Source: an uncultured Verrucomicrobiota bacterium
Lineage (GTDB): Bacteria; Verrucomicrobiota; Verrucomicrobiia; Limisphaerales; CAIMTB01
NCBI GenBank assembly: GCA_964608505.1
Contig: CAZSOV010000004.1
Span: forward strand, 4,098-68,097
Length of the DNA: 64,000 nucleotides
Reading direction: 5' to 3'
Shown: positions 1-64,000 of the stretch, one piece after another
How positions within the stretch are numbered: position 1 is the first letter of the stretch
Layout of the letters: every line of letters starts with the position of its first letter
Position numbers and translations under genes: made by a program
Notes under the pieces: model-generated
The model's database searches: none
What the model saw: the letters and a program-made list of their open reading frames with translations, nothing else
What the model was told of the DNA's origin: nothing

Positions 1-656
1 ATCCCGACGACAACAACGACCGGCTGACGGCGCCCGGCAACAGCGCCACCGAGCCCTATGCGTGGGTCGCGGGCTGGCTCGATTTCCTCCCCGGCACGCG
101 CGACAACACGAACATCCAGGATCTGCTGGACCCGAAGCGGGCGATGTTTGCCCCGTACCTGCAATCCGCGGCGGTGTACAAGTGCCCGGCCGACATGAGC
201 GCGGTGCGGATTGGGGGCCGGCTGCACCCGCGGGTGCGCAGCATGGGCATGAGTCAGGCGATGGGCGGACCGGGAGACTGGCTCAACCCACCTTCCATGG
301 CGGCCCAGACCAAGTACAAGGTGTACTACAAGAGCACCGATTTCGCCCCGCCGGGGCCGTCCCAGCTGTACGTGCTGCTGGACGAGCACCCGGACAGCAT
401 CAACGCGGGCGGGTTCGCCAACCAGATGGTGGAGAGTCCGGCGGCGGCGCGGATCATCGATTTCCCGGCGAGCTACCACAACGGCGCGGCCGGCCTGAGC
501 TTCGCGGACGGCCATGCCGAGATCAAAAAGTGGGTGGACCCCCGGACTCGTCCGCCGGTCTACAACGGAAAACAGGTCCTCGGGTTGAACGTCGCCTCGC
601 CGAACAACCGCGACATGATCTGGCTTTCGGACCGGACGACCATTCTGAGGCAGTAA
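1..656 (+). CDS. H-X9-DG prepilin-type (DUF1559-like) protein, C-terminal part; the 5' end is outside the window
   Basis: Frame 3 is open from nt 3 to TAA at 654-656. Motif [15 protein letters not shown] has H, nine residues, then DG. It is a clear paralog of 7471..8307 (shared YKCPAD, PRVRS, DEH/DERxDSINxG, FPASYH, LSFADGHxEIKKW, SPNNRD). Confidence 0.85.
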   Translation, partial: PDDNNDRLTAPGNSATEPYAWVAGWLDFLPGTRDNTNIQDLLDPKRAMFAPYLQSAAVYKCPADMSAVRIGGRLHPRVRSMGMSQAMGGPGDWLNPPSMAAQTKYKVYYKSTDFAPPGPSQLYVLLDEHPDSINAGGFANQMVESPAAARIIDFPASYHNGAAGLSFADGHAEIKKWVDPRTRPPVYNGKQVLGLNVASPNNRDMIWLSDRTTILRQ

Positions 657-673
657 GTCACCGCCAGGGGCGC

Positions 674-1957
674 TCAGCCGTGCCCGTGTTCGGAGGCGGC
701 GAGCGGCGCGTCGGGCTCGACGGCGGCGGGGGAACGGGGGGGGAATTCGCCCTCCCACCGGCCGACGACGGCGGTGGCGAGGCAGTTGCCGACGAGGTTC
801 ACGGTGGTGCGGGCCATGTCCATGAGCTCGTCGACGCCCATGATGATGACGACGCCCTCGAGGGGGAGGCCGAAGGTGACGAGGGTGCCGGCGAGGATGA
901 CCTGGGAGGCGCGGGGGACGCCGGCCATGCCCTTGCTGGTGAGCATGAGGGTGATCATCATCGAGAGTTGCTGGCCGAGGGTCATTTCGACGCCGGCGGC
1001 CTGGGCGACGAAGATGGAGGCGATGGCGAGGTAGAGGGTGGAGCCGTCGAGGTTGAAGGAATAGCCGAGGGGCATGACGAGGGAGACGATGCGGCGGGGG
1101 ACGCCGAAGCGGGTCATGCGCTCCATGGCATCGGGCAGGGCGGCGTCGGAGGAGGTGGTGGAGAAGGCGAGGAGGGCGGGTTCGCGGATGGCGACGAGGA
1201 ACTTCTTCACGGGGACGCGGGCCCAGAGGGCGGCGGGGAGGAGGACGGCGACGCAGAAGACGACGAGGGCGCCGTAGAGGGTGAGGATGAGCTTGGCGAG
1301 GTTGAGGAGGACGCCGAGGCCGCTGTGTCCGACGGTGTAGGCCATGGCGGCGCCGATGCCGAAGGGGGCGAACATCATGACGATCCCGACGAACTTGAAC
1401 ATCACCTGGGCGAGGGAATCGCAGAAGCGGATCATGGGTTCGCGCTGGGCGGCGGGCACCTGGACGAGGGCGACGGCGAACATCATGGAGAAGACGACCA
1501 CCTGGAGGACATCGTTGGCGGCGGCGGCCTCGAAGAAGCTTTTGGGGACGATGTGCTCGATGATCTCGGTGAACGTCACCTTTTTGGCGACCACCTGCCC
1601 GGTGCTGGTGCCCGACGGGGGGAGGACGATGCCGTCGCCGGGGCGGGTGAGGTTGACGGCGCCGAGGCCGACGACCAGGGCGAGGGTGGTGACGATCTCG
1701 AAATAGACGATGGATCGGAAGGCGAGGCGCCCGACGACGCGGAGGTCGTCGCTATGCCCGGCGATGCCGACGACGAGCGTCGAGAAGACCAGCGGCACGA
1801 GCAGGCACTTGATCATGCGCAGGAACACGTTCGAGACGACGCGGAGGTGGATGGGGTCCGCCTGGTAGACATGGAACAGGGCTCCGACGCCGATGCCGAC
1901 GACCATGCTGATCATGATCCATTGCGTGAGGCTGATCCGGCGCAGGCGTTGCCACAT
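674..1957 (-). CDS. dicarboxylate/amino acid:cation symporter (DAACS family, GltP/DctA-like)
   Basis: 427-aa ORF with an ATG start (cat at 1955-1957). Polytopic hydrophobic protein with DAACS-like segments (AFSTTSSDAALP, SFNLDGSTLY, VDELMDMARTTVNLVGN). Confidence 0.9.
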   Translation of the reverse strand: MWQRLRRISLTQWIMISMVVGIGVGALFHVYQADPIHLRVVSNVFLRMIKCLLVPLVFSTLVVGIAGHSDDLRVVGRLAFRSIVYFEIVTTLALVVGLGAVNLTRPGDGIVLPPSGTSTGQVVAKKVTFTEIIEHIVPKSFFEAAAANDVLQVVVFSMMFAVALVQVPAAQREPMIRFCDSLAQVMFKFVGIVMMFAPFGIGAAMAYTVGHSGLGVLLNLAKLILTLYGALVVFCVAVLLPAALWARVPVKKFLVAIREPALLAFSTTSSDAALPDAMERMTRFGVPRRIVSLVMPLGYSFNLDGSTLYLAIASIFVAQAAGVEMTLGQQLSMMITLMLTSKGMAGVPRASQVILAGTLVTFGLPLEGVVIIMGVDELMDMARTTVNLVGNCLATAVVGRWEGEFPPRSPAAVEPDAPLAASEHGHG

Positions 1958-2054
1958 GGGCGCTCATGTCCCGGAAGTTGGCCGTCCAGAGCAAGCACGA
2001 ACTCTCCGGTTGTCGGCGGGTTCCGCCGCGGGCACGGTGGATCTCATCCCTGCC

Positions 2055-4394
2055 ATGAAACGCCCTCCCCGCTTTCTTCCGGGTTTGCTCCTCGGCCTTG
2101 TCGCGTTCCGAACCCTGGCCGAGCCCGTCCTGCTCTCCCCGCCCGGGGCGCCTTTTCCGGGCACGGCTCCGCTGGAAATGACGGGCGACATCGCCTCCAA
2201 CCTGGTCTCGGGCGTGCACCGGTTCGTGGATCGCCAGGCGGACGTCGTCGAGGCGGCGCGGGCGCGGCTCTGGGCCGACCTGCCGGCGTCCGGTGACGCC
2301 CGCGAGAGCGCGCTGGTCACGAACCGCGCCCGGCTCGCGAGGCTGCTCGGAGTCGTCGAGACCCGCCCCTCGTTGCGGGCCCTCGAGTTCGTGGCGTCGA
2401 CCGTCCAGTCCTCGCTCGTCGCGACCTCGGGCGCGGTGCGGGTTGATGCCATCCGGTGGACGGCGTTCGGCGATGTGGAGGCGGAGGGGTTGCTGCTCCA
2501 GCCCGCGGACGGCGTGGCGGGTTTGGACGTGGTGGCCCTGCCGGACGCGGATGTCACGCCGGAGCAGTTGGCGGGCGTCGAGCCCGGCGTGGCGCCCGAG
2601 TCCCAGTTCGCGCGGCGGCTGGCCGAGAGCGGCTGCCGGGTGGTCGTTCCCTACCTGATCAACCGGAACAAGGGCGAGTCGAAGGTGGCCTGGGACGCGG
2701 GGCGGGGGCGGAACCTGTCGAATCGGGAGTATCTGCATCGCGCGGCGTTCGAGATGGGGCGGACCCTGGCCGGATACGAGGTCACGAAGATCATGGCCGC
2801 GGTGGATGGCCTGCGGCAGGACGCGCCGAGCCGCCCGGTGGGGGTCATCGGGTGGGGCGAAGGCGGACGCCTGGCGTTGTACGCGGCGGCGCTCGACACG
2901 CGCCTCGGCGCGTGCGGCGTGAGTGGGTATTTCGGTCCCCGCGGACGGGTCTGGCAGGAGCCCTTGGATCGCAACGTGCAGGGTCTTCTCGAGCGGTTCG
3001 GCGACGCGGAGATCGCGGCCCTCATCGTGCCCCGGAGCCTGGTGATCGAGGCGGCCCGCGGGCCCGTGGCGGAGTTCGCCAGCGACGGCGGGGCTCCGGG
3101 ACGGTTGGGCACGCCGGACGTGGCGGGCGTGCGGGCCGAGTTCGAGCGGGCGCGGCAACGGATCGGAGCCGCCATTCCCGCCTCGCGCCTTGTGCTGGTG
3201 ACGAGCGGGGAGGGCACGGGAGCCTTTGGTTCGGCGGGGGCGCTCGAGGCGTTTCTTGGCGGACTGCGGCCCGGGGCGGCGTTGTCCGCGGAGGGGGAAC
3301 GTCCGCGGGACCTGCGGCAGTTCACGGATCCCCGGGCGCGCGCGGACCGGCAGCGGCGGCAGATCGATCTGCACACACAACGGCTGTTGCTACGGGGGGC
3401 GGATGTCCGGCGCGACTTCCTGAAGGGCCTCGACACGAAGTCCGCGGAAGCCTTCGCGGCGAGCCAGGTCCGGTACCGGGAGATTTTCGACCGCGAGGTC
3501 ATCGGGCGATTCGAGGGGCCGATGTTGGCGCCGGCGGCGCGTTCGCGGCAGGCGTACGACGATCCGAAGTGGCGGGGATACGAGGTGGTTCTGGACGTGT
3601 TCCCGGACGTCATCGCGTACGGGCTGTTGCTGGTGCCGAAGGATCTGAAGGAAGGGGAGCGGCGCCCGGTGGTGGTCTGCCAGCACGGGCTGGAGGGACG
3701 TCCGCAGCACGTGATCGGCAAGGAGGGTTCGGAGTACTATTCGGCGTTTGCGGCGAAGCTGGCGGAGCGTGGCTTCGTGACCTTCGCGCCGCAGAACCTG
3801 TACCTCTTCCGGGATCGGTTCCGGGAGTTGCAGCGGAAGCTGAATCCGCTGGGGAAGACCCTGTTCTCGGTCATCACGCCGCAGCACCAGCAGATCGTGG
3901 ACTGGCTGGAGACGATCCCGTTCGTCGATCCGCAGCGGATCGGGTTTTACGGCCTGAGTTACGGGGGCAAGACGGCGATGCGGGTGCCGGCGCTGGTGAC
4001 GGACTACTGCCTGAGCATCTGTTCGGCGGACTTCAACGAGTGGGTGTGGAAGAACGCCTCCACGGACAGTCCCTACAGCTACGTGTGGACGGGCGAGTAC
4101 GAGATTTTCGAGTGGGATTTGGGGCACACGTTCAACTACGCGGAGATGGCGGCGCTGATCGCCCCGCGTCCGTTCATGGTGGAACGCGGCCACTTCGACG
4201 GCGTGGCGCCGGACGAGACGGTGGGATACGAGTTCGGCAAGGTCCGGCACCTGTACGCGGCGCGGCTGAAGCGTCCGCCCGAGGATTGCCAGCTCGAATG
4301 GTTCGTCGGTCCGCACTCGATCCACGGCGTGGGGACGTACGAGTTCCTGCATCGGCACCTGAAATGGCCGGCGCCGGGGCGCCAGGGCGATTGA
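2055..4394 (+). CDS. secreted tandem alpha/beta-hydrolase-fold protein (dienelactone hydrolase / esterase-like); the first repeat lacks the nucleophile
   Basis: ATG at 2055 followed by a signal-like MKRPPRFLPGLLLGLVAFRTLA. The C-terminal domain has a GLSYGG nucleophile elbow. The N-terminal domain aligns to it but reads GWGEGG. Stop TGA at 4392-4394 lies inside the MITE terminal repeat. Confidence 0.85.
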   Translation: MKRPPRFLPGLLLGLVAFRTLAEPVLLSPPGAPFPGTAPLEMTGDIASNLVSGVHRFVDRQADVVEAARARLWADLPASGDARESALVTNRARLARLLGVVETRPSLRALEFVASTVQSSLVATSGAVRVDAIRWTAFGDVEAEGLLLQPADGVAGLDVVALPDADVTPEQLAGVEPGVAPESQFARRLAESGCRVVVPYLINRNKGESKVAWDAGRGRNLSNREYLHRAAFEMGRTLAGYEVTKIMAAVDGLRQDAPSRPVGVIGWGEGGRLALYAAALDTRLGACGVSGYFGPRGRVWQEPLDRNVQGLLERFGDAEIAALIVPRSLVIEAARGPVAEFASDGGAPGRLGTPDVAGVRAEFERARQRIGAAIPASRLVLVTSGEGTGAFGSAGALEAFLGGLRPGAALSAEGERPRDLRQFTDPRARADRQRRQIDLHTQRLLLRGADVRRDFLKGLDTKSAEAFAASQVRYREIFDREVIGRFEGPMLAPAARSRQAYDDPKWRGYEVVLDVFPDVIAYGLLLVPKDLKEGERRPVVVCQHGLEGRPQHVIGKEGSEYYSAFAAKLAERGFVTFAPQNLYLFRDRFRELQRKLNPLGKTLFSVITPQHQQIVDWLETIPFVDPQRIGFYGLSYGGKTAMRVPALVTDYCLSICSADFNEWVWKNASTDSPYSYVWTGEYEIFEWDLGHTFNYAEMAALIAPRPFMVERGHFDGVAPDETVGYEFGKVRHLYAARLKRPPEDCQLEWFVGPHSIHGVGTYEFLHRHLKWPAPGRQGD

Positions 4395-4559
4395 CAAGGT
4401 CGATGGGGGCCCGCGACCGGCTCCCCGCCCTAGCGGTTGCGCGACGGCGGGCCGGGTCGCGGGGCGATCGAAGCAGGCGAATCGAGAGGCGAAGCCGGCG
4501 ACTTGGCAGTCGCCGGCCCCACGTCGCCGTTCCACGCAGGACTTTGTCAACGGCCCTGA
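4383..4559. mobile_element. MITE-like non-autonomous element, copy 1 (177 bp)
   Basis: Terminal inverted repeats CAGGGCGATTGACAAGGTC and GACTTTGTCAACGGCCCTG. Perfect 9-bp direct repeat CCGGGGCGC flanks it at 4374-4382 and 4560-4568. Internal 10-bp-stem hairpin GCCGGCGACT-TGGC-AGTCGCCGGC. Homologous to 14191..14335 in the opposite orientation. Confidence 0.8.
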
Positions 4560-4614
4560 CCGGGGCGCTGAGGCGGCACGGTCCCGGCTGGCGCGCGGGG
4601 CGCTGGCTGCTACG

Positions 4615-5694
4615 GTGCGCCGCGTGCTGCGCAACGTGATTTTCGACTGGTCGGGGACGCTGGTGGACGACCTGCCGGCGGTGTTGGAGGCGACGAACCA
4701 CGTGCTGCGCCAGGCGGGACTTCCGGAGATGACGCGGGACCGGTTTCGGGCGGAGTTCCAGCTGCCGTTCACGGGCTTCTACGAGAAGTACCTCCCGCAC
4801 GTCCCGATGGAGCAGCTGGAAGCGTGGTTCCACGGGAGGTTTCGCGAGGTTCAGCATTCGGTGGAGGAACTGCCGCACGCACGGGCCTTCCTTGAGTGGT
4901 GCCGGGAGCGCGGCCTGCGGACCCTGCTGTTGACGACGATGCACCCGGATCACTATGCGGTGCAGACCCGGGCCAACCGGTTCGACGCGTTTCTGGACCA
5001 TCCCTACCTGGGCGTCTGGGACAAGCGGGAGAAGATCCACGAGATCCTGGCCCGGCACGCGCTGGTGCCCGCGGAGACGGTGTTCATCGGCGACATGGAG
5101 CATGACGTCGAGACCGCACGGCACGGCGGGATACGGAGCGTGGCCGTGCTCACCGGGTACAACAACGGACGGCAGCTGCGTCAGGCCGGACCCGACCTGA
5201 TCGTCGAGCACCTGGGCGAATTGCGCTCCATCCTCGAGCGGAACGGGCTGGAGTTGCGCCCCGCGGCGGGCACGGAGGGGGGGCGTCGCGCCCCGGTGGT
5301 GACCGTGGGCGCGGCCATCTTCGACGAGGCCGGGCGGGTCCTGATGGTGCGGACCCACAAGTGGTCGGATCGCTGGGGGATTCCGGGCGGCAAGGTCAAG
5401 TACGGGGAATCCTGCGAGGACGCGCTGCGGCGGGAGTTGGAGGAGGAGACGGGCCTCGACGTCGCGGAGGTGCGGTTCGTGCTGGTGCAGGACTGCATCC
5501 ATTCCGAGGAGTTCTATCGCGACGAACATTTCGTGCTGCTCAACTACCGCTGCGTGACCTCCCGCCCGGAGTCGGTGCGGCTCAACGACGAGGCCCAGGA
5601 ATTTCGCTGGCTGGCCCCGGGCGAGGCGCTCGGCCTGGATTTGAACCGCCCGACCCGCGTCCTGCTCGAGGCGTTGACCTCCCGCCATGCCTGA
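4615..5694 (+). CDS. HAD-superfamily hydrolase fused to a Nudix hydrolase domain
   Basis: N-terminal HAD motifs: FDWSGTLVDD (motif I with Ser at Asp+2), LLLTT, K in WDKREK, GDMEHD. C-terminal perfect Nudix box GKVKYGESCEDALRRELEEETGL. GTG start at 4615 (alternative GTG at 4624). The stop overlaps the folB start by 8 nt. Confidence 0.88.
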   Translation: MRRVLRNVIFDWSGTLVDDLPAVLEATNHVLRQAGLPEMTRDRFRAEFQLPFTGFYEKYLPHVPMEQLEAWFHGRFREVQHSVEELPHARAFLEWCRERGLRTLLLTTMHPDHYAVQTRANRFDAFLDHPYLGVWDKREKIHEILARHALVPAETVFIGDMEHDVETARHGGIRSVAVLTGYNNGRQLRQAGPDLIVEHLGELRSILERNGLELRPAAGTEGGRRAPVVTVGAAIFDEAGRVLMVRTHKWSDRWGIPGGKVKYGESCEDALRRELEEETGLDVAEVRFVLVQDCIHSEEFYRDEHFVLLNYRCVTSRPESVRLNDEAQEFRWLAPGEALGLDLNRPTRVLLEALTSRHA

Positions 5695-6040
5695 CGTCAT
5701 CCGAATTCACGGTCTCGAGGTCTTCCACCGGGTCGGCGTTCCGGAAGCCGAACGGGCCCGGGCGCAGCGCCTGCTCCTCGATCTGGAGATGGAGGTGGAC
5801 GTGACCGACGCGGCGGCGGGGGACGACCTGAGCCGGACCATCGATTACTCGGCGGTTTCGCGGCGGCTCCGCGAACTGGGGGCCGGTCGTGAATGGCGGT
5901 TGATCGAGACCCTGGCCGTCGAGGTCGCGGACGTGCTGTTGCACGAATTCGGGGCGCGCCGGGCCCGGGTGGAGGTGCGGAAGTTCATCCTTCCCGAGGC
6001 GGAATACGTGGCGGTGCGGGTGGAACGTCCGCTCCCCTGA
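5687..6040 (+). CDS. folB: dihydroneopterin aldolase
   Basis: 117-aa ORF. IRIHGLEVFHRVGVPEAERARAQRLLLDLEMEVD...DDLSRTIDYSAV is typical FolB. ATG at 5687 overlaps the upstream stop. Confidence 0.88.
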   Translation: MPDVIRIHGLEVFHRVGVPEAERARAQRLLLDLEMEVDVTDAAAGDDLSRTIDYSAVSRRLRELGAGREWRLIETLAVEVADVLLHEFGARRARVEVRKFILPEAEYVAVRVERPLP

Positions 6041-6295
6041 CCCGGCGCGAGTCCGCGACCGCAGGGCGCCGCGTGAGGGCACGCGGCCTACAGCGGACGG
6101 AGGCGCGAACCTGTAGCCGGGTCCCCCGACCCGGCGAGAGTCCGCGACCGCACGGCGCCGCGTGGGGGCACGCGGCCTACAACGGACGGAGGCGCGAACC
6201 TGTAGGCCGGGTCCCCTGACCCGGCGAGAGTCCGCGACCGCACGGCGCCGCGTGGGGGCACGCGGCCTACAGCGGGCGGACGCGCGGACCTGTCA
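6039..6295. repeat. tandem repeat, three units of about 89-90 bp, each carrying GC-rich hairpins (REP-like)
   Basis: Units start at 6039, 6128 and 6218 (GACCCGGCG[C/A]GAGTCCGCGACCGCA...). Each unit contains GCCGCGTG-[A/G]GGG-CACGCGGC (8-bp stem). Unit 2 also has a perfect GGCCTACA...TGTAGGCC stem, imperfect in unit 1 and degraded in unit 3. The array spans the whole gap between the convergent folB and GH5 stop codons. Confidence 0.9.
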
Positions 6296-7375
6296 GTGCG
6301 CCCGCAGCAGCTCCAGCATGGCGCGGTCGAGTCGATGGCCGCGGAAGTCCTCGTAGGGGACGTCGGTTCGTCCGCTGTCGAGCACGCCGAAGCTGCCGCG
6401 CAGGTTCCACAGCGCCCAGCCCCAGCCCGCCTCCTGCCAGAGTTCGAGTTGGTCCCGCATCCAGGCGAGGGTCACCGCATGCGGGGTTCGGTTGTGCGTG
6501 CCCCACTCGCCGACATGCACGCCCACCCCGCGTTTTTCGAGGGCCTGCCACGGCGCGATCCGCTCGCGGCGCAGGCGATCCTTGTCCCAGACCGGACGGC
6601 CCTCCTCCGGCAGCGGCCAGGTTGGGTCGGCCCAGCGATCCGAGCCGTTCACCCATCCGGCCTTGTGGTGGCTCACGCGCATCGGGTCGTAGCCGCGCGT
6701 GCTCTGTCCGATGCCCAGGCCGACGAATCCCTCGACGGGATCGCGTCCCCACCTCAGGCCGTCGGCGATGATCAGACGGTTCGGGTCCTCGGCGCGGATG
6801 GCCGCCACGAGATGCTTCACCACGCGCACGTAGGTTTCGGCGGGGATGTCGGGCGGTTCGTTGAGCAGGTCGAAGCTGACTTCCCGGTTGGGCCGGCCCC
6901 GATACCGGCGCGCGAAGGCGGCCCAGTGTGCGGCACAGGCATCCAGCGCCTCGGCGTCCTTCCACAGATCCAGCGGTTCCTTGGGCGGGTTCACGCAATA
7001 GCCCGGCGCACGATGGAGGTTGAGGTTGATGTGGATGCCGTACTTCCTGCCTTGATCCACGGCCTGGTCCACATGGGCGAGTTGCGCCTCGTCCATCACC
7101 CGCCAACGGGCCGGGTCGGGGTCGGACCAGCACTGGTAGGACATGGGCAGCCGCGCGAAGTCGAAGCCCCATTCCTGCATGATCTGGAAGTCGGACTCGC
7201 GGAAGGCGGGGTCGCCGTCGCGGCGGTGGCTGAACTTCTCCAGGAGGTTGAACCCGCGCCAGCGGGGCAGTTTTGCGGCGGAGGGCTCGCGCGCGGTCGT
7301 CGCCGGCTGGGCGAGGAGTGCGGGGGCGGCCAGCGAACCGGCCGCGGTGAGCGTGAGGAAGGAACGTCGATTCAT
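6293..7375 (-). CDS. glycoside hydrolase family 5 (cellulase/mannanase-type), Tat-signal
   Basis: ATG at 7375 gives MNRRSFLTLTAAGSLAAPALLAQP (twin-arginine signal). FDLLNEP carries the acid/base Glu and HVGEWG the nucleophile Glu. The upstream part of the 435-aa ORF is Pro/Arg-rich and was rejected. Confidence 0.88.
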   Translation of the reverse strand: MNRRSFLTLTAAGSLAAPALLAQPATTAREPSAAKLPRWRGFNLLEKFSHRRDGDPAFRESDFQIMQEWGFDFARLPMSYQCWSDPDPARWRVMDEAQLAHVDQAVDQGRKYGIHINLNLHRAPGYCVNPPKEPLDLWKDAEALDACAAHWAAFARRYRGRPNREVSFDLLNEPPDIPAETYVRVVKHLVAAIRAEDPNRLIIADGLRWGRDPVEGFVGLGIGQSTRGYDPMRVSHHKAGWVNGSDRWADPTWPLPEEGRPVWDKDRLRRERIAPWQALEKRGVGVHVGEWGTHNRTPHAVTLAWMRDQLELWQEAGWGWALWNLRGSFGVLDSGRTDVPYEDFRGHRLDRAMLELLRAH

Positions 7376-7470
7376 GGTGTTTGCCTGTCCTTTCCGAATT
7401 CGTCTGCGCGAGGCCGGACGGGTGGCGGTCCGGGTGGGAGCTCCGCCGGCGTGAAGCGGTTTTTGATGAC

Positions 7471-8307
7471 TCAGGATTTCACCTTGCGGGTGGAGCGTTC
7501 CATGAGCCAGAGGCAGTCGCGGTTGTTGGGGGAGGGGACGTTGAGCGGGAGGTCGTAGGTCTTGGAACGGAGCGGCGGCATGGTGCGGCCGTCCTTCCAT
7601 TTCTTGATCTCGGAATGGCCGTCGGCGAAGGAGAGACCGCCGGCGCTGCCGTGATAGCTGGCGGGGTAGTCAACCATCTTCCACTGGGCGGGAGCGTCGG
7701 GATAGCCATCCATGCCGACGCAGAACTCGCCGTCGTTGATGCTGTCCTCGCGTTCGTCGATGAAGATCCAGGTCATGCTGGGGCCGGGGTCGGCGAGGTC
7801 GTTCATGGACAGGTAGACGCGGAAGCCGGCGCCGAAGCTGGTGACGTCCGTGGAGTTGAACCAGGCGTTCATGGAGATGCTGCGGACGCGGGGGCGGAGG
7901 ACGCCGGAGACCTTGACGGAGCTTTTGTCGGCGGGGCACTTGTAGATGGCCGCGGCGTTGCCGGAGTAAGGCCAGAGGAGGCCCTTCTTGATGTCCTGCT
8001 CGATGTCCCAGTTGCTGCGGTTGCCGGCGTTGGCATCGAGGCTGCCGTTCATCCACTGGCCCGGTCCATAGGAGGGCGGGACCTTCTCGTTGTGGTCCTC
8101 GACGTACATTCTCCAGCCGAGGGTGAGCTGGCGTCCGTTGTTCATGCAGAGGATGCCGTGGGCCTTCTGTTTGGAACGGGCCAGGGCGGGCAGGAGCATG
8201 CTCGCGAGGATCGCGATGATCGCGATGACGACGAGGAGTTCGATGAGGGTGAAACCGTGCAGCGGGAAGGGCCGGGTCGAGGAGGTGGAAGCAGGGGAGG
8301 TTTTCAT
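7471..8307 (-). CDS. prepilin-type N-terminal cleavage/methylation domain protein with H-X9-DG motif (DUF1559-like)
   Basis: ATG at 8307. [25 protein letters not shown] is a class III signal with methylation motif. [17 protein letters not shown] is H-X9-DG. Only the last 278 codons of the 943-aa ORF look like protein. Confidence 0.9.
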
Positions 8308-8465
8308 GGCGCCGCGGGCGTCGTCGGGGAGGCGGGGTGCCGGCCATGGGCACCGTTCCCGACCGGAACGCCGGTTGGTGGGCGAGCGCAAGCTAGGCCG
8401 GGTGCGCAGGAAGGGAAACACCGAAGGGGCGGGGACCCCACGGCGGGTGGCGGGTGACGGGTGGT

Positions 8466-10967
8466 TCAGGCCAGGACCCGGCGACGCTCGGGGTCCCAGG
8501 GGGCTTTGAGGTGCAGGCGGGCGGGAATGGGCTCCCCGTTGACGAGGATCCGGTACTGGCCGGAGGCGAGCCAGTCCGGGGAGACCCCGTCGGCGTTGCG
8601 GAGGTAGCCCATGGCGATGCCGGCACCGAGGGTATGGGCGTAGGAACCGCTGGTGGTGTATCCGACGCGCACGCCGTCGCGCAGGATGGGTTCGGAGCCC
8701 CAGAGCACCGGTTCGGGGTCCTCGAGCACGAAGATGCCGAGGGCCTTGCGGCGTCCCTGTTCCCGCTGGCGACGGAGGGCCTCGCGCCCGAGGAACGGCT
8801 TGGTCCAGTCGAGGGTGAAACCCAGTCCGGCGTCGAGCGGGGTCTCGTCGGGCGACAGTTCGGACCCGAACGCGCGGTAGCCCTTTTCGAGGCGGAGGGA
8901 GTTGATGGCGTAATGGCCGGCGGGCACGACGCCGAGATCGCGTCCGGCGTCTTCGAGGGCGAGATAGGCGGCGGGGGCCTGGTCGGGGGGAAGATGCAGT
9001 TCCCAGCCGAGTTCGCCGACGTAGGTGATGCGCAGGGCGCGGGCGGAGGCGTGGCCGACGGAGATGGGACGGGCTTCGCCGAACGGCCAGGCGTCGCGGG
9101 ACAGGTCGGCATCGGTGACCCGCTGGAGGAGTTCGCGGGAGCGGGGGCCCATGACGCCGATGACGGCGTGGGCGGCCGTGACGTCGTGGACCGCGAGGGT
9201 CTCGCCGGGCGCGAGGTTGCGCCGGATCCAGTCGGCGTCGCGTACGGCCTGGGTGGTGCCGGTGACGAGGTGGAACCGGTCCTGGGCGAGGCGGACGACG
9301 ACGAGATCGGACTCGTAGCCGCCGCGCTCGTTGAGCATGGGGGTGTAGACGATGCGACCGGGGGGAACATCGAGTTGATTGGCGCAGAGCCGTTGGAGCA
9401 CCGGGAGGGCGTCCGGACCCTCGACGGCGAGCTTGCCGAACGACGACTGATCGAAGAGGGCCACGGACTCGCGGGCGGCGCGGTGTTCGGCGGCGTGATT
9501 GGCGAACCAGTTCTGGCGCTGGAAGCCGTAATGCACGACGGGGGCGGTGGCGAAACCGGAGGCGGTGGCCTCGGGGCGCGCGAACCAGTTCGGGCGTTCC
9601 CAGCCCGCGCGGGAACCGAAGCAGGCGCCCTGCGCGGCGAGATGGGCGTGGAGCGGGGAGCGGCGGATGCCGCGGGCCGTCTCGAATTCGCGGTTGGGCC
9701 AGGCCATCTGGTAGTGCAGCCCCAGAACCTCGACGACGCGGGAGCGGAGGAATTCCCGGTTGTTGGCCCAGGGGCCGAAGCGCCGGACGTCGACGCTCCA
9801 GAGGTCGAGGCTGGGCTGGCCGTCGAGGATCCATTCGGCGAGGAACTTTCCGGCCCCGCCGGCGCTGGCGATGCCCACGGAATTGAAGCCGCAGGCCACG
9901 AAGAGATCGCGAAGCTCGGGGGTTTCGCCCAGCAGGAACTGGTTGTCCGGGGTGAAGCTCTCGGGGCCGTTCACGAACTTGGCGAACCCGCTGGTCCGCA
10001 GGGCCGGGATGCGATGCTGGCCGTGGCGCAGCGGTTCGGAGAACTTTTCCCAGTCCGGATCGAGCAGTTGAAACGAGAAGCGGGCCGGGACCGGATCGAC
10101 CCTCCAGGGCTTGGATTCGGCCTGAAAGGCCCCGAGCATGACCGAGTCCCCCTCGCCGCGAAAATAGAGGCACAGGTCCGGATCCCGACCCACCGGGAGC
10201 TCGTCGAACGCCCCGGGGATCGGCTGGCTGACGACGTAGTGGTGCTCGACGGGATGCAGCGGGAGGGAGACGCCGGCCTGGAGTCCGAGCTGGCGGGCCC
10301 ACATGCCGCCGGTGAGGACCACGAGCCGGGCCCGGAGTTCGCGGGCGGGAGGTTCGTCCGTCTGGTCCGGTTCCCGAACGGTGTAACGAACGCCGCAGGC
10401 GCGTCCGCCCTCGCGCAGGATGTCGGTGACCCGGGCATACTCGACGAACACCGCGCCCCGGCTGCGGGCCCCCTTGGCCAGCGCGTGCACGACCTCCTTG
10501 GGAATGACCTTGCCATCATGCGGGAGCCAGGCGCCGCCCAGCACGTCGTCCACCCGCAGCAGCGGCCAGCGGGCCTGGACCTCCTCGGGGCCGATGATTT
10601 GGGCCTCGACGCCGAAGCACTCGGCCATGGCGGCGGTGCGGCGGAGTTGGATCATCCGATCCGCGGATTTGCCGACGATGAGGCTTCCGACCTGCTTCCA
10701 TCCGACGGAATGACCGGTTTCGCGTTCGAGCCGGGCATAGAGCTCGGCGCTGTACTTGTTGATGGCGGTCAGGCTGGTGGAGGTGCGGAGCCGGCCCACC
10801 AGGCCCGCGGCATGCCACGTGGTCCCGCCGGCGAGGGTGTTCTGCTCGAGCACCACCACGTCGCGGCAGCCCAGCAACGTGAGGTGATACGCGATGCTGG
10901 CTCCGACGATGCCGCCGCCGATGATGACGACCTGGGTTTCGGACGGGTGATGCATGACGCGAGTCAT
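8466..10967 (-). CDS. FAD-dependent oxidoreductase fused to a GcvT-type folate-binding domain (dimethylglycine/sarcosine dehydrogenase-like)
   Basis: N-terminal Rossmann motif [17 protein letters not shown]. Length about 830 aa. The C-terminal part resembles aminomethyltransferase ([20 protein letters not shown]). Start is ambiguous: ATG at 10967 or 10955, TTG at 11000. Confidence 0.85.
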
Positions 10968-11058
10968 TCCCGACCGAACGAGGGTCGTTGGCCAAGCCAA
11001 AAGCGGAACCGGCCCGGTCCGGCCCGGCCCAGGTTCGCCCGTGAACGGAGGACGCCCG

Positions 11059-12315
11059 TCAGGCGCGGCGACGCCGGGCGCGCCAGGAAAGGAAGCCCAT
11101 CGTCCCCAGCGCCGCGGCGCTCAGGTAGGTCGACGGCTCGGGCACCGGGGAAGGCGAACCGGGCCCGCCCGGGTCCGGCGGCAATTCGCCCTCGTCAAAG
11201 TTGTCCGCGGCCACGATGTCGGCGACGGTTTCAATCCACGTCAGGTAGCTCGGGAGCCAAGTCCCGCCCGCCACCGAGCCGTATCCGCCGTCCACGGTGG
11301 TTCGGACCCGGCTGCGGAACGTCGTCAAACCGGCCAGGAAAATGTCCCCGTTCGCGTCGGTCACGAACGCGGGTCCGCCGGAGTCGCCGGGGCCGGCCAG
11401 GGTTTCGACCTTGTTGCCCAGCGTGAGCGAGGAGGCGCCGTAGACGTTGTGGAGCCCGTTGCCGTCGTACCAATCGTAGGTCGCAGGGCCAAACGAGGGG
11501 GGATCGTCCCCCCGGGGACCGGATACCGTCGCCTCGAAATCGTACCGGAACACCTCCGTCCGCCCGGAGCCCTCGTCATCCAGACCGCCGCTCTCGACGA
11601 GGTTGGCGCCGACCCGCTTGACCGTCCGGGATTCGCTCACGCTGAAGACGCTGGCGCCTCCGGCCGAACCATCACCCGAGGCTCCATAGCCCACGAGATC
11701 GACGCGGAACACGTCGTTGCCCGGAAATCCCGGATTCAGGACCCCATCCGGAAGGAGCGCGAATTTCTGGGCGGCAGCGGGAATGTCCGATCCCAGCTGA
11801 ATGATGGCGAGATCGTCGTTTACGGAAGGTTGCCCGCTGTAATCGGTGTGCAGGTGGAGCGCGCTGGCGGTGTAGTCCGTGTAATTCAGCCCGCCGCCGG
11901 TGCCGTTGAAGCGGACCGTCACCCGGTTGGCCAGGATTCCCGTGCCGTTGGCCGCGCCGCCACCGTTGGAGTCGAGGCAGTGGGCCGCGGTCAGAATGGT
12001 GCGCGGGCCAATCGCCACCCCGGAGCACAGGACGTCGTCGATGCCCGAGGTGTTGTCGACGAAGATGCTCGGGACACCGAAGTACGGCGAGGCGCTGGTG
12101 TTCGCGTCGACGCGAGCCGCCGGGGTATCGGCTCCGGGAATGGACCCACCGGAGGCGCTGCCGGCGACCATGAGCCATTCGATGGGCCATGCGGCGTCGC
12201 TCGAACCAGGGTCAGGCGACGCGGCGGACGATGGCTGGACAGCGAGAATGGATCCCGAGAGGCCGAGCGCGAGTGAGAAGCGGCCCGAACACCGATGGAG
12301 CAAGCGTGGATACAT
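11059..12315 (-). CDS. trypsin-like (S1) serine protease with C-terminal PEP-CTERM sorting signal
   Basis: ATG at 12315 with a signal-like N-terminus. TAAHC (His) and GDSGGP (Ser) motifs. C-terminus VPEPSTYLSAAALGTMGFLSWRARRRRA is PEP, then a TM helix, then a basic tail. Confidence 0.85.
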   Translation of the reverse strand: MYPRLLHRCSGRFSLALGLSGSILAVQPSSAASPDPGSSDAAWPIEWLMVAGSASGGSIPGADTPAARVDANTSASPYFGVPSIFVDNTSGIDDVLCSGVAIGPRTILTAAHCLDSNGGGAANGTGILANRVTVRFNGTGGGLNYTDYTASALHLHTDYSGQPSVNDDLAIIQLGSDIPAAAQKFALLPDGVLNPGFPGNDVFRVDLVGYGASGDGSAGGASVFSVSESRTVKRVGANLVESGGLDDEGSGRTEVFRYDFEATVSGPRGDDPPSFGPATYDWYDGNGLHNVYGASSLTLGNKVETLAGPGDSGGPAFVTDANGDIFLAGLTTFRSRVRTTVDGGYGSVAGGTWLPSYLTWIETVADIVAADNFDEGELPPDPGGPGSPSPVPEPSTYLSAAALGTMGFLSWRARRRRA

Positions 12316-12526
12316 GAACCAGCTAAGAAATTCCCGTAGAGGGCCTCCTCGTGTCAAGGAATGTGATGAGGAAACGCGGGGTCTCCGCAGGGCGATGGAC
12401 AACGTCCGGTGCGAATTCGCATCGAGTCCAGGAGGGGAGATTCTCGAAGAGTCATGACCGCTCGAACGCCGAGCCGAAAGCCGAGCCGTTGCCTCCGCCG
12501 TCAACCGCAGGCATGCTGCTGCACCG

Positions 12527-13471
12527 ATGACGAACCCGACACCCCCATGGACCGCGCCTTGGGCCGGCTTCTGCCTCCTCGCCGTGTGGTTGGTCGCCGG
12601 GTGCCAGTCACGGCGCGGCGCGGTGGACACACCCGTGCGCACCGAAAAGGGGTCGCCACCCGTCGCGACGGCGGGGGATCAGGCTTGGATGAAGGCGGGG
12701 CCTGCGGTGCTGCCCGCGGAACGGCGCCAAGTGACCGAGGTGCGGTTGGACGACGGAGCGCTGTACACGGGCTCGATGGTGCTGACGAACGGCGGCCTGG
12801 TGGCGCACGGGGAAGGCGTCTGCACGTGGCCGGACGGGAAGCGGTATGAAGGGGAATGGGCCGCCGGAAAGCCGCACGGGCGGGGGGTCACGCGGTCGCC
12901 GGGGGGAGAATCGTTCCGGGGGGAATTCCGCGATGGACTGCGCGAGGGCGAGGGCGCCGTCACCACCGGCACGGGGGCCGTGCTGACGGGCACCTACCGG
13001 GCGGACCAGGCGCACGGGTCGTTCCGCATCGTGGATGGACCCTTCGTCCTGGAGGGTCGTTTCGAGGAGGGGAACCGGGTGGGATGGTGGAAACGACGGG
13101 GCGAACTCGGCACGGACGTGGAGGAATGGCTCGAAAGCGGGCTCCGCACGAAGGCGCGTGGGTTGGTGGTGTTCGAGGACGGCGTCCGGCAATCGGGCGA
13201 GTGGGATTTCAAATCCGGCACCGGGAAGGGCGAGATCCGCTGGAAGGATGGACGGCGGTACCAAGGAGCTTGGCGGGCCGTCGACGGGGAGCCGAACGAT
13301 CCCCAGGGGTCGGGGGAAATGACCTGGCCGGACGGTCGGCGGTACGTCGGTGAATTCGCGAACGGCAAGCGGGAAGGGGAGGGACGTCTGACTCATCCCG
13401 ATGGACGGACGGAAGCCGGTCAGTGGAAGAACGACGAACTCGCGACACCCGCCAGGGGGGAGCGGAAGTAG
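12527..13471 (+). CDS. MORN-repeat lipoprotein
   Basis: Lipobox LVAGC after a hydrophobic leader. Multiple YxGxWxxGKxHGxG-type MORN repeats (YEGEWAAGKPHGRG, YQGAWRAVDGEPNDPQGSG, YVGEFANGKREGEG). Confidence 0.8.
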   Translation: MTNPTPPWTAPWAGFCLLAVWLVAGCQSRRGAVDTPVRTEKGSPPVATAGDQAWMKAGPAVLPAERRQVTEVRLDDGALYTGSMVLTNGGLVAHGEGVCTWPDGKRYEGEWAAGKPHGRGVTRSPGGESFRGEFRDGLREGEGAVTTGTGAVLTGTYRADQAHGSFRIVDGPFVLEGRFEEGNRVGWWKRRGELGTDVEEWLESGLRTKARGLVVFEDGVRQSGEWDFKSGTGKGEIRWKDGRRYQGAWRAVDGEPNDPQGSGEMTWPDGRRYVGEFANGKREGEGRLTHPDGRTEAGQWKNDELATPARGERK

Positions 13472-13658
13472 TGGCCGTGAAAATCGGACCGGAACCGGGG
13501 TTGGCCACCTCCGGGAGCGCACCCACCCGCCGAGGCCGGGGAAGGGGCGGTTCGCCTGGACCTGCACCGAGACCCATGATTTCGCCCCGCCGCCGCGCCG
13601 CCGTCACGGCTCGCCCCTTCCGCCGGGGAACCGTGGACGCTCTTCCCGTCGTCCCGTG

Positions 13659-14174
13659 ATGTCCGCGGAACCCCCATCGCCCTCGGGTCTCGCGACGAAA
13701 CCAGCCGAGACGCTCGTCTCCGGCGAGGGGGGCCCCGGCAGTAACCCGACACTTGCCTTTGGCGAGGCCCCCGGCGGCATGGTGCGGAGAAGGATCTGGG
13801 CGGGGCTGGGATTCGCCGCTTGCGGTCTCGGCTTTCTGGGCATCGCGCTTCCCGGCATGCCCGCCACGGTCTTCTTCATCGCGGCGGCGGCGTGCTTTTC
13901 GCGAAGCAGTCCCCGGCTGCTGAACTGGGTGCTGAACCTGCCGACCGTCGGGCGGCTCGTGCGCAACTACCGGGCCGGACTCGGGATGCCCCTGGGCGCG
14001 AAACTCGCGGCGTCCGCCATGATGTTCGGCGCTGGGGCGATGAGTGTCGGCGTGCTGGAACGACGCTGGCTCAAGGGCCTGGTCCTCGGCCTGCTCCTCG
14101 TCGGGGCCGCGGTCATCTGGTGGGGCATCCGGACCTCCCCGCGGGAGTCGAAAGAACCGGGTACCGACGCCTGA
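13659..14174 (+). CDS. YbaN-family (DUF454) inner-membrane protein
   Basis: LGFLGIALPGMPATVFFIAAAACFSRSSPRLLNWVL is the DUF454 signature. Start is either ATG 13659 or ATG 13779 (MVRRRIW, giving 131 aa, the usual YbaN size). Confidence 0.75.
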   Translation: MSAEPPSPSGLATKPAETLVSGEGGPGSNPTLAFGEAPGGMVRRRIWAGLGFAACGLGFLGIALPGMPATVFFIAAAACFSRSSPRLLNWVLNLPTVGRLVRNYRAGLGMPLGAKLAASAMMFGAGAMSVGVLERRWLKGLVLGLLLVGAAVIWWGIRTSPRESKEPGTDA

Positions 14175-14190
14175 CCGCCGCGTTGCCACG

Positions 14191-14335
14191 TCAGGGCGAT
14201 TGACAAAGTCTGGTGTGGAACCGCGTTGTGGGGCCGGCGACTGCCGAGTCGCCGGTTTCCCCTCTGGTTTCGCCTGCTTCGATCGCCCCGCGACCCGGCG
14301 GTCGCCGGCCCCAATCGACTTTGTCAATCGCCCTG
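14191..14335. mobile_element. MITE-like non-autonomous element, copy 2 (145 bp, inverted relative to copy 1)
   Basis: Terminal inverted repeats TCAGGGCGATTGACAAAGTC and GACTTTGTCAATCGCCCTG. Flanking 9-mers GTTGCCACG (14182-14190) and GCTGCCACG (14336-14344) match 8/9. Internal hairpin CCGGCGACT-GCCG-AGTCGCCGG. Confidence 0.8.
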
Positions 14336-14398
14336 GCTGCCACGTGGCGCGGCCTCGGTCCCGGCTCGACTCCCGCGCCCGGTTGAGGACCCTTGGGC

Positions 14399-15106
14399 AT
14401 GGTTTCCGCGGTCATCGTCGCCGCCGGGGCGGGCAAGCGCTTCGGGCCGGGCATCGACAAACTATTCTATGAGGTCTCGGGGCGTCCCGTGGTGGCGCAT
14501 ACGTGGATGCGTTTCGACGCCGTACCCGCCATCGACGAGATCGTCGTGGTGGTGCATCCCGACCGGGAGGCGGATTTCCGGGAGATGGCCGCCGAATTGA
14601 CCCTGACCAAACCCTGGCTGCTGGCCCGGGGCGGCGCGGAACGCCAGGATTCGGTCTGGAACGGCATCGGGGCCACTTCCCACGCGGCCGAGGTGCTGGC
14701 CATCCAGGACGGGGCGCGTCCCTGCACGACCGTGGCCACCATCGAGGCGACCTTGGCGGCAGCCCGGGAATCGGGTGCCGCGGTGGCGGCCCAGCGGGTG
14801 ACGGACACGCTGAAGGAGAGCGCCGATGGGCGGAACATTGACCGGACGGTCGACCGTTCCCGGTTGTGGTCCGTGCAGACGCCCCAGGCGTTTCGTCGCG
14901 AAGTGATCGTTGCGGCCCTCACGGAGGTCCGCCGGCGGGGCCTGAACCTGACCGACGACACCGCGGCCTGCGAGGTCGTCGGTCAGGAGGTTCGCCTGGT
15001 GGAGTCGAAGGATCCCAATCCGAAGGTGACGTATCCGCGGGACGTGCCATGGGTCGAGTCCGTGCTGGCCGCGATGCGGGAAAGCGCGGGGTCGGCATGC
15101 CGGTAG
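14399..15106 (+). CDS. ispD: 2-C-methyl-D-erythritol 4-phosphate cytidylyltransferase
   Basis: N-terminal VSAVIVAAGAGKRFG motif and about 235 aa. ATG at 14399, with an in-frame TTG at 14393. Confidence 0.9.
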   Translation: MVSAVIVAAGAGKRFGPGIDKLFYEVSGRPVVAHTWMRFDAVPAIDEIVVVVHPDREADFREMAAELTLTKPWLLARGGAERQDSVWNGIGATSHAAEVLAIQDGARPCTTVATIEATLAAARESGAAVAAQRVTDTLKESADGRNIDRTVDRSRLWSVQTPQAFRREVIVAALTEVRRRGLNLTDDTAACEVVGQEVRLVESKDPNPKVTYPRDVPWVESVLAAMRESAGSACR

Positions 15107-15123
15107 GGCGAGGAAAGGAACCG

Positions 15124-15924
15124 ATGAGACTCGGGAATCCGACCCCGGGGCGGCCCGCACGAGGCAGGCCGCGACATGGCCTGGCACGGGTGTTGTCGAA
15201 GCTGGGCCTATGTTCACGGGCCGAGGCCTGGAGGTGGATTCAGGAGGGCCGGGTGCGGGTCAACGGAGCGGCGTGTCGGGACCCGGAACGTCCCACGGAC
15301 CCGGAACGGGAGCGGGTGGAGGTGGACGGCGTGGCGGCGGTCTCCACGGAACCGGTGTACCTCATGCTCAACAAGCCGCGGGGCCTGGTAACCACGACCT
15401 CGGACGAGCGGGGGCGTCCGACGGTTTATGCCTGCCTTGGCGGGGCGGGGTTGCCGAGGGTGGTGCCCGTGGGGCGATTGGATCAGGCGAGCGAAGGGCT
15501 GTTGTTGTTCACCAACGACACGGCTTGGGCCGCCCGGTTGACGGAGCCCGGTCGGCACGTCGAGAAGGAATACCATGTGCAGGTCTCGGGAGCGGTGGAC
15601 GAGGCGACGTGTCGTCGGATGGAGGCCGGGGTGGTCGAGGCGGGCGAGTGTCTGAGGGCGTGCCGGGCCGCGGTGCTGCGCCGGGGCGACCGGAACACGT
15701 GGCTGGTGGTGGTGCTGGACGAGGGCCGGAACCGGCATCTCCGCCGCATGCTGGCGGCCTTGGGGCACGAGGTCCGGCGCCTCGTTCGGGTGCGGATCGG
15801 GGGGTTGGTACTGGGGGAACTGCGGCAGGGGCAACATCGTCGGCTCGGCGCGGAGGACCTGGCCCGGGTGACGAGGACGGGAGCAGCGGACGTGGATTCC
15901 GGCTCCCACAATCAGGACCGGTGA
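15124..15924 (+). CDS. pseudouridine synthase, RsuA/RluB/RluF family (S4 domain plus catalytic domain)
   Basis: ATG at 15124 preceded by GGAAAGGAA. S4-like LARVLSKLGLCSRAEAWRWIQEGRVRVNG. Catalytic motif VGRLDQASEGLLLFTND. Confidence 0.88.
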   Translation: MRLGNPTPGRPARGRPRHGLARVLSKLGLCSRAEAWRWIQEGRVRVNGAACRDPERPTDPERERVEVDGVAAVSTEPVYLMLNKPRGLVTTTSDERGRPTVYACLGGAGLPRVVPVGRLDQASEGLLLFTNDTAWAARLTEPGRHVEKEYHVQVSGAVDEATCRRMEAGVVEAGECLRACRAAVLRRGDRNTWLVVVLDEGRNRHLRRMLAALGHEVRRLVRVRIGGLVLGELRQGQHRRLGAEDLARVTRTGAADVDSGSHNQDR

Positions 15925-16475
15925 GCGGGGAGCGGGGAGCCAAGCCCCAAACTCCAAGCTCGAGAATCCGGTCTCAGACCCCGCCGCGACGCCGTCGCGG
16001 GGACATGGGTTCGCGGCTGCGTCACTCCCGAGGGCATTGGCCTTGGCGGTCAGGAGGATGCGATGGGGGTAGTCTGCGTCGTGGGCTCTCCTTAAAGATT
16101 TTACGCTAAGAGATTTACAGATGGAAAAGACGCCTTCGCTCGGGTGGCGGGAGGGGCCGAATCTCGGCCCGGTACCGGGCGCATCCGGGTTGGACACGGG
16201 CCGGGCGGAGATGGGGGAGGTATGGGTTCCGGAGCGGCTGAGCCTCGCTGAACCAGCCTGGAATCGGGCGGGGCATGTCGGACACGGGGCGGGTGGCGGT
16301 TCGCCGGGGGTGGCTGCGGGGGAGGCTGGGTCGGTGGATTTGAATGTATCCTGTTCGCTTGGAGTTGGATAATGTGTTGCCTGCATGTGATCTCATCCGG
16401 CAAAAAAAGTTTTGACAGAAGAAACGGTGTCTGTAACGGTCTGGCCCACACACGGAAACACGAGCAGCAACACAA

Positions 16476-17108
16476 ATGAGAACACAACTCATCCTTACCA
16501 CGGCAGCCTTCGGCTTGGCCGGTGCCCTTGGCGCTTCCGCCCAAGTGTACTCGGTGAACGCGGTTGGCTACATCAACGTCACCGTCCCGGCCAAGAGCTA
16601 CGCTCTGGTTGCCAACCAGCTGAACGCTGGCGGCAATACGGCCAAGGACGTGATTCCTTCGGTTCCCGATGGCACGACGATTTTCAAGTACGCGCAGGGT
16701 AGCGGATTTGGTGCCAACACGTTTGACTTCGGTGCGTGGTCGAACGAAGGCGCGACCCTGAAGCCCGGTGAAGGCTTCTTCCTCCAGAACAACGGGGCGG
16801 CGCCGTTGACGGTGACCTTCGTGGGTGAAGTGCCCCAGGGCAGCCTGAGCACGGGCATTCTGAAGGGTCTGAATCTGGTGGGTTCCCAGGTGCCCCAGGC
16901 GGGCAAGTTGGAAGCCGACCTGAAGTACACGCCCTCCGAAGGTGACACGGTCTTCCAGTGGGATGTCGCGACCCAGAAGTACAAGCCCGCGAACACGTTC
17001 GACTTCGGCGCTTGGACCGGTGGCGATCCCGTTGTTGGCGTTGGCGAAGGCTTCTTCGTTCAGGCGGCGGCCGCGGGCACGTGGGCTCGCACCTTCAGCG
17101 TGAACTGA
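16476..17108 (+). CDS. secreted protein of unknown function built from two homologous ~90-aa modules
   Basis: Signal peptide MRTQLILTTAAFGLAGALGASAQ. Internal duplication: TIFKY...ANTFDFGAWSNEGATLKPGEGFFLQ versus TVFQW...ANTFDFGAWTGGDPVVGVGEGFFVQ. Codon usage differs from neighbours (all six Glu codons are GAA; many GGT/GCT/GTT). Confidence 0.85.
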   Translation: MRTQLILTTAAFGLAGALGASAQVYSVNAVGYINVTVPAKSYALVANQLNAGGNTAKDVIPSVPDGTTIFKYAQGSGFGANTFDFGAWSNEGATLKPGEGFFLQNNGAAPLTVTFVGEVPQGSLSTGILKGLNLVGSQVPQAGKLEADLKYTPSEGDTVFQWDVATQKYKPANTFDFGAWTGGDPVVGVGEGFFVQAAAAGTWARTFSVN

Positions 17109-17171
17109 GACGAGCACGGCGAGAGTAAACTCTTGACTTGTTAATCGGAACCTCATTATCAAAACAACGAC

Positions 17172-17714
17172 ATGAAACACTGCCTCATCGCATTGTCCTC
17201 GCTGTTGGTTGCTGCCTCCTCTTTCGGGCAGGCCACCTTCCAGCTCAATAACCGCATCGTGGGTGTTGTCGACGCCCCGGTTTTCGTGGGTGACAGCTCG
17301 ACCCGCGCGAATGCTGACTACGTCGTCGCTCTCTTCGGTGGTGCCGCTGGCACGGCTGAAGCCGCGTTGACGCAGCAGGGTGGAACCCTTCCGTTCCGCA
17401 GCACGCCTGCGACCGGGTTGGGATATATCAACACCACTGGCGCTGACACGACCCGTTCCATCGGCGGCACCGCCGACGGTGCTTCGTCCGCCGTCCAGCT
17501 CCGCGCTTGGAGCGCGAGCATGAGCTACGCCGACGCGAACGCGGCGGGCATGGTCGGCAAGTCGGCTGTGTTGACCATCAACGGTGGTGGCGGTCTGACG
17601 CCTCCTGCCGCTCTGGCCGGTCTGGCGAGCTTCACCATCCCGGTTCCGGAGCCCAGTGCTGCTGCTCTCGGTCTTCTCGGCGCGGGTCTCCTCGCGATCC
17701 GTCGCAAGAAGTAA
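17172..17714 (+). CDS. PEP-CTERM sorting-domain protein of unknown function
   Basis: Signal peptide MKHCLIALSSLLVAASSFGQA. C-terminus IPVPEPSAAALGLLGAGLLAIRRKK is PEP, then a TM helix, then a basic tail. Confidence 0.88.
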   Translation: MKHCLIALSSLLVAASSFGQATFQLNNRIVGVVDAPVFVGDSSTRANADYVVALFGGAAGTAEAALTQQGGTLPFRSTPATGLGYINTTGADTTRSIGGTADGASSAVQLRAWSASMSYADANAAGMVGKSAVLTINGGGGLTPPAALAGLASFTIPVPEPSAAALGLLGAGLLAIRRKK

Positions 17715-17737
17715 CGTGTTGCTGAAAGTGTAGGATC

Positions 17738-17768
17738 AAGGCCGCCTGCAAAGGCGGCCTTTTTCTTT
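17738..17768 (+). terminator. rho-independent terminator
   Basis: AAGGCCGCC-TGCAAA-GGCGGCCTT (9-bp GC-rich stem) followed by TTTTCTTT, 24 nt after the stop of 17172..17714. Confidence 0.85.
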
Positions 17769-17815
17769 CCCGGGATTGACTTCGGCATCGTCGTGCCCTT
17801 CAGTTTGCGCCGCTC

Positions 17816-18196
17816 ATGGAACCACTCCGCGACTTTCCGCTCCAAGTCGCTCTCACCTTTGCCGTCATGGCGGTGGGGATGGGGGTGGGGCCGCTTTTCC
17901 TGGCCTGGCTGTGGGCGAGGTTTTTTTCTCCACGAAAACCGGGGTTCGACAAGAGTGCCAACTATGAGTGCGGTCTCGAGTCGGCAGGCGATCCCGGGGG
18001 CCAGCAACGGGTGGATTATTACCTTTACGCGATTGTATTTCTGGTTTTCGACGTGGAGAGCGTGTTCCTGATCCCGTTTGCCGTCGCCTATTCCGGGCTG
18101 CCCTTGGGCGCGGTCATCGCCATGGGCGTCTTCCTGTTGCTGCTCGCGGAAGGACTCGTCTGGGCCTGGCTGAAGGGAGTTCTCGAATGGCACTAG
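17816..18196 (+). CDS. nuoA: NADH-quinone oxidoreductase subunit A
   Basis: 126 aa, three TM segments, YECGLES and [15 protein letters not shown] motifs. Confidence 0.93.
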
Positions 18197-18831
18197 AACC
18201 CACCGCGCCCGGGCCCCAGACACCCGTGGCCCTCCAAGCTCGAGCCACCGTTCCCGGGGCGATGGTGATGCCGCTTCAGGCCATCTACAACTGGGGTCGG
18301 AGCAACTCGGTCTGGCCAATGCAGTTCGGTTTGGCGTGTTGTGCCATCGAGATGATCGCCACCACGATGGCCCGTTACGACATGGCCCGCTTCGGTTCCG
18401 AGGTGTTCCGACCGTCGCCGCGGCAGGCGGACCTCATGATCGTCTCGGGCACCGTGACCAAGAAAATGGCGCCCCAGATCGTGCGGCTTTACAACCAGAT
18501 GGCCGAGCCCAAGTACGTCATTGCCATGGGGGCCTGTGCGATTTCCGGAGGGCCATTCAAACAGGGATACAACGTCCTGAAAGGCATCGATCGGTATATT
18601 CCGGTGGACGTTCACATCCCGGGTTGTCCGCCGCGTCCGGAGGCGTTGATCCATGCGCTGATGACGCTGCAGGAGATCATTGCCAACCAATCCCTGACCG
18701 GGGAAGGGCGCCCACGGCATTTGCGCGCCGAAGCCCCGAGCGAGTTCGCGATTCCCGTGCCCGGACAGGACGATCTGCTGCCCACGAGCAATCGGGAGAT
18801 CTGGCATCCCCCGAAACGCATTCCCGTTTGA
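18187..18831 (+). CDS. nuoB: NADH-quinone oxidoreductase subunit B
   Basis: ATG at 18187 overlaps the nuoA stop. N2-cluster cysteines are present in [19 protein letters not shown] and IPGCPPRPE. Confidence 0.95.
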
Positions 18832-18853
18832 AGGAGAAGAACGCCCCGACACC

Positions 18854-19477
18854 GTGGAAAGCATCGAACAGACGATAGCGCGCCTGCGCGAGGCCTTTCC
18901 AGGCATCGGCCTGGAGTGCGTGCCGAACGGGGCACCCGGAGGTCTTCCCTCCCTGCGGGTGGAGTCCGCCCGGTTGGTGGAGGTGGCCCGATGGTTGCGG
19001 GACGATGAGGTGCTGCGCCTGGACTATTGTTCCAACGTGACCGGCGTGGACTGGCCCGATCGCACCGAGAAGCAGAAGGTGCGCAGGGTTGTCGAGGGGG
19101 TCGAAAAGGAAGCGGAGGAGGTGCGCACGATTCCGGGCTGTCTGGAGGCGATCTACCACTTGTATTCCATGACCCGGAAGCAGGGGCCGTTGGCGCTGCG
19201 GGTACGCACCCTGGATCGCCGGAATCTGGCGAGCGTGGCCTCCTTGACGCCTGTTTGGCGGTCGTGCGAGTTCCAGGAGCGGGAGGTTTTCGATCTTTAC
19301 GGCATAATCTTCGAAGGGCATCCGGACCTGCGCCGGTTGCTGATGTGGGAGGGCTTCCAAGGGCATCCCATGCGCAAGGACTACGTGGAACCGGACGACT
19401 ACGAATACGAGCCGACGCCCCACGATCACGTGTTGGAACGGGCGAAGGCGCGAACCCTGGCCGAGGAGGCAGGATGA
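18854..19477 (+). CDS. nuoC: NADH-quinone oxidoreductase subunit C
   Basis: GTG start. 30-kDa subunit motifs [22 protein letters not shown] and PMRKDY. Confidence 0.92.
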
Positions 19478-20670
19478 GAGTGGCCGCGGACTTGGACCCG
19501 GGGTTGGGGGCCGGCGGGGAATGGGAATCGCCGAGGTATGCGGTGCGTCAGGAGGATTCCGCGCACGGTCCGGAGTCGTTTCTCGAGATTTCGATGGGGC
19601 CCCAGCACCCTTCGACACACGGTGTCTTTCGGATGGATGTCGTGCTGGATGGGGAGACGGTGGTGAAGCTGAAACCGGTGTTCGGCTACCTGCACCGCAA
19701 TCATGAGAAAATCGCGGAGGGGACGAGTTACCTGGCGTCGATGCCGTACACGGACCGCCTGGATTATTTCTGCTCCCTGAGCAACAACTGGGCTTACGCG
19801 CTGACGGTGGAGAAGCTGGCGGGGTTGGCGGTGCCGGAGCGGGCGGAGTACCTGCGCGTCATCACGGCCGAACTGACGCGACTTCAGAATCACACCTGTC
19901 TGGCCGGGTTCCTGATGCAGGACATGGGGGCGAGCGGAACCCCGTTGATGTATGCCTTCCGCGAGCGGGAACGCATTCTCGATTTGTTCGAGGCGCTGAC
20001 CGGGGCGCGGATGATGTGCAATTACATGCGGTTCGGGGGGTGCCGCTGCGATGTGCCGCCGGGTTGGCTGGCGGCCGCGGCGAAGGTGGTGGACGAGTAT
20101 CCCCGGTTCCTCGACGAGTTCGAGAATCTGCTGACGGGCAACGAGATCGTCATGGCTCGAACGCAAGGGGTCGGGGTGCTCTCGCGGGAGCTGGCGATCA
20201 GCGCGGGGATCACGGGTCCCTGCCTGCGGGCCGCCGGTGTGGATTATGACCTCCGGAAGGTGGACGGATACGGGATCTATCCGCGTTTCGATTTCCGGGT
20301 TCCGCTGGGAGAGCATGGCGATACCTATGATCGGTACATGCTGCGGATTCTCGAGATGCGGGAATCGTTGGGCATCCTGAAGCAGGCCCTGGCCGGGATC
20401 CCGGAGGGACCGATCATCGATCCGAAGGCGAAGCTGCGGGGGTTTCGACCGAAGGCGGGGGAGGCCTACGGGAGGCTGGAGGCGCCGAAGGGCGAACTGG
20501 GGTTTTACCTGATCAGCGACGGGACCGCGAATCCGTATCGGTACCGGGTGCGTGCTCCGAGTTTGATCAATCTGACGGTGCTGGAGGACCTTTGCCTGGG
20601 ACACAACGTCGCGGACACGGTGATCGTGCTGGGGAGCATCGACATCGTGTTGGGCGAAGTGGACCGCTGA
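19474..20670 (+). CDS. nuoD: NADH-quinone oxidoreductase subunit D
   Basis: ATGA overlap with nuo[17 protein letters not shown] and [11 protein letters not shown] are 49-kDa subunit signatures. 398 aa. Confidence 0.95.
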
Positions 20671-20676
20671 ACTGCC

Positions 20677-21354
20677 ATGCTGGGAATCGGACTGCTCAAG
20701 GGACTGGCGGAGACCGGGCGCAACTTCGTGGGCTCGTACTTCGATGCGAACCGGCTGACCACGGTGCAGTATCCGGAGCAGCGGGAGCCCGCAAAGGAGA
20801 ACACGCGGCAGTTTCCGTTTCTGGTTTTCGACGGGACCGATCCGGAGACGGGATTGCGGTGCGTGGCCTGCCAGATCTGCGAGAAGGAATGCCCGCCGCA
20901 GTGCATCTACATCGAGAAGAGCAAGGAGAAGAAGCCGGACCATCTGGGGAAGCCTCAGTTCTTCCCGGCGACGTTCAACATCGACATCTCGGTCTGCATG
21001 AGTTGCCAGATTTGCGCGGAGGTATGCCCCTTCGACGCGATCAAGATGGATCAGGAGTTCGAACTCAGCACCGCGGATCGCTTCGGCGGCCTGTTGCTCA
21101 CCAAGCAACGCCTGTGGAAGTCGAACGGGCATTTCCGGCAGCTTCACCCGACGGACGCGTCGGAGATCGATGCCCGGCGGGAGGAGGAACGGGTCAAGGC
21201 CGAGGCCAAGGCGCAGGCAGAGAAGGAGGCCAAGGCCAAGGCTGCCGTGGCCGTTGCGGGAAATCCGCCGGCAACCCCCGCCCCGGCGAGGGGCCCCGCG
21301 GCCGCGGCGGCTCCGGCCAAGGCGGCGGTACGTACGGAAGGGGCCGAGGGATGA
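20677..21354 (+). CDS. nuoI: NADH-quinone oxidoreductase subunit I with a ~63-aa Ala/Lys/Glu/Pro-rich C-terminal tail
   Basis: Two 4Fe-4S motifs, CVACQICEKECP and CMSCQICAEVCP. Starts 6 nt after the nuoD stop. 225 aa. Confidence 0.93.
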   Translation: MLGIGLLKGLAETGRNFVGSYFDANRLTTVQYPEQREPAKENTRQFPFLVFDGTDPETGLRCVACQICEKECPPQCIYIEKSKEKKPDHLGKPQFFPATFNIDISVCMSCQICAEVCPFDAIKMDQEFELSTADRFGGLLLTKQRLWKSNGHFRQLHPTDASEIDARREEERVKAEAKAQAEKEAKAKAAVAVAGNPPATPAPARGPAAAAAPAKAAVRTEGAEG

Positions 21355-21532
21355 GCGGGGTGGCAGGCGGGGAAGATCACGGTGCGGCACCTGGCGGACG
21401 TCGACGACTCCCGCCCGGGGCGGGGCCGGGGTGTCATTTCGGTCGCAGCGGGCGGAATACCCCGAGAATGTGCTTCCCGCAGGGGCCGGGACCCATTGAA
21501 ATCGCCGCTCCGTTGCGGGGCTGACCGCGTGC

Positions 21533-22714
21533 ATGGCTGAAACCGTCGACCAAATCTTCGTGAACTTGTTGCGCTGGGGGGTGGGATTCCTCCCCGGACC
21601 GGTGCAGGCGCCGGCGGCCTTGGTGGCGTGTCTTGGCGCGATCCTTGCGACGTTTGGGGCCTTGTTCGGCCTGACCACGGTCGTCGAACGCAAGGCGATT
21701 GCCCGGATGCAGAATCGGCTGGGACCCAACCGCGTCGGGCCGTTCGGGTTCCTTCAGTTCGCGGCGGACGGGATCAAATCGTTGACGAAGGAGGACGTGG
21801 TGCCGCGGAACGCGGACCGGGTGGTGCATTTCCTGGCGCCGCTGGCGTTGTTGGTTCCCGTGGTGCTGACGTACCTGGTGCTCCCGTTCGGTCGGAACAT
21901 GGTGGTGCTGAATCTGGATGCGGGATTGTTGTTCTTCTTCGCGGCCGGGGCCTCGACGGAACTCGCGGTGTTCATGGCGGGGTGGGCGAGCCGCAACAAG
22001 TACTCGCTGCTGGGGGCGACGCGGGCCATCGCGCAGATGCTCAGTTACGAGCTGCCGTTCATCCTCTCGACCATCGGGGTGATCATGGTGACCGGGTCCT
22101 TGTCGACCGTGCGGATCGTGGAGGCGCAGTCCGCGGGAGTCGGGGAGTGGTTGGCACGGTGGAACGTGTTTACGCCGTGGGGTCTGATGGCGTTCCTGCT
22201 GTTCCTGATCGCCGCCTTCGCCGAATCGAACCGGTCGCCGTTCGATTTGCCGGAGGGGGAGTCCGAAATCGTCGCGGGGTATTTCATCGAGTATTCGGGC
22301 TTCAAGTTCGCGCTCTTCTTCATGGCCGAGTATCTGGGCATGTTCTCGAGCAGCGCGATGGCGGTGACGCTGTTTCTCGGCGGGTGGACAGCGCCGGTGA
22401 GTTTTCTGGGCTGGGTGCCGTCGTGGCTTTGGTTCTTCGGCAAACTGCTGGCGTTGATGGCCCTGTTCATCTGGGTGCGCGGAACAACTCCGCGCCTGCG
22501 GATGGACCAGCTGATGGATTTCGCGTGGAAATTCATGCTCCCCTTGTCGCTGCTGATCCTGCCGGTGGTGGTGATCTGGGGGCGCGTCGGGGGTGGCCTT
22601 CTGGGCTGGATCCTCGGGGGGCCGATCCTCGTGCTGGCCTACGTGCTGCTGGGACGCTCGCTCAAGGGGCGGCGCCAGATGCGTCCGCGGGTGTACCGCT
22701 ATGCGACGGGCTAA
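21533..22714 (+). CDS. nuoH: NADH-quinone oxidoreductase subunit H
   Basis: VERKAIARMQNRLGPNRVGPFGFLQFAADGIKSLTKED, plus ESNRSPFDLPEGESEIVAGYFIEYSG. Confidence 0.95.
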   Translation: MAETVDQIFVNLLRWGVGFLPGPVQAPAALVACLGAILATFGALFGLTTVVERKAIARMQNRLGPNRVGPFGFLQFAADGIKSLTKEDVVPRNADRVVHFLAPLALLVPVVLTYLVLPFGRNMVVLNLDAGLLFFFAAGASTELAVFMAGWASRNKYSLLGATRAIAQMLSYELPFILSTIGVIMVTGSLSTVRIVEAQSAGVGEWLARWNVFTPWGLMAFLLFLIAAFAESNRSPFDLPEGESEIVAGYFIEYSGFKFALFFMAEYLGMFSSSAMAVTLFLGGWTAPVSFLGWVPSWLWFFGKLLALMALFIWVRGTTPRLRMDQLMDFAWKFMLPLSLLILPVVVIWGRVGGGLLGWILGGPILVLAYVLLGRSLKGRRQMRPRVYRYATG

Positions 22715-22729
22715 AGCGAAAGGCAACGC

Positions 22730-23260
22730 GTGAACCCGTTTTTCTATCTGCTCGCGATTCTGACCCTGGGGGGCGCCGTGGCGGCGATGACGCTGCGGAA
22801 CGCGGTGCATAGCGCATTGTCCCTCGTGGTGACGTTCGTCGGGCTCGCGGGCGTGTACCTGGCCCTGGGCGCGCAGTTCCTCGGCTTGGTCCAGGTGATG
22901 GTCTATGTCGGGGCCGTGGCCATCCTGCTGGTCTTCGTGCTGCTCCTGACGCGGAGCGGCGATGGCGAACCCCGGGAAGGCGGACGGGAAGGATGGACAT
23001 GGGGGCTGACGACGGCGGGCGGGGTGGTGTTCCTGCTTTTGGGAGCCCTGCTGACCGGGCCGGGGCTGGGTAAACGCGAGGAACCGCCCGCACCGCCGGC
23101 CGTGAAGGAACTGGGGGAGGCCTTGATGACGGACTACGTCCTGCCGTTGCAGGTGGTGGGCGTGCTGCTGACGGTGGCCATGATCGGTGCGGCCGTGCTG
23201 GCGCTGCCCCGGGATTCGTCGGGTGCCGAAGGGGCGGGAGAAGGAGGGGGCCGACGATGA
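22730..23260 (+). CDS. nuoJ: NADH-quinone oxidoreductase subunit J
   Basis: GTG start, 176 aa. FLGLVQVMVYVGAVAILLVFVLLL is typical NuoJ TM3. Confidence 0.9.
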   Translation: MNPFFYLLAILTLGGAVAAMTLRNAVHSALSLVVTFVGLAGVYLALGAQFLGLVQVMVYVGAVAILLVFVLLLTRSGDGEPREGGREGWTWGLTTAGGVVFLLLGALLTGPGLGKREEPPAPPAVKELGEALMTDYVLPLQVVGVLLTVAMIGAAVLALPRDSSGAEGAGEGGGRR

Positions 23261-23568
23261 ACCCGCTGGTGGCGCATCTCATGCTGGCGGTGTTGCTCTT
23301 CGGAACCGGTCTCGCCGGGGCGCTTTCCCGACGCAACGCGATTCTGACGCTGATCGGCATCGAGCTGATGCTCAACGCGGGGAACCTGAGCTTCCTGAGT
23401 TTCTGGAGGTACGGCCCGAAGCCGGACGTGAACACGGGTTTGATGTTCGCCCTCTTCTCGATTGCGATCGCGGCGGCCGAGGCGGCGGTGGGACTGGCGT
23501 TGATCATCGCGCTGTACCGCCATCGGCGAACCACCTCGCTGCGGGCGGCGGAAGTCCTGAAGGGCTGA
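23257..23568 (+). CDS. nuoK: NADH-quinone oxidoreductase subunit K
   Basis: ATGA overlap with nuoJ, 103 aa, GIELMLNAGNL motif. Confidence 0.93.
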   Translation: MNPLVAHLMLAVLLFGTGLAGALSRRNAILTLIGIELMLNAGNLSFLSFWRYGPKPDVNTGLMFALFSIAIAAAEAAVGLALIIALYRHRRTTSLRAAEVLKG

Positions 23569-23573
23569 ATCCC

Positions 23574-25676
23574 ATGGCTACCCTGGCGCGCATGCTGTGG
23601 TTGATTCCGCTGTTTCCGCTGGCGGCGGCAGGGGTGATCGCGTTGCTGCCGAGGTCGGCGAAGCGGGCGGCCATGGGGCTCGGGATCGGGGCCATGGGGC
23701 TGGCGCTCGCGGGATCGGTGGCGGCCCTGGCGGCGACGGTGCTGGCGTCCGGGACGGGGGTGGCGCGGGTGGCCCTGAACTTCGACTGGTTCCGCCTCGG
23801 TACGGGCGCGGTGCGGTTGGGCGTGGTGCTGGACCCGATGTCGTCCGCCATGCTCCTGATGGTGAGTTTCGTGGGGTTGCTGATTTTCGTTTTCAGCACG
23901 GGCTACATGGCATCGGACGAGAACGTGACCCGGTTCTTCTGTTTCCTGTCGTTGTTCGCGGCGGCGATGCTGGGATTGGTGATGTCGAACAGCCTGCTGC
24001 TGTTTTTCGGCTGCTGGGAGGTGATGGGGCTGGCGTCGTACCTGCTCATCGGATTCTGGTTTCACAAGCCCTCGGCCGCGGCGGCCGCGAAGAAGGCGTT
24101 CGTGGTGACGCGGATCGGGGACGTGGGCCTCTTCCTGGGGCTCGTGTGGCTCTACGGGGAGACGGGCACTTCGCTGTTCTACGCCGAGGGGGCCGGCTGC
24201 CTGGAGCAGGCCGCCTTGGCCCGGCTGACCTCGACCGTCGTGACGGGCACGCTGACGGCGGCGACGGCAATCGGGTTGCTGTTGTTCGTCGGGGCGGTCG
24301 GCAAGTCCGGGCAATTGCCGCTGCATGTGTGGCTCCCGGACGCGATGGAGGGGCCCACCCCGGTCAGCGCGCTGATCCACGCGGCCACCATGGTGGCCGC
24401 AGGCGTGTTTCTGGTGGCCCGCGTGTTTCCGATCATGGCCGGTGGTCTCGACGTGCCGGTGGCGGCGGGCGGGAGCATGGCCTTGAACGTGGTGACCGTG
24501 GTCGGATCGTTGACGGCGGTCTTCGCGGCGCTCATCGCGGTGGCGCAGACGGACATCAAGCGGATCCTGGCGTATTCGACGGTCTCGCAGCTGGGGTACA
24601 TGTTCCTCGGGTTGGGAACGGGCGGGGTCGCGGTGGGAATGTTCCACCTCATTACGCACGCGTTCTTCAAGGCGCTTCTGTTCCTGGGATCGGGCTCGGT
24701 GATCCATGGGTGCCATCACGAGCAGGACATCCGGCGAATGGGCGGTCTGCGGAAGCGGATGCCCGTGACCTTCGCCACGTACGCCATCGGCATGATGGCC
24801 CTGTCCGGGGTTCCGTTGGTGTTTTCCGGATTCTGGAGCAAGGACGAGATCCTGCACACGGCCTGGCTGTGGCAGCCGAGTCGATGGCCCTTCGCGCTGG
24901 GTTTGGGTGGGGCCTTTCTGACGGCGTTCTACATGACGCGCCAGATGTTCGAGGTCTTCGCCGGTGCGTATCGAGGCGACGACGGGGCGGCGGACGGGCA
25001 CGGAGCCGACCACGGGCATGGGCACGGACACGAGGGTGGGCCTGGCGTACAGGAGAGTCCGCGGGTGATGACGGTTCCCTTGACCTTGCTGGCCGTGGCC
25101 GCCGTGAGTCTGGGAGTGATCGGGACGCCTGCCTGGCCGTGGTTCGAGGGTTTTCTGAACGGACACGCGGCCCACTGGGACACGGGGCGGTTGGTGCACG
25201 CCCTGCCGCTGATGGGTCTGTCGACCGTGGTGGTCGGCCTGGGTATCGGCGCGGGTTGGAGGTTGTACGGGCGCCGGACGCGGGAGAGCGCCGGCGCGCC
25301 GGACGTGCTCGAGGCGCGGATCCCGGCGGTGTACCGGTTGCTGGGGCGCCGGCTGCTGGTGGATGAACTCTACGAGTATACCGTGGTGATGGGCCACCGC
25401 TGGGGTTCGGCGCTGATGCGTTGGATCGACGAGTGGATCATCGCCGGTTTGGTGCTGGCGGTGGGCGGCATCGCCAACGGCCTGGCATGGGTCTCGCGCT
25501 GGGTGGACGAGTTCTTCGTCAATGCCGGCTTCGACGCCGGATGCGAGACGGCGCGGTGGCTGGGGCGCGGATTCTCGCGTGTCCAGAACGGCAACGTGCA
25601 GCGGTACTTGGGCTGGATGGGGCTGGGCGCGGTCGTGCTCGGCGGGGTCCTGATCTGGGGGATTCGTCCAGGATGA
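23574..25676 (+). CDS. nuoL: NADH-quinone oxidoreductase subunit L, elongated (700 aa)
   Basis: ATG at 23574. TM5 Glu in FGCWEVMGLASYLLIGFW. TM7 Lys in GAVGKSGQLPLHVWLPDAMEGPTP. TM12 Lys in GFWSKDEIL. Long C-terminal amphipathic region ending in a TM anchor. Confidence 0.93.
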   Translation: MATLARMLWLIPLFPLAAAGVIALLPRSAKRAAMGLGIGAMGLALAGSVAALAATVLASGTGVARVALNFDWFRLGTGAVRLGVVLDPMSSAMLLMVSFVGLLIFVFSTGYMASDENVTRFFCFLSLFAAAMLGLVMSNSLLLFFGCWEVMGLASYLLIGFWFHKPSAAAAAKKAFVVTRIGDVGLFLGLVWLYGETGTSLFYAEGAGCLEQAALARLTSTVVTGTLTAATAIGLLLFVGAVGKSGQLPLHVWLPDAMEGPTPVSALIHAATMVAAGVFLVARVFPIMAGGLDVPVAAGGSMALNVVTVVGSLTAVFAALIAVAQTDIKRILAYSTVSQLGYMFLGLGTGGVAVGMFHLITHAFFKALLFLGSGSVIHGCHHEQDIRRMGGLRKRMPVTFATYAIGMMALSGVPLVFSGFWSKDEILHTAWLWQPSRWPFALGLGGAFLTAFYMTRQMFEVFAGAYRGDDGAADGHGADHGHGHGHEGGPGVQESPRVMTVPLTLLAVAAVSLGVIGTPAWPWFEGFLNGHAAHWDTGRLVHALPLMGLSTVVVGLGIGAGWRLYGRRTRESAGAPDVLEARIPAVYRLLGRRLLVDELYEYTVVMGHRWGSALMRWIDEWIIAGLVLAVGGIANGLAWVSRWVDEFFVNAGFDAGCETARWLGRGFSRVQNGNVQRYLGWMGLGAVVLGGVLIWGIRPG

Positions 25677-27229
25677 ACACGCCCTGGCTGACCCTCCTGA
25701 CCGCCGCACCCCTGCTGGGCGGCCTGCTCGTCGCGTGGCTGCCGCGGTCGTGGGCGGGGCGCGCCCGGCCTTTGTGTCTGGCTTGGCAGGGGGCGGTGGC
25801 GGTGCTGGCGCTGTGGATCGCGGGTGGGTTCGACGGCGCCACGGGACAGCTGCAATTCGTGGAACGCCGGTCGTGGGTACCGGCGCTGGGAGCGGAGTAT
25901 TTCCTGGGATTGGACGGGCTGGGGTTGGTTTCGGTGCTGCTGACGGCACTGGTGCCCTGGTGGAGCACGTGGGTTTCGGAGCGGGTCGCGGCGGGGCGGG
26001 AGCGGTTGTATCACGCGTTGGTTCTGTTTCTGCAGGCCGGCCTGTTCGGGACCTTCACGGCCCTCAATTTCTTCCATTGGTTCCTGTTCTGGGAGCTGGG
26101 TCTGGTGCCGGCGTATCTGCTGGTGCGGTTTTTCGGCGGCGCCGGGGCAGGGGCGGCTTCGTTCCGGTTCTTCGTGTACACCATGGTCGGCAGCGTGGCG
26201 CTGCTGCTCGGGTTCCTGGCGCTGCGGGCCGTGGGTGGCAGTTTCGATTTTGTGCAACTGACGGAGTTCGGCCAGTCGGGGCGTCTGGCGTCGGCGTTGG
26301 GGGAGAAGCTGCCGTGGGCGGGGGTATTCGCGTCGGGAGAAGCCCTGGCCGTGGCGGTGTTTCTGGGCGTGTTGCTGGGCTTCGCGGTGAAGATGCCGTT
26401 GTGGCCGTTCCACACGTGGTTGCCCGAGACCTACGCGGCGGCGCCGTCGCCGGTCACGATGATGCTGACCGGGGTGATGTCGAAGATGGGGGTCTACGGG
26501 ATGTTGCGGATCGCGTTGCCGATCTTCCCGGACCAGTTCCGGGCGTGCCAGGGGGTGCTGGTGGCGCTGGCGCTCGCAACGGTGGTGCTGCCGACGTTGT
26601 CGGCCTTCGCGCAGACCGACGTGAAACGGGTGCTGGCGTATTCGTCGATCAACCACCTGGGCTACTGCGCGCTGGCCTTGTTCGTCCTGGCTCCGGGGGC
26701 GACGGGAGCCGCCTGGGTGGAGGGGGTCGGGGTGCCGGCCCTGAACGGGGTGATGCTGCAGATGCTGAACCACGGCATCACGGCGGCGGCGTTGTTCGCG
26801 GCGATCGAGATGCTGGAGCGACGGGGCGCCGCGGTGCGGACGCTCGGACAGGTCGGCGGGTTGCGGCGGGTGGCCCCGGTGCTCTGCGGGTTGATGGGGA
26901 TCAGCGTCTTCTCCTCGATCGGGTTGCCGGGGCTCAACGGGTTCGTGGGCGAGTTCCTGATCTTCCGGGGCGTGTTCGCGGCCCAGCCCTGGGTGGCCGC
27001 GCTGGCCTCGGTGGGACTGCTGACGACGGCCATCTTCCTGTTGACCCTGATGCAGAAGGTTTTTCACGGGCCGCCGGAACTGCCGGAGGGTGGTTTCGCC
27101 GATCTTGGCACGCGCGAGCGATGGCAGTTGGCCGTGCCGGTGGCGGTGATGTTGGTGCTGGGCGTGTACCCGGATTTGATCCTGCGGCTGACGAACGGAA
27201 CGGCGTTGAAACTGGCGGGAGGACACTGA
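25673..27229 (+). CDS. nuoM: NADH-quinone oxidoreductase subunit M (copy 1)
   Basis: ATGA overlap with nuoL. FWELGLVPAYLL (TM5 Glu), GFAVKMPLWPFHTWLPE (TM7 Lys) and GFVGEFLIF (M-type TM12 Glu). 518 aa. Confidence 0.92.
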   Translation: MNTPWLTLLTAAPLLGGLLVAWLPRSWAGRARPLCLAWQGAVAVLALWIAGGFDGATGQLQFVERRSWVPALGAEYFLGLDGLGLVSVLLTALVPWWSTWVSERVAAGRERLYHALVLFLQAGLFGTFTALNFFHWFLFWELGLVPAYLLVRFFGGAGAGAASFRFFVYTMVGSVALLLGFLALRAVGGSFDFVQLTEFGQSGRLASALGEKLPWAGVFASGEALAVAVFLGVLLGFAVKMPLWPFHTWLPETYAAAPSPVTMMLTGVMSKMGVYGMLRIALPIFPDQFRACQGVLVALALATVVLPTLSAFAQTDVKRVLAYSSINHLGYCALALFVLAPGATGAAWVEGVGVPALNGVMLQMLNHGITAAALFAAIEMLERRGAAVRTLGQVGGLRRVAPVLCGLMGISVFSSIGLPGLNGFVGEFLIFRGVFAAQPWVAALASVGLLTTAIFLLTLMQKVFHGPPELPEGGFADLGTRERWQLAVPVAVMLVLGVYPDLILRLTNGTALKLAGGH

Positions 27230-27232
27230 TCC

Positions 27233-28732
27233 ATGCTCCTGGCATCGACCATCCTGATCACATTCGCCGGGGTGCTGGGGGCCTACCTGGCCGGACCCGC
27301 GCGGGTGGGGTTGGTGCGGGCCGTCGCGTTGGGAAGCGCGCTGGCGGGCCTGGCGGCGGGCGTGGCCGGGGCGATCGGGTTCGGCGCGGGCGGCGAGGTG
27401 GTCACGTTGCTGCGGCTGCCGTGGGTCCCGTCGTTGGGGATCGAGTTCCACCTGGCGGCGGACGGGGTGAGCGTGGTGCTGGTGCTCCTGACGGGGGTGG
27501 CGGCGGTCGCCGGGGTGTTGTTCTCGTGGAACATCGAGGAGCGGGTGAACGAGTTTTTCGCGTTGTACCTGCTGCTCATCGCGGGGGTGTACGGCGTCTT
27601 CCTGAGTTTCGATCTGTTCCAGTTCTTCGCATTCTACGAACTGGCCATCGTGCCGAAGTATTTTCTGATCGCGATCTGGGGATCGACGCGGCGCGATTAC
27701 GGGGCGATGAAGTTGGCGCTGTACTCGTTCATCGGCAGCGCGGGGGTGCTGGTGGGGTTGCTGGCCTTGTACGCGGTCGCCGGGTTGGGGTCGTTCGACA
27801 TGCTGCGGCTCGCGGGAACCTCGTTGCCGGCGGGTTTTCAGGCATGGGCCTTCCCCCTCGTGTTTCTCGGCTTCGCGGTGCTGGCGGGCCTCTGGCCGTT
27901 CCACACGTGGGCGCCGACCGGCCACGTGGCGGCGCCAACGGCCGCGTCGATGCTGCTGGCGGGCGTGGTGATGAAGCTGGGGGCGTACGGCGCGCTGCGC
28001 GTGGCGATGGGGTTGATGCCGGAAGGGGCGAGGTCGTGGGGACCGGCGTTTGCGACGCTGGCGGTCGTGGGGATCGTGTACGCGGCGCTGGTGGCGCTGG
28101 TGCAGCAGGATTTCAAGTTCGTGATCGGGTACTCGAGCGTGAGCCACATGGGGTTCGTGCTGCTGGGATTGGCGGCGGCCACGCCGCGCGGGGTGGCCGG
28201 TGCCGTGTTGCAGATGTTCTCGCACGGGGTCATCGCGGGGCTGCTGTTCGGCGTGGTCGGACGGATGGTGTACGAGCGGACGCACACGCGGGAATTGTCG
28301 TTGTTGGAGGGGCTGGGGCTGGCGCGGGCGCTGCCGTTCGCGGGGGTCACGTTCACGCTGGCGGCGGTGGCCTCGATGGGCCTGCCCGGATTCAGCGGGT
28401 TCGTGGCGGAACTGCAGGTGTTGATGGGGGTCTGGCAGGTCTACCCGGCGGCGGCCCTGGCCGCGGGCGCGGGCGTGGTGCTCGCGGTGGCGTTCACCCT
28501 GCGGGTGCTGCAAAAGGCGTTTCTGGGAGAGGCGACAACCGGGGCGCGCCCGCTCGCGGAGACCGGAGCACCGCTGGAACCCATCACGGGGATGGAAAAG
28601 GCCGGTGCGCTGCTGTTGCTGGGAGTGAGCCTGGCGGTGGGGTTGTATCCCAGGCTGCTGATGGACTGGATCGACGCGGGGTTGGGTTCGGCGGCCTTCG
28701 CCGGCCTCCGACGGACGATGGGCTGGCCGTGA
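27233..28732 (+). CDS. nuoM: second NuoM-type antiporter-like subunit (copy 2, NuoM')
   Basis: FYELAIVPKYFLI (TM5 Glu), GFAVLAGLWPFHTWAPTGH (Leu at the TM7 Lys position) and GFVAELQVL (M-type TM12 Glu). 499 aa. Starts 3 nt after the stop of copy 1. Confidence 0.9.
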   Translation: MLLASTILITFAGVLGAYLAGPARVGLVRAVALGSALAGLAAGVAGAIGFGAGGEVVTLLRLPWVPSLGIEFHLAADGVSVVLVLLTGVAAVAGVLFSWNIEERVNEFFALYLLLIAGVYGVFLSFDLFQFFAFYELAIVPKYFLIAIWGSTRRDYGAMKLALYSFIGSAGVLVGLLALYAVAGLGSFDMLRLAGTSLPAGFQAWAFPLVFLGFAVLAGLWPFHTWAPTGHVAAPTAASMLLAGVVMKLGAYGALRVAMGLMPEGARSWGPAFATLAVVGIVYAALVALVQQDFKFVIGYSSVSHMGFVLLGLAAATPRGVAGAVLQMFSHGVIAGLLFGVVGRMVYERTHTRELSLLEGLGLARALPFAGVTFTLAAVASMGLPGFSGFVAELQVLMGVWQVYPAAALAAGAGVVLAVAFTLRVLQKAFLGEATTGARPLAETGAPLEPITGMEKAGALLLLGVSLAVGLYPRLLMDWIDAGLGSAAFAGLRRTMGWP

Positions 28733-28734
28733 CC

Positions 28735-30228
28735 ATGAACCTCGACTACCTGCAACTGGCCCGCCTGGCGACCGCCGAGATCCTGCTGGTGATCACGGCG
28801 CTCGTGGTCCTCGCCGTCGATCTCGGCCGGCGCGGCAAGGGCACCGAGCGGGGGCGGTGGGGATTGGCCGTCGGCGTGGGCGTGGCGGGGTGCCTGGCGG
28901 GTGTGGTCTGGCTGATGGCCGGCGCGGTGGAGGGCGCGGCGCCCGGGGCCATGCTGGTGAGCGACTCGCTGACACGATGGGTCCGGGGAGTGCTGCTGGG
29001 GTTGACGGCGGGGACCTTGCTGCTTTCGCGGGGCAACCGTTTCACGCCGCACGTCGGCGAATACGTCGCCGTGGTGCTGCTGGGTGCCGTCGGCATGTTG
29101 CTGATGGCCGCCACGGAGAACGTGCTCATGCTGTTCCTCGCGCTGGAGCTGGCGAGCGTGTCGCTCTACATCCTGACCGCGTTCGACAAACGCGACGGCT
29201 ACGGGATGGAGGCGGCGTTGAAGTACTTTCTCTTCGGCGGGATGGCGGGGGCGTTTCTGCTGTTCGGACTCAGCCTCCTCTACGGCGTCTCCGGATCCAT
29301 CGAGTTCCGGGGCATCGCGCGGGAGCTGGCCGGTGCGGGGCTGCCGCCGTTGTTGTTCGCGGGAGTGGTCCTGGTGTTCGTCGGACTGGGGTTCAAGGTC
29401 GCGGCCGTTCCGTTTCATTTCTGGGCCCCGGATGCCTACGAGGGCGCGCCGGCACCGGCAGCCGGCTTCATCGCGGGCGGATCGAAGGTGGCGGCGTTCT
29501 TCGTCGTGGCGAAATTCAGCATGCTGGCCCTGGCCGGGGTGGAAGGCAGCGGTGCCTGGGGGGGATTTCGGGCGGGTTGGATGCCGGTGGTGGCGTGTCT
29601 GGCCGGAGCCTCGATGCTGATCGGAAACCTGGCAGCCCTGTCGCAGTCAAGCGTGCGGCGGTTGCTCGGCTACTCCGCCGTGGCCCATGCCGGCTACACG
29701 CTGGTGGGAGTGCTGGCCGGCGGCCCCGACGGGATGCAGTCGGTGCTGTTCTATGCGTCGACCTATGCGGTGACGTCGTTGGGAATGTTCGGGATCGTGG
29801 GCTGGATCGAGCGCGCGACGGGCGGCTCGGACTTCCGCCATTTCGCGGGTTTGGCCGATCGCTCGCCGCTGGTGGCGTTGTGCCTCGGAATCTTCGTGCT
29901 GTCGCTGGGCGGCATCCCGCCGCTGGCCGGGTTCTTCGGGAAATTCTACCTGTTCCTCGCCGCGCTGAAGTCGGGGGGGACGGGGCTCGGCTTGCTCTGG
30001 CTGGCGGTGCTTGGCATCGCCACGACCTGCGTGTCGTTCTATTACTATCTCCGGCTGCTGAAGGTGGTGTTCGTCGACGCCGCGTCGGCGGGGTTTCGGC
30101 GTCCGACCGGCACGGGCGCCGAGTTGGCGACGATGGCCGTGGCGGCGCTGCTCGTCCTGCTTCTGGGCTGCGGACCCGGGCTGCTGCTGGACTCGCTGCA
30201 GGCGGCGGTGCTGGCCGTGAAATGGTGA
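28735..30228 (+). CDS. nuoN: NADH-quinone oxidoreductase subunit N
   Basis: ATG at 28735. FLALELASVSLYIL (TM5 Glu), GLGFKVAAVPFHFWAPDAYEGAP (TM7 Lys) and GFFGKFYLF (TM12 Lys). 497 aa. Confidence 0.92.
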   Translation: MNLDYLQLARLATAEILLVITALVVLAVDLGRRGKGTERGRWGLAVGVGVAGCLAGVVWLMAGAVEGAAPGAMLVSDSLTRWVRGVLLGLTAGTLLLSRGNRFTPHVGEYVAVVLLGAVGMLLMAATENVLMLFLALELASVSLYILTAFDKRDGYGMEAALKYFLFGGMAGAFLLFGLSLLYGVSGSIEFRGIARELAGAGLPPLLFAGVVLVFVGLGFKVAAVPFHFWAPDAYEGAPAPAAGFIAGGSKVAAFFVVAKFSMLALAGVEGSGAWGGFRAGWMPVVACLAGASMLIGNLAALSQSSVRRLLGYSAVAHAGYTLVGVLAGGPDGMQSVLFYASTYAVTSLGMFGIVGWIERATGGSDFRHFAGLADRSPLVALCLGIFVLSLGGIPPLAGFFGKFYLFLAALKSGGTGLGLLWLAVLGIATTCVSFYYYLRLLKVVFVDAASAGFRRPTGTGAELATMAVAALLVLLLGCGPGLLLDSLQAAVLAVKW

Positions 30229-30268
30229 ATCGGGATCCGGTCGGCCGCCCCGCGGCCCGCAACCGGTT

Positions 30269-31468
30269 CTAGTTCGATCCGTAGGTGCGCCGGTAGTTCA
30301 GGGGCGTCATCCGGCGCTCGTGGCGGAAGTAGCGGGCGAAGTGCTCCACCCCGGGAAAGCCGGTCGCGAAGGCGATCTCGGAAACCGAGAGGTTCGTTTC
30401 CACGAGCATCCGTGCGATCACCTCGACCCGGGAGCGGCGAACCTCGTGCAGGACCGAGCGTCCGAAAACCGAGCGGAAGCGGCGCTCCAGAACCCGGCGG
30501 GAGAGCCCCGCCGCGCGCGCGACGTCGTCGACGGCGATCCGTCGGCGGGCCTCCCGCCGAATGAACCGGATGGCCCGCGACACCGCCCCGTCCTCGATGA
30601 AGAGAATGTCGGTCGACTGGCGGGGCACGACATGGGTCGGCTGGACGAGGATGTCGTTCGTTCGGGACCGGCGCGGGTTGCGCATCATCGCGTGGAGCAG
30701 GCGGGCGGCTTCGAACCCGGCGCGTTCGAAGTTGATGGCGACGCTCGAGAGCGGGGGATGCCCGAGTTCGCAGACCAGTTCGTCGTTGTCGGCCCCGATG
30801 ATGCCGATGTCCTCCGGCACGCGGAGTCCGGCGAGTTTGCAGGCCTCGCTGACGTTCTGGGCGCGGTCGTCGTTGCAGGCCATGACGCCGGCGGGCAGGG
30901 GCAGTTCACCCAGCCACCGGGCCATGGAGGCCTGCTCGACCGCCCAGGGAACGAGGCTGGCGTCGTAGATCGGCTCCCGGACGGGTCGGTCGCGGGAGGG
31001 CGCGTAGTCCGCGCACGGCAGGCCGGTCGCGCGCAGGAGGCCGGCGAAGGCGTCCCGGCGTTCGTCCGACCAGGGATTGCCGGGGTATCCGACGAAGGCA
31101 AAGGACCGGAAGCCGCAGTCGATCAGGTGTTCGACGGCGAGACGGGAGATCATGCGCGAATCGGTGACGACATTGGACAGGCCGCGTACCTGCTGGCGGT
31201 GGTGCCCCACGACGATCGCGGGAATGCCGTAGCGGAGCACCTCCTGCACCCCATCGACGTCGCGCAACACGATGCCGTCGGCCGCGAGGCTGGCCAGCCG
31301 GCGGGAGAAGGCCTCGAAGCCGCCGGCCTCCCAGTGAAAGGTCCAGGGACCGTGGTGCCGGGCGTATTCCGAGATGCCGCGGAGCAGGCTGCGGCCCGAG
31401 GCGCGGGAGGATTCCAGGAGCAGGACGACGGTGGGAATCCGGGCGGGCCGGCGGGTGGGGGCAGGCAT
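30269..31468 (-). CDS. XylR-like transcriptional regulator (periplasmic-binding-protein-like sugar sensor domain plus AraC-type HTH)
   Basis: ATG at 31468. The N-terminal LacI/PBP-like domain starts [26 protein letters not shown]-terminal AraC HTH is [35 protein letters not shown]. Divergent from araA. Confidence 0.85.
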
Positions 31469-31614
31469 GGCGGGGTGGGAGGGGCAGGCTGGCAAACGAG
31501 TCGCAAATTGGTGAATCAAATTCGCATCGTGGCGTTGGCAGGACGACGCGGGCGGGGGAGGTTGGAGACCTGCTCCCGGGGGACAACGCCCCGGGAGAGT
31601 CACCGCGACCCACG

Positions 31615-33129
31615 ATGCAACAACACCTCCACGCCCTCGAAGTCTGGTTCGTCACCGGAAGCCAGCATCTCTACGGCCCCGCCGCGCTCCGGCAGGTGGC
31701 ACGGGATTCCCGGGAGATTGCCCGTTCCCTGAGCGCGGCCCGGGCCATCCCGGTCCGCGTCGTCTTCAAGCCGGTGCTGACGACCCCCGAGGCGGTCACG
31801 GCACTGTGCGGCGAGGCCAATGCCGCCGCGAAGTGCGTGGGGCTGATCACGTGGTGCCATACGTTCTCGCCGTCGAAGATGTGGATCCAGGGGCTGAGGC
31901 TGCTGCGGAAGCCCCTCCTTCACCTCCACACGCAGTACAACCGCGACATCCCGTGGGCGCGCATCGACATGGACTTCATGAACCTGAACCAGGCCGCGCA
32001 TGGCGACCGGGAACACGGCTTCATCATGTCCCGCCTCCGGCTGAACCGGAAGGTGGTCGTCGGCTTCTGGCAGGAGGAATCCACCCGGCAGCGGATCGGG
32101 GCCTGGTGTCGGGCGGCGGCGGCCTGGCATGACTGGCAGGGCGCGCGATTCGTGCGGTTCGGCGACAACATGCGGGAGGTCGCCGTGACCGAGGGCGACA
32201 AGGTCTCGGCCCAGATGCGGTTCGGATTCTCCGTCAACGGCTACGGCGTCGGCGACCTCGTGGACCGCATCAAGGAGGTCGGGGACGACGACCTCGACCG
32301 GCTCCTGGGCCGGTACGAGAGCCAGTACGAGGTGGCTCCCGACCTGCAACGCGGCGGTCGGCGGGCCCGCTCCGTCCGCGAGGCCGCCCGGATCGAGCTC
32401 GGACTCCGGGCCTTTCTCGAGGAGGGCGGCTTCAAGGGGTTCACCACCACGTTCGAGGATCTGCACGGTCTCGTGCAGTTGCCCGGACTCGCGCCGCAGC
32501 GGCTCATGGCGGAGGGCTACGGGTTCGGAGCCGAAGGCGATTGGAAGACGGCGGCGCTCCTGAGGGCGATGAAGGTCATGGGAACCGAATTGCCGGGCGG
32601 GACTTCGTTCATGGAGGACTACACGTACCACCTGGGCCCCGGCGGCAAGAAGGTTCTGGGCGCGCACATGCTCGAGATCTGCCCGTCGATCGCCGCCGGT
32701 CGGCCTTCGTTGCAGGTCCATCCACTGGGCATCGGCGGGAAGGCGGACCCGGCCCGCCTCGTGTTCGGCACCCCGGCGGGGCCGGGGCTCAACGCGTCGT
32801 TGATCGACCTGGGGAACCGGTTTCGCCTGCTGGTGAACGAGGTGGAGGTCGTCGAGGCCGACGAACCCATGCCGCGCCTGCCCGTGGCCCGGGCGCTGTG
32901 GCAGCCAAAGCCCGATTTCGAAACGGCCTGTGGCTGCTGGATCCAGGCCGGGGGCGCGCATCACACGGGCTTCAGCCGGGCGGTGACCACCGAGATGCTG
33001 GAGGATTTCGCCGGCATGGCGGGCCTGGAACTGGTCGTCATCGATGCCGAGACCCGGCCACGCCGTTTGCGTCAGGAATTGGAATGGAACGAGGTCGCCT
33101 ACGGCCTGAAACAGGGGTTCGTGGCATAG
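31615..33129 (+). CDS. araA: L-arabinose isomerase
   Basis: 504 aa. N-terminus [14 protein letters not shown] and overall AraA-like sequence. Confidence 0.92.
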
Positions 33130-33172
33130 GCAATCCGCCGCGTGCGCGGCATCCCTTTGGAGGAACGAGACC

Positions 33173-35548
33173 ATGAGAAAGAGCCACCTAGTCGGCGCAG
33201 TTCTGCTCGCCGCCATCCTGCCGTCCCTCGGCGCCGCGAGGATCACCATCCAGGCCGATCGCCCGGGACACCCGGTTTCGCCGGCGTTGTGGGGCCTCTT
33301 CTTCGAGGACATCAACCTGTCCGCCGACGGCGGGGTGTACCCCGAGCACGTGCGCAATCGGTCGTTCGAGGACGGCACGGAGCCGGAGCACTGGAAGGTT
33401 GTGGGTGCCCTGGCTCCCGGGGCCGAGCTCGCGGTGGACGGCAGTCGCCCCTTGAACCCGCTCAACCGGCGGAGCCTGCGCGCGAAGGTGGCCGGGAGCA
33501 CCGTGCTGGCGAACGAAGGCTACTATGGCATGAACGTCGTCCGGGGCGAACGCTACCGGTTCCAGGTGGCGGCCCGTGCCGCCGACGGCTTTGCCGGGCG
33601 CATCGCCGTCCGGTTGGTCGCGGGGAACCGGGAGTTGGCTGCGGGGGAGGTCCGGGGCATCACCCGGGACTGGAAGTACCACGAGTTCGAATGCACGGCC
33701 CGCGACGGCGACCCGCGGGCGAGCCTCGAGCTGCGGCTCGAAGGCCAGGGCACGCTGTTTCTCGACATGGTGTCGCTGATGCCCGTCCGCACCTGGAAGA
33801 AGTCCGGGCTGCGCCCGGACCTTGCCGAGGCCATGGCGGCGCTGAAGCCGGCCTTCCTGCGGTTCCCCGGCGGTTGCTGGGTGGAGGGCGAGGACCTGGC
33901 GCGCATGTACCAGTGGAAGAAGACGGTCGGAAGTCCCGATGTCCGGGTGCCGCTGCCGAACATCTGGGGTTATCAGGCGACGCACGGCGTGGGCTATCAC
34001 GAGTATCTGCAGATGGCCGAGGATCTCGGCGCGGAACCGCTCTTCTGCATCAACGCGGGCATGTCGCATCGGGAGACGGTTCCGTTGGACGCCATGGACC
34101 ATTGGGTGCAGGACGCCCTGGACGCCCTCGAGTATGCCAACGGCCCCACGAACACCGTCTGGGGCAGCCTCCGGGCCCGCCACGGCCATCCGGCTCCCTT
34201 CGGCCTGCGCTACCTCGAAATCGGCAACGAGAACGGCGGCGAGGCCTATCGTGAGCGCTGGCCTCTTTTCGTGAAGGCCATCCAGGCCAAATATCCCGAC
34301 GTCAAACTCGTGGCCAACCATTGGGCCGGCGGGTATCCGAAGGACCCGATGCCGGAGATCGTGGACGAACACTACTATGACACGCCGGAATGGTTCATGT
34401 CCCAGGCCCACCGCTACGACGGGTACGACCGGAAGGGGCCGAGGATCTTCGTCGGCGAGTACGCCGTCACCCGCAACACCGGCCTGGGCAACCTGCGCGG
34501 TGCCATCGGCGAGGCCGCCTTCATGACCGGGATGGAGCGCAATTCGGACGTCGTGATCATGGCCGCCTACGCGCCCCTGTTCTGCAACGCCAACCACAAG
34601 CGCTGGCCGGTGAACCTCATCAACTTCGACAGCTCCCGCTGGTACGGCATCCCCAGCTACCACGTGCAGAGGCTCTTCGCGGAACATCGCGGAACGGTAA
34701 CCCTCCCCACGGTCGTCGAATCCGGCAGCGTCGAGGAACCCTTGCCCCACGGCGGCATCGGATTGGGCACCTGGAACACCGCCGCCGAGTTCCGCGACGT
34801 CAAGGTCACCGCCCCGGACGGACGGGTGCTCCTGGCCTCCGACTTCGGACGCGATTCCGCGGGCTGGCGCGCGTTGGGCGGCGGACGCTGGTCCGTGCAG
34901 GACGGCGCCTTCCGCCAATCGGCGGCGGATCGGGAGTTCGTGCGGGCGCTGGCCGGCGACCGGTCGTGGACCGACTACACCCTGGAACTCAAGGCGCGCA
35001 AGATCGCGGGCCGCGAGGGATTCCTGATCCTGTTCCACAACGCCGAGGACGAGGACCGCATCTGGTGGAACCTGGGCGGCTGGGAGAACCAGCGGCACGG
35101 GGTCGAGATCGGATCCACGCTCGACCCGAAATCGGGACGGATCGAGACGGGCCGCTGGTACGACCTGAAGGTGGAGATCCGCGGGCTCGACGTGAAGTGC
35201 TGGCTGGACGGGGCGTTGGTGCATGACCTCCACCGGACCCGGCGGATGCTCAAGACGGTGTTCGCCAGTGCCACCCGGGACGCGGCGACCGGCGACACCA
35301 TTCTCAAGGTGGTCAACGGCGCGGCGACGCCCGCTGACGTCGAGATCGACCTCGCCGGTGCCGGGCCGCTCGCCCGTCGCGGGCAGGCCATCGTCCTCAC
35401 CAGCGGGAACCCGAAGGACGAGAACACCCTCGACGAACCCACGCGGGTGGCGCCGCGAACGGAGGCGCTGGAGCTGGAAGGGGCCCGCTGGACGCGGTCG
35501 TTCCCCGGAAATTCGTTCACGGTGTTGCGCATCCCTGCCGGGAAGTGA
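33173..35548 (+). CDS. secreted alpha-L-arabinofuranosidase (GH51) with an extra jelly-roll (DUF1080/LamG-like) module
   Basis: GGAGGA Shine-Dalgarno sequence then ATG at 33173, with a signal peptide. WGLFFEDIN, FLRFPGGCWVEG and YLEIGNENGG (acid/base Glu). 791 aa. Confidence 0.88.
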   Translation: MRKSHLVGAVLLAAILPSLGAARITIQADRPGHPVSPALWGLFFEDINLSADGGVYPEHVRNRSFEDGTEPEHWKVVGALAPGAELAVDGSRPLNPLNRRSLRAKVAGSTVLANEGYYGMNVVRGERYRFQVAARAADGFAGRIAVRLVAGNRELAAGEVRGITRDWKYHEFECTARDGDPRASLELRLEGQGTLFLDMVSLMPVRTWKKSGLRPDLAEAMAALKPAFLRFPGGCWVEGEDLARMYQWKKTVGSPDVRVPLPNIWGYQATHGVGYHEYLQMAEDLGAEPLFCINAGMSHRETVPLDAMDHWVQDALDALEYANGPTNTVWGSLRARHGHPAPFGLRYLEIGNENGGEAYRERWPLFVKAIQAKYPDVKLVANHWAGGYPKDPMPEIVDEHYYDTPEWFMSQAHRYDGYDRKGPRIFVGEYAVTRNTGLGNLRGAIGEAAFMTGMERNSDVVIMAAYAPLFCNANHKRWPVNLINFDSSRWYGIPSYHVQRLFAEHRGTVTLPTVVESGSVEEPLPHGGIGLGTWNTAAEFRDVKVTAPDGRVLLASDFGRDSAGWRALGGGRWSVQDGAFRQSAADREFVRALAGDRSWTDYTLELKARKIAGREGFLILFHNAEDEDRIWWNLGGWENQRHGVEIGSTLDPKSGRIETGRWYDLKVEIRGLDVKCWLDGALVHDLHRTRRMLKTVFASATRDAATGDTILKVVNGAATPADVEIDLAGAGPLARRGQAIVLTSGNPKDENTLDEPTRVAPRTEALELEGARWTRSFPGNSFTVLRIPAGK

Positions 35549-35587
35549 AACCATGCCCGCCACCCTGACGGTCCTGACCGAACTACC

Positions 35588-36580
35588 ATGAAATCGAATC
35601 CCCTGACTCTCGTTCTGGGCTCCCTGTGTCTCGCGTTGGCCCTGGCGGGCTGCGGCAAGCCCGAAGGCGGCGGGGCCGCTGCCACCCCCTCCGGCGCCTC
35701 GGCGAAGAAGATCCGACTCGCCTTCGTCCCGAACAATACCTCGAGCTTTTGGACCATCGCGAAACGGGGCTGCGAGACCGCCGAGAAGGAACTCGGCAAC
35801 GTGAAGGTGGATTTTCGCCTGCCCTCCACCGGAACGGCGGCGGAACAGCAGCAGATCCTCGATGACCTGCTCGCGGCCGGTGTCGACGGCATCGCGGTGA
35901 GTCCGGTCGACCCCGAGAACCAGACGGCCGCGCTCGACAAGATCGCGAGCCAGACGCTGTTGATCACGCACGACAGCGACGCCCCGAAGAGCAAGCGCGT
36001 CTGCTACATCGGGACGGACAACGTCGAGGCGGGCGTCGAGGCCGGCAAGCTGGTCAAGCAAGCCCTGCCCGCGGGCGGCAAGATCATGGTGTTCGTCGGC
36101 AAAATCGACGCCCAGAACGCCAAGGAACGATTCGAAGGCATGAAAAAGGAGCTCCAGGGTTCCAAGGTCGAGATCCTCGACGTACGCACCGACGACACCG
36201 ATCCCGTGCGCGCCCGCAAGAACGTGGAGGACACGCTCGTGAAGTATCCGGACGTCGCCGGGTTGGTCGGGCTCTGGAGCTACAACGGCCCCGCGATCGT
36301 GAACGCCGTCAAGAGCGGCGGGAAGACCGGCAAGGTGCAGATCGTCTGCTTCGACGAGGATGCCGAGACGCTTCTGGGCGTCGCCGACGGTTCGATCTTC
36401 GCCACCGTGGTGCAGCAACCCTTCGAGTTCGGACGCCAGGCCATCAGCAAGATGGCCGCCCATCTGGCGGGCGACCAAAACGCGCTCGCCGGCGGCAGGC
36501 AGATCGTCCCCACCCTGGCCATCCGGAAGGACAACGTCGGCGAATTCCAGGAACGCCTGAACAAGCTCCTGGCCAAGTAG
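35588..36580 (+). CDS. sugar ABC transporter substrate-binding lipoprotein (RbsB/PBP type 1 family)
   Basis: Lipobox LALAGC. PBP1 sugar-binding-like sequence. First gene of an SBP-ATPase-permease trio. Confidence 0.88.
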   Translation: MKSNPLTLVLGSLCLALALAGCGKPEGGGAAATPSGASAKKIRLAFVPNNTSSFWTIAKRGCETAEKELGNVKVDFRLPSTGTAAEQQQILDDLLAAGVDGIAVSPVDPENQTAALDKIASQTLLITHDSDAPKSKRVCYIGTDNVEAGVEAGKLVKQALPAGGKIMVFVGKIDAQNAKERFEGMKKELQGSKVEILDVRTDDTDPVRARKNVEDTLVKYPDVAGLVGLWSYNGPAIVNAVKSGGKTGKVQIVCFDEDAETLLGVADGSIFATVVQQPFEFGRQAISKMAAHLAGDQNALAGGRQIVPTLAIRKDNVGEFQERLNKLLAK

Positions 36581-36599
36581 GGCCGGGCATCCCAGGCGC

Positions 36600-38162
36600 A
36601 TGTTCATGGAGGGCAACGCGACGATTCCCGATCCGGGGCAGCCGCTCCTCGAGATGCGCGGCATCTCGAAGCGGTTCCCCGGCGTCGTGGCCCTGGACGA
36701 CGTCCGGCTCTCGGTGGGCGCCGGCGAGGTGGTCGCGCTGGTCGGCGAGAACGGCGCCGGCAAGTCCACGCTCATGAAGGTGCTGGGCGGCGTGTACCAG
36801 CCCGATGCCGGGGAGATCCGCTGGCAGGGGCGGGCGGTCCGCATCGAGCGCGTGACCGACGCCCTGAGGCTGGGCGTCGCGTTCATCCACCAGGAGTTGA
36901 ACGTCCTGGGGAACCTCGACCTGGCCGCGAACGTGTTCCTCGGGCGCGAGCCGAGGTCCCGCTTCGGCCTGATCGATCGTCGCAAGATCCACGCCGACGC
37001 CGAGGCCTATCTCCGGCGCCTCGGCGTGACGGTGCCCACGACGACCCGGCTGGACCGTCTGCCGCTCGCGCAACAGCAGTTGGTCGAGATTGCCAAGGCC
37101 CTGTCGCTCGACGCGCGCCTGATCATCATGGACGAGCCGACGTCGAGCCTGACCGTGCAGGAAACCGACCGGCTGCTCGAGCTCGTCAACGAGCTGCGGG
37201 ATCAGGGGGTCAGCATCGTCTACATCTCCCATCGCCTCGCCGAACTCGGACGTTGCGCCGACCGGGTCGTGGTCCTGCGCGACGGTCGGAATGCCGGGGA
37301 ACTGGCGCGCCACGAGATCGAGCATGACCGGATCGTGACCCTCATGGTGGGGCGGGAGATCAAAAGCCTCTACCAGGAGTCCGCCGCGACGAGAACCCCC
37401 GGGTTCTTCGCCGTGCGCGCGTTGCGGTCCGGTCGATACCCCGACCGGCAGGTCGCGTTCGAGGCGGCGCGGGGCGAGATCCTCGGCTTCGCCGGGCTGG
37501 TGGGGGCGGGGAGGTCTGAGATGGCCAAGGTGCTGGTGGGCCTGGACGAACAGGGCTCGGCCGAGGTCCGGCTCGGGGACGAACCGCTGACGATCCGCCG
37601 GTCGGAGGACGCGATGACGCACGGGATCTATCTGGTTCCGGAAGACCGGCGGGGGGAGGGCCTGGTGGTGCGGATGTCGGTGGAGGAGAACATCACCCTG
37701 CCGCGCCTCTCCCGCTTCGCGCGGCTGGGGCTGATCCAGCGGGCACGCGAGCACGTCTGCGCCGACGAACAGATCGCGTCCCTGAGGGTGAAGACGCCGA
37801 ACCGCGACGCGCTGGTGGTGAACCTCAGCGGTGGAAACCAGCAGAAGGTCGTGCTCGGCAAGTGGCTGGCGCTGAATCCGCGCGTGATGATCTTCGACGA
37901 GCCGACGCGGGGCATCGACGTGGGGGCGAAGGCCGAGATCTACCGGCTCATGCGGGACCTCGCCGAGCGCGGCGCGGTGGTGATCATGATCAGCAGCGAC
38001 ATGGAGGAGATCCTGCATGTCAGCGACCGCGTGGCCGTGATGCACGAAGGGGAGATCTCGGGCGTGCTCGACCGCCGGCTCTGCACGGAGGAGAACATCA
38101 TGCAACTGGCGGTCGGGCGCCGCCTGGCCGCCGAAGTCCGCCCGGGAACAAGCACCGAATGA
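36600..38162 (+). CDS. sugar ABC transporter ATP-binding protein (duplicated ABC domains, RbsA/AraG-like)
   Basis: Walker A GENGAGKST, signature LSGGNQQKV, two ABC halves, 520 aa. Confidence 0.92.
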   Translation: MFMEGNATIPDPGQPLLEMRGISKRFPGVVALDDVRLSVGAGEVVALVGENGAGKSTLMKVLGGVYQPDAGEIRWQGRAVRIERVTDALRLGVAFIHQELNVLGNLDLAANVFLGREPRSRFGLIDRRKIHADAEAYLRRLGVTVPTTTRLDRLPLAQQQLVEIAKALSLDARLIIMDEPTSSLTVQETDRLLELVNELRDQGVSIVYISHRLAELGRCADRVVVLRDGRNAGELARHEIEHDRIVTLMVGREIKSLYQESAATRTPGFFAVRALRSGRYPDRQVAFEAARGEILGFAGLVGAGRSEMAKVLVGLDEQGSAEVRLGDEPLTIRRSEDAMTHGIYLVPEDRRGEGLVVRMSVEENITLPRLSRFARLGLIQRAREHVCADEQIASLRVKTPNRDALVVNLSGGNQQKVVLGKWLALNPRVMIFDEPTRGIDVGAKAEIYRLMRDLAERGAVVIMISSDMEEILHVSDRVAVMHEGEISGVLDRRLCTEENIMQLAVGRRLAAEVRPGTSTE

Positions 38163-39112
38163 AAAAGGAAGCCGGAATCGCCGCCCTGCTGGCCGTGTTG
38201 TGCGCCGTCACGGCGATCATGAACCCGAAGTTCCTGTCGCCGGTGAACCTCACCAACATGGCGAACGTGATCGGCATGTTCGGCATCTTCAGCATCGGGC
38301 TCGGCCTCGTGATCATCACGGGAGGCATCGACCTGTCCGTCGGCTCGATGTTCGCGCTGGGGGGCGTGCTGCTGGCGATGGCCCTCCGCGATTGGAATCT
38401 CTCCTGGCCGCTGGCGGCCTTGCTGGTGGTGCTGTTGCCGATGGCTCTCGGCTGGGTTCATGGGCTCCTCATCACCCGGATGCGGATGCAGCCCTTCATC
38501 GTCACGCTGTGCGGGCTGCTGCTCTACCGCGGCCTGGCCCGGTTCATCGCCGACGACGCCACCAAGGGCTTTGGCAACGCCGAGGGCTTTGAATCCCTGG
38601 CCAGTCTGGCCCGGGGCAAGCTCTTCGGCCTGCCCATGCCGTTCGTCCTGCTCGTCATCGTCGCGACCGTGATGTGGGTCGTCCTCCACCGGTCCGTCTT
38701 CGGTCGCTACCTCCTGGCCGTCGGACGCAACGAGGAGGCGGCCCGGTTTTCCGGCATCGACACCCGCCGCGTCATCAGCCTCACCTACGTCATCATGGGC
38801 ATGCTGACCGGCCTCGCCTCGATCCTCTTCGCCTTCTACACCAACTCCATCTCGCCCTCGATCCACGGCAATTTCTACGAGCTCTACGGCATCGCCGCGG
38901 CGGTCCTCGGCGGCTGCAGCCTCCGCGGCGGCGAGGGCTCGATCATCGGCATCGTCATCGGCACCGCCCTGCTCCAGGTGCTCCAGAACCTCGTCAACCT
39001 GCTCGGCATCCCCAGCTCCCTGAACTTCGCGGTCATGGGCGCCGTCGTGCTCGTCGGCGTCCTCGCCGACCAGATCTTTCAGCGGCGCGCCGAACGGAAG
39101 CTGGTGCTCTAG
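38159..39112 (+). CDS. sugar ABC transporter permease (RbsC/AraH family)
   Basis: ATGA overlap with the ATPase gene. GGIDLSVGS motif and multiple TM segments. 317 aa. Confidence 0.9.
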   Translation: MKKEAGIAALLAVLCAVTAIMNPKFLSPVNLTNMANVIGMFGIFSIGLGLVIITGGIDLSVGSMFALGGVLLAMALRDWNLSWPLAALLVVLLPMALGWVHGLLITRMRMQPFIVTLCGLLLYRGLARFIADDATKGFGNAEGFESLASLARGKLFGLPMPFVLLVIVATVMWVVLHRSVFGRYLLAVGRNEEAARFSGIDTRRVISLTYVIMGMLTGLASILFAFYTNSISPSIHGNFYELYGIAAAVLGGCSLRGGEGSIIGIVIGTALLQVLQNLVNLLGIPSSLNFAVMGAVVLVGVLADQIFQRRAERKLVL

Positions 39113-39175
39113 GCCGGGGCGCCGCCGCCGAACCGTTTCCGGCGGACGCGTCCCCGCCGCGGTTTGATTTCGGCC

Positions 39176-41623
39176 ATGAAAACCATCCCCACCCTCCTGG
39201 CGGCCCTGACGGTCCTGGTCCTGACGGCCGCCGCGGCCTGCGGCGCGAGCGACTATCCCCTCCGCCCCGTCCCCTTCACCGACGTCCGCATCACCGGCGG
39301 CGTCCTGCAGGCGCGCCAGGCGACCAACGCGCGCGTCACCATGCCGTTCGCCCTCGGGCAATGCGACGCGTCGCGGCGCCTCGCGAACTTCGATCTCGCC
39401 GCCGAGACGATGCGCCGTCGCGCGGCCGGCGAGACCTCCTTCTCCAGCAAGCCGCCCACCGAGTATCCCTTCGACGACTCGGACGTCTTCAAGGCCATCG
39501 AGGGCGCGGCCTTCTGCCTGAGCGTCGAGCCCAACCCGGAAATCGCGGCCCGGCTCGACGGCATGATCCGGCGCGTCGCCGCGGCGCAGGAGCCCGACGG
39601 CTACCTGTACACGTGGCGCACGATGCACCCGGATTCCCCGGCCCACGCCTGGATCCATGCCCGGCGCTGGCTCAAGGACTCGGAACTCAGCCACGAGCTC
39701 TACAACCTCGGCCACCTCTACGAGGCCGCCGTGGCCTACGCCCAGGCGACCGGGTCGAAATCCCTTCTCGACGTCTCCCTCCGGAGCGCCGAGCTCGTGC
39801 AGCGCGACTTCGGTCCCGGCAAGCTCCGCATCGCGCCCGGCCATCAGGTGATCGAAATGGGCCTCGCCAAACTGTACCGCGAAACGGGGGACGAACGGTT
39901 CCTCTCCCTCGCCCGGTTCTTCCTCGAGGCCCGCGGCACCGGCAGCTCCTACAGCCAGGATCATCGGCCCGTGGTCGAGCAAACCGAGGCCGTCGGCCAC
40001 GCCGTCCGGGCGAACTACCTTTACAGCGGCATGGCCGACGTCGCCGCTCTCACCGGCGATCAGCGCTATCTCGCCGCCATCACCCGCATCTGGGACAACG
40101 TCGTCGGTCGCAAGCTGCATCTGACCGGCGGATGCGGCGCCCGCGCGGCGGGCGAGGCCTACGGCGACGACTACGAGTTGCCCAACCGGTGCTACAACGA
40201 GACCTGCGCCGCCGTGGCCTTTCTCTTCTGGAACCATCGCATGTTCCTCATGACCGGCGACGCGCGGTACATGGACGTCTTCGAACGCTCCCTGTACAAC
40301 GGCGTCCTCAGCGGCGTCTCCCTCTCCGGCGACCGGTTCTTCTACCCGAACCCGCTCGAGTACGACGGACGGGCGGTGAACAACCACGGCCACGCCGGGC
40401 GCGCCCCCTGGTTCGGCTGCGCCTGCTGTCCCCCCAATATCCTCCGCACCATCGCCTCCCTCGGCGGCTACCTCGCCGCCGTGCGCGACGATCGCCTCTA
40501 CGTCAACCTCTACGCCCAAAGCACCGCCACCGCGTCCGTCCGCGGCAACCCGATCCGACTCGCGCAGTCCACCCGCTATCCGTGGGACGGCGCGATCTCC
40601 CTGCGCCTCGCTCCGGCGCGCCCCGCCACCTTCACCCTCTGCCTCCGGATCCCCGGTTGGTCCCGCGGCCAACCCCTCCCCAGCGATCTCTACGCCTACG
40701 ACGATCCGAAGCCGGCCGCGTGTTCGCTGCAAGTCAACGGCCAGTCCGTCCCGCTCGAAACCAGGCTCGGGTTCGCCGAGATCACCCGCGAATGGCGCGA
40801 CGGCGACACCGTCGCTCTTGCCTTCGACCTCCCCGTTCGCCGCGTCGCCGGACACCCCGCCATCGCCGCCACGCGCGGGCGCGTGGCCCTCGAACGGGGC
40901 CCCGTCGTGTACGCGTTCGAGGGCGTCGACAACGACGGGCGCGTCTTCGACGCCGTGATACCCGCGACGGCCCGGATCGCGACGGAACATCGCGCCGACC
41001 TGCTCGGTGGCGTCACGGTCCTGCAGGTCGCCGATGCCGCCCGTGCCACGCGCCGGGACGACGACACCGTCGCTTCCGCACCCGCGACCCTTTCCGCGAT
41101 TCCGTACGCCGTCTGGGCCAACCGCGGACTGACGCCCATGAGCGTCTGGATGGCGCGGAGCCCGGAACAGGCCCGAATCGCGCCGCGCCCGACGCTGACC
41201 TCGAAAGCCAGGGTCACCACTTCGTACCACCGGGGCGGCATGGATCCGGCCCACGTCCACGATCAGTTGCTGCCGTTGAACGCCACGGACGGGTTCGCGC
41301 CGAACTTCGACTTCTGGCCGCACAAGGGCACCGCCGAATGGATCGCCTACGAGTTCGAGGAACCGACGCGCGTCGGCAGCGTCGCCGTTTCGTGGTTCGA
41401 CGACACCGGCACCGGCGAATGCCGCCTGCCCAAGTCCTGGCGCGTGCTGTACCGCGATGCTGCCGGCGAGTGGCAGCCCGTCCGGGCCACGACCGACTAC
41501 GCGGTGCGGAAGACCGACCCGGTCAAGGTCACCTTCGAGCCGGTCACGACGAAGGCCCTGCGGCTCGAGATGCAGTTGGTCGAGCGCTTCTCCGCCGGCG
41601 TCTACGAGTGGCAGGTGGAGTAG
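39176..41623 (+). CDS. beta-L-arabinofuranosidase-like glycoside hydrolase (GH127/DUF1680) with C-terminal discoidin-like domain
   Basis: ATG at 39176 (TTG at 39164 is in frame) with a signal peptide. NETCAAVAF and GCACCPPNILRT match the Cys-rich GH127 active-site/Zn motifs. C-terminal AEWIAYEFEEPTRVGSVAVSWFDD resembles an F5/8 type C domain. Confidence 0.85.
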   Translation: MKTIPTLLAALTVLVLTAAAACGASDYPLRPVPFTDVRITGGVLQARQATNARVTMPFALGQCDASRRLANFDLAAETMRRRAAGETSFSSKPPTEYPFDDSDVFKAIEGAAFCLSVEPNPEIAARLDGMIRRVAAAQEPDGYLYTWRTMHPDSPAHAWIHARRWLKDSELSHELYNLGHLYEAAVAYAQATGSKSLLDVSLRSAELVQRDFGPGKLRIAPGHQVIEMGLAKLYRETGDERFLSLARFFLEARGTGSSYSQDHRPVVEQTEAVGHAVRANYLYSGMADVAALTGDQRYLAAITRIWDNVVGRKLHLTGGCGARAAGEAYGDDYELPNRCYNETCAAVAFLFWNHRMFLMTGDARYMDVFERSLYNGVLSGVSLSGDRFFYPNPLEYDGRAVNNHGHAGRAPWFGCACCPPNILRTIASLGGYLAAVRDDRLYVNLYAQSTATASVRGNPIRLAQSTRYPWDGAISLRLAPARPATFTLCLRIPGWSRGQPLPSDLYAYDDPKPAACSLQVNGQSVPLETRLGFAEITREWRDGDTVALAFDLPVRRVAGHPAIAATRGRVALERGPVVYAFEGVDNDGRVFDAVIPATARIATEHRADLLGGVTVLQVADAARATRRDDDTVASAPATLSAIPYAVWANRGLTPMSVWMARSPEQARIAPRPTLTSKARVTTSYHRGGMDPAHVHDQLLPLNATDGFAPNFDFWPHKGTAEWIAYEFEEPTRVGSVAVSWFDDTGTGECRLPKSWRVLYRDAAGEWQPVRATTDYAVRKTDPVKVTFEPVTTKALRLEMQLVERFSAGVYEWQVE

Positions 41624-41638
41624 CCCGGGCTTCGCCCT

Positions 41639-42556
41639 TCAACGGATCCCCGGCACGTCGAGGATCTGGACGCTGGAGATCGTTCGCATCGCCTGATGAT
41701 CCGCGAACTGCCAGGCGACGCGTTTGTCGGGCGTGATCTCAAGGAGGTGCGGCGCCTTCCCGAACTGGCCGTGTCCGAGCCAGTTCGCGATCACGGTATG
41801 GCCGTTGGACAGGCGCTGGACTCCGGCCACGAATTTCAGGCTGATCCCGGGCAGTTCGTCGCCCTGGACCTGCCAGACCACCCGCCCGTCGCGATCCGCC
41901 TCGAACACGCGCGAACCCCCGGGCATGTCGCCGCAGGTGATCAGGGTATGCCCGTTCGGCAGCCGAACCGCACTGTGGGGCCCGCCCTTCGCCGGAATCG
42001 TGGCCACCACGGCGCCTTCGGGACCGTATTCCCGCACGACCTGCTCGCCGTAGTGCGTCACGAGATAGTTGCCGTCTGCCAGTTGTCGCGCGTTGCGCAT
42101 GTACAGGTGCCCGCCGTCCCGGCCTTCCGGCAGGAGCCGGACCTGCTTCACGATCCTCCCGTCGGGCGCGACTTCCAGCAACCGACCGGCATTGCACTCG
42201 CCAACGAAGGTGTTGCCGTTCGTCAGCCGCTGGCAGGCGTAGATCTCGCTCTTCGACTGGAACTCGAACACCACGCGCCGTTCCCGGTCGACCTCGCGCA
42301 CGCCGTGCCCCGTGTTGAACAGGAGGTTCCCGTTCGGGAGGACCCACAAATCATTGCAGTTGGGCGCGGCCACCTCCCATTGGACCCGGCCATCCGCGCC
42401 CACCAGGAACACCTTGCCCTGGGTGTAGTCGGCGCAGGCGAACGCGTGGGCCGGCGTGCCGTTGTCCGCGGCCCGGGCCTCGCCGGCCCGCATCGACCCC
42501 GGGACGAACCAGGAAACGGCGATCAGAACGAGCAGGGAGCGGCAGGAGGAGTTCAT
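41639..42556 (-). CDS. secreted beta-propeller repeat protein, unknown function
   Basis: ATG at 42556 with a signal peptide. Repeating blades carry (L/R)xNGNxL(F/V)-type motifs: LPNGNLLFN, LTNGNTFVG, LADGNYLVT, LPNGHTLIT, LSNGHTVIA. Confidence 0.8.
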   Translation of the reverse strand: MNSSCRSLLVLIAVSWFVPGSMRAGEARAADNGTPAHAFACADYTQGKVFLVGADGRVQWEVAAPNCNDLWVLPNGNLLFNTGHGVREVDRERRVVFEFQSKSEIYACQRLTNGNTFVGECNAGRLLEVAPDGRIVKQVRLLPEGRDGGHLYMRNARQLADGNYLVTHYGEQVVREYGPEGAVVATIPAKGGPHSAVRLPNGHTLITCGDMPGGSRVFEADRDGRVVWQVQGDELPGISLKFVAGVQRLSNGHTVIANWLGHGQFGKAPHLLEITPDKRVAWQFADHQAMRTISSVQILDVPGIR

Positions 42557-42693
42557 GGCGAGGGTGGAGCGGAATGTGCAGCGAGCGGCGACCCCGGCAC
42601 CGTAGGAACTCGAGGCGTCGGGTCAATGCGACCGGGGTGAACGCCACCGCCGGGTTCGTTGACGCCGGAAGGAGCGGGGGGCGAGGGTCGGGC

Positions 42694-44025
42694 ATGCTTT
42701 GGCCGGGACGCGAACCGCGGTGGGGGTGGTTGCTGGCGCTGCTCCTGCCGGCACTCGTGGGGGGAGGTTGCCGCGCGACCGCGGACCCGCGGACGGACCG
42801 AACAGTGTCGGTGCGACCGGCGCCCGCGCCCGCGCGGCGGGCGGACCTGCCGCCGATCGACCCTCGAAGGGTCCAGGTGTCGGTCGTGCGGTCGGAGGCC
42901 GAGCACCTGCAAACCGAGGCCGGGCAGGTCTTCGTCCGGGCCCGGGAGGCGTATTGGGAGGGGCGGCTGGACGACGCGCTGGGCCATTGGCGGGGGATGC
43001 TGGCGAGTCCCTCCGACGGGGGACCGCCTCCGGACATGGCGCGGTGGTGGATGATCCAGGCCTGCGAGGAGGACGGGCGCTGGCAGCAGGCAGTGCGGCT
43101 GGCGGAGGAATTCGGGTTCGACCGGACCCATCCCGGGCGGATGGCGTTGGCGCGGGCGTTGAGCCGGGAGCCCGAACCGCGGCTGGCCTTCCCGGAACCG
43201 GCGCCGGGTGCGCCGTTCGAGTTGAAGAGCCGGCATCTGGTCGTCGTGCGCGGACGGCTGAACGGGGTTGAGGGCCGGTTGCTGGTGGACACGGGTTTCT
43301 CGCGGACCGTGGTGACCGGGGAGTTTGCGGACCGGGTCGGGTTGCGTCGCGTGGAGGCGTCCGTGCGCGTCATGGACACCCATGGACGATCCCGCGACGC
43401 CGGGATGGGTGTGGCGGAGACCCTGGAACTATCGGGCCTGTCGGCGAGCCACTGGCCGGTCGTGATCGCGTCCTTGGGGACACTGAGGCGGTGGGCCGGG
43501 CCGCTGGACGGCGTGATCGGGTGGGACCTGCTCCGGCAGGCGACGGTGACGTGGGATGGCCCCGCGCTGATCCTGACTCTGGAGCGCCCCGGTCTGCTTG
43601 GGGAAGGCACCCCAAACCTGTCCGGACGCCGGGCGCCGATGCTGGCGTTCGTGTCGCCGGAAGGGCATCCGCTGGATCTCTTCCTCGACACTGGCTACGC
43701 GTCGCGCCCCGCCACGGTCGGCCTGCATGCCAACGCGGGACTGCTGGATTCGAAGCTGCTTCGGAGCCGCTTCCGATGGAGCCCGAGGCCGTCGTTCGGG
43801 GCGGGGCTGCATTCGCTGCGGATGCGCTGGCCGCGCCGGGCCCGGGATTTGGCGCTCTGGTTCGACGGCCATGAGTTCATCATGCCGCTTGCCCTCCGTC
43901 GCTCCGAGGTCGTGGTGCACGAGGGCTTGCAGGCATGCGACGGGATCATCGGGCTCGCGCCGTTCCTCGGCGGAACGCTGCGTCTCGACGCGACGCTTCG
44001 CGCGGCGCGGTTTGCGCCCCGATAG
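42694..44025 (+). CDS. lipoprotein with two retropepsin-like aspartic protease lobes
   Basis: ATG at 42694 and lipobox LVGGGC. Two DTG-type motifs, LLVDTGFSRT and LFLDTGYASR, each in a retropepsin-like context. Confidence 0.75.
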   Translation: MLWPGREPRWGWLLALLLPALVGGGCRATADPRTDRTVSVRPAPAPARRADLPPIDPRRVQVSVVRSEAEHLQTEAGQVFVRAREAYWEGRLDDALGHWRGMLASPSDGGPPPDMARWWMIQACEEDGRWQQAVRLAEEFGFDRTHPGRMALARALSREPEPRLAFPEPAPGAPFELKSRHLVVVRGRLNGVEGRLLVDTGFSRTVVTGEFADRVGLRRVEASVRVMDTHGRSRDAGMGVAETLELSGLSASHWPVVIASLGTLRRWAGPLDGVIGWDLLRQATVTWDGPALILTLERPGLLGEGTPNLSGRRAPMLAFVSPEGHPLDLFLDTGYASRPATVGLHANAGLLDSKLLRSRFRWSPRPSFGAGLHSLRMRWPRRARDLALWFDGHEFIMPLALRRSEVVVHEGLQACDGIIGLAPFLGGTLRLDATLRAARFAPR

Positions 44026-44203
44026 GCCGGATCCGGGCCCCGCCCGCTCCCAGATCTTGCTCCCCGCGTCGCGGAGCGCGGAACGGCGGATGGAGATGCG
44101 AAGGACGCGAAGGATCTCGTGCCAACGTCCGTTCCGACAGAACGCGTTGCGCGGGAATAGGATCGGCCCGGCCCTGCCTTGACACCGGGCTGACATCCAT
44201 GCG

Positions 44204-44458
44204 ATGCAGGTATCCATGCAAAAGATCCAAATCCTCTTTCCCGATCCGTTGATGGACGCCCTGCGCAAACTGGCGAGAATCGAGGATCGTCCGGTGAGCG
44301 AGATCGTCCGACGGGCCGTGGATCGGGATCTGGCCCAGCGTTCCGGCCTGCTCCAGCGGAGTTCCTCGACCCCGCCCGCCTTCCCCACCTTCGATGGGGG
44401 CAAGGTCCTGGTCTCCGCTGGCAGGATGAAGTCGCTCATCCACGGCGACGAACCGTGA
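44204..44458 (+). CDS. vapB: ribbon-helix-helix antitoxin (VapB/CopG-like)
   Basis: Small ORF (80-84 aa; ATG at 44204 or 44216). IQILFPDPLMDALRKLARIEDRPVSEIVRRAV is an RHH fold pattern. ATGA overlap with the PIN gene. Confidence 0.8.
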   Translation: MQVSMQKIQILFPDPLMDALRKLARIEDRPVSEIVRRAVDRDLAQRSGLLQRSSSTPPAFPTFDGGKVLVSAGRMKSLIHGDEP

Positions 44459-44922
44459 TGAACAGTCTTGATACGAACATATTGGTCTACGCGGCCAACA
44501 GCGGCGCCCCCGAGCACGGCAAGGCCCTCGCGGTGGTGGAGGCCATGCTCGAGCATCCCGGCGATTGGATCCTGGCCGATCAGGTGCTCTGGGAATTCTA
44601 CAAGGCCCTGCGCCATCCGAGGATCCTGCAGAAGCCCCGATCCGCCGCCCAGGCGGCAGCACACCTCCGGTTTCTCCGGGAGGAGAGCGGCGTCGCCTGT
44701 TGTGCGTACGAGTTGTCGCACTTCGCGGAGGTGCTCGGGTGCCTGGAGCGGGGCAGGTTCCCCTACCAGCGAACTCATGATGCCCTCCTCGGGGTCACGC
44801 TTCGCCGGCACGGTGTCACCGTCTTCTACACCCGCAACGAACGGGATTTCGTCGAGGCCGGGTTGCCCCGAATCATCAACCCGATCGACGAATCCGCCCC
44901 CGAAAGGGTGTCCGGAAGCTAG
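44455..44922 (+). CDS. vapC: PIN-domain toxin (VapC family)
   Basis: N-terminal LDTNILVY (first PIN acidic residue), 155 aa, overlaps the antitoxin stop. Confidence 0.85.
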   Translation: MMNSLDTNILVYAANSGAPEHGKALAVVEAMLEHPGDWILADQVLWEFYKALRHPRILQKPRSAAQAAAHLRFLREESGVACCAYELSHFAEVLGCLERGRFPYQRTHDALLGVTLRRHGVTVFYTRNERDFVEAGLPRIINPIDESAPERVSGS

Positions 44923-44987
44923 CCATCGGCGTCGTCGGGTTCCTCGGAGCAAGGGTGGCCCGGCGGGGTGGCTCCGCGCCGGTGGCC

Positions 44988-46796
44988 TCAACGCACGACG
45001 CCGAGGCCACCCTCCCGATCCGGCAACCGGATCCAAAGCCGCTCCGCCGAGGCGTCGTGTCGCCATTCGGTCCCCTCCCGCAACTCCCGGCCCTCCCACC
45101 GGACCTCCTGCGGGCGCCGCGGGTGGCGGATACGCAGGAGGTGCGAGGCCCGGGCGCCGGCCAGCCGAAGTTCCAGCCCGTCCGGACGTTCCTCCGCGCT
45201 CAGCGTCGTCCTCCCGCGACCGTCCGGGTGCACCAGGGTGAAGGAGCCGCGTCCATGCGGCAGGATGTTCCAAGTCACGAATCCGGCGGAGTTCGTGTCC
45301 CCGAATCCGGTGTACGCCCGGGTTACGTTCAACGGCAGCAGCGAACCGTCGCGCTGGTAGACCGGGTACTCGCCGAGGCCGAATTCGTTCGTCCACCGGA
45401 CCGGCCCCACCCGGAGGCGCGAGTCGTCCAGCAGATCCCGCCAGCGCCCGCCCGGCAGTTCGACCACGTGTCGTGCCTCGTCCCGGTAGATGGGGGCGAC
45501 GAACAGATCGTCGCCCAGCAGGTAGTGATACCGACCCGGCATCGGACGCATCAGCACCGGACCGCCCTCATGTCCCCGCACGACGTGGGTGTAGAGGTAG
45601 GGAAGAAGCTCGGTGTGCAGCCAAGAGCAGCGTCGCACGATTTCCAGTTCCTCGGGGGTGCGCTTCCACAGGCGTCGCTCCCCGTGCCCGCCGTTGAGGA
45701 AGAGGCCCGTGAACGCGGCAAACTGGGCCCAACGAATGTACAGCCGGGGCGGGATGGGCTCGGGCCCGTGGTACCCCGCGACGTCGGCACCCACCACGCC
45801 GTAGCCCCTGGCGGCGCTCGCCAGGATGTCGCGCAAGGCGCCCTCGAAACCCCGATCCAGCAGCGAACCCGCCGAGAGCATTCCGTCCCGATCCTCCCCG
45901 CGCCGCGCGCCGCGCGACGACCATTCGTGCGTGCGATCCCCGATCCAGGTGACAGGTGCGGCATCGATGGGCGCGCAACCCTCCGGATGGCTCAACGGAA
46001 AGTAGCGATGATCCACCGCCCGGGTCAGGATCACGAACTCCGGATTGCGCGACAGTCCGTGCCGGTATTCCTCCCGGTTGTAGAGGTCCATGTACCCTCG
46101 CGTCGAAAGCCAGCCGGCGTGCGTCCGCTGCCAGGGCATGAAGCCGGGACCGCTGAACAGCGTGTCGGTTCCGTCCAGCTTCCAGCCGTCGATGCCCCAG
46201 CCCAGCACTTCATCCTGCAACCCCCGCCACCACGCGAGGGCCTCCGGATGCGTGTAGTCGAGGAAGCTCCCGGTGCCCTTCCACCAGCGCACGAGCCGTC
46301 CGTTCCCCGCCAGATAACCCCGGGCCCGGGCCTCGTCGTGGAACGCCGTGGCGTCAACCACGGACGTGTCCTTGTTCCTCCGGTTCACCATGCAGGTCAT
46401 CCAGAGCACCACCCGGATGCCGTTGGTTTGGAGCTCGCCGAAGAAGCGCGCCGGGTCGGGATAGCGGCGGGTGTCGACCCGGAAATCGTTGTATCGCTCG
46501 CTCCAGGGACTGTCGATCAGCACGGTTCGCACCGGGATGTCGTGCTTCGCGTAGCCTTCGAGGAGTTCGCGTACCGCCTCCGCCGTGTTGGCATCGTCCT
46601 CCCACAGCCAGCACTCCAGGGCCCACGGCGGCGTCAACGGGGGACGTCCCTGGCGCCCGGCATGGAACGGGAAGCCCCAGAAAGGCAACCCCCACCCTAA
46701 CCAGAACACCAACGCGAGTACCCCCGCCACCGCGAGGAGGCGTCGCCAACGCCGATTTCCCGGCGCCCCACGGCGTCGCGCGATACCGCACGTCAT
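44988..46796 (-). CDS. glycoside hydrolase family 31 (alpha-glucosidase/alpha-xylosidase-like), N-terminal membrane anchor
   Basis: ATG at 46796 (TTG at 46838 is in frame). Anchor RRLLAVAGVLALVFWLGW. GIDGWKLDGTD resembles the GH31 nucleophile region. 602 aa. Confidence 0.82.
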   Translation of the reverse strand: MTCGIARRRGAPGNRRWRRLLAVAGVLALVFWLGWGLPFWGFPFHAGRQGRPPLTPPWALECWLWEDDANTAEAVRELLEGYAKHDIPVRTVLIDSPWSERYNDFRVDTRRYPDPARFFGELQTNGIRVVLWMTCMVNRRNKDTSVVDATAFHDEARARGYLAGNGRLVRWWKGTGSFLDYTHPEALAWWRGLQDEVLGWGIDGWKLDGTDTLFSGPGFMPWQRTHAGWLSTRGYMDLYNREEYRHGLSRNPEFVILTRAVDHRYFPLSHPEGCAPIDAAPVTWIGDRTHEWSSRGARRGEDRDGMLSAGSLLDRGFEGALRDILASAARGYGVVGADVAGYHGPEPIPPRLYIRWAQFAAFTGLFLNGGHGERRLWKRTPEELEIVRRCSWLHTELLPYLYTHVVRGHEGGPVLMRPMPGRYHYLLGDDLFVAPIYRDEARHVVELPGGRWRDLLDDSRLRVGPVRWTNEFGLGEYPVYQRDGSLLPLNVTRAYTGFGDTNSAGFVTWNILPHGRGSFTLVHPDGRGRTTLSAEERPDGLELRLAGARASHLLRIRHPRRPQEVRWEGRELREGTEWRHDASAERLWIRLPDREGGLGVVR

Positions 46797-46997
46797 GCCC
46801 GCGATGCAATCCGAACCCGCGACGAAAGCCAGTTTCAATCCCCGAACCGCCCGGGATCGGGTTCGCGCCGGTCCTCGGCGTCGTGCCGCAACGCGACGCG
46901 ACGGGCAACGCGGTTGGATGCGCGTTCGCTCGACTCCGGGGAGGATTCCACCGCCAGCGAGGGGGCGGCAAAAGCAAGGGCATGCAAATCCACCGCA

Positions 46998-47540
46998 ATG
47001 CGGAGACTATCTCACCATGATTCGGCGCAATATTACATTCGGGATGCCGTCCGTCGGGCCTTGTCCGACACCCCCGTCGTGATGCTCAACGGCGCCCGAC
47101 AAACGGGCAGAACCACCCTGGCCCTTGACTGCAGCGTGACGTGCGCGATCTCGCAAGGGTCGATGGTCTGCATGCCTTGCCGAACCTGCTCAGACTGCTG
47201 GCCGCCCGATCATCCGGCTTAATGAACCTCGCGGACCTGAGCCCTAACGCCGGCCTGCCACACACGACCTTGACCCGCTATCTCGCATTGCTGGAAGCCG
47301 TCTTTCTGGTTCACCGCCTCCCGGCGTGGGCGCCCAACCTCGGAAAGCGCCTGGTCAAAGCCGCCAAGCTGCACGTCGTGGACACCGGACTGGGATGTCA
47401 TCTGCTGGGGCGAACGCCGAGAGGCTCGAGGCGGACCGTTCCCTGCTGGGGCGAATGCTGGAGACGTTCGTGGCGCCGTGGCGTGAGTTCCTCCAGCTTC
47501 CACGGACCGCACGGGCGGTTCGCACGCCACGCCGCGATGA
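46998..47540 (+). pseudogene. decayed AAA-ATPase/DUF4143-family gene (internal deletion plus at least two frameshifts)
   Basis: P-loop fragment NGARQTGRTTLA is in frame 0. The DUF4143-like part LPNLLRLLAARSSGLMNLADLS...TLTRYLALLEAVFLVHRLPAW...KLHVVDTGL is in another frame. The continuation LLGRMLETFVA is in a third frame. The roughly 150 aa normally found between the P-loop and DUF4143 are missing. Confidence 0.7.
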
Positions 47541-47597
47541 CGCGACGGGAACGCCGGCAAGGGCCCGGCTTCGGGCATCCGCCGCTCTCCGGAGGCC

Positions 47598-48746
47598 TCA
47601 GGGCGCGGTCGTGCGGGCCGGGCGTCGCAGGATCGCGGTCGTGCGCGCAAAGACTTCGGACGGGACGCCGAGCGCCTGCTTGAGCGCCACGTCGCGGTCC
47701 CAGGGGTTGTCCAGCGCCGAGATCTCCGCCCGGCGCGCCTCGGTGAGGTTCAGCGGATAGTACCAGGGCGAGACGAGCGCGGTGTTGATCAGGGGGAAGT
47801 CGGATCCGTACACGAGTCGGGAACGGCACACGGGATCGCCGAGCGCGTCCCGGAGGGACCGCAGCTTGTTGACCTGGGTGAGGGAGGATAGGTCGGCGTA
47901 GAGGTTCGGAAACTCCCGCATCAACCGCCGGAGCCGGTCGAAGTCGCGTTCGCCCTCGTGTTCGCCGTCGAACCCGGCGTGCGCGGCGATGACGGTGACT
48001 CCTTCGAGCAGGGCCGTCCGCAGGCGCGCCGGATCGGCCAGTTCATCCCGCGAACGGGTGAAGGACTTCTCCGGCCCCGTATGCGAGAGCAGGGGCAGGC
48101 CGTGGTGGACGAGGCGACGATAGAACGGAACCAGGCGCGGGTCGGCGGGATCGATGTCCATGATGGACGGAATCCATTTCACGAGCACGGCGCCCCGGGC
48201 GGCGCAGGCATCGAGCTGCGCGAGGGCGTCGTGACGCAGCGGGTTCACGGACGCGCCGAACCATAGATTGGAGTGCCGCGCCGCCGCGGCCGCCACGAAG
48301 TCGTTGGGGACGTGGACTTCGGTGCGGTTGGTGTCGAGCCGACCTTCGGCATCCACGACGCCGTCGAGCGCGAGGACGACCGCGGCAGAGACGTGGCGGC
48401 TCGCGGCGATCTTCCCGGAGAGCCGGCGCATCAGGAGGTCGTCGCCCTCGCGTTCGAGTTCGGACGCGTCGACGCCGAAGGCCTTCAGGTAGATGGCGAA
48501 CCGGAAGTTGTGTCGCAGGGCGGGAGACACGAAGCAGCCGGATCCCCCGGCGCCGATGCCGGCGGCGTGACAGTGCACGTCGATGATGGCCGTGCCTGGA
48601 ATGGGAACCGGCGTGCGGAAGGGGCCCTCGAACAGGACCTGGCGTCCGAGGAGAAGCACGGCGGCGGCGAGAACGAGCAACGTGGCGACGGCGCGGAGGA
48701 AGCGGCGTCCACGGGAGTGTGGCGGTGGGGATGGGTCGGTGGACAT
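47598..48746 (-). CDS. amidohydrolase-family metal-dependent hydrolase, N-terminal membrane anchor
   Basis: ATG at 48746. TM anchor FLRAVATLLVLAAAVLLLG. IIDVHCHAAG is an HxH metal motif. Confidence 0.78.
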   Translation of the reverse strand: MSTDPSPPPHSRGRRFLRAVATLLVLAAAVLLLGRQVLFEGPFRTPVPIPGTAIIDVHCHAAGIGAGGSGCFVSPALRHNFRFAIYLKAFGVDASELEREGDDLLMRRLSGKIAASRHVSAAVVLALDGVVDAEGRLDTNRTEVHVPNDFVAAAAARHSNLWFGASVNPLRHDALAQLDACAARGAVLVKWIPSIMDIDPADPRLVPFYRRLVHHGLPLLSHTGPEKSFTRSRDELADPARLRTALLEGVTVIAAHAGFDGEHEGERDFDRLRRLMREFPNLYADLSSLTQVNKLRSLRDALGDPVCRSRLVYGSDFPLINTALVSPWYYPLNLTEARRAEISALDNPWDRDVALKQALGVPSEVFARTTAILRRPARTTAP

Positions 48747-48953
48747 GGAGGGGAAAGTGACCGCGGGGAAAGGCTCGCGCGTGATTATCGTGAACCGCGA
48801 ACATCGTCTCCGCGGCATGGGAGCACGCGGCCCAGGGCGTGCAGGCCCGATGCGCTCACCGGGCGGTGCGGTGGCAGGGGGCGGTTCATGGAGGAAAGCA
48901 AATGGAGGTGCTCGGTGGTCGTGGTCCCCGCGATCCGGGTGCGACCCGTGAGA

Positions 48954-51113
48954 TCAGGAGGCCGGGGGCGAGGCGTCCTGGGCCTGGGCGAGGAGGGTCG
49001 CCAGTTCGCGGTGGTTGACCTTGCCGGTGCCGAGCTTGGGGATCTCCTTCACGAAGCGAAGTTCGCGCGGGACGCAGAGGTTGCTGAAACCCCTGGCCTT
49101 GAGGACGGCGCGCAGGTCTTCGAGCCGTAGCCGGGCCTCGTTGGAGGCCGCGACGAGGCGCTCGCCCTTGTCGACGTCGGGGACGGCCACGACGGCGATC
49201 TGGCAACGCTGGCCGTAATCGGGGAACGCGCCCGCGAGCGCGTCCTCGACGGCGGTCAGGCTGACCATCTCGCCGCTGATCTTGGCGAAGCGCTTGAGGC
49301 GTCCGAGGACGAAGGCGTAACCGTCGGTGTCGACCTTGACTATGTCGCCGGTGTCGTACCAGCCGTCCAGGGCCTGGAACTTGGCGTTGGCCTCGAGATT
49401 GAGGTAGCCCCGCATGATGTTGGGGCCGCGGACGAGGAGGCGTCCGCCCTCGGGCACGCCGTCCATGGGTTCGAGCTTCCATTGGATGCCGGGCATGAAG
49501 CGTCCGACGGACCCGACGCGGGGTTCGAGGAGGGAGTTGAGGCAGACCACGGGGCTGCACTCGGTGGCCCCGTAGCCTTCGAGAATCCGGAGGCCGAATT
49601 TGCGGGCGTAGGTCTGGAAGGTGGCGTCCTGGAGTTTCTCGGCGCCGGCCACGAGCAGTCGGACGGTGCGGAAGTCATACGGATGCGCCTTGCGCGCGTA
49701 CCCGTTCAGGAAGGTGGGGGTCCCGAACATCAGGGTGCAGTTGAGATCGTAGACCAGCGTCGGAACGATCCGGTAGTGCAGCGGCGAGGGATACAGAAAG
49801 CAGAAAACCCCGCGGACGAGAGGGGCGACGATGCCGGCCATCACGCCGAAGCTGTGGAAGAGCGGGAGGGCGCTGAAGAATCGGTCGGTGTCGACGATGT
49901 CGAGCGCGGTCAGGAGTTGGCGCAGGTTCGCGAGCAGGTTGCGGTGGGAGAGTTCGACCCCCTTTGGCACGCCCTCGGATCCGCTGGTGAAGAGGACGAC
50001 CGCCGTGTCGGTGTCGGGTCGGGACGGCTCGAGCGCGGCGTGCCGGGTGAGGAACGATGCGAGCAGCGCCAGGAGCCGGCGACTGGACGGAATGCGAGTG
50101 CGGACGTCGTCGAGGTAGATAAGTTCGATCCCGGCGTCGAGGAGGGGCTGGGGATCGAGCTTCGCCTTCTGCAGGAAGGCACGCGAGGTGATGATCTGGC
50201 GGATGCCCGCGAGCTGACAGCACTGGAGCATGACCGCGGTGCCGGTCGAGAAGTTCAGCAACGCGGGGACGCGTCCGGCGGCCCATAGGCTGATCAGGGT
50301 GACGGGGGTGGCGTTGACGTTGGGAAGCAGGACCCCGACCCGGGGGACATCGCCATGGAGCAGGGTGCGCCATTCCCGGGCCAGCAGCTCCGCCCCGACC
50401 AGCAGGCGCCGATACGTCAGGGTCTGGCCCGTGGTGTCGCGCAGCACGGGGAAGGAGGACATGCGCCGCCCCGTCTCGAGGATGGCCCCCAGCAGGTGCC
50501 CGGGACCATGCGCCATTTCGACTTCGAATTGCTGGCGGACCATCTGGTCGCGGACCCAGGTCGTGAGCAGCGTGCGTGCCTCGGTCGTGCTGACATGCAC
50601 CGGATGAGGGGCGGTGAGCGCCTCGCTGAAATGGACGGAAACCGGGGTGAACAGCCGCCGCCAACCTGGATTCGGTGAGAAGGGCAGGCGTTGGGCACCC
50701 CGAATATACGCCGTGATCACCTTGGCGCGGGTCTTGAAAACCAGGAATCCCGTGCCGTCGAAGAGCTTCATCAGGCTGCCCGTCCGGGAAATCCGGCCCT
50801 CGGGGAACAGCACGAGCCGGCCGCCCTTCTCGAGGAATTCCGCCATCCGCTTTACCGCGTACGGGGATGAGGTCTCGATGGGAAACGTGCGGGAATTGAT
50901 CATCATCCGGCGGTGCAGCCAGCTCGTCTGGGCCGTCTCGCGCGACGTGACGAACTTCCAGTCGTCATCGAGGAAGACTCCCAGGAACAGCCAGTCGAGC
51001 CACGAAGCGTGGTTCGGCAGCAGGAGCACGGGTCCCGGCGTGACCAGGGCCTCCGTGTGGTAGGCGCGGAACCGAAAGAAGAGACGGGCGACAAGGTGCA
51101 GTAGGTACTTCAT
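48954..51113 (-). CDS. aas: bifunctional lysophospholipid acyltransferase / acyl-[ACP] synthetase (Aas-like)
   Basis: ATG at 51113, 719 aa. PlsC-type motifs NHASWLDW (HX4D) and FPEGRISRTG. AMP-binding motif LFTSGSEGVPKGVELSH. Confidence 0.88.
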   Translation of the reverse strand: MKYLLHLVARLFFRFRAYHTEALVTPGPVLLLPNHASWLDWLFLGVFLDDDWKFVTSRETAQTSWLHRRMMINSRTFPIETSSPYAVKRMAEFLEKGGRLVLFPEGRISRTGSLMKLFDGTGFLVFKTRAKVITAYIRGAQRLPFSPNPGWRRLFTPVSVHFSEALTAPHPVHVSTTEARTLLTTWVRDQMVRQQFEVEMAHGPGHLLGAILETGRRMSSFPVLRDTTGQTLTYRRLLVGAELLAREWRTLLHGDVPRVGVLLPNVNATPVTLISLWAAGRVPALLNFSTGTAVMLQCCQLAGIRQIITSRAFLQKAKLDPQPLLDAGIELIYLDDVRTRIPSSRRLLALLASFLTRHAALEPSRPDTDTAVVLFTSGSEGVPKGVELSHRNLLANLRQLLTALDIVDTDRFFSALPLFHSFGVMAGIVAPLVRGVFCFLYPSPLHYRIVPTLVYDLNCTLMFGTPTFLNGYARKAHPYDFRTVRLLVAGAEKLQDATFQTYARKFGLRILEGYGATECSPVVCLNSLLEPRVGSVGRFMPGIQWKLEPMDGVPEGGRLLVRGPNIMRGYLNLEANAKFQALDGWYDTGDIVKVDTDGYAFVLGRLKRFAKISGEMVSLTAVEDALAGAFPDYGQRCQIAVVAVPDVDKGERLVAASNEARLRLEDLRAVLKARGFSNLCVPRELRFVKEIPKLGTGKVNHRELATLLAQAQDASPPAS

Positions 51114-51153
51114 GGCAGGGGCGAAGCAGAGGATGGAGACGATGGGGGCGGAA

Positions 51154-52632
51154 TTATTCGGTGCGAGACGACGGAGCCGGCGGGACCGTCGGACCGGGTG
51201 CGGAGGCGGACCGCCGGCTCCCGATTCGTTCGCGGGCCTCGAGGAACGCCAGGGAACCGGACAACGCCAGGGCCAAACCCGCGCATCCCGGCGCGAGCCA
51301 TCGATCCCAGGGCAGGCTTCCCGGTGGACCCAGTTCGACGACGCCTCCGAAGGTGAGCACGCCGTCGGACATCGGCGCCGAGGTTCGCACCTGGCCTTGT
51401 GCATCGACCAACTGGGAGATGCCCGAGCTCGCGCACCGGAGGATGGGGATTCGATACTCCGCGGCCCGAACGGGAGCCACCCGCGCATGAAGTGCGTGCT
51501 GACGGCTCCCCCAGTCCCAGGCATCCATGGTCGGGATGATCAACGCCACCGCACCTTGCCGGACAAGACGATCCATCACCCGCGTGTAGCTGAGATCGTA
51601 GCAGATCGCGATGCCGATCGGGCCCCACGGGGATTGCCAGAGGTCCTGGCGCACCGCGGGTTCCCCATCCTGGAAGAACTGAATCGGGACGCTCTTGGCC
51701 TGCCCGAATACCACGTCCCCTCGGGGATCCACCACGAACGCGACGTTCCGGAAGCGCTGAGCATCGATCCTCTCCCGGCCTCCCACGACGAGGTGCTTTT
51801 CGTGGCGCCGGCACCACGACCGCAATTCGGGGCCGGGCGCGCCTTCCAACGCGTACTCGGGAAGCAGGAACAGCCTCGCCCCCGGGTGCGACGACCGCGC
51901 GCGGTCGAGGATCCCCGGGAGGTCCGCCTCGGAGGCGGACTCCGTCTGGGCCCCGGCGACCTCGAGTAGCTGTCCGGGCGCAACGGGTCCGACGCCTGCC
52001 CCGCCGGCGACCAGCACCAGGCCGGGAAGGGCCAACGCCATCCCGCGGTAGAGCCCGCTCCCGAACCAAGCCACGGCGGCGGCGAGAAACGCCACGAATC
52101 CGAGCCCGTAGCTGCCAATCCAAGGCAGCAACGCCGCGGCAGGTCCATCCGCGGCCACGAGTCCGGGGGTGATCCACGAGAATCGAAGGTAGTAGAGCTC
52201 GGACCGAAAGTACTCCCATCCGGTCCAAATCACGGGCACGACCACCAGCATGGCGAGCGGAGGAAACCGCCTCCAGCCGTGGGAACACACCAGCACGAAC
52301 AGACCCGTCCAAAACGACAGAATCAGCCAGAGCGCCATCGCCGGCCAACCGAAGATCGTCCCGAAGAAGGCCAATTGGGGAGCGAAGACCGCCAGCCCCA
52401 TCGTCACTCCCCCGTAAAAGGCGATCCGGGATCCCTCCCGTTTGACCAGTGGCACCCAGCAAAAGGGGACGGCCAGGGCCAGCGCACCGAGCCGCGGCAG
52501 GTGGGCGAGATGAAAGAGGACCGTTCCCACTCCCGCGAACGCAATCCAGAACCCGGGTGACAAGGGACGCCGGCCACCAGCGATGGGGGACCGGTTCTGC
52601 TTTGGCGGAAGGGTGCTCGGAGTGCCGGGCAT
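51154..52632 (-). CDS. lnt: apolipoprotein N-acyltransferase
   Basis: 492 aa. Polytopic N-terminal part plus a C-N hydrolase domain with LLPEYAL (Glu) and IAICYDLSY (Cys). Confidence 0.88.
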   Translation of the reverse strand: MPGTPSTLPPKQNRSPIAGGRRPLSPGFWIAFAGVGTVLFHLAHLPRLGALALAVPFCWVPLVKREGSRIAFYGGVTMGLAVFAPQLAFFGTIFGWPAMALWLILSFWTGLFVLVCSHGWRRFPPLAMLVVVPVIWTGWEYFRSELYYLRFSWITPGLVAADGPAAALLPWIGSYGLGFVAFLAAAVAWFGSGLYRGMALALPGLVLVAGGAGVGPVAPGQLLEVAGAQTESASEADLPGILDRARSSHPGARLFLLPEYALEGAPGPELRSWCRRHEKHLVVGGRERIDAQRFRNVAFVVDPRGDVVFGQAKSVPIQFFQDGEPAVRQDLWQSPWGPIGIAICYDLSYTRVMDRLVRQGAVALIIPTMDAWDWGSRQHALHARVAPVRAAEYRIPILRCASSGISQLVDAQGQVRTSAPMSDGVLTFGGVVELGPPGSLPWDRWLAPGCAGLALALSGSLAFLEARERIGSRRSASAPGPTVPPAPSSRTE

Positions 52633-52666
52633 CGCGCGAGTCGCTGGGATTTCGCCGCCGTCCCCG

Positions 52667-53263
52667 TCAGAGATCGCTCGTGCGAAGCTCGCCCTCGTCC
52701 GGACCGGATGTTCGCAAGGCCGATCCCGGCGCGCGTGCCGCGGAGTCGGTATCCACGGCGCTGTCGCGGCCAGGCAAGGAAGCCGACGCGATCGCCGCGA
52801 CGGCGCCCGCGTTGGCGGCGAGGTTTTGGAGTTCGTCGAGAATCTCGCTCACGCGGGCCTCCGGAAGTTGGGCCCAAACGCGATCCGCGGCGGCATAATA
52901 GTGCGGGTAAATGGCGTCCAGAAGCCGAACCCCGGCGGGGGTGAGAACCACCCGATAGGCTCGGCGATCCTCGGGATGCGGATTTCGCCGAACCAAGCCC
53001 CGTTTCTCCAGCCGATCGATCAATCCGGTCGCGTTGGATCGATGCATAATCAACAGTCGACTCAAGTCGGATTGGGAAAGCCCATCCACTTGGCCGTAAA
53101 GCACATTGAGAACGTTGAACTGGCTCGGGCTCAGCTCCCAGTGCACGAAAAAATCCCGACTGGCATTCCACAAGTCCTCGGCGGTGCGCAGCAATTGGAT
53201 CAGGGCCCGGTAACGCGTATTGGGAACCGGTAATTGGGGAACGGGATCAACCGAAGCGGTCAC
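52667..53263 (-). CDS. MarR-family transcriptional regulator
   Basis: GTG start. Winged-helix region LSPSQFNVLNVLYGQVDGLSQSDLSRLLIMHRSNATGLIDRLEKRGLVRRNPHPEDRRAYRVVLTPAG. Confidence 0.88.
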   Translation of the reverse strand: MTASVDPVPQLPVPNTRYRALIQLLRTAEDLWNASRDFFVHWELSPSQFNVLNVLYGQVDGLSQSDLSRLLIMHRSNATGLIDRLEKRGLVRRNPHPEDRRAYRVVLTPAGVRLLDAIYPHYYAAADRVWAQLPEARVSEILDELQNLAANAGAVAAIASASLPGRDSAVDTDSAARAPGSALRTSGPDEGELRTSDL

Positions 53264-53328
53264 GTGGAAAACAATCTAAATAAACAGTAAACATGTCAAC
53301 TAGTTAGTTGGGTGGCCTCGTTTCGGGG

Positions 53329-53487
53329 TCATGGGCTTTCACCAAGTCCAGTGCGGAACCGCTCTGGGGCGCCGGCGACGGCCGAGTCGCCGACTTCGCC
53401 TCGCCTTGGCTTGGCTCGGCTTGGCTTCATCGCCAAGCATCGAAATGGAGCGGCAATCCCCGCGATCAGTTTATAAACAGACGGGTG
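53329..53487. mobile_element. degenerate relic of the MITE-like element (copy 3; boundaries approximate)
   Basis: TCATGGGCTTTCACCAAGTCC...GGAACCGC...GCCGGCGACGGCCGAGTCGCCGAC aligns with copy 2 (TCAGGGCGATTGACAAAGTCT...GGAACCGC...GCCGGCGACTGCCGAGTCGCCGG). The right end has decayed and no clear target-site duplication is visible. Confidence 0.5.
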
Positions 53488-53879
53488 TTTTGAATTCATC
53501 CGACGTCCTGTCATGGTGCTCGTGGGCCATTGTACAAAAGGACTGTCTCAAACGGTCGGTGGAATGCCCCCATGGTCTGTCCTTGTCCCTGCTCGACATT
53601 CTATTACAAAGAGACTGTCCCTATCGTATCTGCCTGTGGCCATGGATGGGGCAACGTGTGTGCGGTTGGCCGGGAGGTGATCCCTTAGTGGCTGGGTCGA
53701 TCCAACACGGTCGGCATCATGGGGACTGCGGGCCGGCGGCCACGGTCGAGTGCTGGTTTCGGCGGCCTGTCCGCCCATGTTGCCCTGTCTCGACAGCTGG
53801 GGTTGATCGCCCGCTTCCCAAGACGGCGGTTGACCACTAATTGCTGTCGTTCCGCAGCCATGGGGAGGTACCGAAGGGC

Positions 53880-56288
53880 ATGCGCGCTACGTTCTGCAAG
53901 GCTTTGGTGTCGGGTGTCCTCGTCAGCGTTTTGCCGTGGAGTGGGACCGCCGAGGACGGGCTGAATCTCCCCTTGCCGGTACCCCAGGAACGATCCGCGG
54001 CGACCGCGCGACTATCCAAGACGGTGGTGGAAACCCGTCCGCTGGATGACATGGAGCGTCCGGAGGGGTGGAGTGGATTCGGGCCCGGGGCAATGTCGTT
54101 TACGGAGGAACGGGCGCGGAACGGGCGCCGGTCGGTGCGCTGGACGTCGCCAACGAAGCTGGATCGCCCGGGGCCGGTCCTGGGGCGTCCCTTCGGGGAG
54201 ACCGGGGTGCGGCGGGCGTTTCCGGGGGAGGACTGGACGCCGTTCAACCGCCTGAGTTTTCAAGTGTTTCCCCATCTGCCTGGTTTCCGGACGATTTCGT
54301 TGCTGATCAAGTTTCGGGCGCAAGGCAGCGAGTCCTGGCCGTACACGTTTGGCCATCTGCATCATGTCCTGCTACAGGCGGACACTTGGAATCACGTGGT
54401 TTGGGAGATCCCGCACCTGCCCAGGACGCAGGTGACGGGCTTGGATTTCGTCTATCGGCTGCAGGGAAACGAGCGGGGGGCAACGGAGACGGTGCAGTTC
54501 GACCTCGACGATTTGCGGTTGGAGCGGGTGGACGAACCGGATCCGTGGCGGGGTTGGGAGGTGGCACCCGGTCGTTTGGCGTACAACCACCTCGGATATC
54601 GGAACGGAGCCAGGAAGGTCGCCGTCGCCGCGGCACCGGGATCCAGTGGTGGGAACCTGGGGTTCTCAGTCGAACGGGTGGGGGGGGAGTCGGGGGAGGG
54701 ACCGGACGCCGGCACGGCGAAAGGGAGTGGCGCGGGCGCCGGGCCGATGGCCTACCAAGGCGTGGTCCAGGTATGGACCAACGGGCTGGGGAGATTCGCG
54801 GTGCTGGACTTCTCCGACCTCCGAACGTCCGGTTCTTACAGGTTGAGATATGGATCGACGATGAGTCGACCGTTTCGGATCGGTGATGGGGTGTGGGATG
54901 AAGCCCGGCGCGCGACGGTGAATCAATATCGGTGCCAACGTTGCGGGGAGGCGGTTCCCGGGATTCACGAGGCGTGTCATTTGGATTGGCAGGTGAAACA
55001 TGGAACCGCGCGGATTCCGATCCACGGGGGTTGGCACGATGCGGGCGACTTGTCGCAGGGATTGGTCAACACCGGGGAGGCGACCCTGGCGCTGCTGGAC
55101 GCAGCCCAGCGTTTGACTGGGCGGCAGGGGACGGAATCCGGGCGGTTGGCGCGCGAAGCTCGTTGGGGAATGGAGTGGTTGCTGCGGACCCGGTTCGGGG
55201 ATGGCCACCGGTTGGGGTGGGCGACGATGGATTTCTGGACCGACGGCGTGCTGGGCAATGCGGACGATGTGGTGGTGGAGGCTGGCGACTCAGCCCTGGA
55301 CAATTTCATCGCGGCGCGGGCAGGGGCGCGGGCCGCCCGCTGGTTTCGGGAGTCGGACCCGATTTTTGCCGCGATCGCGGGGCGGACCGCGCGGGAGGAT
55401 TGGAGTTTTGCGCTGGGCCGGATGCGCTCGCCGAATACGGAGCTCGCGTCGGCGGCGATTCGGGCGGCGGTGGAACTGCATCGTTGGGATCCGCGGGACG
55501 AATACCGGGAGCGAGCCGCGGAATGGGCCCGTGGGCTGCTTGCGGCCCAGCAGGCGGAGCCGATCCCGACGTGGAAGGTGCCGCTGGCGGGGTTCTTCCA
55601 TACGGGTCCGGATCGCCGGCGTCCGCTGACCTATCCGCACCGCGGGCACCACGACGGGCCGGTGGTGGCGCTGGTAGAAATGGTGGAGGCGTTTCCAAGC
55701 CACGCGGAGGCGGGGGAATGGCGGCAGGGGGTGCGCCGCCACGCGGAGTATCTGCGGGCGACGACGGCGTTCACGGCCCCCTGGTGTTTTCCCGCGGCGG
55801 GCCTGTACCGGGCGAGCGACGCCGATCCGGGCGCGGCGGCCCAGATCCGGGAGGGGATCGAGGTGGGGGAGGGCTGGTATCTGCGCCGATTTCCGGTGTG
55901 GGGGGAAATGCGGGGCAACTCGGGCGTGTTGTTGTCGCAGGCACGGGCGTTGTCGGCGGCGGCCCGGTTGTTGCAGGACGAGGAGCTGGCGGCGCTCGCC
56001 GAGACCCAACTGGAGTGGCACCTGGGCCGGAATCCATTTGGCCAGAGCCTGATGTACGGGGTTGGACACGCGTTCACCCCCCAGTACAGCGCGATGTCGG
56101 GCGACCTCACCGGCGGGTTGCCGGTGGGGATCCAGACCCGGGGAGCGGAGGACGTGCCCTATTGGCCGGCGGCAAATTGCTACAACTACGCGGAAATCTG
56201 GGTGCACCCGTCGACGCGGTTTCTGGAGGTGTGGTCGGATCTCGAAGTTTATGCATCCGAAGGGGCTCGGGGGCCGGATAAGCAGTGA
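53880..56288 (+). CDS. GH9-like glycoside hydrolase with Ig-like (CelD_N-type) N-terminal module
   Basis: GGAGG Shine-Dalgarno sequence 11 nt before ATG 53880, then a signal peptide. HGGWHDAGD matches the GH9 GGWxDAGD signature. NYAEIW near the C-terminus contains a Glu at the expected acid position. Confidence 0.8.
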   Translation: MRATFCKALVSGVLVSVLPWSGTAEDGLNLPLPVPQERSAATARLSKTVVETRPLDDMERPEGWSGFGPGAMSFTEERARNGRRSVRWTSPTKLDRPGPVLGRPFGETGVRRAFPGEDWTPFNRLSFQVFPHLPGFRTISLLIKFRAQGSESWPYTFGHLHHVLLQADTWNHVVWEIPHLPRTQVTGLDFVYRLQGNERGATETVQFDLDDLRLERVDEPDPWRGWEVAPGRLAYNHLGYRNGARKVAVAAAPGSSGGNLGFSVERVGGESGEGPDAGTAKGSGAGAGPMAYQGVVQVWTNGLGRFAVLDFSDLRTSGSYRLRYGSTMSRPFRIGDGVWDEARRATVNQYRCQRCGEAVPGIHEACHLDWQVKHGTARIPIHGGWHDAGDLSQGLVNTGEATLALLDAAQRLTGRQGTESGRLAREARWGMEWLLRTRFGDGHRLGWATMDFWTDGVLGNADDVVVEAGDSALDNFIAARAGARAARWFRESDPIFAAIAGRTAREDWSFALGRMRSPNTELASAAIRAAVELHRWDPRDEYRERAAEWARGLLAAQQAEPIPTWKVPLAGFFHTGPDRRRPLTYPHRGHHDGPVVALVEMVEAFPSHAEAGEWRQGVRRHAEYLRATTAFTAPWCFPAAGLYRASDADPGAAAQIREGIEVGEGWYLRRFPVWGEMRGNSGVLLSQARALSAAARLLQDEELAALAETQLEWHLGRNPFGQSLMYGVGHAFTPQYSAMSGDLTGGLPVGIQTRGAEDVPYWPAANCYNYAEIWVHPSTRFLEVWSDLEVYASEGARGPDKQ

Positions 56289-56938
56289 TCGTGACGGGTC
56301 CCAGGTTCATCCCGGACTTGAATCGAGGCGCCATCCGCCTCCCTGTACGTTTTGTGACGGACGCATCCGGCACCGGCACCGATGCCGATCAGGAGCGTCG
56401 CTGGCTGGAGGCCATGGCTTCGGGGCGGCACGAGGCCCTGGCCTGCCTGTACCAGCGGCGGGGGGCGGCGCTGTATTCGTTGCTGATCCGGATGGTGGGC
56501 TCGACGGACGAGGCGGAGGAACTATTGCAGGATGCGTTCGTGCAGTTCTGGAGGCGCGCGGGCACGTACGATCCGGCGAAGGCGTCGCCGTGGACCTGGA
56601 TGGTGATGATCGCGCGAGGTCTGGCGGTGGATCGGTTGAGGTCGCGGTCACGGCGGCAGGTGCATCTGACGGCCTACGAGCAGGAGGTGGCCTCTCTGGA
56701 GGTGGAGCACGTTCGCCCGGAGACGACCCTGCTGGATCGGGAGGCGGCGGATCGGGTCGGAGAGGCGTTGCGCCGATTGTCGGATCCGCAACGGGAGGCC
56801 ATCGAACTGGCGTTCTACCGGGGTTGGAGCCACGAGGAAATTTCCCGGGCCAGCGGGCAGCCGCTGGGCACCGTGAAGTCGCATATTCGCCGGGGCATGC
56901 TCGCCCTGAGGCAAATGCTGAAGGATTTCTATGCCTGA
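56285..56938 (+). CDS. ECF (group IV) RNA polymerase sigma factor
   Basis: Region 2 is AEELLQDAFVQFWRRAGTYD. Region 4 HTH is LSDPQREAIELAFYRGWSHEEISRASGQPLGTVKSHIRRGMLAL. GTG at 56285 forms a GTGA overlap with the GH9 stop. Alternative starts are GTG 56354 and ATG 56414. Confidence 0.85.
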   Translation: MIVTGPRFIPDLNRGAIRLPVRFVTDASGTGTDADQERRWLEAMASGRHEALACLYQRRGAALYSLLIRMVGSTDEAEELLQDAFVQFWRRAGTYDPAKASPWTWMVMIARGLAVDRLRSRSRRQVHLTAYEQEVASLEVEHVRPETTLLDREAADRVGEALRRLSDPQREAIELAFYRGWSHEEISRASGQPLGTVKSHIRRGMLALRQMLKDFYA

Positions 56939-58418
56939 ACCGATCACGCGGGCGGAGGACGCCGGCCTGTATGTGCTGGATCTCCTGGATCCGGAGGCCC
57001 GGCGCGCGTTCGAGGCGGAACTCGCGATCTCGCCCGAATTGCAGCGGCAGGTCGTCGACCTGCAATCCAATCTCGAGGCGCTCGCGGTGGCCGCTCCCCC
57101 GCGTGTTCCTCCCGCCCGCGTGTGGGGTGCGATAGCCCGGCGGACTGCCGAAGCACCGGGTGCCACCGAGCCCACGCCCACGGCCTGGCATTGGGTCCGC
57201 CGGTGGCTCGCCAGCGGCTGGGCGGTCGCCGGAATCCTGGCGGCGGCCTTTCTGATTCAATGGGGTTCGGCCCTGCTTCCCACCCGGATGGCCCGCTCCG
57301 AGGTGCCGGATTTCGCGGCCCGCGACGCGGCGGCGGGTTCCGGAGATGCGGCGGGAACCCGGGCGAAATCGGGACCCAAAGGAATCGGACCGCCCCCGCC
57401 CCGGTCCCCCTCCGGAGCCGGACCGGGTGTTGCCTCCCGCTCGCAGGCGGTCGATGGCGAGGCGGAACGCCTCCGGGACCGGGTCCGGTTGCTGTCGGAT
57501 CAGGTGTCGTGGCTGATGCACGTGCTTACGCAACGGGCGGTGGTTCCCGCGGGGGCGGCCCGCCTGCAGGTGTTCCGGTTGGTGGGCACCAACGGGATGC
57601 CCGAACTCACCGGCGCGTCCGGACCTGATTTCCGCGCCCCCGGCCCGGCGGCCCCGGTGCAGTCCACGCCGGCCACGCCGGACGTGGCTGCCACTTCGCC
57701 CACGCCAAGGCCCGCAACCACGGTGCCGGAGGCGAGTGAAACCGCGCCTGACTACACCTATGCCTTGGCGCTGACCGCCGCCCGCCAGTTGGCCAGTACC
57801 GCACCCCTCCAGACGCCGCCCAACCGGTTTCTGACGGATCCCGCCGGACGAACCCCGATTTCGACCGATGCCGTGCCGGGGAGCGGTCTGGCGGAGGACG
57901 CGGGTGCCGGGTTGGCAACGGGGGGCGATGTTTCAAACCCCTCCGCCGCGGGACATCCGGAACCGATCCAGATCGTCGATCTGTCCACCTCGAGCCCGGT
58001 GGTCACGACGCTTCCCGGGGGGACGGATCAGGACCCGGTGTCGGCCCCGGTCGCCGGCGCGGCTGCGGATCCCGCGTTGGTTTCGGCGTCGGATGGTTCG
58101 GCCTTCGGAGCGTATGCTCCCGACACGGGTGCCGGGGCGATCGCCTTCCGGGTACCCGCGTCCGGCGACGAGCACGGAGTTCTTCAGCTCTGGATGACCG
58201 ACCCGCAATCGGGCCTGACGACGAGTCTTGGCTACGCACCATTGGGGACATGGACGGTGGATTCGTCGGTGCTGGTGATGCGGTTCCAGTACGAGGGAAT
58301 TACGGGTTCGATGCCGACGTTCATGGTGACCCGCGAGCCTCCGGGGGGCTCGATTGTTCCCACGGGTCCGGTGGTGGTGCATCCCCCCACGAACACGCCC
58401 CACCCGCCGAATCCGTGA
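56931..58418 (+). CDS. anti-sigma factor, RskA-like (one TM segment, long Pro/Ala/Thr-rich periplasmic linker)
   Basis: Overlaps the sigma gene by 8 nt. N-terminal anti-sigma domain AGLYVLDLLDPEARRAFEAELAISPELQRQV. TM segment WLASGWAVAGILAAAFLIQW. C-terminal LQLWMTDPQSG...FMVTREPPGGSIVPTGPVVV is RskA-like. Confidence 0.8.
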   Translation: MPEPITRAEDAGLYVLDLLDPEARRAFEAELAISPELQRQVVDLQSNLEALAVAAPPRVPPARVWGAIARRTAEAPGATEPTPTAWHWVRRWLASGWAVAGILAAAFLIQWGSALLPTRMARSEVPDFAARDAAAGSGDAAGTRAKSGPKGIGPPPPRSPSGAGPGVASRSQAVDGEAERLRDRVRLLSDQVSWLMHVLTQRAVVPAGAARLQVFRLVGTNGMPELTGASGPDFRAPGPAAPVQSTPATPDVAATSPTPRPATTVPEASETAPDYTYALALTAARQLASTAPLQTPPNRFLTDPAGRTPISTDAVPGSGLAEDAGAGLATGGDVSNPSAAGHPEPIQIVDLSTSSPVVTTLPGGTDQDPVSAPVAGAAADPALVSASDGSAFGAYAPDTGAGAIAFRVPASGDEHGVLQLWMTDPQSGLTTSLGYAPLGTWTVDSSVLVMRFQYEGITGSMPTFMVTREPPGGSIVPTGPVVVHPPTNTPHPPNP

Positions 58419-58533
58419 TCGCGCCTTCCGTCCGGTCGGGCCCGCGCCGGGGCGAAGTGCGGCGGGCGTGGTTGGGAACCGAACCGACCCACGCGCGGCG
58501 GCGGACGCGGGGGCGGACCCCGGGAAATTCCGT

Positions 58534-58634
58534 GGACGGAAAGGCCCGCGCTTCGGGCGTTCGAAATGCGTTGCCGTGTATCTGCCCTTGCCGGGAGGAG
58601 CCAACGCACGTTCGGAGCGCGGACCTTTCCGTCC
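58534..58634 (+). other. long imperfect hairpin (candidate structured RNA or processing element)
   Basis: 58534-58560 pairs with 58608-58634 over 27 positions: one C-A mismatch and three G-U pairs. A 7-nt bulge follows, then 6 more pairs (58568-58573 with 58602-58607) and a 28-nt loop. The wobble pairs only form on the + strand transcript. Confidence 0.45.
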
Positions 58635-58749
58635 CGGCGCGCCGCTGAATGGATGATGCCCAATGCCCAGGGCTTTTGTGTTGAGTCCGCGTGATCGGGC
58701 CGGTCGGGGAGATTGTTGCGGCGAGGGGCAGGGGGCGGAAGAGTGGGGC

Positions 58750-59790
58750 ATGACAACGGGCGGACGGGTACCGATCGGGCCGGAGGAACGCAGGCGGATC
58801 GAGGCGCTGGTGGGGGCGCGCGCCGGGGCGGGGCATCCCACGGCGGACCTCGTGGCGGACGTCATGGAGAGCGCGCTGAAGATGCTCGAGGACGTACGGG
58901 ACCGTGGGGATGCGCGGTTGATGGCGACGGCCATGCGCGAGCTGCGGTATTCGTGTCGATTATTCGAGCCGTACGCGCATCGCCGCAAGGTCTCGGTCTT
59001 TGGATCGGCGCGGACGCAACCGGGGAAGGAGGAATACCGGATGGCGGTGGAGTTGGGGCGCCAGTTGCAGGCGGCGGGCTACATGGTGATCACCGGGGCG
59101 GGCCCCGGGATCATGCAGGCGGGGCACGAGGGCGCGGGGCCCGAGGCAAGTTTCGGCCTGAACATCCGGCTGCCCTGGGAGCAGGGGGCGAATCCGGTGA
59201 TCAGCGGGGACGAGAAATTGATCACGTTCCGCTATTTCTTCACGCGCAAGCTCATGTTCATCCGGCAATCCGACGCCATCGTGCTGTTCCCGGGCGGATT
59301 CGGGACGCTGGACGAGGGATACGAGGCGCTGACCCTGATGCAGACCGGCAAGGCGAAGCTGCGTCCACTGCTGCTCATGGATCGTCCGGGAGGGACGTAC
59401 TGGAAGAGTTTCGACCGGTACGTCCGCGAGCACCTGCTGGGCGACGGGCTCATCTCGCCGGACGATCTGCACCTGTACCAGATGACCGAGCGCTGCGAGG
59501 AGGCGGTACGCTCGATCAACCGGTTCTATCGGAACTACCACTCCGCCCGTTTCGTGCGCGACTGGTACGTGATCCGGCTGCAACGGGCCCCGACGGAAGC
59601 GGCGGTGGCGGGATTGAACGAGGATTTCGGGGACATCCTGGAGGCCGGCGGTGAACTGCGCGTGGTGGCGCCGTTCGCGGACGAGGTCGAGGATGGGGAC
59701 GCGCTGGATCGGGCGCGGGTGGCATTCCGGTTCGATCGTCGTCAGTACGGACGCCTGCGGCAGCTGATCGATGCCCTGAACAACTACTGA
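58750..59790 (+). CDS. LOG-family (TIGR00730) Rossmann-fold nucleotide-binding protein with N- and C-terminal extensions
   Basis: ATG at 58750 preceded by GGAAGAG. VSVFGSAR, ITGAGPGIMQAG and LFPGGFGTLDEGYEALTLMQTGK are LOG/PpnN-type motifs. 346 aa. Confidence 0.82.
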   Translation: MTTGGRVPIGPEERRRIEALVGARAGAGHPTADLVADVMESALKMLEDVRDRGDARLMATAMRELRYSCRLFEPYAHRRKVSVFGSARTQPGKEEYRMAVELGRQLQAAGYMVITGAGPGIMQAGHEGAGPEASFGLNIRLPWEQGANPVISGDEKLITFRYFFTRKLMFIRQSDAIVLFPGGFGTLDEGYEALTLMQTGKAKLRPLLLMDRPGGTYWKSFDRYVREHLLGDGLISPDDLHLYQMTERCEEAVRSINRFYRNYHSARFVRDWYVIRLQRAPTEAAVAGLNEDFGDILEAGGELRVVAPFADEVEDGDALDRARVAFRFDRRQYGRLRQLIDALNNY

Positions 59791-60311
59791 GGCGGCGGCG
59801 AATCGTCGGGGTCCGAGGGGGAACGGGCGGCGGACTGGCAGGCGGCGGAGAGTCGCTGAAGGTTGGCGAGGAAGGAACGCAGTTCATCGGGGGACAGATC
59901 GCGGAGGACCTCGTCCTGCAGCCGGGCGGCGACGGTTCTGGCGGAGCGAAAACGTTGGCGTCCGGTGGGTGCCAGGCGAAGGCGGCGGGCGCGACGGTCG
60001 GACGGGTCGGTCTCGCGGGCCAGCAAACCGGACCGCTCCATGCGTTCGACGAGGGAGGCGACGGTGTTCGGGTCGGAGGCCATGCGGCGGGTGAGCTCGG
60101 ATTGGGTCAGCCCGGCGCGCCCGGCCTCGGAGAGATTGCGGAGGACGGTGAACTGGTCGGGCGTGAGGTCGAGGTGCGCAATGCGGCGGCGGAAGGCCTG
60201 GTTGAGCCCGTACCAGGCATGGCGAAGGAGGGGTGGCAGGCGGCGTTCGGACGGGGGGGCGCCTGCGGGAGGGGCGGGGGTGCGAGAACGGGGTTTGCGG
60301 GGGGAGGGCAT
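59784..60311 (-). CDS. MarR-family transcriptional regulator
   Basis: ATG at 60311. LTPDQFTVLRNLSEAGRAGLTQSELTRRMASDPNTVASLVERMERSGLLARETDPSDRRARRLRLAPTG. Its 3' end overlaps the convergent LOG gene by 7 nt. Confidence 0.85.
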   Translation of the reverse strand: MPSPRKPRSRTPAPPAGAPPSERRLPPLLRHAWYGLNQAFRRRIAHLDLTPDQFTVLRNLSEAGRAGLTQSELTRRMASDPNTVASLVERMERSGLLARETDPSDRRARRLRLAPTGRQRFRSARTVAARLQDEVLRDLSPDELRSFLANLQRLSAACQSAARSPSDPDDSPPPQ

Positions 60312-60562
60312 GGCGGATGCGGGAGATGTGATCCGGACGATGGACGCGGTTCTTGCGGGGGATGCGGGGAAGATTCGGCGGGTGGTAGGGTCGGTGCTCG
60401 GGGACGCGGGCGGACTCCGGTTCCGATGCCGCCCCGGGTCCCGGCGGCTCCCGTGCCTCTCCGGGCGCGAAATGGTACGTACAGGTATAATTCGTTTGCA
60501 AACATCCGCTTGCGTTCTAACAGTCTCGCCGGTTGTCCGTGCAACTTTTTCCAACGCCAGAC

Positions 60563-62932
60563 ATGACTTCAGAAAATCCCCTTTCGGCCAGCGGTGCTGC
60601 CCGCACGAAGTTCTCCCGTATCGCGGTCCTGGCCGGGCTTGGTTCCCTGCTGGGGGGAGGCTGGACCGCGCAGGGAGCGGTGACCGGCTGGTTGTCCTGG
60701 CGGGGCCCTGAGCAAAGCGGCGTCTCCCGCGAGACGGGGTTGCCGGAACGGATCGGGTCCGCGGGCGAGGCGCTGTGGGTGGCGGACTGGGGCGGCCAGT
60801 CGACGCCCGTCATCGCCAACGGTCGGCTGTACGTGATGGGGTACAAGGACGACGGGCCGGACCTTCAGGAGGGGGTGGCCTGTCTCGACGCCGAAACGGG
60901 GAAGCCGCTCTGGCGAAAGACCTTCAACGATTTCCTGAGCGACACCATCTACCTGCGGTATTCGACGGCGACGCCGGCCATCGATGCGGAGTCGGGTCAG
61001 GTGTACACGCTGGGCACCCAGGGATTGCTGGCCGCTTTCACGGCGGATGGGGAACTGGTGTGGAGCCATTCGCTGATGGAGAAGTTCGGGCGGTTGACGT
61101 TCCCGAACAGCCGCACCGCGTCCCCGGTGGTGGATGGGGATCTGGTCATCACCCGGGGCATCACGAGCAACTGGGGCGCCCAGGGCGCGGCCGGGGACCG
61201 GTTCTACGCGTTCGACAAGAAGACGGGCGAGCTCGTCTGGTCCTCGAGTCCGGGCGGACGACCGATGGACAATTCCTTTTCGCAGCCCTACCTGACCTGG
61301 CTGCGGGGCAAGCGGGTGGCCATCGCGGCGAGCGGTGACGGATCGGTGGTCTGCCTCAACGCGCGGACCGGCGATCCGATCTGGCGGGTGCCGCTGGCGA
61401 AGGCGGGCATCAACGCCACGGCGCTGGTGCACAACAACGACAAGGTGATCGCCATCTACGGCACGCCGTACGAGCCGGGTCAGCTGGTGGCCTTCCGCAT
61501 TCCCGATGTCGAGCCGGCGAATGCGGCGAGCGCGCCCGTCGTCGTGGAGCGTTCCGCGGTGGAGCTTTGGTCGGACCCCGAGATTTCGACGTCGACGAGT
61601 TCCCCGATTCTGGTGGGGGACCGGTTGTACGTGACGAAGGAGAAGGGGGATTTGGTGGCGGTGGACGTGATGACGGTCAAGGTCGCGTGGTCGTTCCAGC
61701 TGGGCATCGAGCAGCGGAATTCCTCCCCGTTGTATGCGGACGGCAAGATCTACGCGCCGATTCTCGACAACCCGGTGGGTAAGGATGCGGGCACGGCGGG
61801 CGAGGCGGGGAGCAAGGGCGGCTTCTACATCCTGCGGGACAAGGGGACGTCGGCGGAGGCCCTGACGCACATCGAACTGGACGGGCGCTGTTTCGGAACC
61901 CCGGTGGCGTATAACGGCAAGGTCTATCTCCAGACCGCCCGCAAGCTGTACGCGTTCGGCAAGGCCGGGAACAACCCCGGGCTGCCTCCGGCGGTCGCCG
62001 CGCCGGCCTGGCCCAAACCGGGACCGGCAGCCCAGCTTCAGATCATTCCGTCGGAGGTCCTTCTCCATCCGGGCAGCAAGGCGTCGTTTCGCGCCCGGAA
62101 GCTGGATGCCAACGGGCTGTTCGTGGAGGACGTCCGGGATCCCAAGAGCCTGACTTGGAGCTCCTACATTCCGCCGACCGCGCTGGTGAAGGCGACGATG
62201 GACGGCCGGTTCAACGCGCAGGGCGAGCTCGAAGTGGCTCCGGGCGCGCGGACTTCCGCCGGGGCCTTCGAGGCCAAACTGGACGGTCTGAAGGGTTACA
62301 TTCGCGGTCGCGTGCTGCCGAACCTGCCGATCCGGGAGAACTTCGAGGGCTTCGAACTGAGCGGGATGACCACGAACACCGTCGAGCCCCCGACCGCCTT
62401 TGCCTATCCGCCCTTGCCCTGGATCGGGGCGCGGTTTCGGTTCGAGGTCCGCGAGGTCGACGGCACCAAGGCGCTGACCAAGACCATCGACAACAAACTG
62501 TTCCAACGGGGCACGGCCTTCATCGGCGAGGCGGGGATGAGCCGTTACACGATCCAGGCGGACGTTCGGAGCGAGGGCACCCGACGGAAGATGTCGGAAG
62601 TGGGCGTGGTGAATCAGCGGTACATCATCGTGCTGAAGGGCAACTCCCAGGAACTCGAGGTGAACTCCAACCAGGAGCGCCTGAAGGTGGCGGTGCCGTT
62701 CCGCTGGCAGCCGAACGCCTGGTACACCCTGAAGGCCCGGGTCGATCTGGCGGACGACCACACCGGCGTCGTCCGGGCCAAGGCCTGGAAACGCGGCGAT
62801 CCCGAGCCCGCGGCCTGGACCATCGAGGTGCCGCACAAAACGGCGCATCGCGAGGGCTCGCCCGGCCTCTATGCCCTCAGCCCGCAGGAAATGCGGGTGT
62901 TCATCGACAACGTCCAGGTCACCGCGAATTGA
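60563..62932 (+). CDS. secreted PQQ-like beta-propeller protein with C-terminal jelly-roll (LamG/DUF1080-like) region
   Basis: ATG at 60563 (TTG at 60533 is in frame). WLSWRGPEQSG, TPVIANGRLYVMG, DAETGKPLW and DKKTGELVW are PQQ/BamB-like blade motifs. 789 aa. Confidence 0.85.
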   Translation: MTSENPLSASGAARTKFSRIAVLAGLGSLLGGGWTAQGAVTGWLSWRGPEQSGVSRETGLPERIGSAGEALWVADWGGQSTPVIANGRLYVMGYKDDGPDLQEGVACLDAETGKPLWRKTFNDFLSDTIYLRYSTATPAIDAESGQVYTLGTQGLLAAFTADGELVWSHSLMEKFGRLTFPNSRTASPVVDGDLVITRGITSNWGAQGAAGDRFYAFDKKTGELVWSSSPGGRPMDNSFSQPYLTWLRGKRVAIAASGDGSVVCLNARTGDPIWRVPLAKAGINATALVHNNDKVIAIYGTPYEPGQLVAFRIPDVEPANAASAPVVVERSAVELWSDPEISTSTSSPILVGDRLYVTKEKGDLVAVDVMTVKVAWSFQLGIEQRNSSPLYADGKIYAPILDNPVGKDAGTAGEAGSKGGFYILRDKGTSAEALTHIELDGRCFGTPVAYNGKVYLQTARKLYAFGKAGNNPGLPPAVAAPAWPKPGPAAQLQIIPSEVLLHPGSKASFRARKLDANGLFVEDVRDPKSLTWSSYIPPTALVKATMDGRFNAQGELEVAPGARTSAGAFEAKLDGLKGYIRGRVLPNLPIRENFEGFELSGMTTNTVEPPTAFAYPPLPWIGARFRFEVREVDGTKALTKTIDNKLFQRGTAFIGEAGMSRYTIQADVRSEGTRRKMSEVGVVNQRYIIVLKGNSQELEVNSNQERLKVAVPFRWQPNAWYTLKARVDLADDHTGVVRAKAWKRGDPEPAAWTIEVPHKTAHREGSPGLYALSPQEMRVFIDNVQVTAN

Positions 62933-62994
62933 TCCGGTCCGGCCTCGATTCCCGAAGCGTTCATCCCCGTCGTTCGTCTCCGTTCTCACATTCC

Positions 62995-64000
62995 ATGAAA
63001 TCCCCCTCATCCTCCCTGATCGCCGCGGCGCTGGTCGCGGTCGGATTCGTCGCCCCGGCCACGGATTGGCCCCAGTGGGGCGGCACGGCCCACCGCAACA
63101 TGTACTCGCCGGCGAAGGGTCTGCCGGACCGTTTCGACCCGGGCAAATTCAAGGCCGGGACCGAGGACGTGGACCTTGCCACGACGAAGAACGTGAAGTG
63201 GGTGGCGCGACTGGGCACGCAGAGCTACGGAAATGCCACGATCGCGAACGGCCGGGTCTACGTGGGGACGAACAACGACAATCCCCGGGATCCCCAGCAC
63301 CAGGGGGATCGCTCGGTCGTGATGTGCTTCGACGAGAAGACCGGCGCGCTGCTCTGGCAGTTGGTCGTGCCCAAGCTCAAGTCGGGCAAGGTCAACGACT
63401 GGGAGAACCTCGGCATCCTGAGTTCTCCCAAGATCGAGGGCGACCGCGTGTACCTGGTCACCAGCCGGTGCGAGGTGATCTGCGTCGATGCCAACGGGCT
63501 GGCCAACGGGAATCAGGGGTTTCAGGACGAGGGGGCGTACATGGCGAAGGACACCGGCAAACCGCCGGCCAAACCCGGAGCCAAGGATGCCGACATCATC
63601 TGGGTCTACGACATGATGGATGAGCTCGGCGTGTTTCCGCACAACGCCTCGAACAGCTCCCCGCTGATCGTCGGTGACCTGGTCTATGTCTGCACGTCCA
63701 ACGGACAGGACTGGACCCATGTGAACATTCCGTCGCCGCTTTCCCCCAGCTACATCGCCCTGAACAAGAACACGGGCGAATTTGCGGGCGAAGACGACGC
63801 CGGGATCGGGGCGAAGATCTTCCACGGGCAATGGGCCTCGCCCTCGGCCGGTCAGGTGAAGGGCAAGTGGCAGGTGTTTGCCGGCGGCGGCGACGGCATC
63901 CTCTACGCGCTCGATTCCGAGCCCAAGAAGGCCGAGGACTCGTCGTTCCTGCGCAAGGTCTGGTGGTTCGACGCGAATCCGCCGGAGTACAAGGTCCGGG
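62995..64000 (+). CDS. secreted PQQ-like beta-propeller protein; the 3' end is outside the window
   Basis: Not in the ORF track because there is no stop in the window. My own translation from ATG 62995 gives MKSPSSSLIAAALVAVGFVAPATDWPQWGGTAHRNMYSP...IANGRVYVGTNND...DEKTGALLWQLVVP... and stays open to nt 64000. Confidence 0.85.
   Translation, partial: MKSPSSSLIAAALVAVGFVAPATDWPQWGGTAHRNMYSPAKGLPDRFDPGKFKAGTEDVDLATTKNVKWVARLGTQSYGNATIANGRVYVGTNNDNPRDPQHQGDRSVVMCFDEKTGALLWQLVVPKLKSGKVNDWENLGILSSPKIEGDRVYLVTSRCEVICVDANGLANGNQGFQDEGAYMAKDTGKPPAKPGAKDADIIWVYDMMDELGVFPHNASNSSPLIVGDLVYVCTSNGQDWTHVNIPSPLSPSYIALNKNTGEFAGEDDAGIGAKIFHGQWASPSAGQVKGKWQVFAGGGDGILYALDSEPKKAEDSSFLRKVWWFDANPPEYKVR

Follow-up and report, generated by a model that had tools for sequence, protein, structure and literature searches.

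The window analysed here, a 64-kb stretch of DNA from an uncultured Verrucomicrobiota bacterium, carries twelve co-oriented genes at 17816-30228, all on the + strand, which the ORF listing and translations give as nuoA-B-C-D-I-H-J-K-L-M1-M2-N. The identity of all twelve reading frames is backed by Pfam and NCBIfam profile matches, and they encode all 11 core complex I subunits (NuoA, B, C, D, H, I, J, K, L, M and N), with 24 to 52% identity to the E. coli counterparts; the NCBIfam models for B, D, H and L and the TIGRFAM models for M and N passed their cut-offs. Upstream, a hairpin resembling an intrinsic terminator (17738..17761, + strand; a 10-bp stem followed by a T-run) ends a PEP-CTERM gene and leaves about 54 nt before nuoA for the operon's own promoter. 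Glycoside hydrolase genes (arabinan, cellulose and others) flank the operon in the window. The preliminary description had spoken of twelve tightly packed genes with ATGA overlaps; the gene number and the overlaps stand, the latter at three junctions (C/D, J/K and L/M1) alongside a 10-nt overlap of nuoA and nuoB, but the packing is uneven, since nuoI and nuoH stand 178 nt apart, a spacing that varies among relatives.

The first four genes are nuoA (17816..18196; 126 aa; PF00507, E 7.6e-28), nuoB (18187..18831; 214 aa; PF01058; NF011394 at 326 bits vs a 312 cut-off), nuoC (18854..19477; 207 aa, GTG start; PF00329, E 5e-37) and, as a separate gene, nuoD (19474..20670; 398 aa; PF00346, E 8e-92). 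NuoB retains the ligands of Fe-S cluster N2 (CC at 51-52, C117 and C147), and the quinone site of NuoD keeps its His ([10 protein letters not shown]45/H49) and Tyr98 (RLDY); the best solved match to NuoD is Thermus Nqo4 (4e-103), with NdhH nearly as good. The nuoD stop at 20670 and the nuoI start at 20677 lie where the preliminary description had put them, and the ORF order bears out its placing of nuoI (20677..21354; 225 aa) ahead of nuoH. Two CxxCxxCxxxCP (4Fe-4S) motifs lie at residues 62 and 107 of NuoI. No other peripheral subunit has diverged as far: its identity to E. coli is 31%, vs 52% for NuoB and 40% for NuoD, and at 77.9 bits vs a 113-bit cut-off NuoI falls under every NCBIfam NuoI cut-off. 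The NCBI pipeline names it only '4Fe-4S dicluster domain-containing protein'.

NuoI further carries a C-terminal extension (residues 150-225; 21124..21354) with a conserved motif, a helix rich in Lys, Glu and Ala (~158-193) and a disordered end rich in Ala and Pro. The helix is predicted at pLDDT 71-83 in an otherwise poor model of the whole subunit (pLDDT 47.6), and the extension gave no match to any solved structure. The tail is nearly charge-neutral (12 K/R vs 11 D/E) and therefore does not readily suggest a basic surface on which an acidic ferredoxin would dock. Locus comparison and alignment found the extension kept in all related loci, so that the tailed NuoI, once put forward as one mark of a possibly distinct module, is a clade-wide trait and not special to one genome. 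The divergence of NuoI, its sub-cut-off scores and its conserved extension together fit a different docking partner.

The membrane arm is encoded by nuoH (21533..22714; 393 aa; PF00146, E 2.5e-111; NF004741 over cut-off), nuoJ (22730..23260; 176 aa, GTG start; PF00499), nuoK (23257..23568; 103 aa; PF00420; E36 and E75 present), nuoL (23574..25676; 700 aa; NF005141 at 613 bits vs a 556 cut-off), nuoM1 (25673..27229; 518 aa), nuoM2 (27233..28732; 499 aa; 34% identical to M1) and nuoN (28735..30228; 497 aa; TIGR01770 at 375 bits; E138, K221 and K403). A second NuoM-type gene is thus present between nuoL and nuoN, M1 and M2 both scoring above 415 bits with TIGR01972 (423 and 416 bits, respectively). 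NuoM1 has the full canonical charged set (E141, K240, K271, H328, H367 and E427). NuoM2 keeps E136, K248, H305, H331 and E393, with Leu217 in place of the TM7 lysine and a lysine at TM5 position 142 instead; the missing TM7 lysine is the sole exception among the quinone, Fe-S and membrane Glu/Lys residues of the operon, all of which are otherwise intact.

NuoL is ~90 residues longer than its E. coli counterpart, and its best solved match is cyanobacterial NdhF1 (6hum_F, E 6e-126). Its lateral helix (HL; ~residues 576-672, 25299..25589) contains an insertion of ~26 residues and three repeated motifs, VDELY at 596, RWIDEWIIAG at 616 and RWVDEFFVNAG at 642, and residues 593-672 are helical in a low-confidence fragment model. 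Pairwise alignment places 5+21 = 26 inserted residues after the DELY motif. The stretch from DELY to the C-terminus measures 105 aa in this NuoL, and where the motif was found in two-M loci it nearly always spans 103-105 aa. The one-M locus L009 has 81 aa there and E. coli 73 aa; the helix is ~24 aa longer than in L009 and ~30 aa longer than in E. coli and cyanobacterial NdhF1. As read from these alignments, the HL insertion tracks the number of M genes.

A Pfam scan of the ~45 ORFs across the 64-kb window detected no NuoE, NuoF or NuoG domains, and E. coli NuoE/F/G queries gave no tblastn match in the window at E <= 1e-5. The lack of an N-module in the operon, as first proposed, is borne out by both searches, and no direct NADH site is encoded within it. 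The 11 core families, the Fe-S and quinone motifs and the charged residues of L, M1 and N are those of canonical complex I (NuoA-N of E. coli, Nqo1-15 of Thermus), which differs in having NuoE/F/G, a single NuoM, a shorter lateral helix and the order ...D-(E-F-G)-H-I-J..., with nuoH before nuoI where this operon has D-I-H. The missing nuoE/F/G, in operon and window alike, and the D-I-H order set this operon apart from that of a canonical 14-subunit NADH:quinone oxidoreductase.

Other relatives of complex I were weighed in the same way. Cyanobacterial and plastid NDH-1L likewise has an 11-subunit core with no N-module and takes electrons from ferredoxin, but it has three antiporter-like subunits per complex vs the four encoded here, and it binds ferredoxin via the lineage-specific NdhS/V/O. 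The NDH-1 gene order, ndhA-I-G-E, places H before I. No Ndh-specific Pfam family (NdhL-NdhS, NdhV) occurs among the ~45 window ORFs, and the absence from the window of these lineage-specific subunits, NdhS included, speaks against an NDH-1 identity. A group 4 [NiFe] hydrogenase (Mbh/Ech/Hyf) was rejected on NuoD, which has GPQHPSTHG, ends in LGEVDR, lacks NiFe cysteine motifs and reaches only 23 bits with the NiFeSe model. Fpo was rejected as well, since the NCBIfam FpoC/D/H/I/L models scored far under their cut-offs (FpoD 338 vs 600); moreover, Fpo occurs in archaea, works with methanophenazine and contains three pump subunits. According to Welte and Deppenmeier, Fpo without FpoF in acetate-using methanogens is reportedly ferredoxin-dependent, and the Lys-rich C-terminal extension of its FpoI is said to be a proposed docking site. 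Such a truncated complex with an extended subunit I resembles the one encoded here, a likeness that we treat as a lead only; our literature search gave no confirmation of these statements on Fpo, nor did the window yield an ORF resembling FpoF.

The closest fit is the '2M' type of complex I, reportedly described by Chadwick et al. in 2018 (ISME J 12:2668). We know of no purified member of this class. Two citing papers give its criterion as a 26-aa insertion in the NuoL lateral helix (PMC9040806; PMC6606698), and accounts of the Nitrospira-type 2M clade describe separate nuoC and nuoD and no nuoEFG (PMC6606698; PMC12342949); the separate nuoC and nuoD and the absence of nuoEFG in the present operon agree with this description. 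Both defining 2M features, as quoted in the citing papers, are apparent in the translated operon, namely the extra NuoM and the ~26-residue HL insertion in NuoL. Nitrospira moscoviensis CI_1, a 2M complex, likewise has a second NuoM between NuoL and NuoN, a NuoL lateral helix ~26 residues longer, separate nuoC and nuoD and no nuoEFG, but its host is a nitrite oxidiser whereas ours is a Verrucomicrobiota heterotroph. Complex_I_3 of Ca. Manganitrophus and the rhizobial 'green' complex I also combine extra pump subunits with a matching 26-aa HL insertion (PMC9040806); in these, NuoL is replaced by two MrpD-like subunits, giving 4-5 pumps, while the present operon retains NuoL and has a second copy of NuoM alone.

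The arrangement is widespread in Verrucomicrobiota and Acidobacteriaceae, to which the related loci belong. We scored at least 8000 NuoI relatives and found at least 585 confirmed matches among GTDB species genomes. The full order and content recur in 38 complete related loci and the L-M1-M2 arrangement in 44; conservation of D-I-H, which the preliminary description had left to be checked, was found in 60/80 related loci, with D-H adjacency in 0/80. Acidobacteriaceae operons that share this gene set and arrangement encode NuoD proteins 75-82% identical to ours. Acidobacterium capsulatum ACP_2565-2576 matches the present operon gene for gene over all 12 positions, D-I-H included (PMC11636273 Table S3), and appears in the literature as a transcribed 'unusual complex I' of the Chadwick 2M type; its likeness to our operon is one of gene content and order and of its authors' type assignment, not of sequence comparison. 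The proposal of a distinct, uncharacterised module therefore does not hold, identical order and content being ordinary in dozens of Verrucomicrobiota and Acidobacteriaceae genomes and the A. capsulatum operon being already on record as a 2M complex I (PMC11636273 Table S3). The further possibility that this is the ordinary, well-studied form in the phylum is largely borne out: it is ordinary, but known in silico and by transcripts, not well studied biochemically. By its gene content and predicted proteins, the 12-gene operon is a 2M-type complex I, a class already described and widespread in Verrucomicrobiota and Acidobacteriaceae. The NuoI tail and the M2 lysine shift from TM7 to TM5 are features for which a non-exhaustive literature search found no description in the 2M class.

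As to function, we lean towards a working N-module-less 2M complex I that would transfer electrons from a ferredoxin-type donor to menaquinone and couple this to four antiporter-like subunits; what we infer in this proposal is the donor, the direction in which the enzyme runs and its proton stoichiometry. Ferredoxin is generally proposed as the donor of N-module-less complexes (10.1101/765248; PMC6606698). Against the proposal, no ferredoxin, flavodoxin, NdhS-like or FpoF-like gene occurs in the window or is conserved beside the operon in relatives. A soluble low-potential carrier, most likely ferredoxin and possibly flavodoxin, would reduce the exposed NuoI clusters of the NuoB/C/D/I arm, from where N6a/N6b and N2 would carry electrons on to menaquinone bound at the NuoD/B/H site. 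The reduction of quinone would then drive proton translocation through the NuoH/A/J/K channel and the four antiporter-like subunits (N, M2, M1 and L), the NuoL lateral helix, ~26 residues longer, spanning the extra subunit, with an expected stoichiometry of ~5 H+ per 2 e-. The step from NADH to menaquinone spans ~0.25 V, or ~0.5 eV per 2 e-, and that from ferredoxin to menaquinone ~0.35-0.4 V. At a normal proton-motive force, the former would not pay for 5 H+, whereas the latter would be roughly enough.

These energetics bear on the strongest competing explanation, in which the enzyme is an NADH:quinone oxidoreductase that recruits NuoE, F and G from elsewhere, such as a second canonical nuo operon, to form a 15-subunit, five-proton isozyme. 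Besides the 12-gene operon, A. capsulatum has a canonical nuoA-N one, the only place where its nuoEFG occur, and peat Acidobacteria MAGs have several nuo operons, one including nuoEFG. We nevertheless regard such borrowing as unlikely, though deserving of weight: no nuoEFG lies within ±10 kb in 80/80 related loci; NuoI, needed to dock NuoG, is strongly diverged and has an extension of its own; and, judged by standard potentials, the energy between NADH and menaquinone would be too small for the fifth proton.

It is rather improbable that the enzyme normally runs in reverse, with the proton-motive force, five protons moving inward, pushing menaquinol electrons up to ferredoxin. Such a role has been put forward in the literature for 2M-type complexes of Nitrospira and Ca. 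Manganitrophus, and an extra pump subunit would aid the uphill as much as the downhill reaction; however, the carriers here are sugar-degrading heterotrophs, as the glycoside hydrolase genes around the operon illustrate, and not autotrophs whose reductive TCA cycle depends on reduced ferredoxin. Distal genes of the A. capsulatum operon, moreover, are down-regulated at low O2 as the quinone pool becomes reduced.

We give a slightly smaller chance to another dedicated input module encoded elsewhere, which could be flavodoxin, a module linked to formate or hydrogen, or some small adaptor, although truncated complexes elsewhere do use flavodoxin (Campylobacter) or F420H2. The candidate adaptor is an unannotated gene of ~90 aa that immediately precedes nuoA, and is conserved, in 25 Verrucomicrobiota loci; against it, the gene is missing from the window and from all Acidobacteriaceae loci, and its product has no cofactor-binding motif or Pfam family. 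No further neighbour was found conserved across the loci of both phyla. That the operon represents a paralogue in decay or without function, as the loss from M2 of the otherwise universal TM7 lysine might suggest, is very improbable given 12/12 intact reading frames, every Fe-S, quinone and channel motif kept, an M2 leucine fixed in 46/46 orthologues with a compensating TM5 lysine, conservation of order and sequence across two phyla and transcription of the A. capsulatum orthologue.

Building on the ferredoxin-driven reading, we tentatively consider, with more doubt than confidence, that the Verrucomicrobiota/Acidobacteriaceae clade may be mechanistically distinct within 2M, as a five-proton ferredoxin:menaquinone oxidoreductase of aerobic heterotrophs of soil and freshwater. 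The conserved C-terminal helix of NuoI would then be a donor-docking device, the subunit beside NuoN would use an ion pair whose lysine has moved from TM7 to TM5, and HL would have lengthened through tandem duplication of a 26-residue contact unit. The lysine relocation in M2 offers a natural, ready-made test of the Glu/Lys ion-pair coupling model in complex I.

For the 64-kb window itself, the outcome is mainly a correct annotation, and the weak labelling of NuoI makes 2M operons appear incomplete in genome surveys. Complexes of the 2M type are very common in abundant soil and freshwater heterotrophs; should they indeed pump five protons with ferredoxin as donor, estimates of energy yield in Verrucomicrobiota and Acidobacteriota would have to be revised.

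Gene limits set by translation and start-codon inspection, together with Pfam and NCBIfam assignments, confirmed the preliminary description of a twelve-gene complex I operon without nuoE, nuoF or nuoG in which nuoI precedes nuoH. The genes lie on the + strand in the order nuoA (17816-18196, 126 aa), nuoB (18187-18831, 214 aa), nuoC (18854-19477, 207 aa), nuoD (19474-20670, 398 aa), nuoI (20677-21354, 225 aa), nuoH (21533-22714, 393 aa), nuoJ (22730-23260, 176 aa), nuoK (23257-23568, 103 aa), nuoL (23574-25676, 700 aa), nuoM1 (25673-27229, 518 aa), nuoM2 (27233-28732, 499 aa) and nuoN (28735-30228, 497 aa). The tight packing that had been claimed holds at the C/D, J/K and L/M1 junctions, each an ATGA overlap, but breaks down between nuoI and nuoH, which are separated by 178 nt; nuoA and nuoB overlap by 10 nt, and a strong terminator-like hairpin (17738-17761) stands between the upstream PEP-CTERM gene and the operon. 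The nuoI-nuoH gap was considered as a feature in its own right and rejected: it has no Rfam match, its 61-codon frame has no Pfam match, and its length is unconserved, ranging from -4 to >1000 nt among relatives. A weak GC-rich hairpin (21414-21430) also lies inside it.

The subunits keep their functional residues, including all four N2 cysteines of NuoB, both CxxCxxCxxxCP motifs of NuoI, the quinone-site His (GPQHPSTHG) and Tyr (RLDY) of NuoD, from which NiFe cysteines are absent, both glutamates of NuoK, and the chain of TM5 Glu, TM7 Lys, TM8 Lys/His and TM12 Lys/Glu in NuoL, M1 and N. Judged by its sequence, the operon is predicted to encode a working enzyme and not a relic.

Absence of the N-module, the NADH-oxidising NuoE/F/G part, was likewise borne out. 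A Pfam scan of ~45 ORFs across the 64 kb window detected no NuoE, NuoF or NuoG domain and no ferredoxin, flavodoxin, NdhS-like or FpoF-like domain, and tblastn of E. coli NuoE/F/G (NC_000913) against the window returned no match. The flanks encode PEP-CTERM proteins, IspD, a pseudouridine synthase and an AraC/LacI-type regulator alongside sugar-use functions (L-arabinose isomerase, arabinofuranosidases, an ABC sugar transporter, GH5, GH9, GH31 and GH127). Together with a G+C content of ~68%, these genes give the picture of a Verrucomicrobiota bacterium that degrades polysaccharides. Directly adjoining the operon is an arabinan/arabinose utilisation cluster (30269-41623) comprising the regulator (minus strand), the isomerase, an alpha-L-arabinofuranosidase, a GH127 beta-L-arabinofuranosidase and the transporter's binding protein, ATPase and permease. 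Upstream are two PEP-CTERM-tagged secreted proteins (11059-12678, -; 17145-17714, +), one with a trypsin-like domain.

A NuoD search covering one genome per GTDB species yielded at least 585 confirmed relatives, and the best 80 loci (75-86% identity) were mapped with the twelve window proteins plus E. coli NuoE/F/G; almost all of these loci come from Verrucomicrobiota (Limisphaerales, Verrucomicrobiales, Opitutales) or Acidobacteriaceae (Granulicella, Edaphobacter). The full A-B-C-D-I-H-J-K-L-M1-M2-N order recurs in 38 of these 80, with contig ends interrupting most others; D-I is found in 67 and L-M1-M2 in 44, D-H adjacency occurs in none, and E. coli NuoE/F/G had no match within ±10 kb of any of the 80. 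The D-I-H neighbourhood, singled out as unusual from the sequence, proved conserved in 60 of the 80. Rearrangements sit at module boundaries, as a split after D (loci L016 and L025), an inversion after I (L024) or an orphan nuoD (five loci). The orphan genes (L001, L011, L021, L037 and L072; ~10001-11100 in each, with L011 at 2917-4017) are 77-86% identical to the window NuoD, and no further nuo gene lies within 10 kb of them; their hosts are three genomes labelled Verrucomicrobiota or Limisphaerales, one mislabelled MAG and Limisphaera sp. VF-2, and the L072 copy neighbours FG-GAP, GFO/IDH/MocA, SDR and GntP genes. In 25 Verrucomicrobiota loci among the best 80, a conserved gene of ~90 codons lies immediately 5' of nuoA (for example L023 7967-8239, L005 8045-8272 and L009 3707-3958); its product, which matches no Pfam family, starts with a Lys/Arg-rich stretch and continues as LGVGLDSDGHKRVTTGPNF...MTEKAIKINEKL. 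This gene is absent from the window and from all Acidobacteriaceae loci among the 80.

The tree built from NuoD gathers the Acidobacteriaceae into a single clade inside the Verrucomicrobiota; given the high inter-phylum identity, this suggests that the whole operon may have been transferred between the two groups. The window NuoD joins Opitutales on a long branch; averaging identity across the 12 proteins instead points to Limisphaerales-like genomes.

We then compared the operon with published systems. As summarised in PMC9040806 and PMC6606698, 2M complex I (Chadwick et al. 2018) combines a second NuoM with a lengthened NuoL bearing a 26-residue insertion in helix HL, and for the Nitrospira-type 2M clade PMC6606698 and PMC12342949 describe separate NuoC and NuoD and absent N-module genes. 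In Chloroflexi 2M complexes nuoBCDI forms its own cluster, a precedent for D-I adjacency. A transcriptome study of Acidobacterium capsulatum (PMC11636273) groups under 'unusual complex I (Chadwick et al. 2018)' the tags ACP_2565 (nuoA), 2566 (B), 2567 (C), 2568 (D), 2569 (I), 2570 (H), 2571 (J), 2572 (K), 2573 (L), 2574 (M), 2575 (M-II) and 2576 (N), and its listing leaves the nuoE/F/G rows blank. This operon is transcribed and equals ours in order and content. The proposal of a distinct, uncharacterised module thus fell away, the same arrangement being present in the 38 loci and in A. capsulatum; the window operon adds a new Verrucomicrobiota representative to the already published class of 2M complex I without an N-module. 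Under low O2, A. capsulatum nuoA and nuoB rise ~5-fold and ~4-fold in TPM (log2 fold changes 3.2 and 2.8) and M-II and N drop >10-fold (PMC11636273), which suggests that transcript levels are uneven along the orthologous operon.

Closer inspection of NuoL revealed the lengthening typical of the class. From the (F/V)DELY motif to the C-terminus, the window NuoL has 105 residues and nearly all two-M loci in which the motif was found have 103-105, compared with 81 in L009, the sole single-M locus of the best 80, and 73 in E. coli; cyanobacterial NdhF1 is ~30 residues shorter than the window protein over this stretch. Pairwise alignment of L013 (two M) with L009 places 5+21 = 26 extra residues directly past the motif. 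NuoL 596-667 (25359-25574) contains three hydrophobic-Asp-Glu/Arg-hydrophobic motifs, at 596, 616 and 642 (spacing 22 and 26 residues), and L009 only two; the insertion therefore has the look of one helix unit duplicated in tandem. A single-sequence model of the C-terminal fragment, used for helix boundaries only, is helical over 593-672 at low confidence (pLDDT 60.7). L009 and L013 are 90-96% identical from nuoC through the first 250 NuoL residues and 25-60% beyond, with a sharp breakpoint in L009 nuoL (9694-11610) near residue 250, at a conserved motif, past which the L-M-N genes are 25-64% identical and include the single M. This could reflect recombination, exchanging a distal pump-module cassette, or a chimeric metagenome contig. 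In L009 a single M still accompanies a short lateral helix, and we do not claim that the proximal module of this locus is shared with two-M operons.

The second NuoM differs from the first at its pumping residues. M1 has the canonical set; in M2, Leu217 (27881-27883) occupies the TM7 position that is lysine in E. coli NuoM (K234), and a lysine appears six residues past the TM5 glutamate (E136...K142; K142 at 27656-27658), at a site that is Met in E. coli and Ala in M1. Each pattern is invariant, in 46/46 M2 and 47/47 M1 orthologues. Among the best 150 NuoM representatives at 50% identity from a full-library search, ~96 have the TM7 Lys and, bar two exceptions, no TM5 Lys, while about half of the ~45 without TM7 Lys have TM5 Lys, so that the two positions covary. 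The occurrence of TM5 Lys mostly where TM7 Lys is missing suggests that the M2 Glu/Lys pair seems to be re-wired, not lost.

Among the peripheral subunits NuoI has diverged furthest, at 31% identity to E. coli versus 52% for NuoB, 44% for NuoH and 40% for NuoD, and matches solved structures at E ~1e-13 versus 1e-103 for NuoD. It scores under every NCBIfam NuoI cut-off and NCBI labels its orthologues (P0009, P0020, P0042 and others) only '4Fe-4S dicluster domain-containing protein'; automated surveys will therefore report such operons as lacking nuoI. Every orthologue carries a C-terminal extension in which a conserved motif (LAKSNEYYxKIHPTEAAEVDA) leads into a helix rich in Lys, Glu and Ala and then an Ala/Pro-rich end; in the window protein this extension is nearly charge-neutral. 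Built from an alignment of 51 sequences, the AlphaFold model of NuoI had poor confidence (pLDDT 47.6). The divergence, low scores and extension would be compatible with a different docking partner.

The outer cluster of NuoI is normally covered by NuoG; without NuoG it would be exposed, and electrons would enter at NuoI. Of the original suggestion that this enzyme is a distinct module making no direct use of NADH, only the second part survives: with no N-module in operon or window, such use is probably absent. The main alternative is that NuoEFG is recruited from a canonical operon elsewhere; A. capsulatum has one containing nuoE, F and G (ACP_0284-0296; PMC11636273). Inference from standard potentials nevertheless gives NADH to menaquinone too little energy for a fifth proton and ferredoxin to menaquinone roughly enough, and we regard recruitment as unlikely. 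Operation in reverse, which has been put forward for Nitrospira, is hard to square with the heterotrophic context and is more doubtful still. Because these energetics agree with ferredoxin as the donor proposed for N-module-less complexes (PMC6606698; 10.1101/765248), we lean, by a little over an even chance, towards a ferredoxin-type donor, with the complex operating forward and translocating ~5 H+ per 2 e-.
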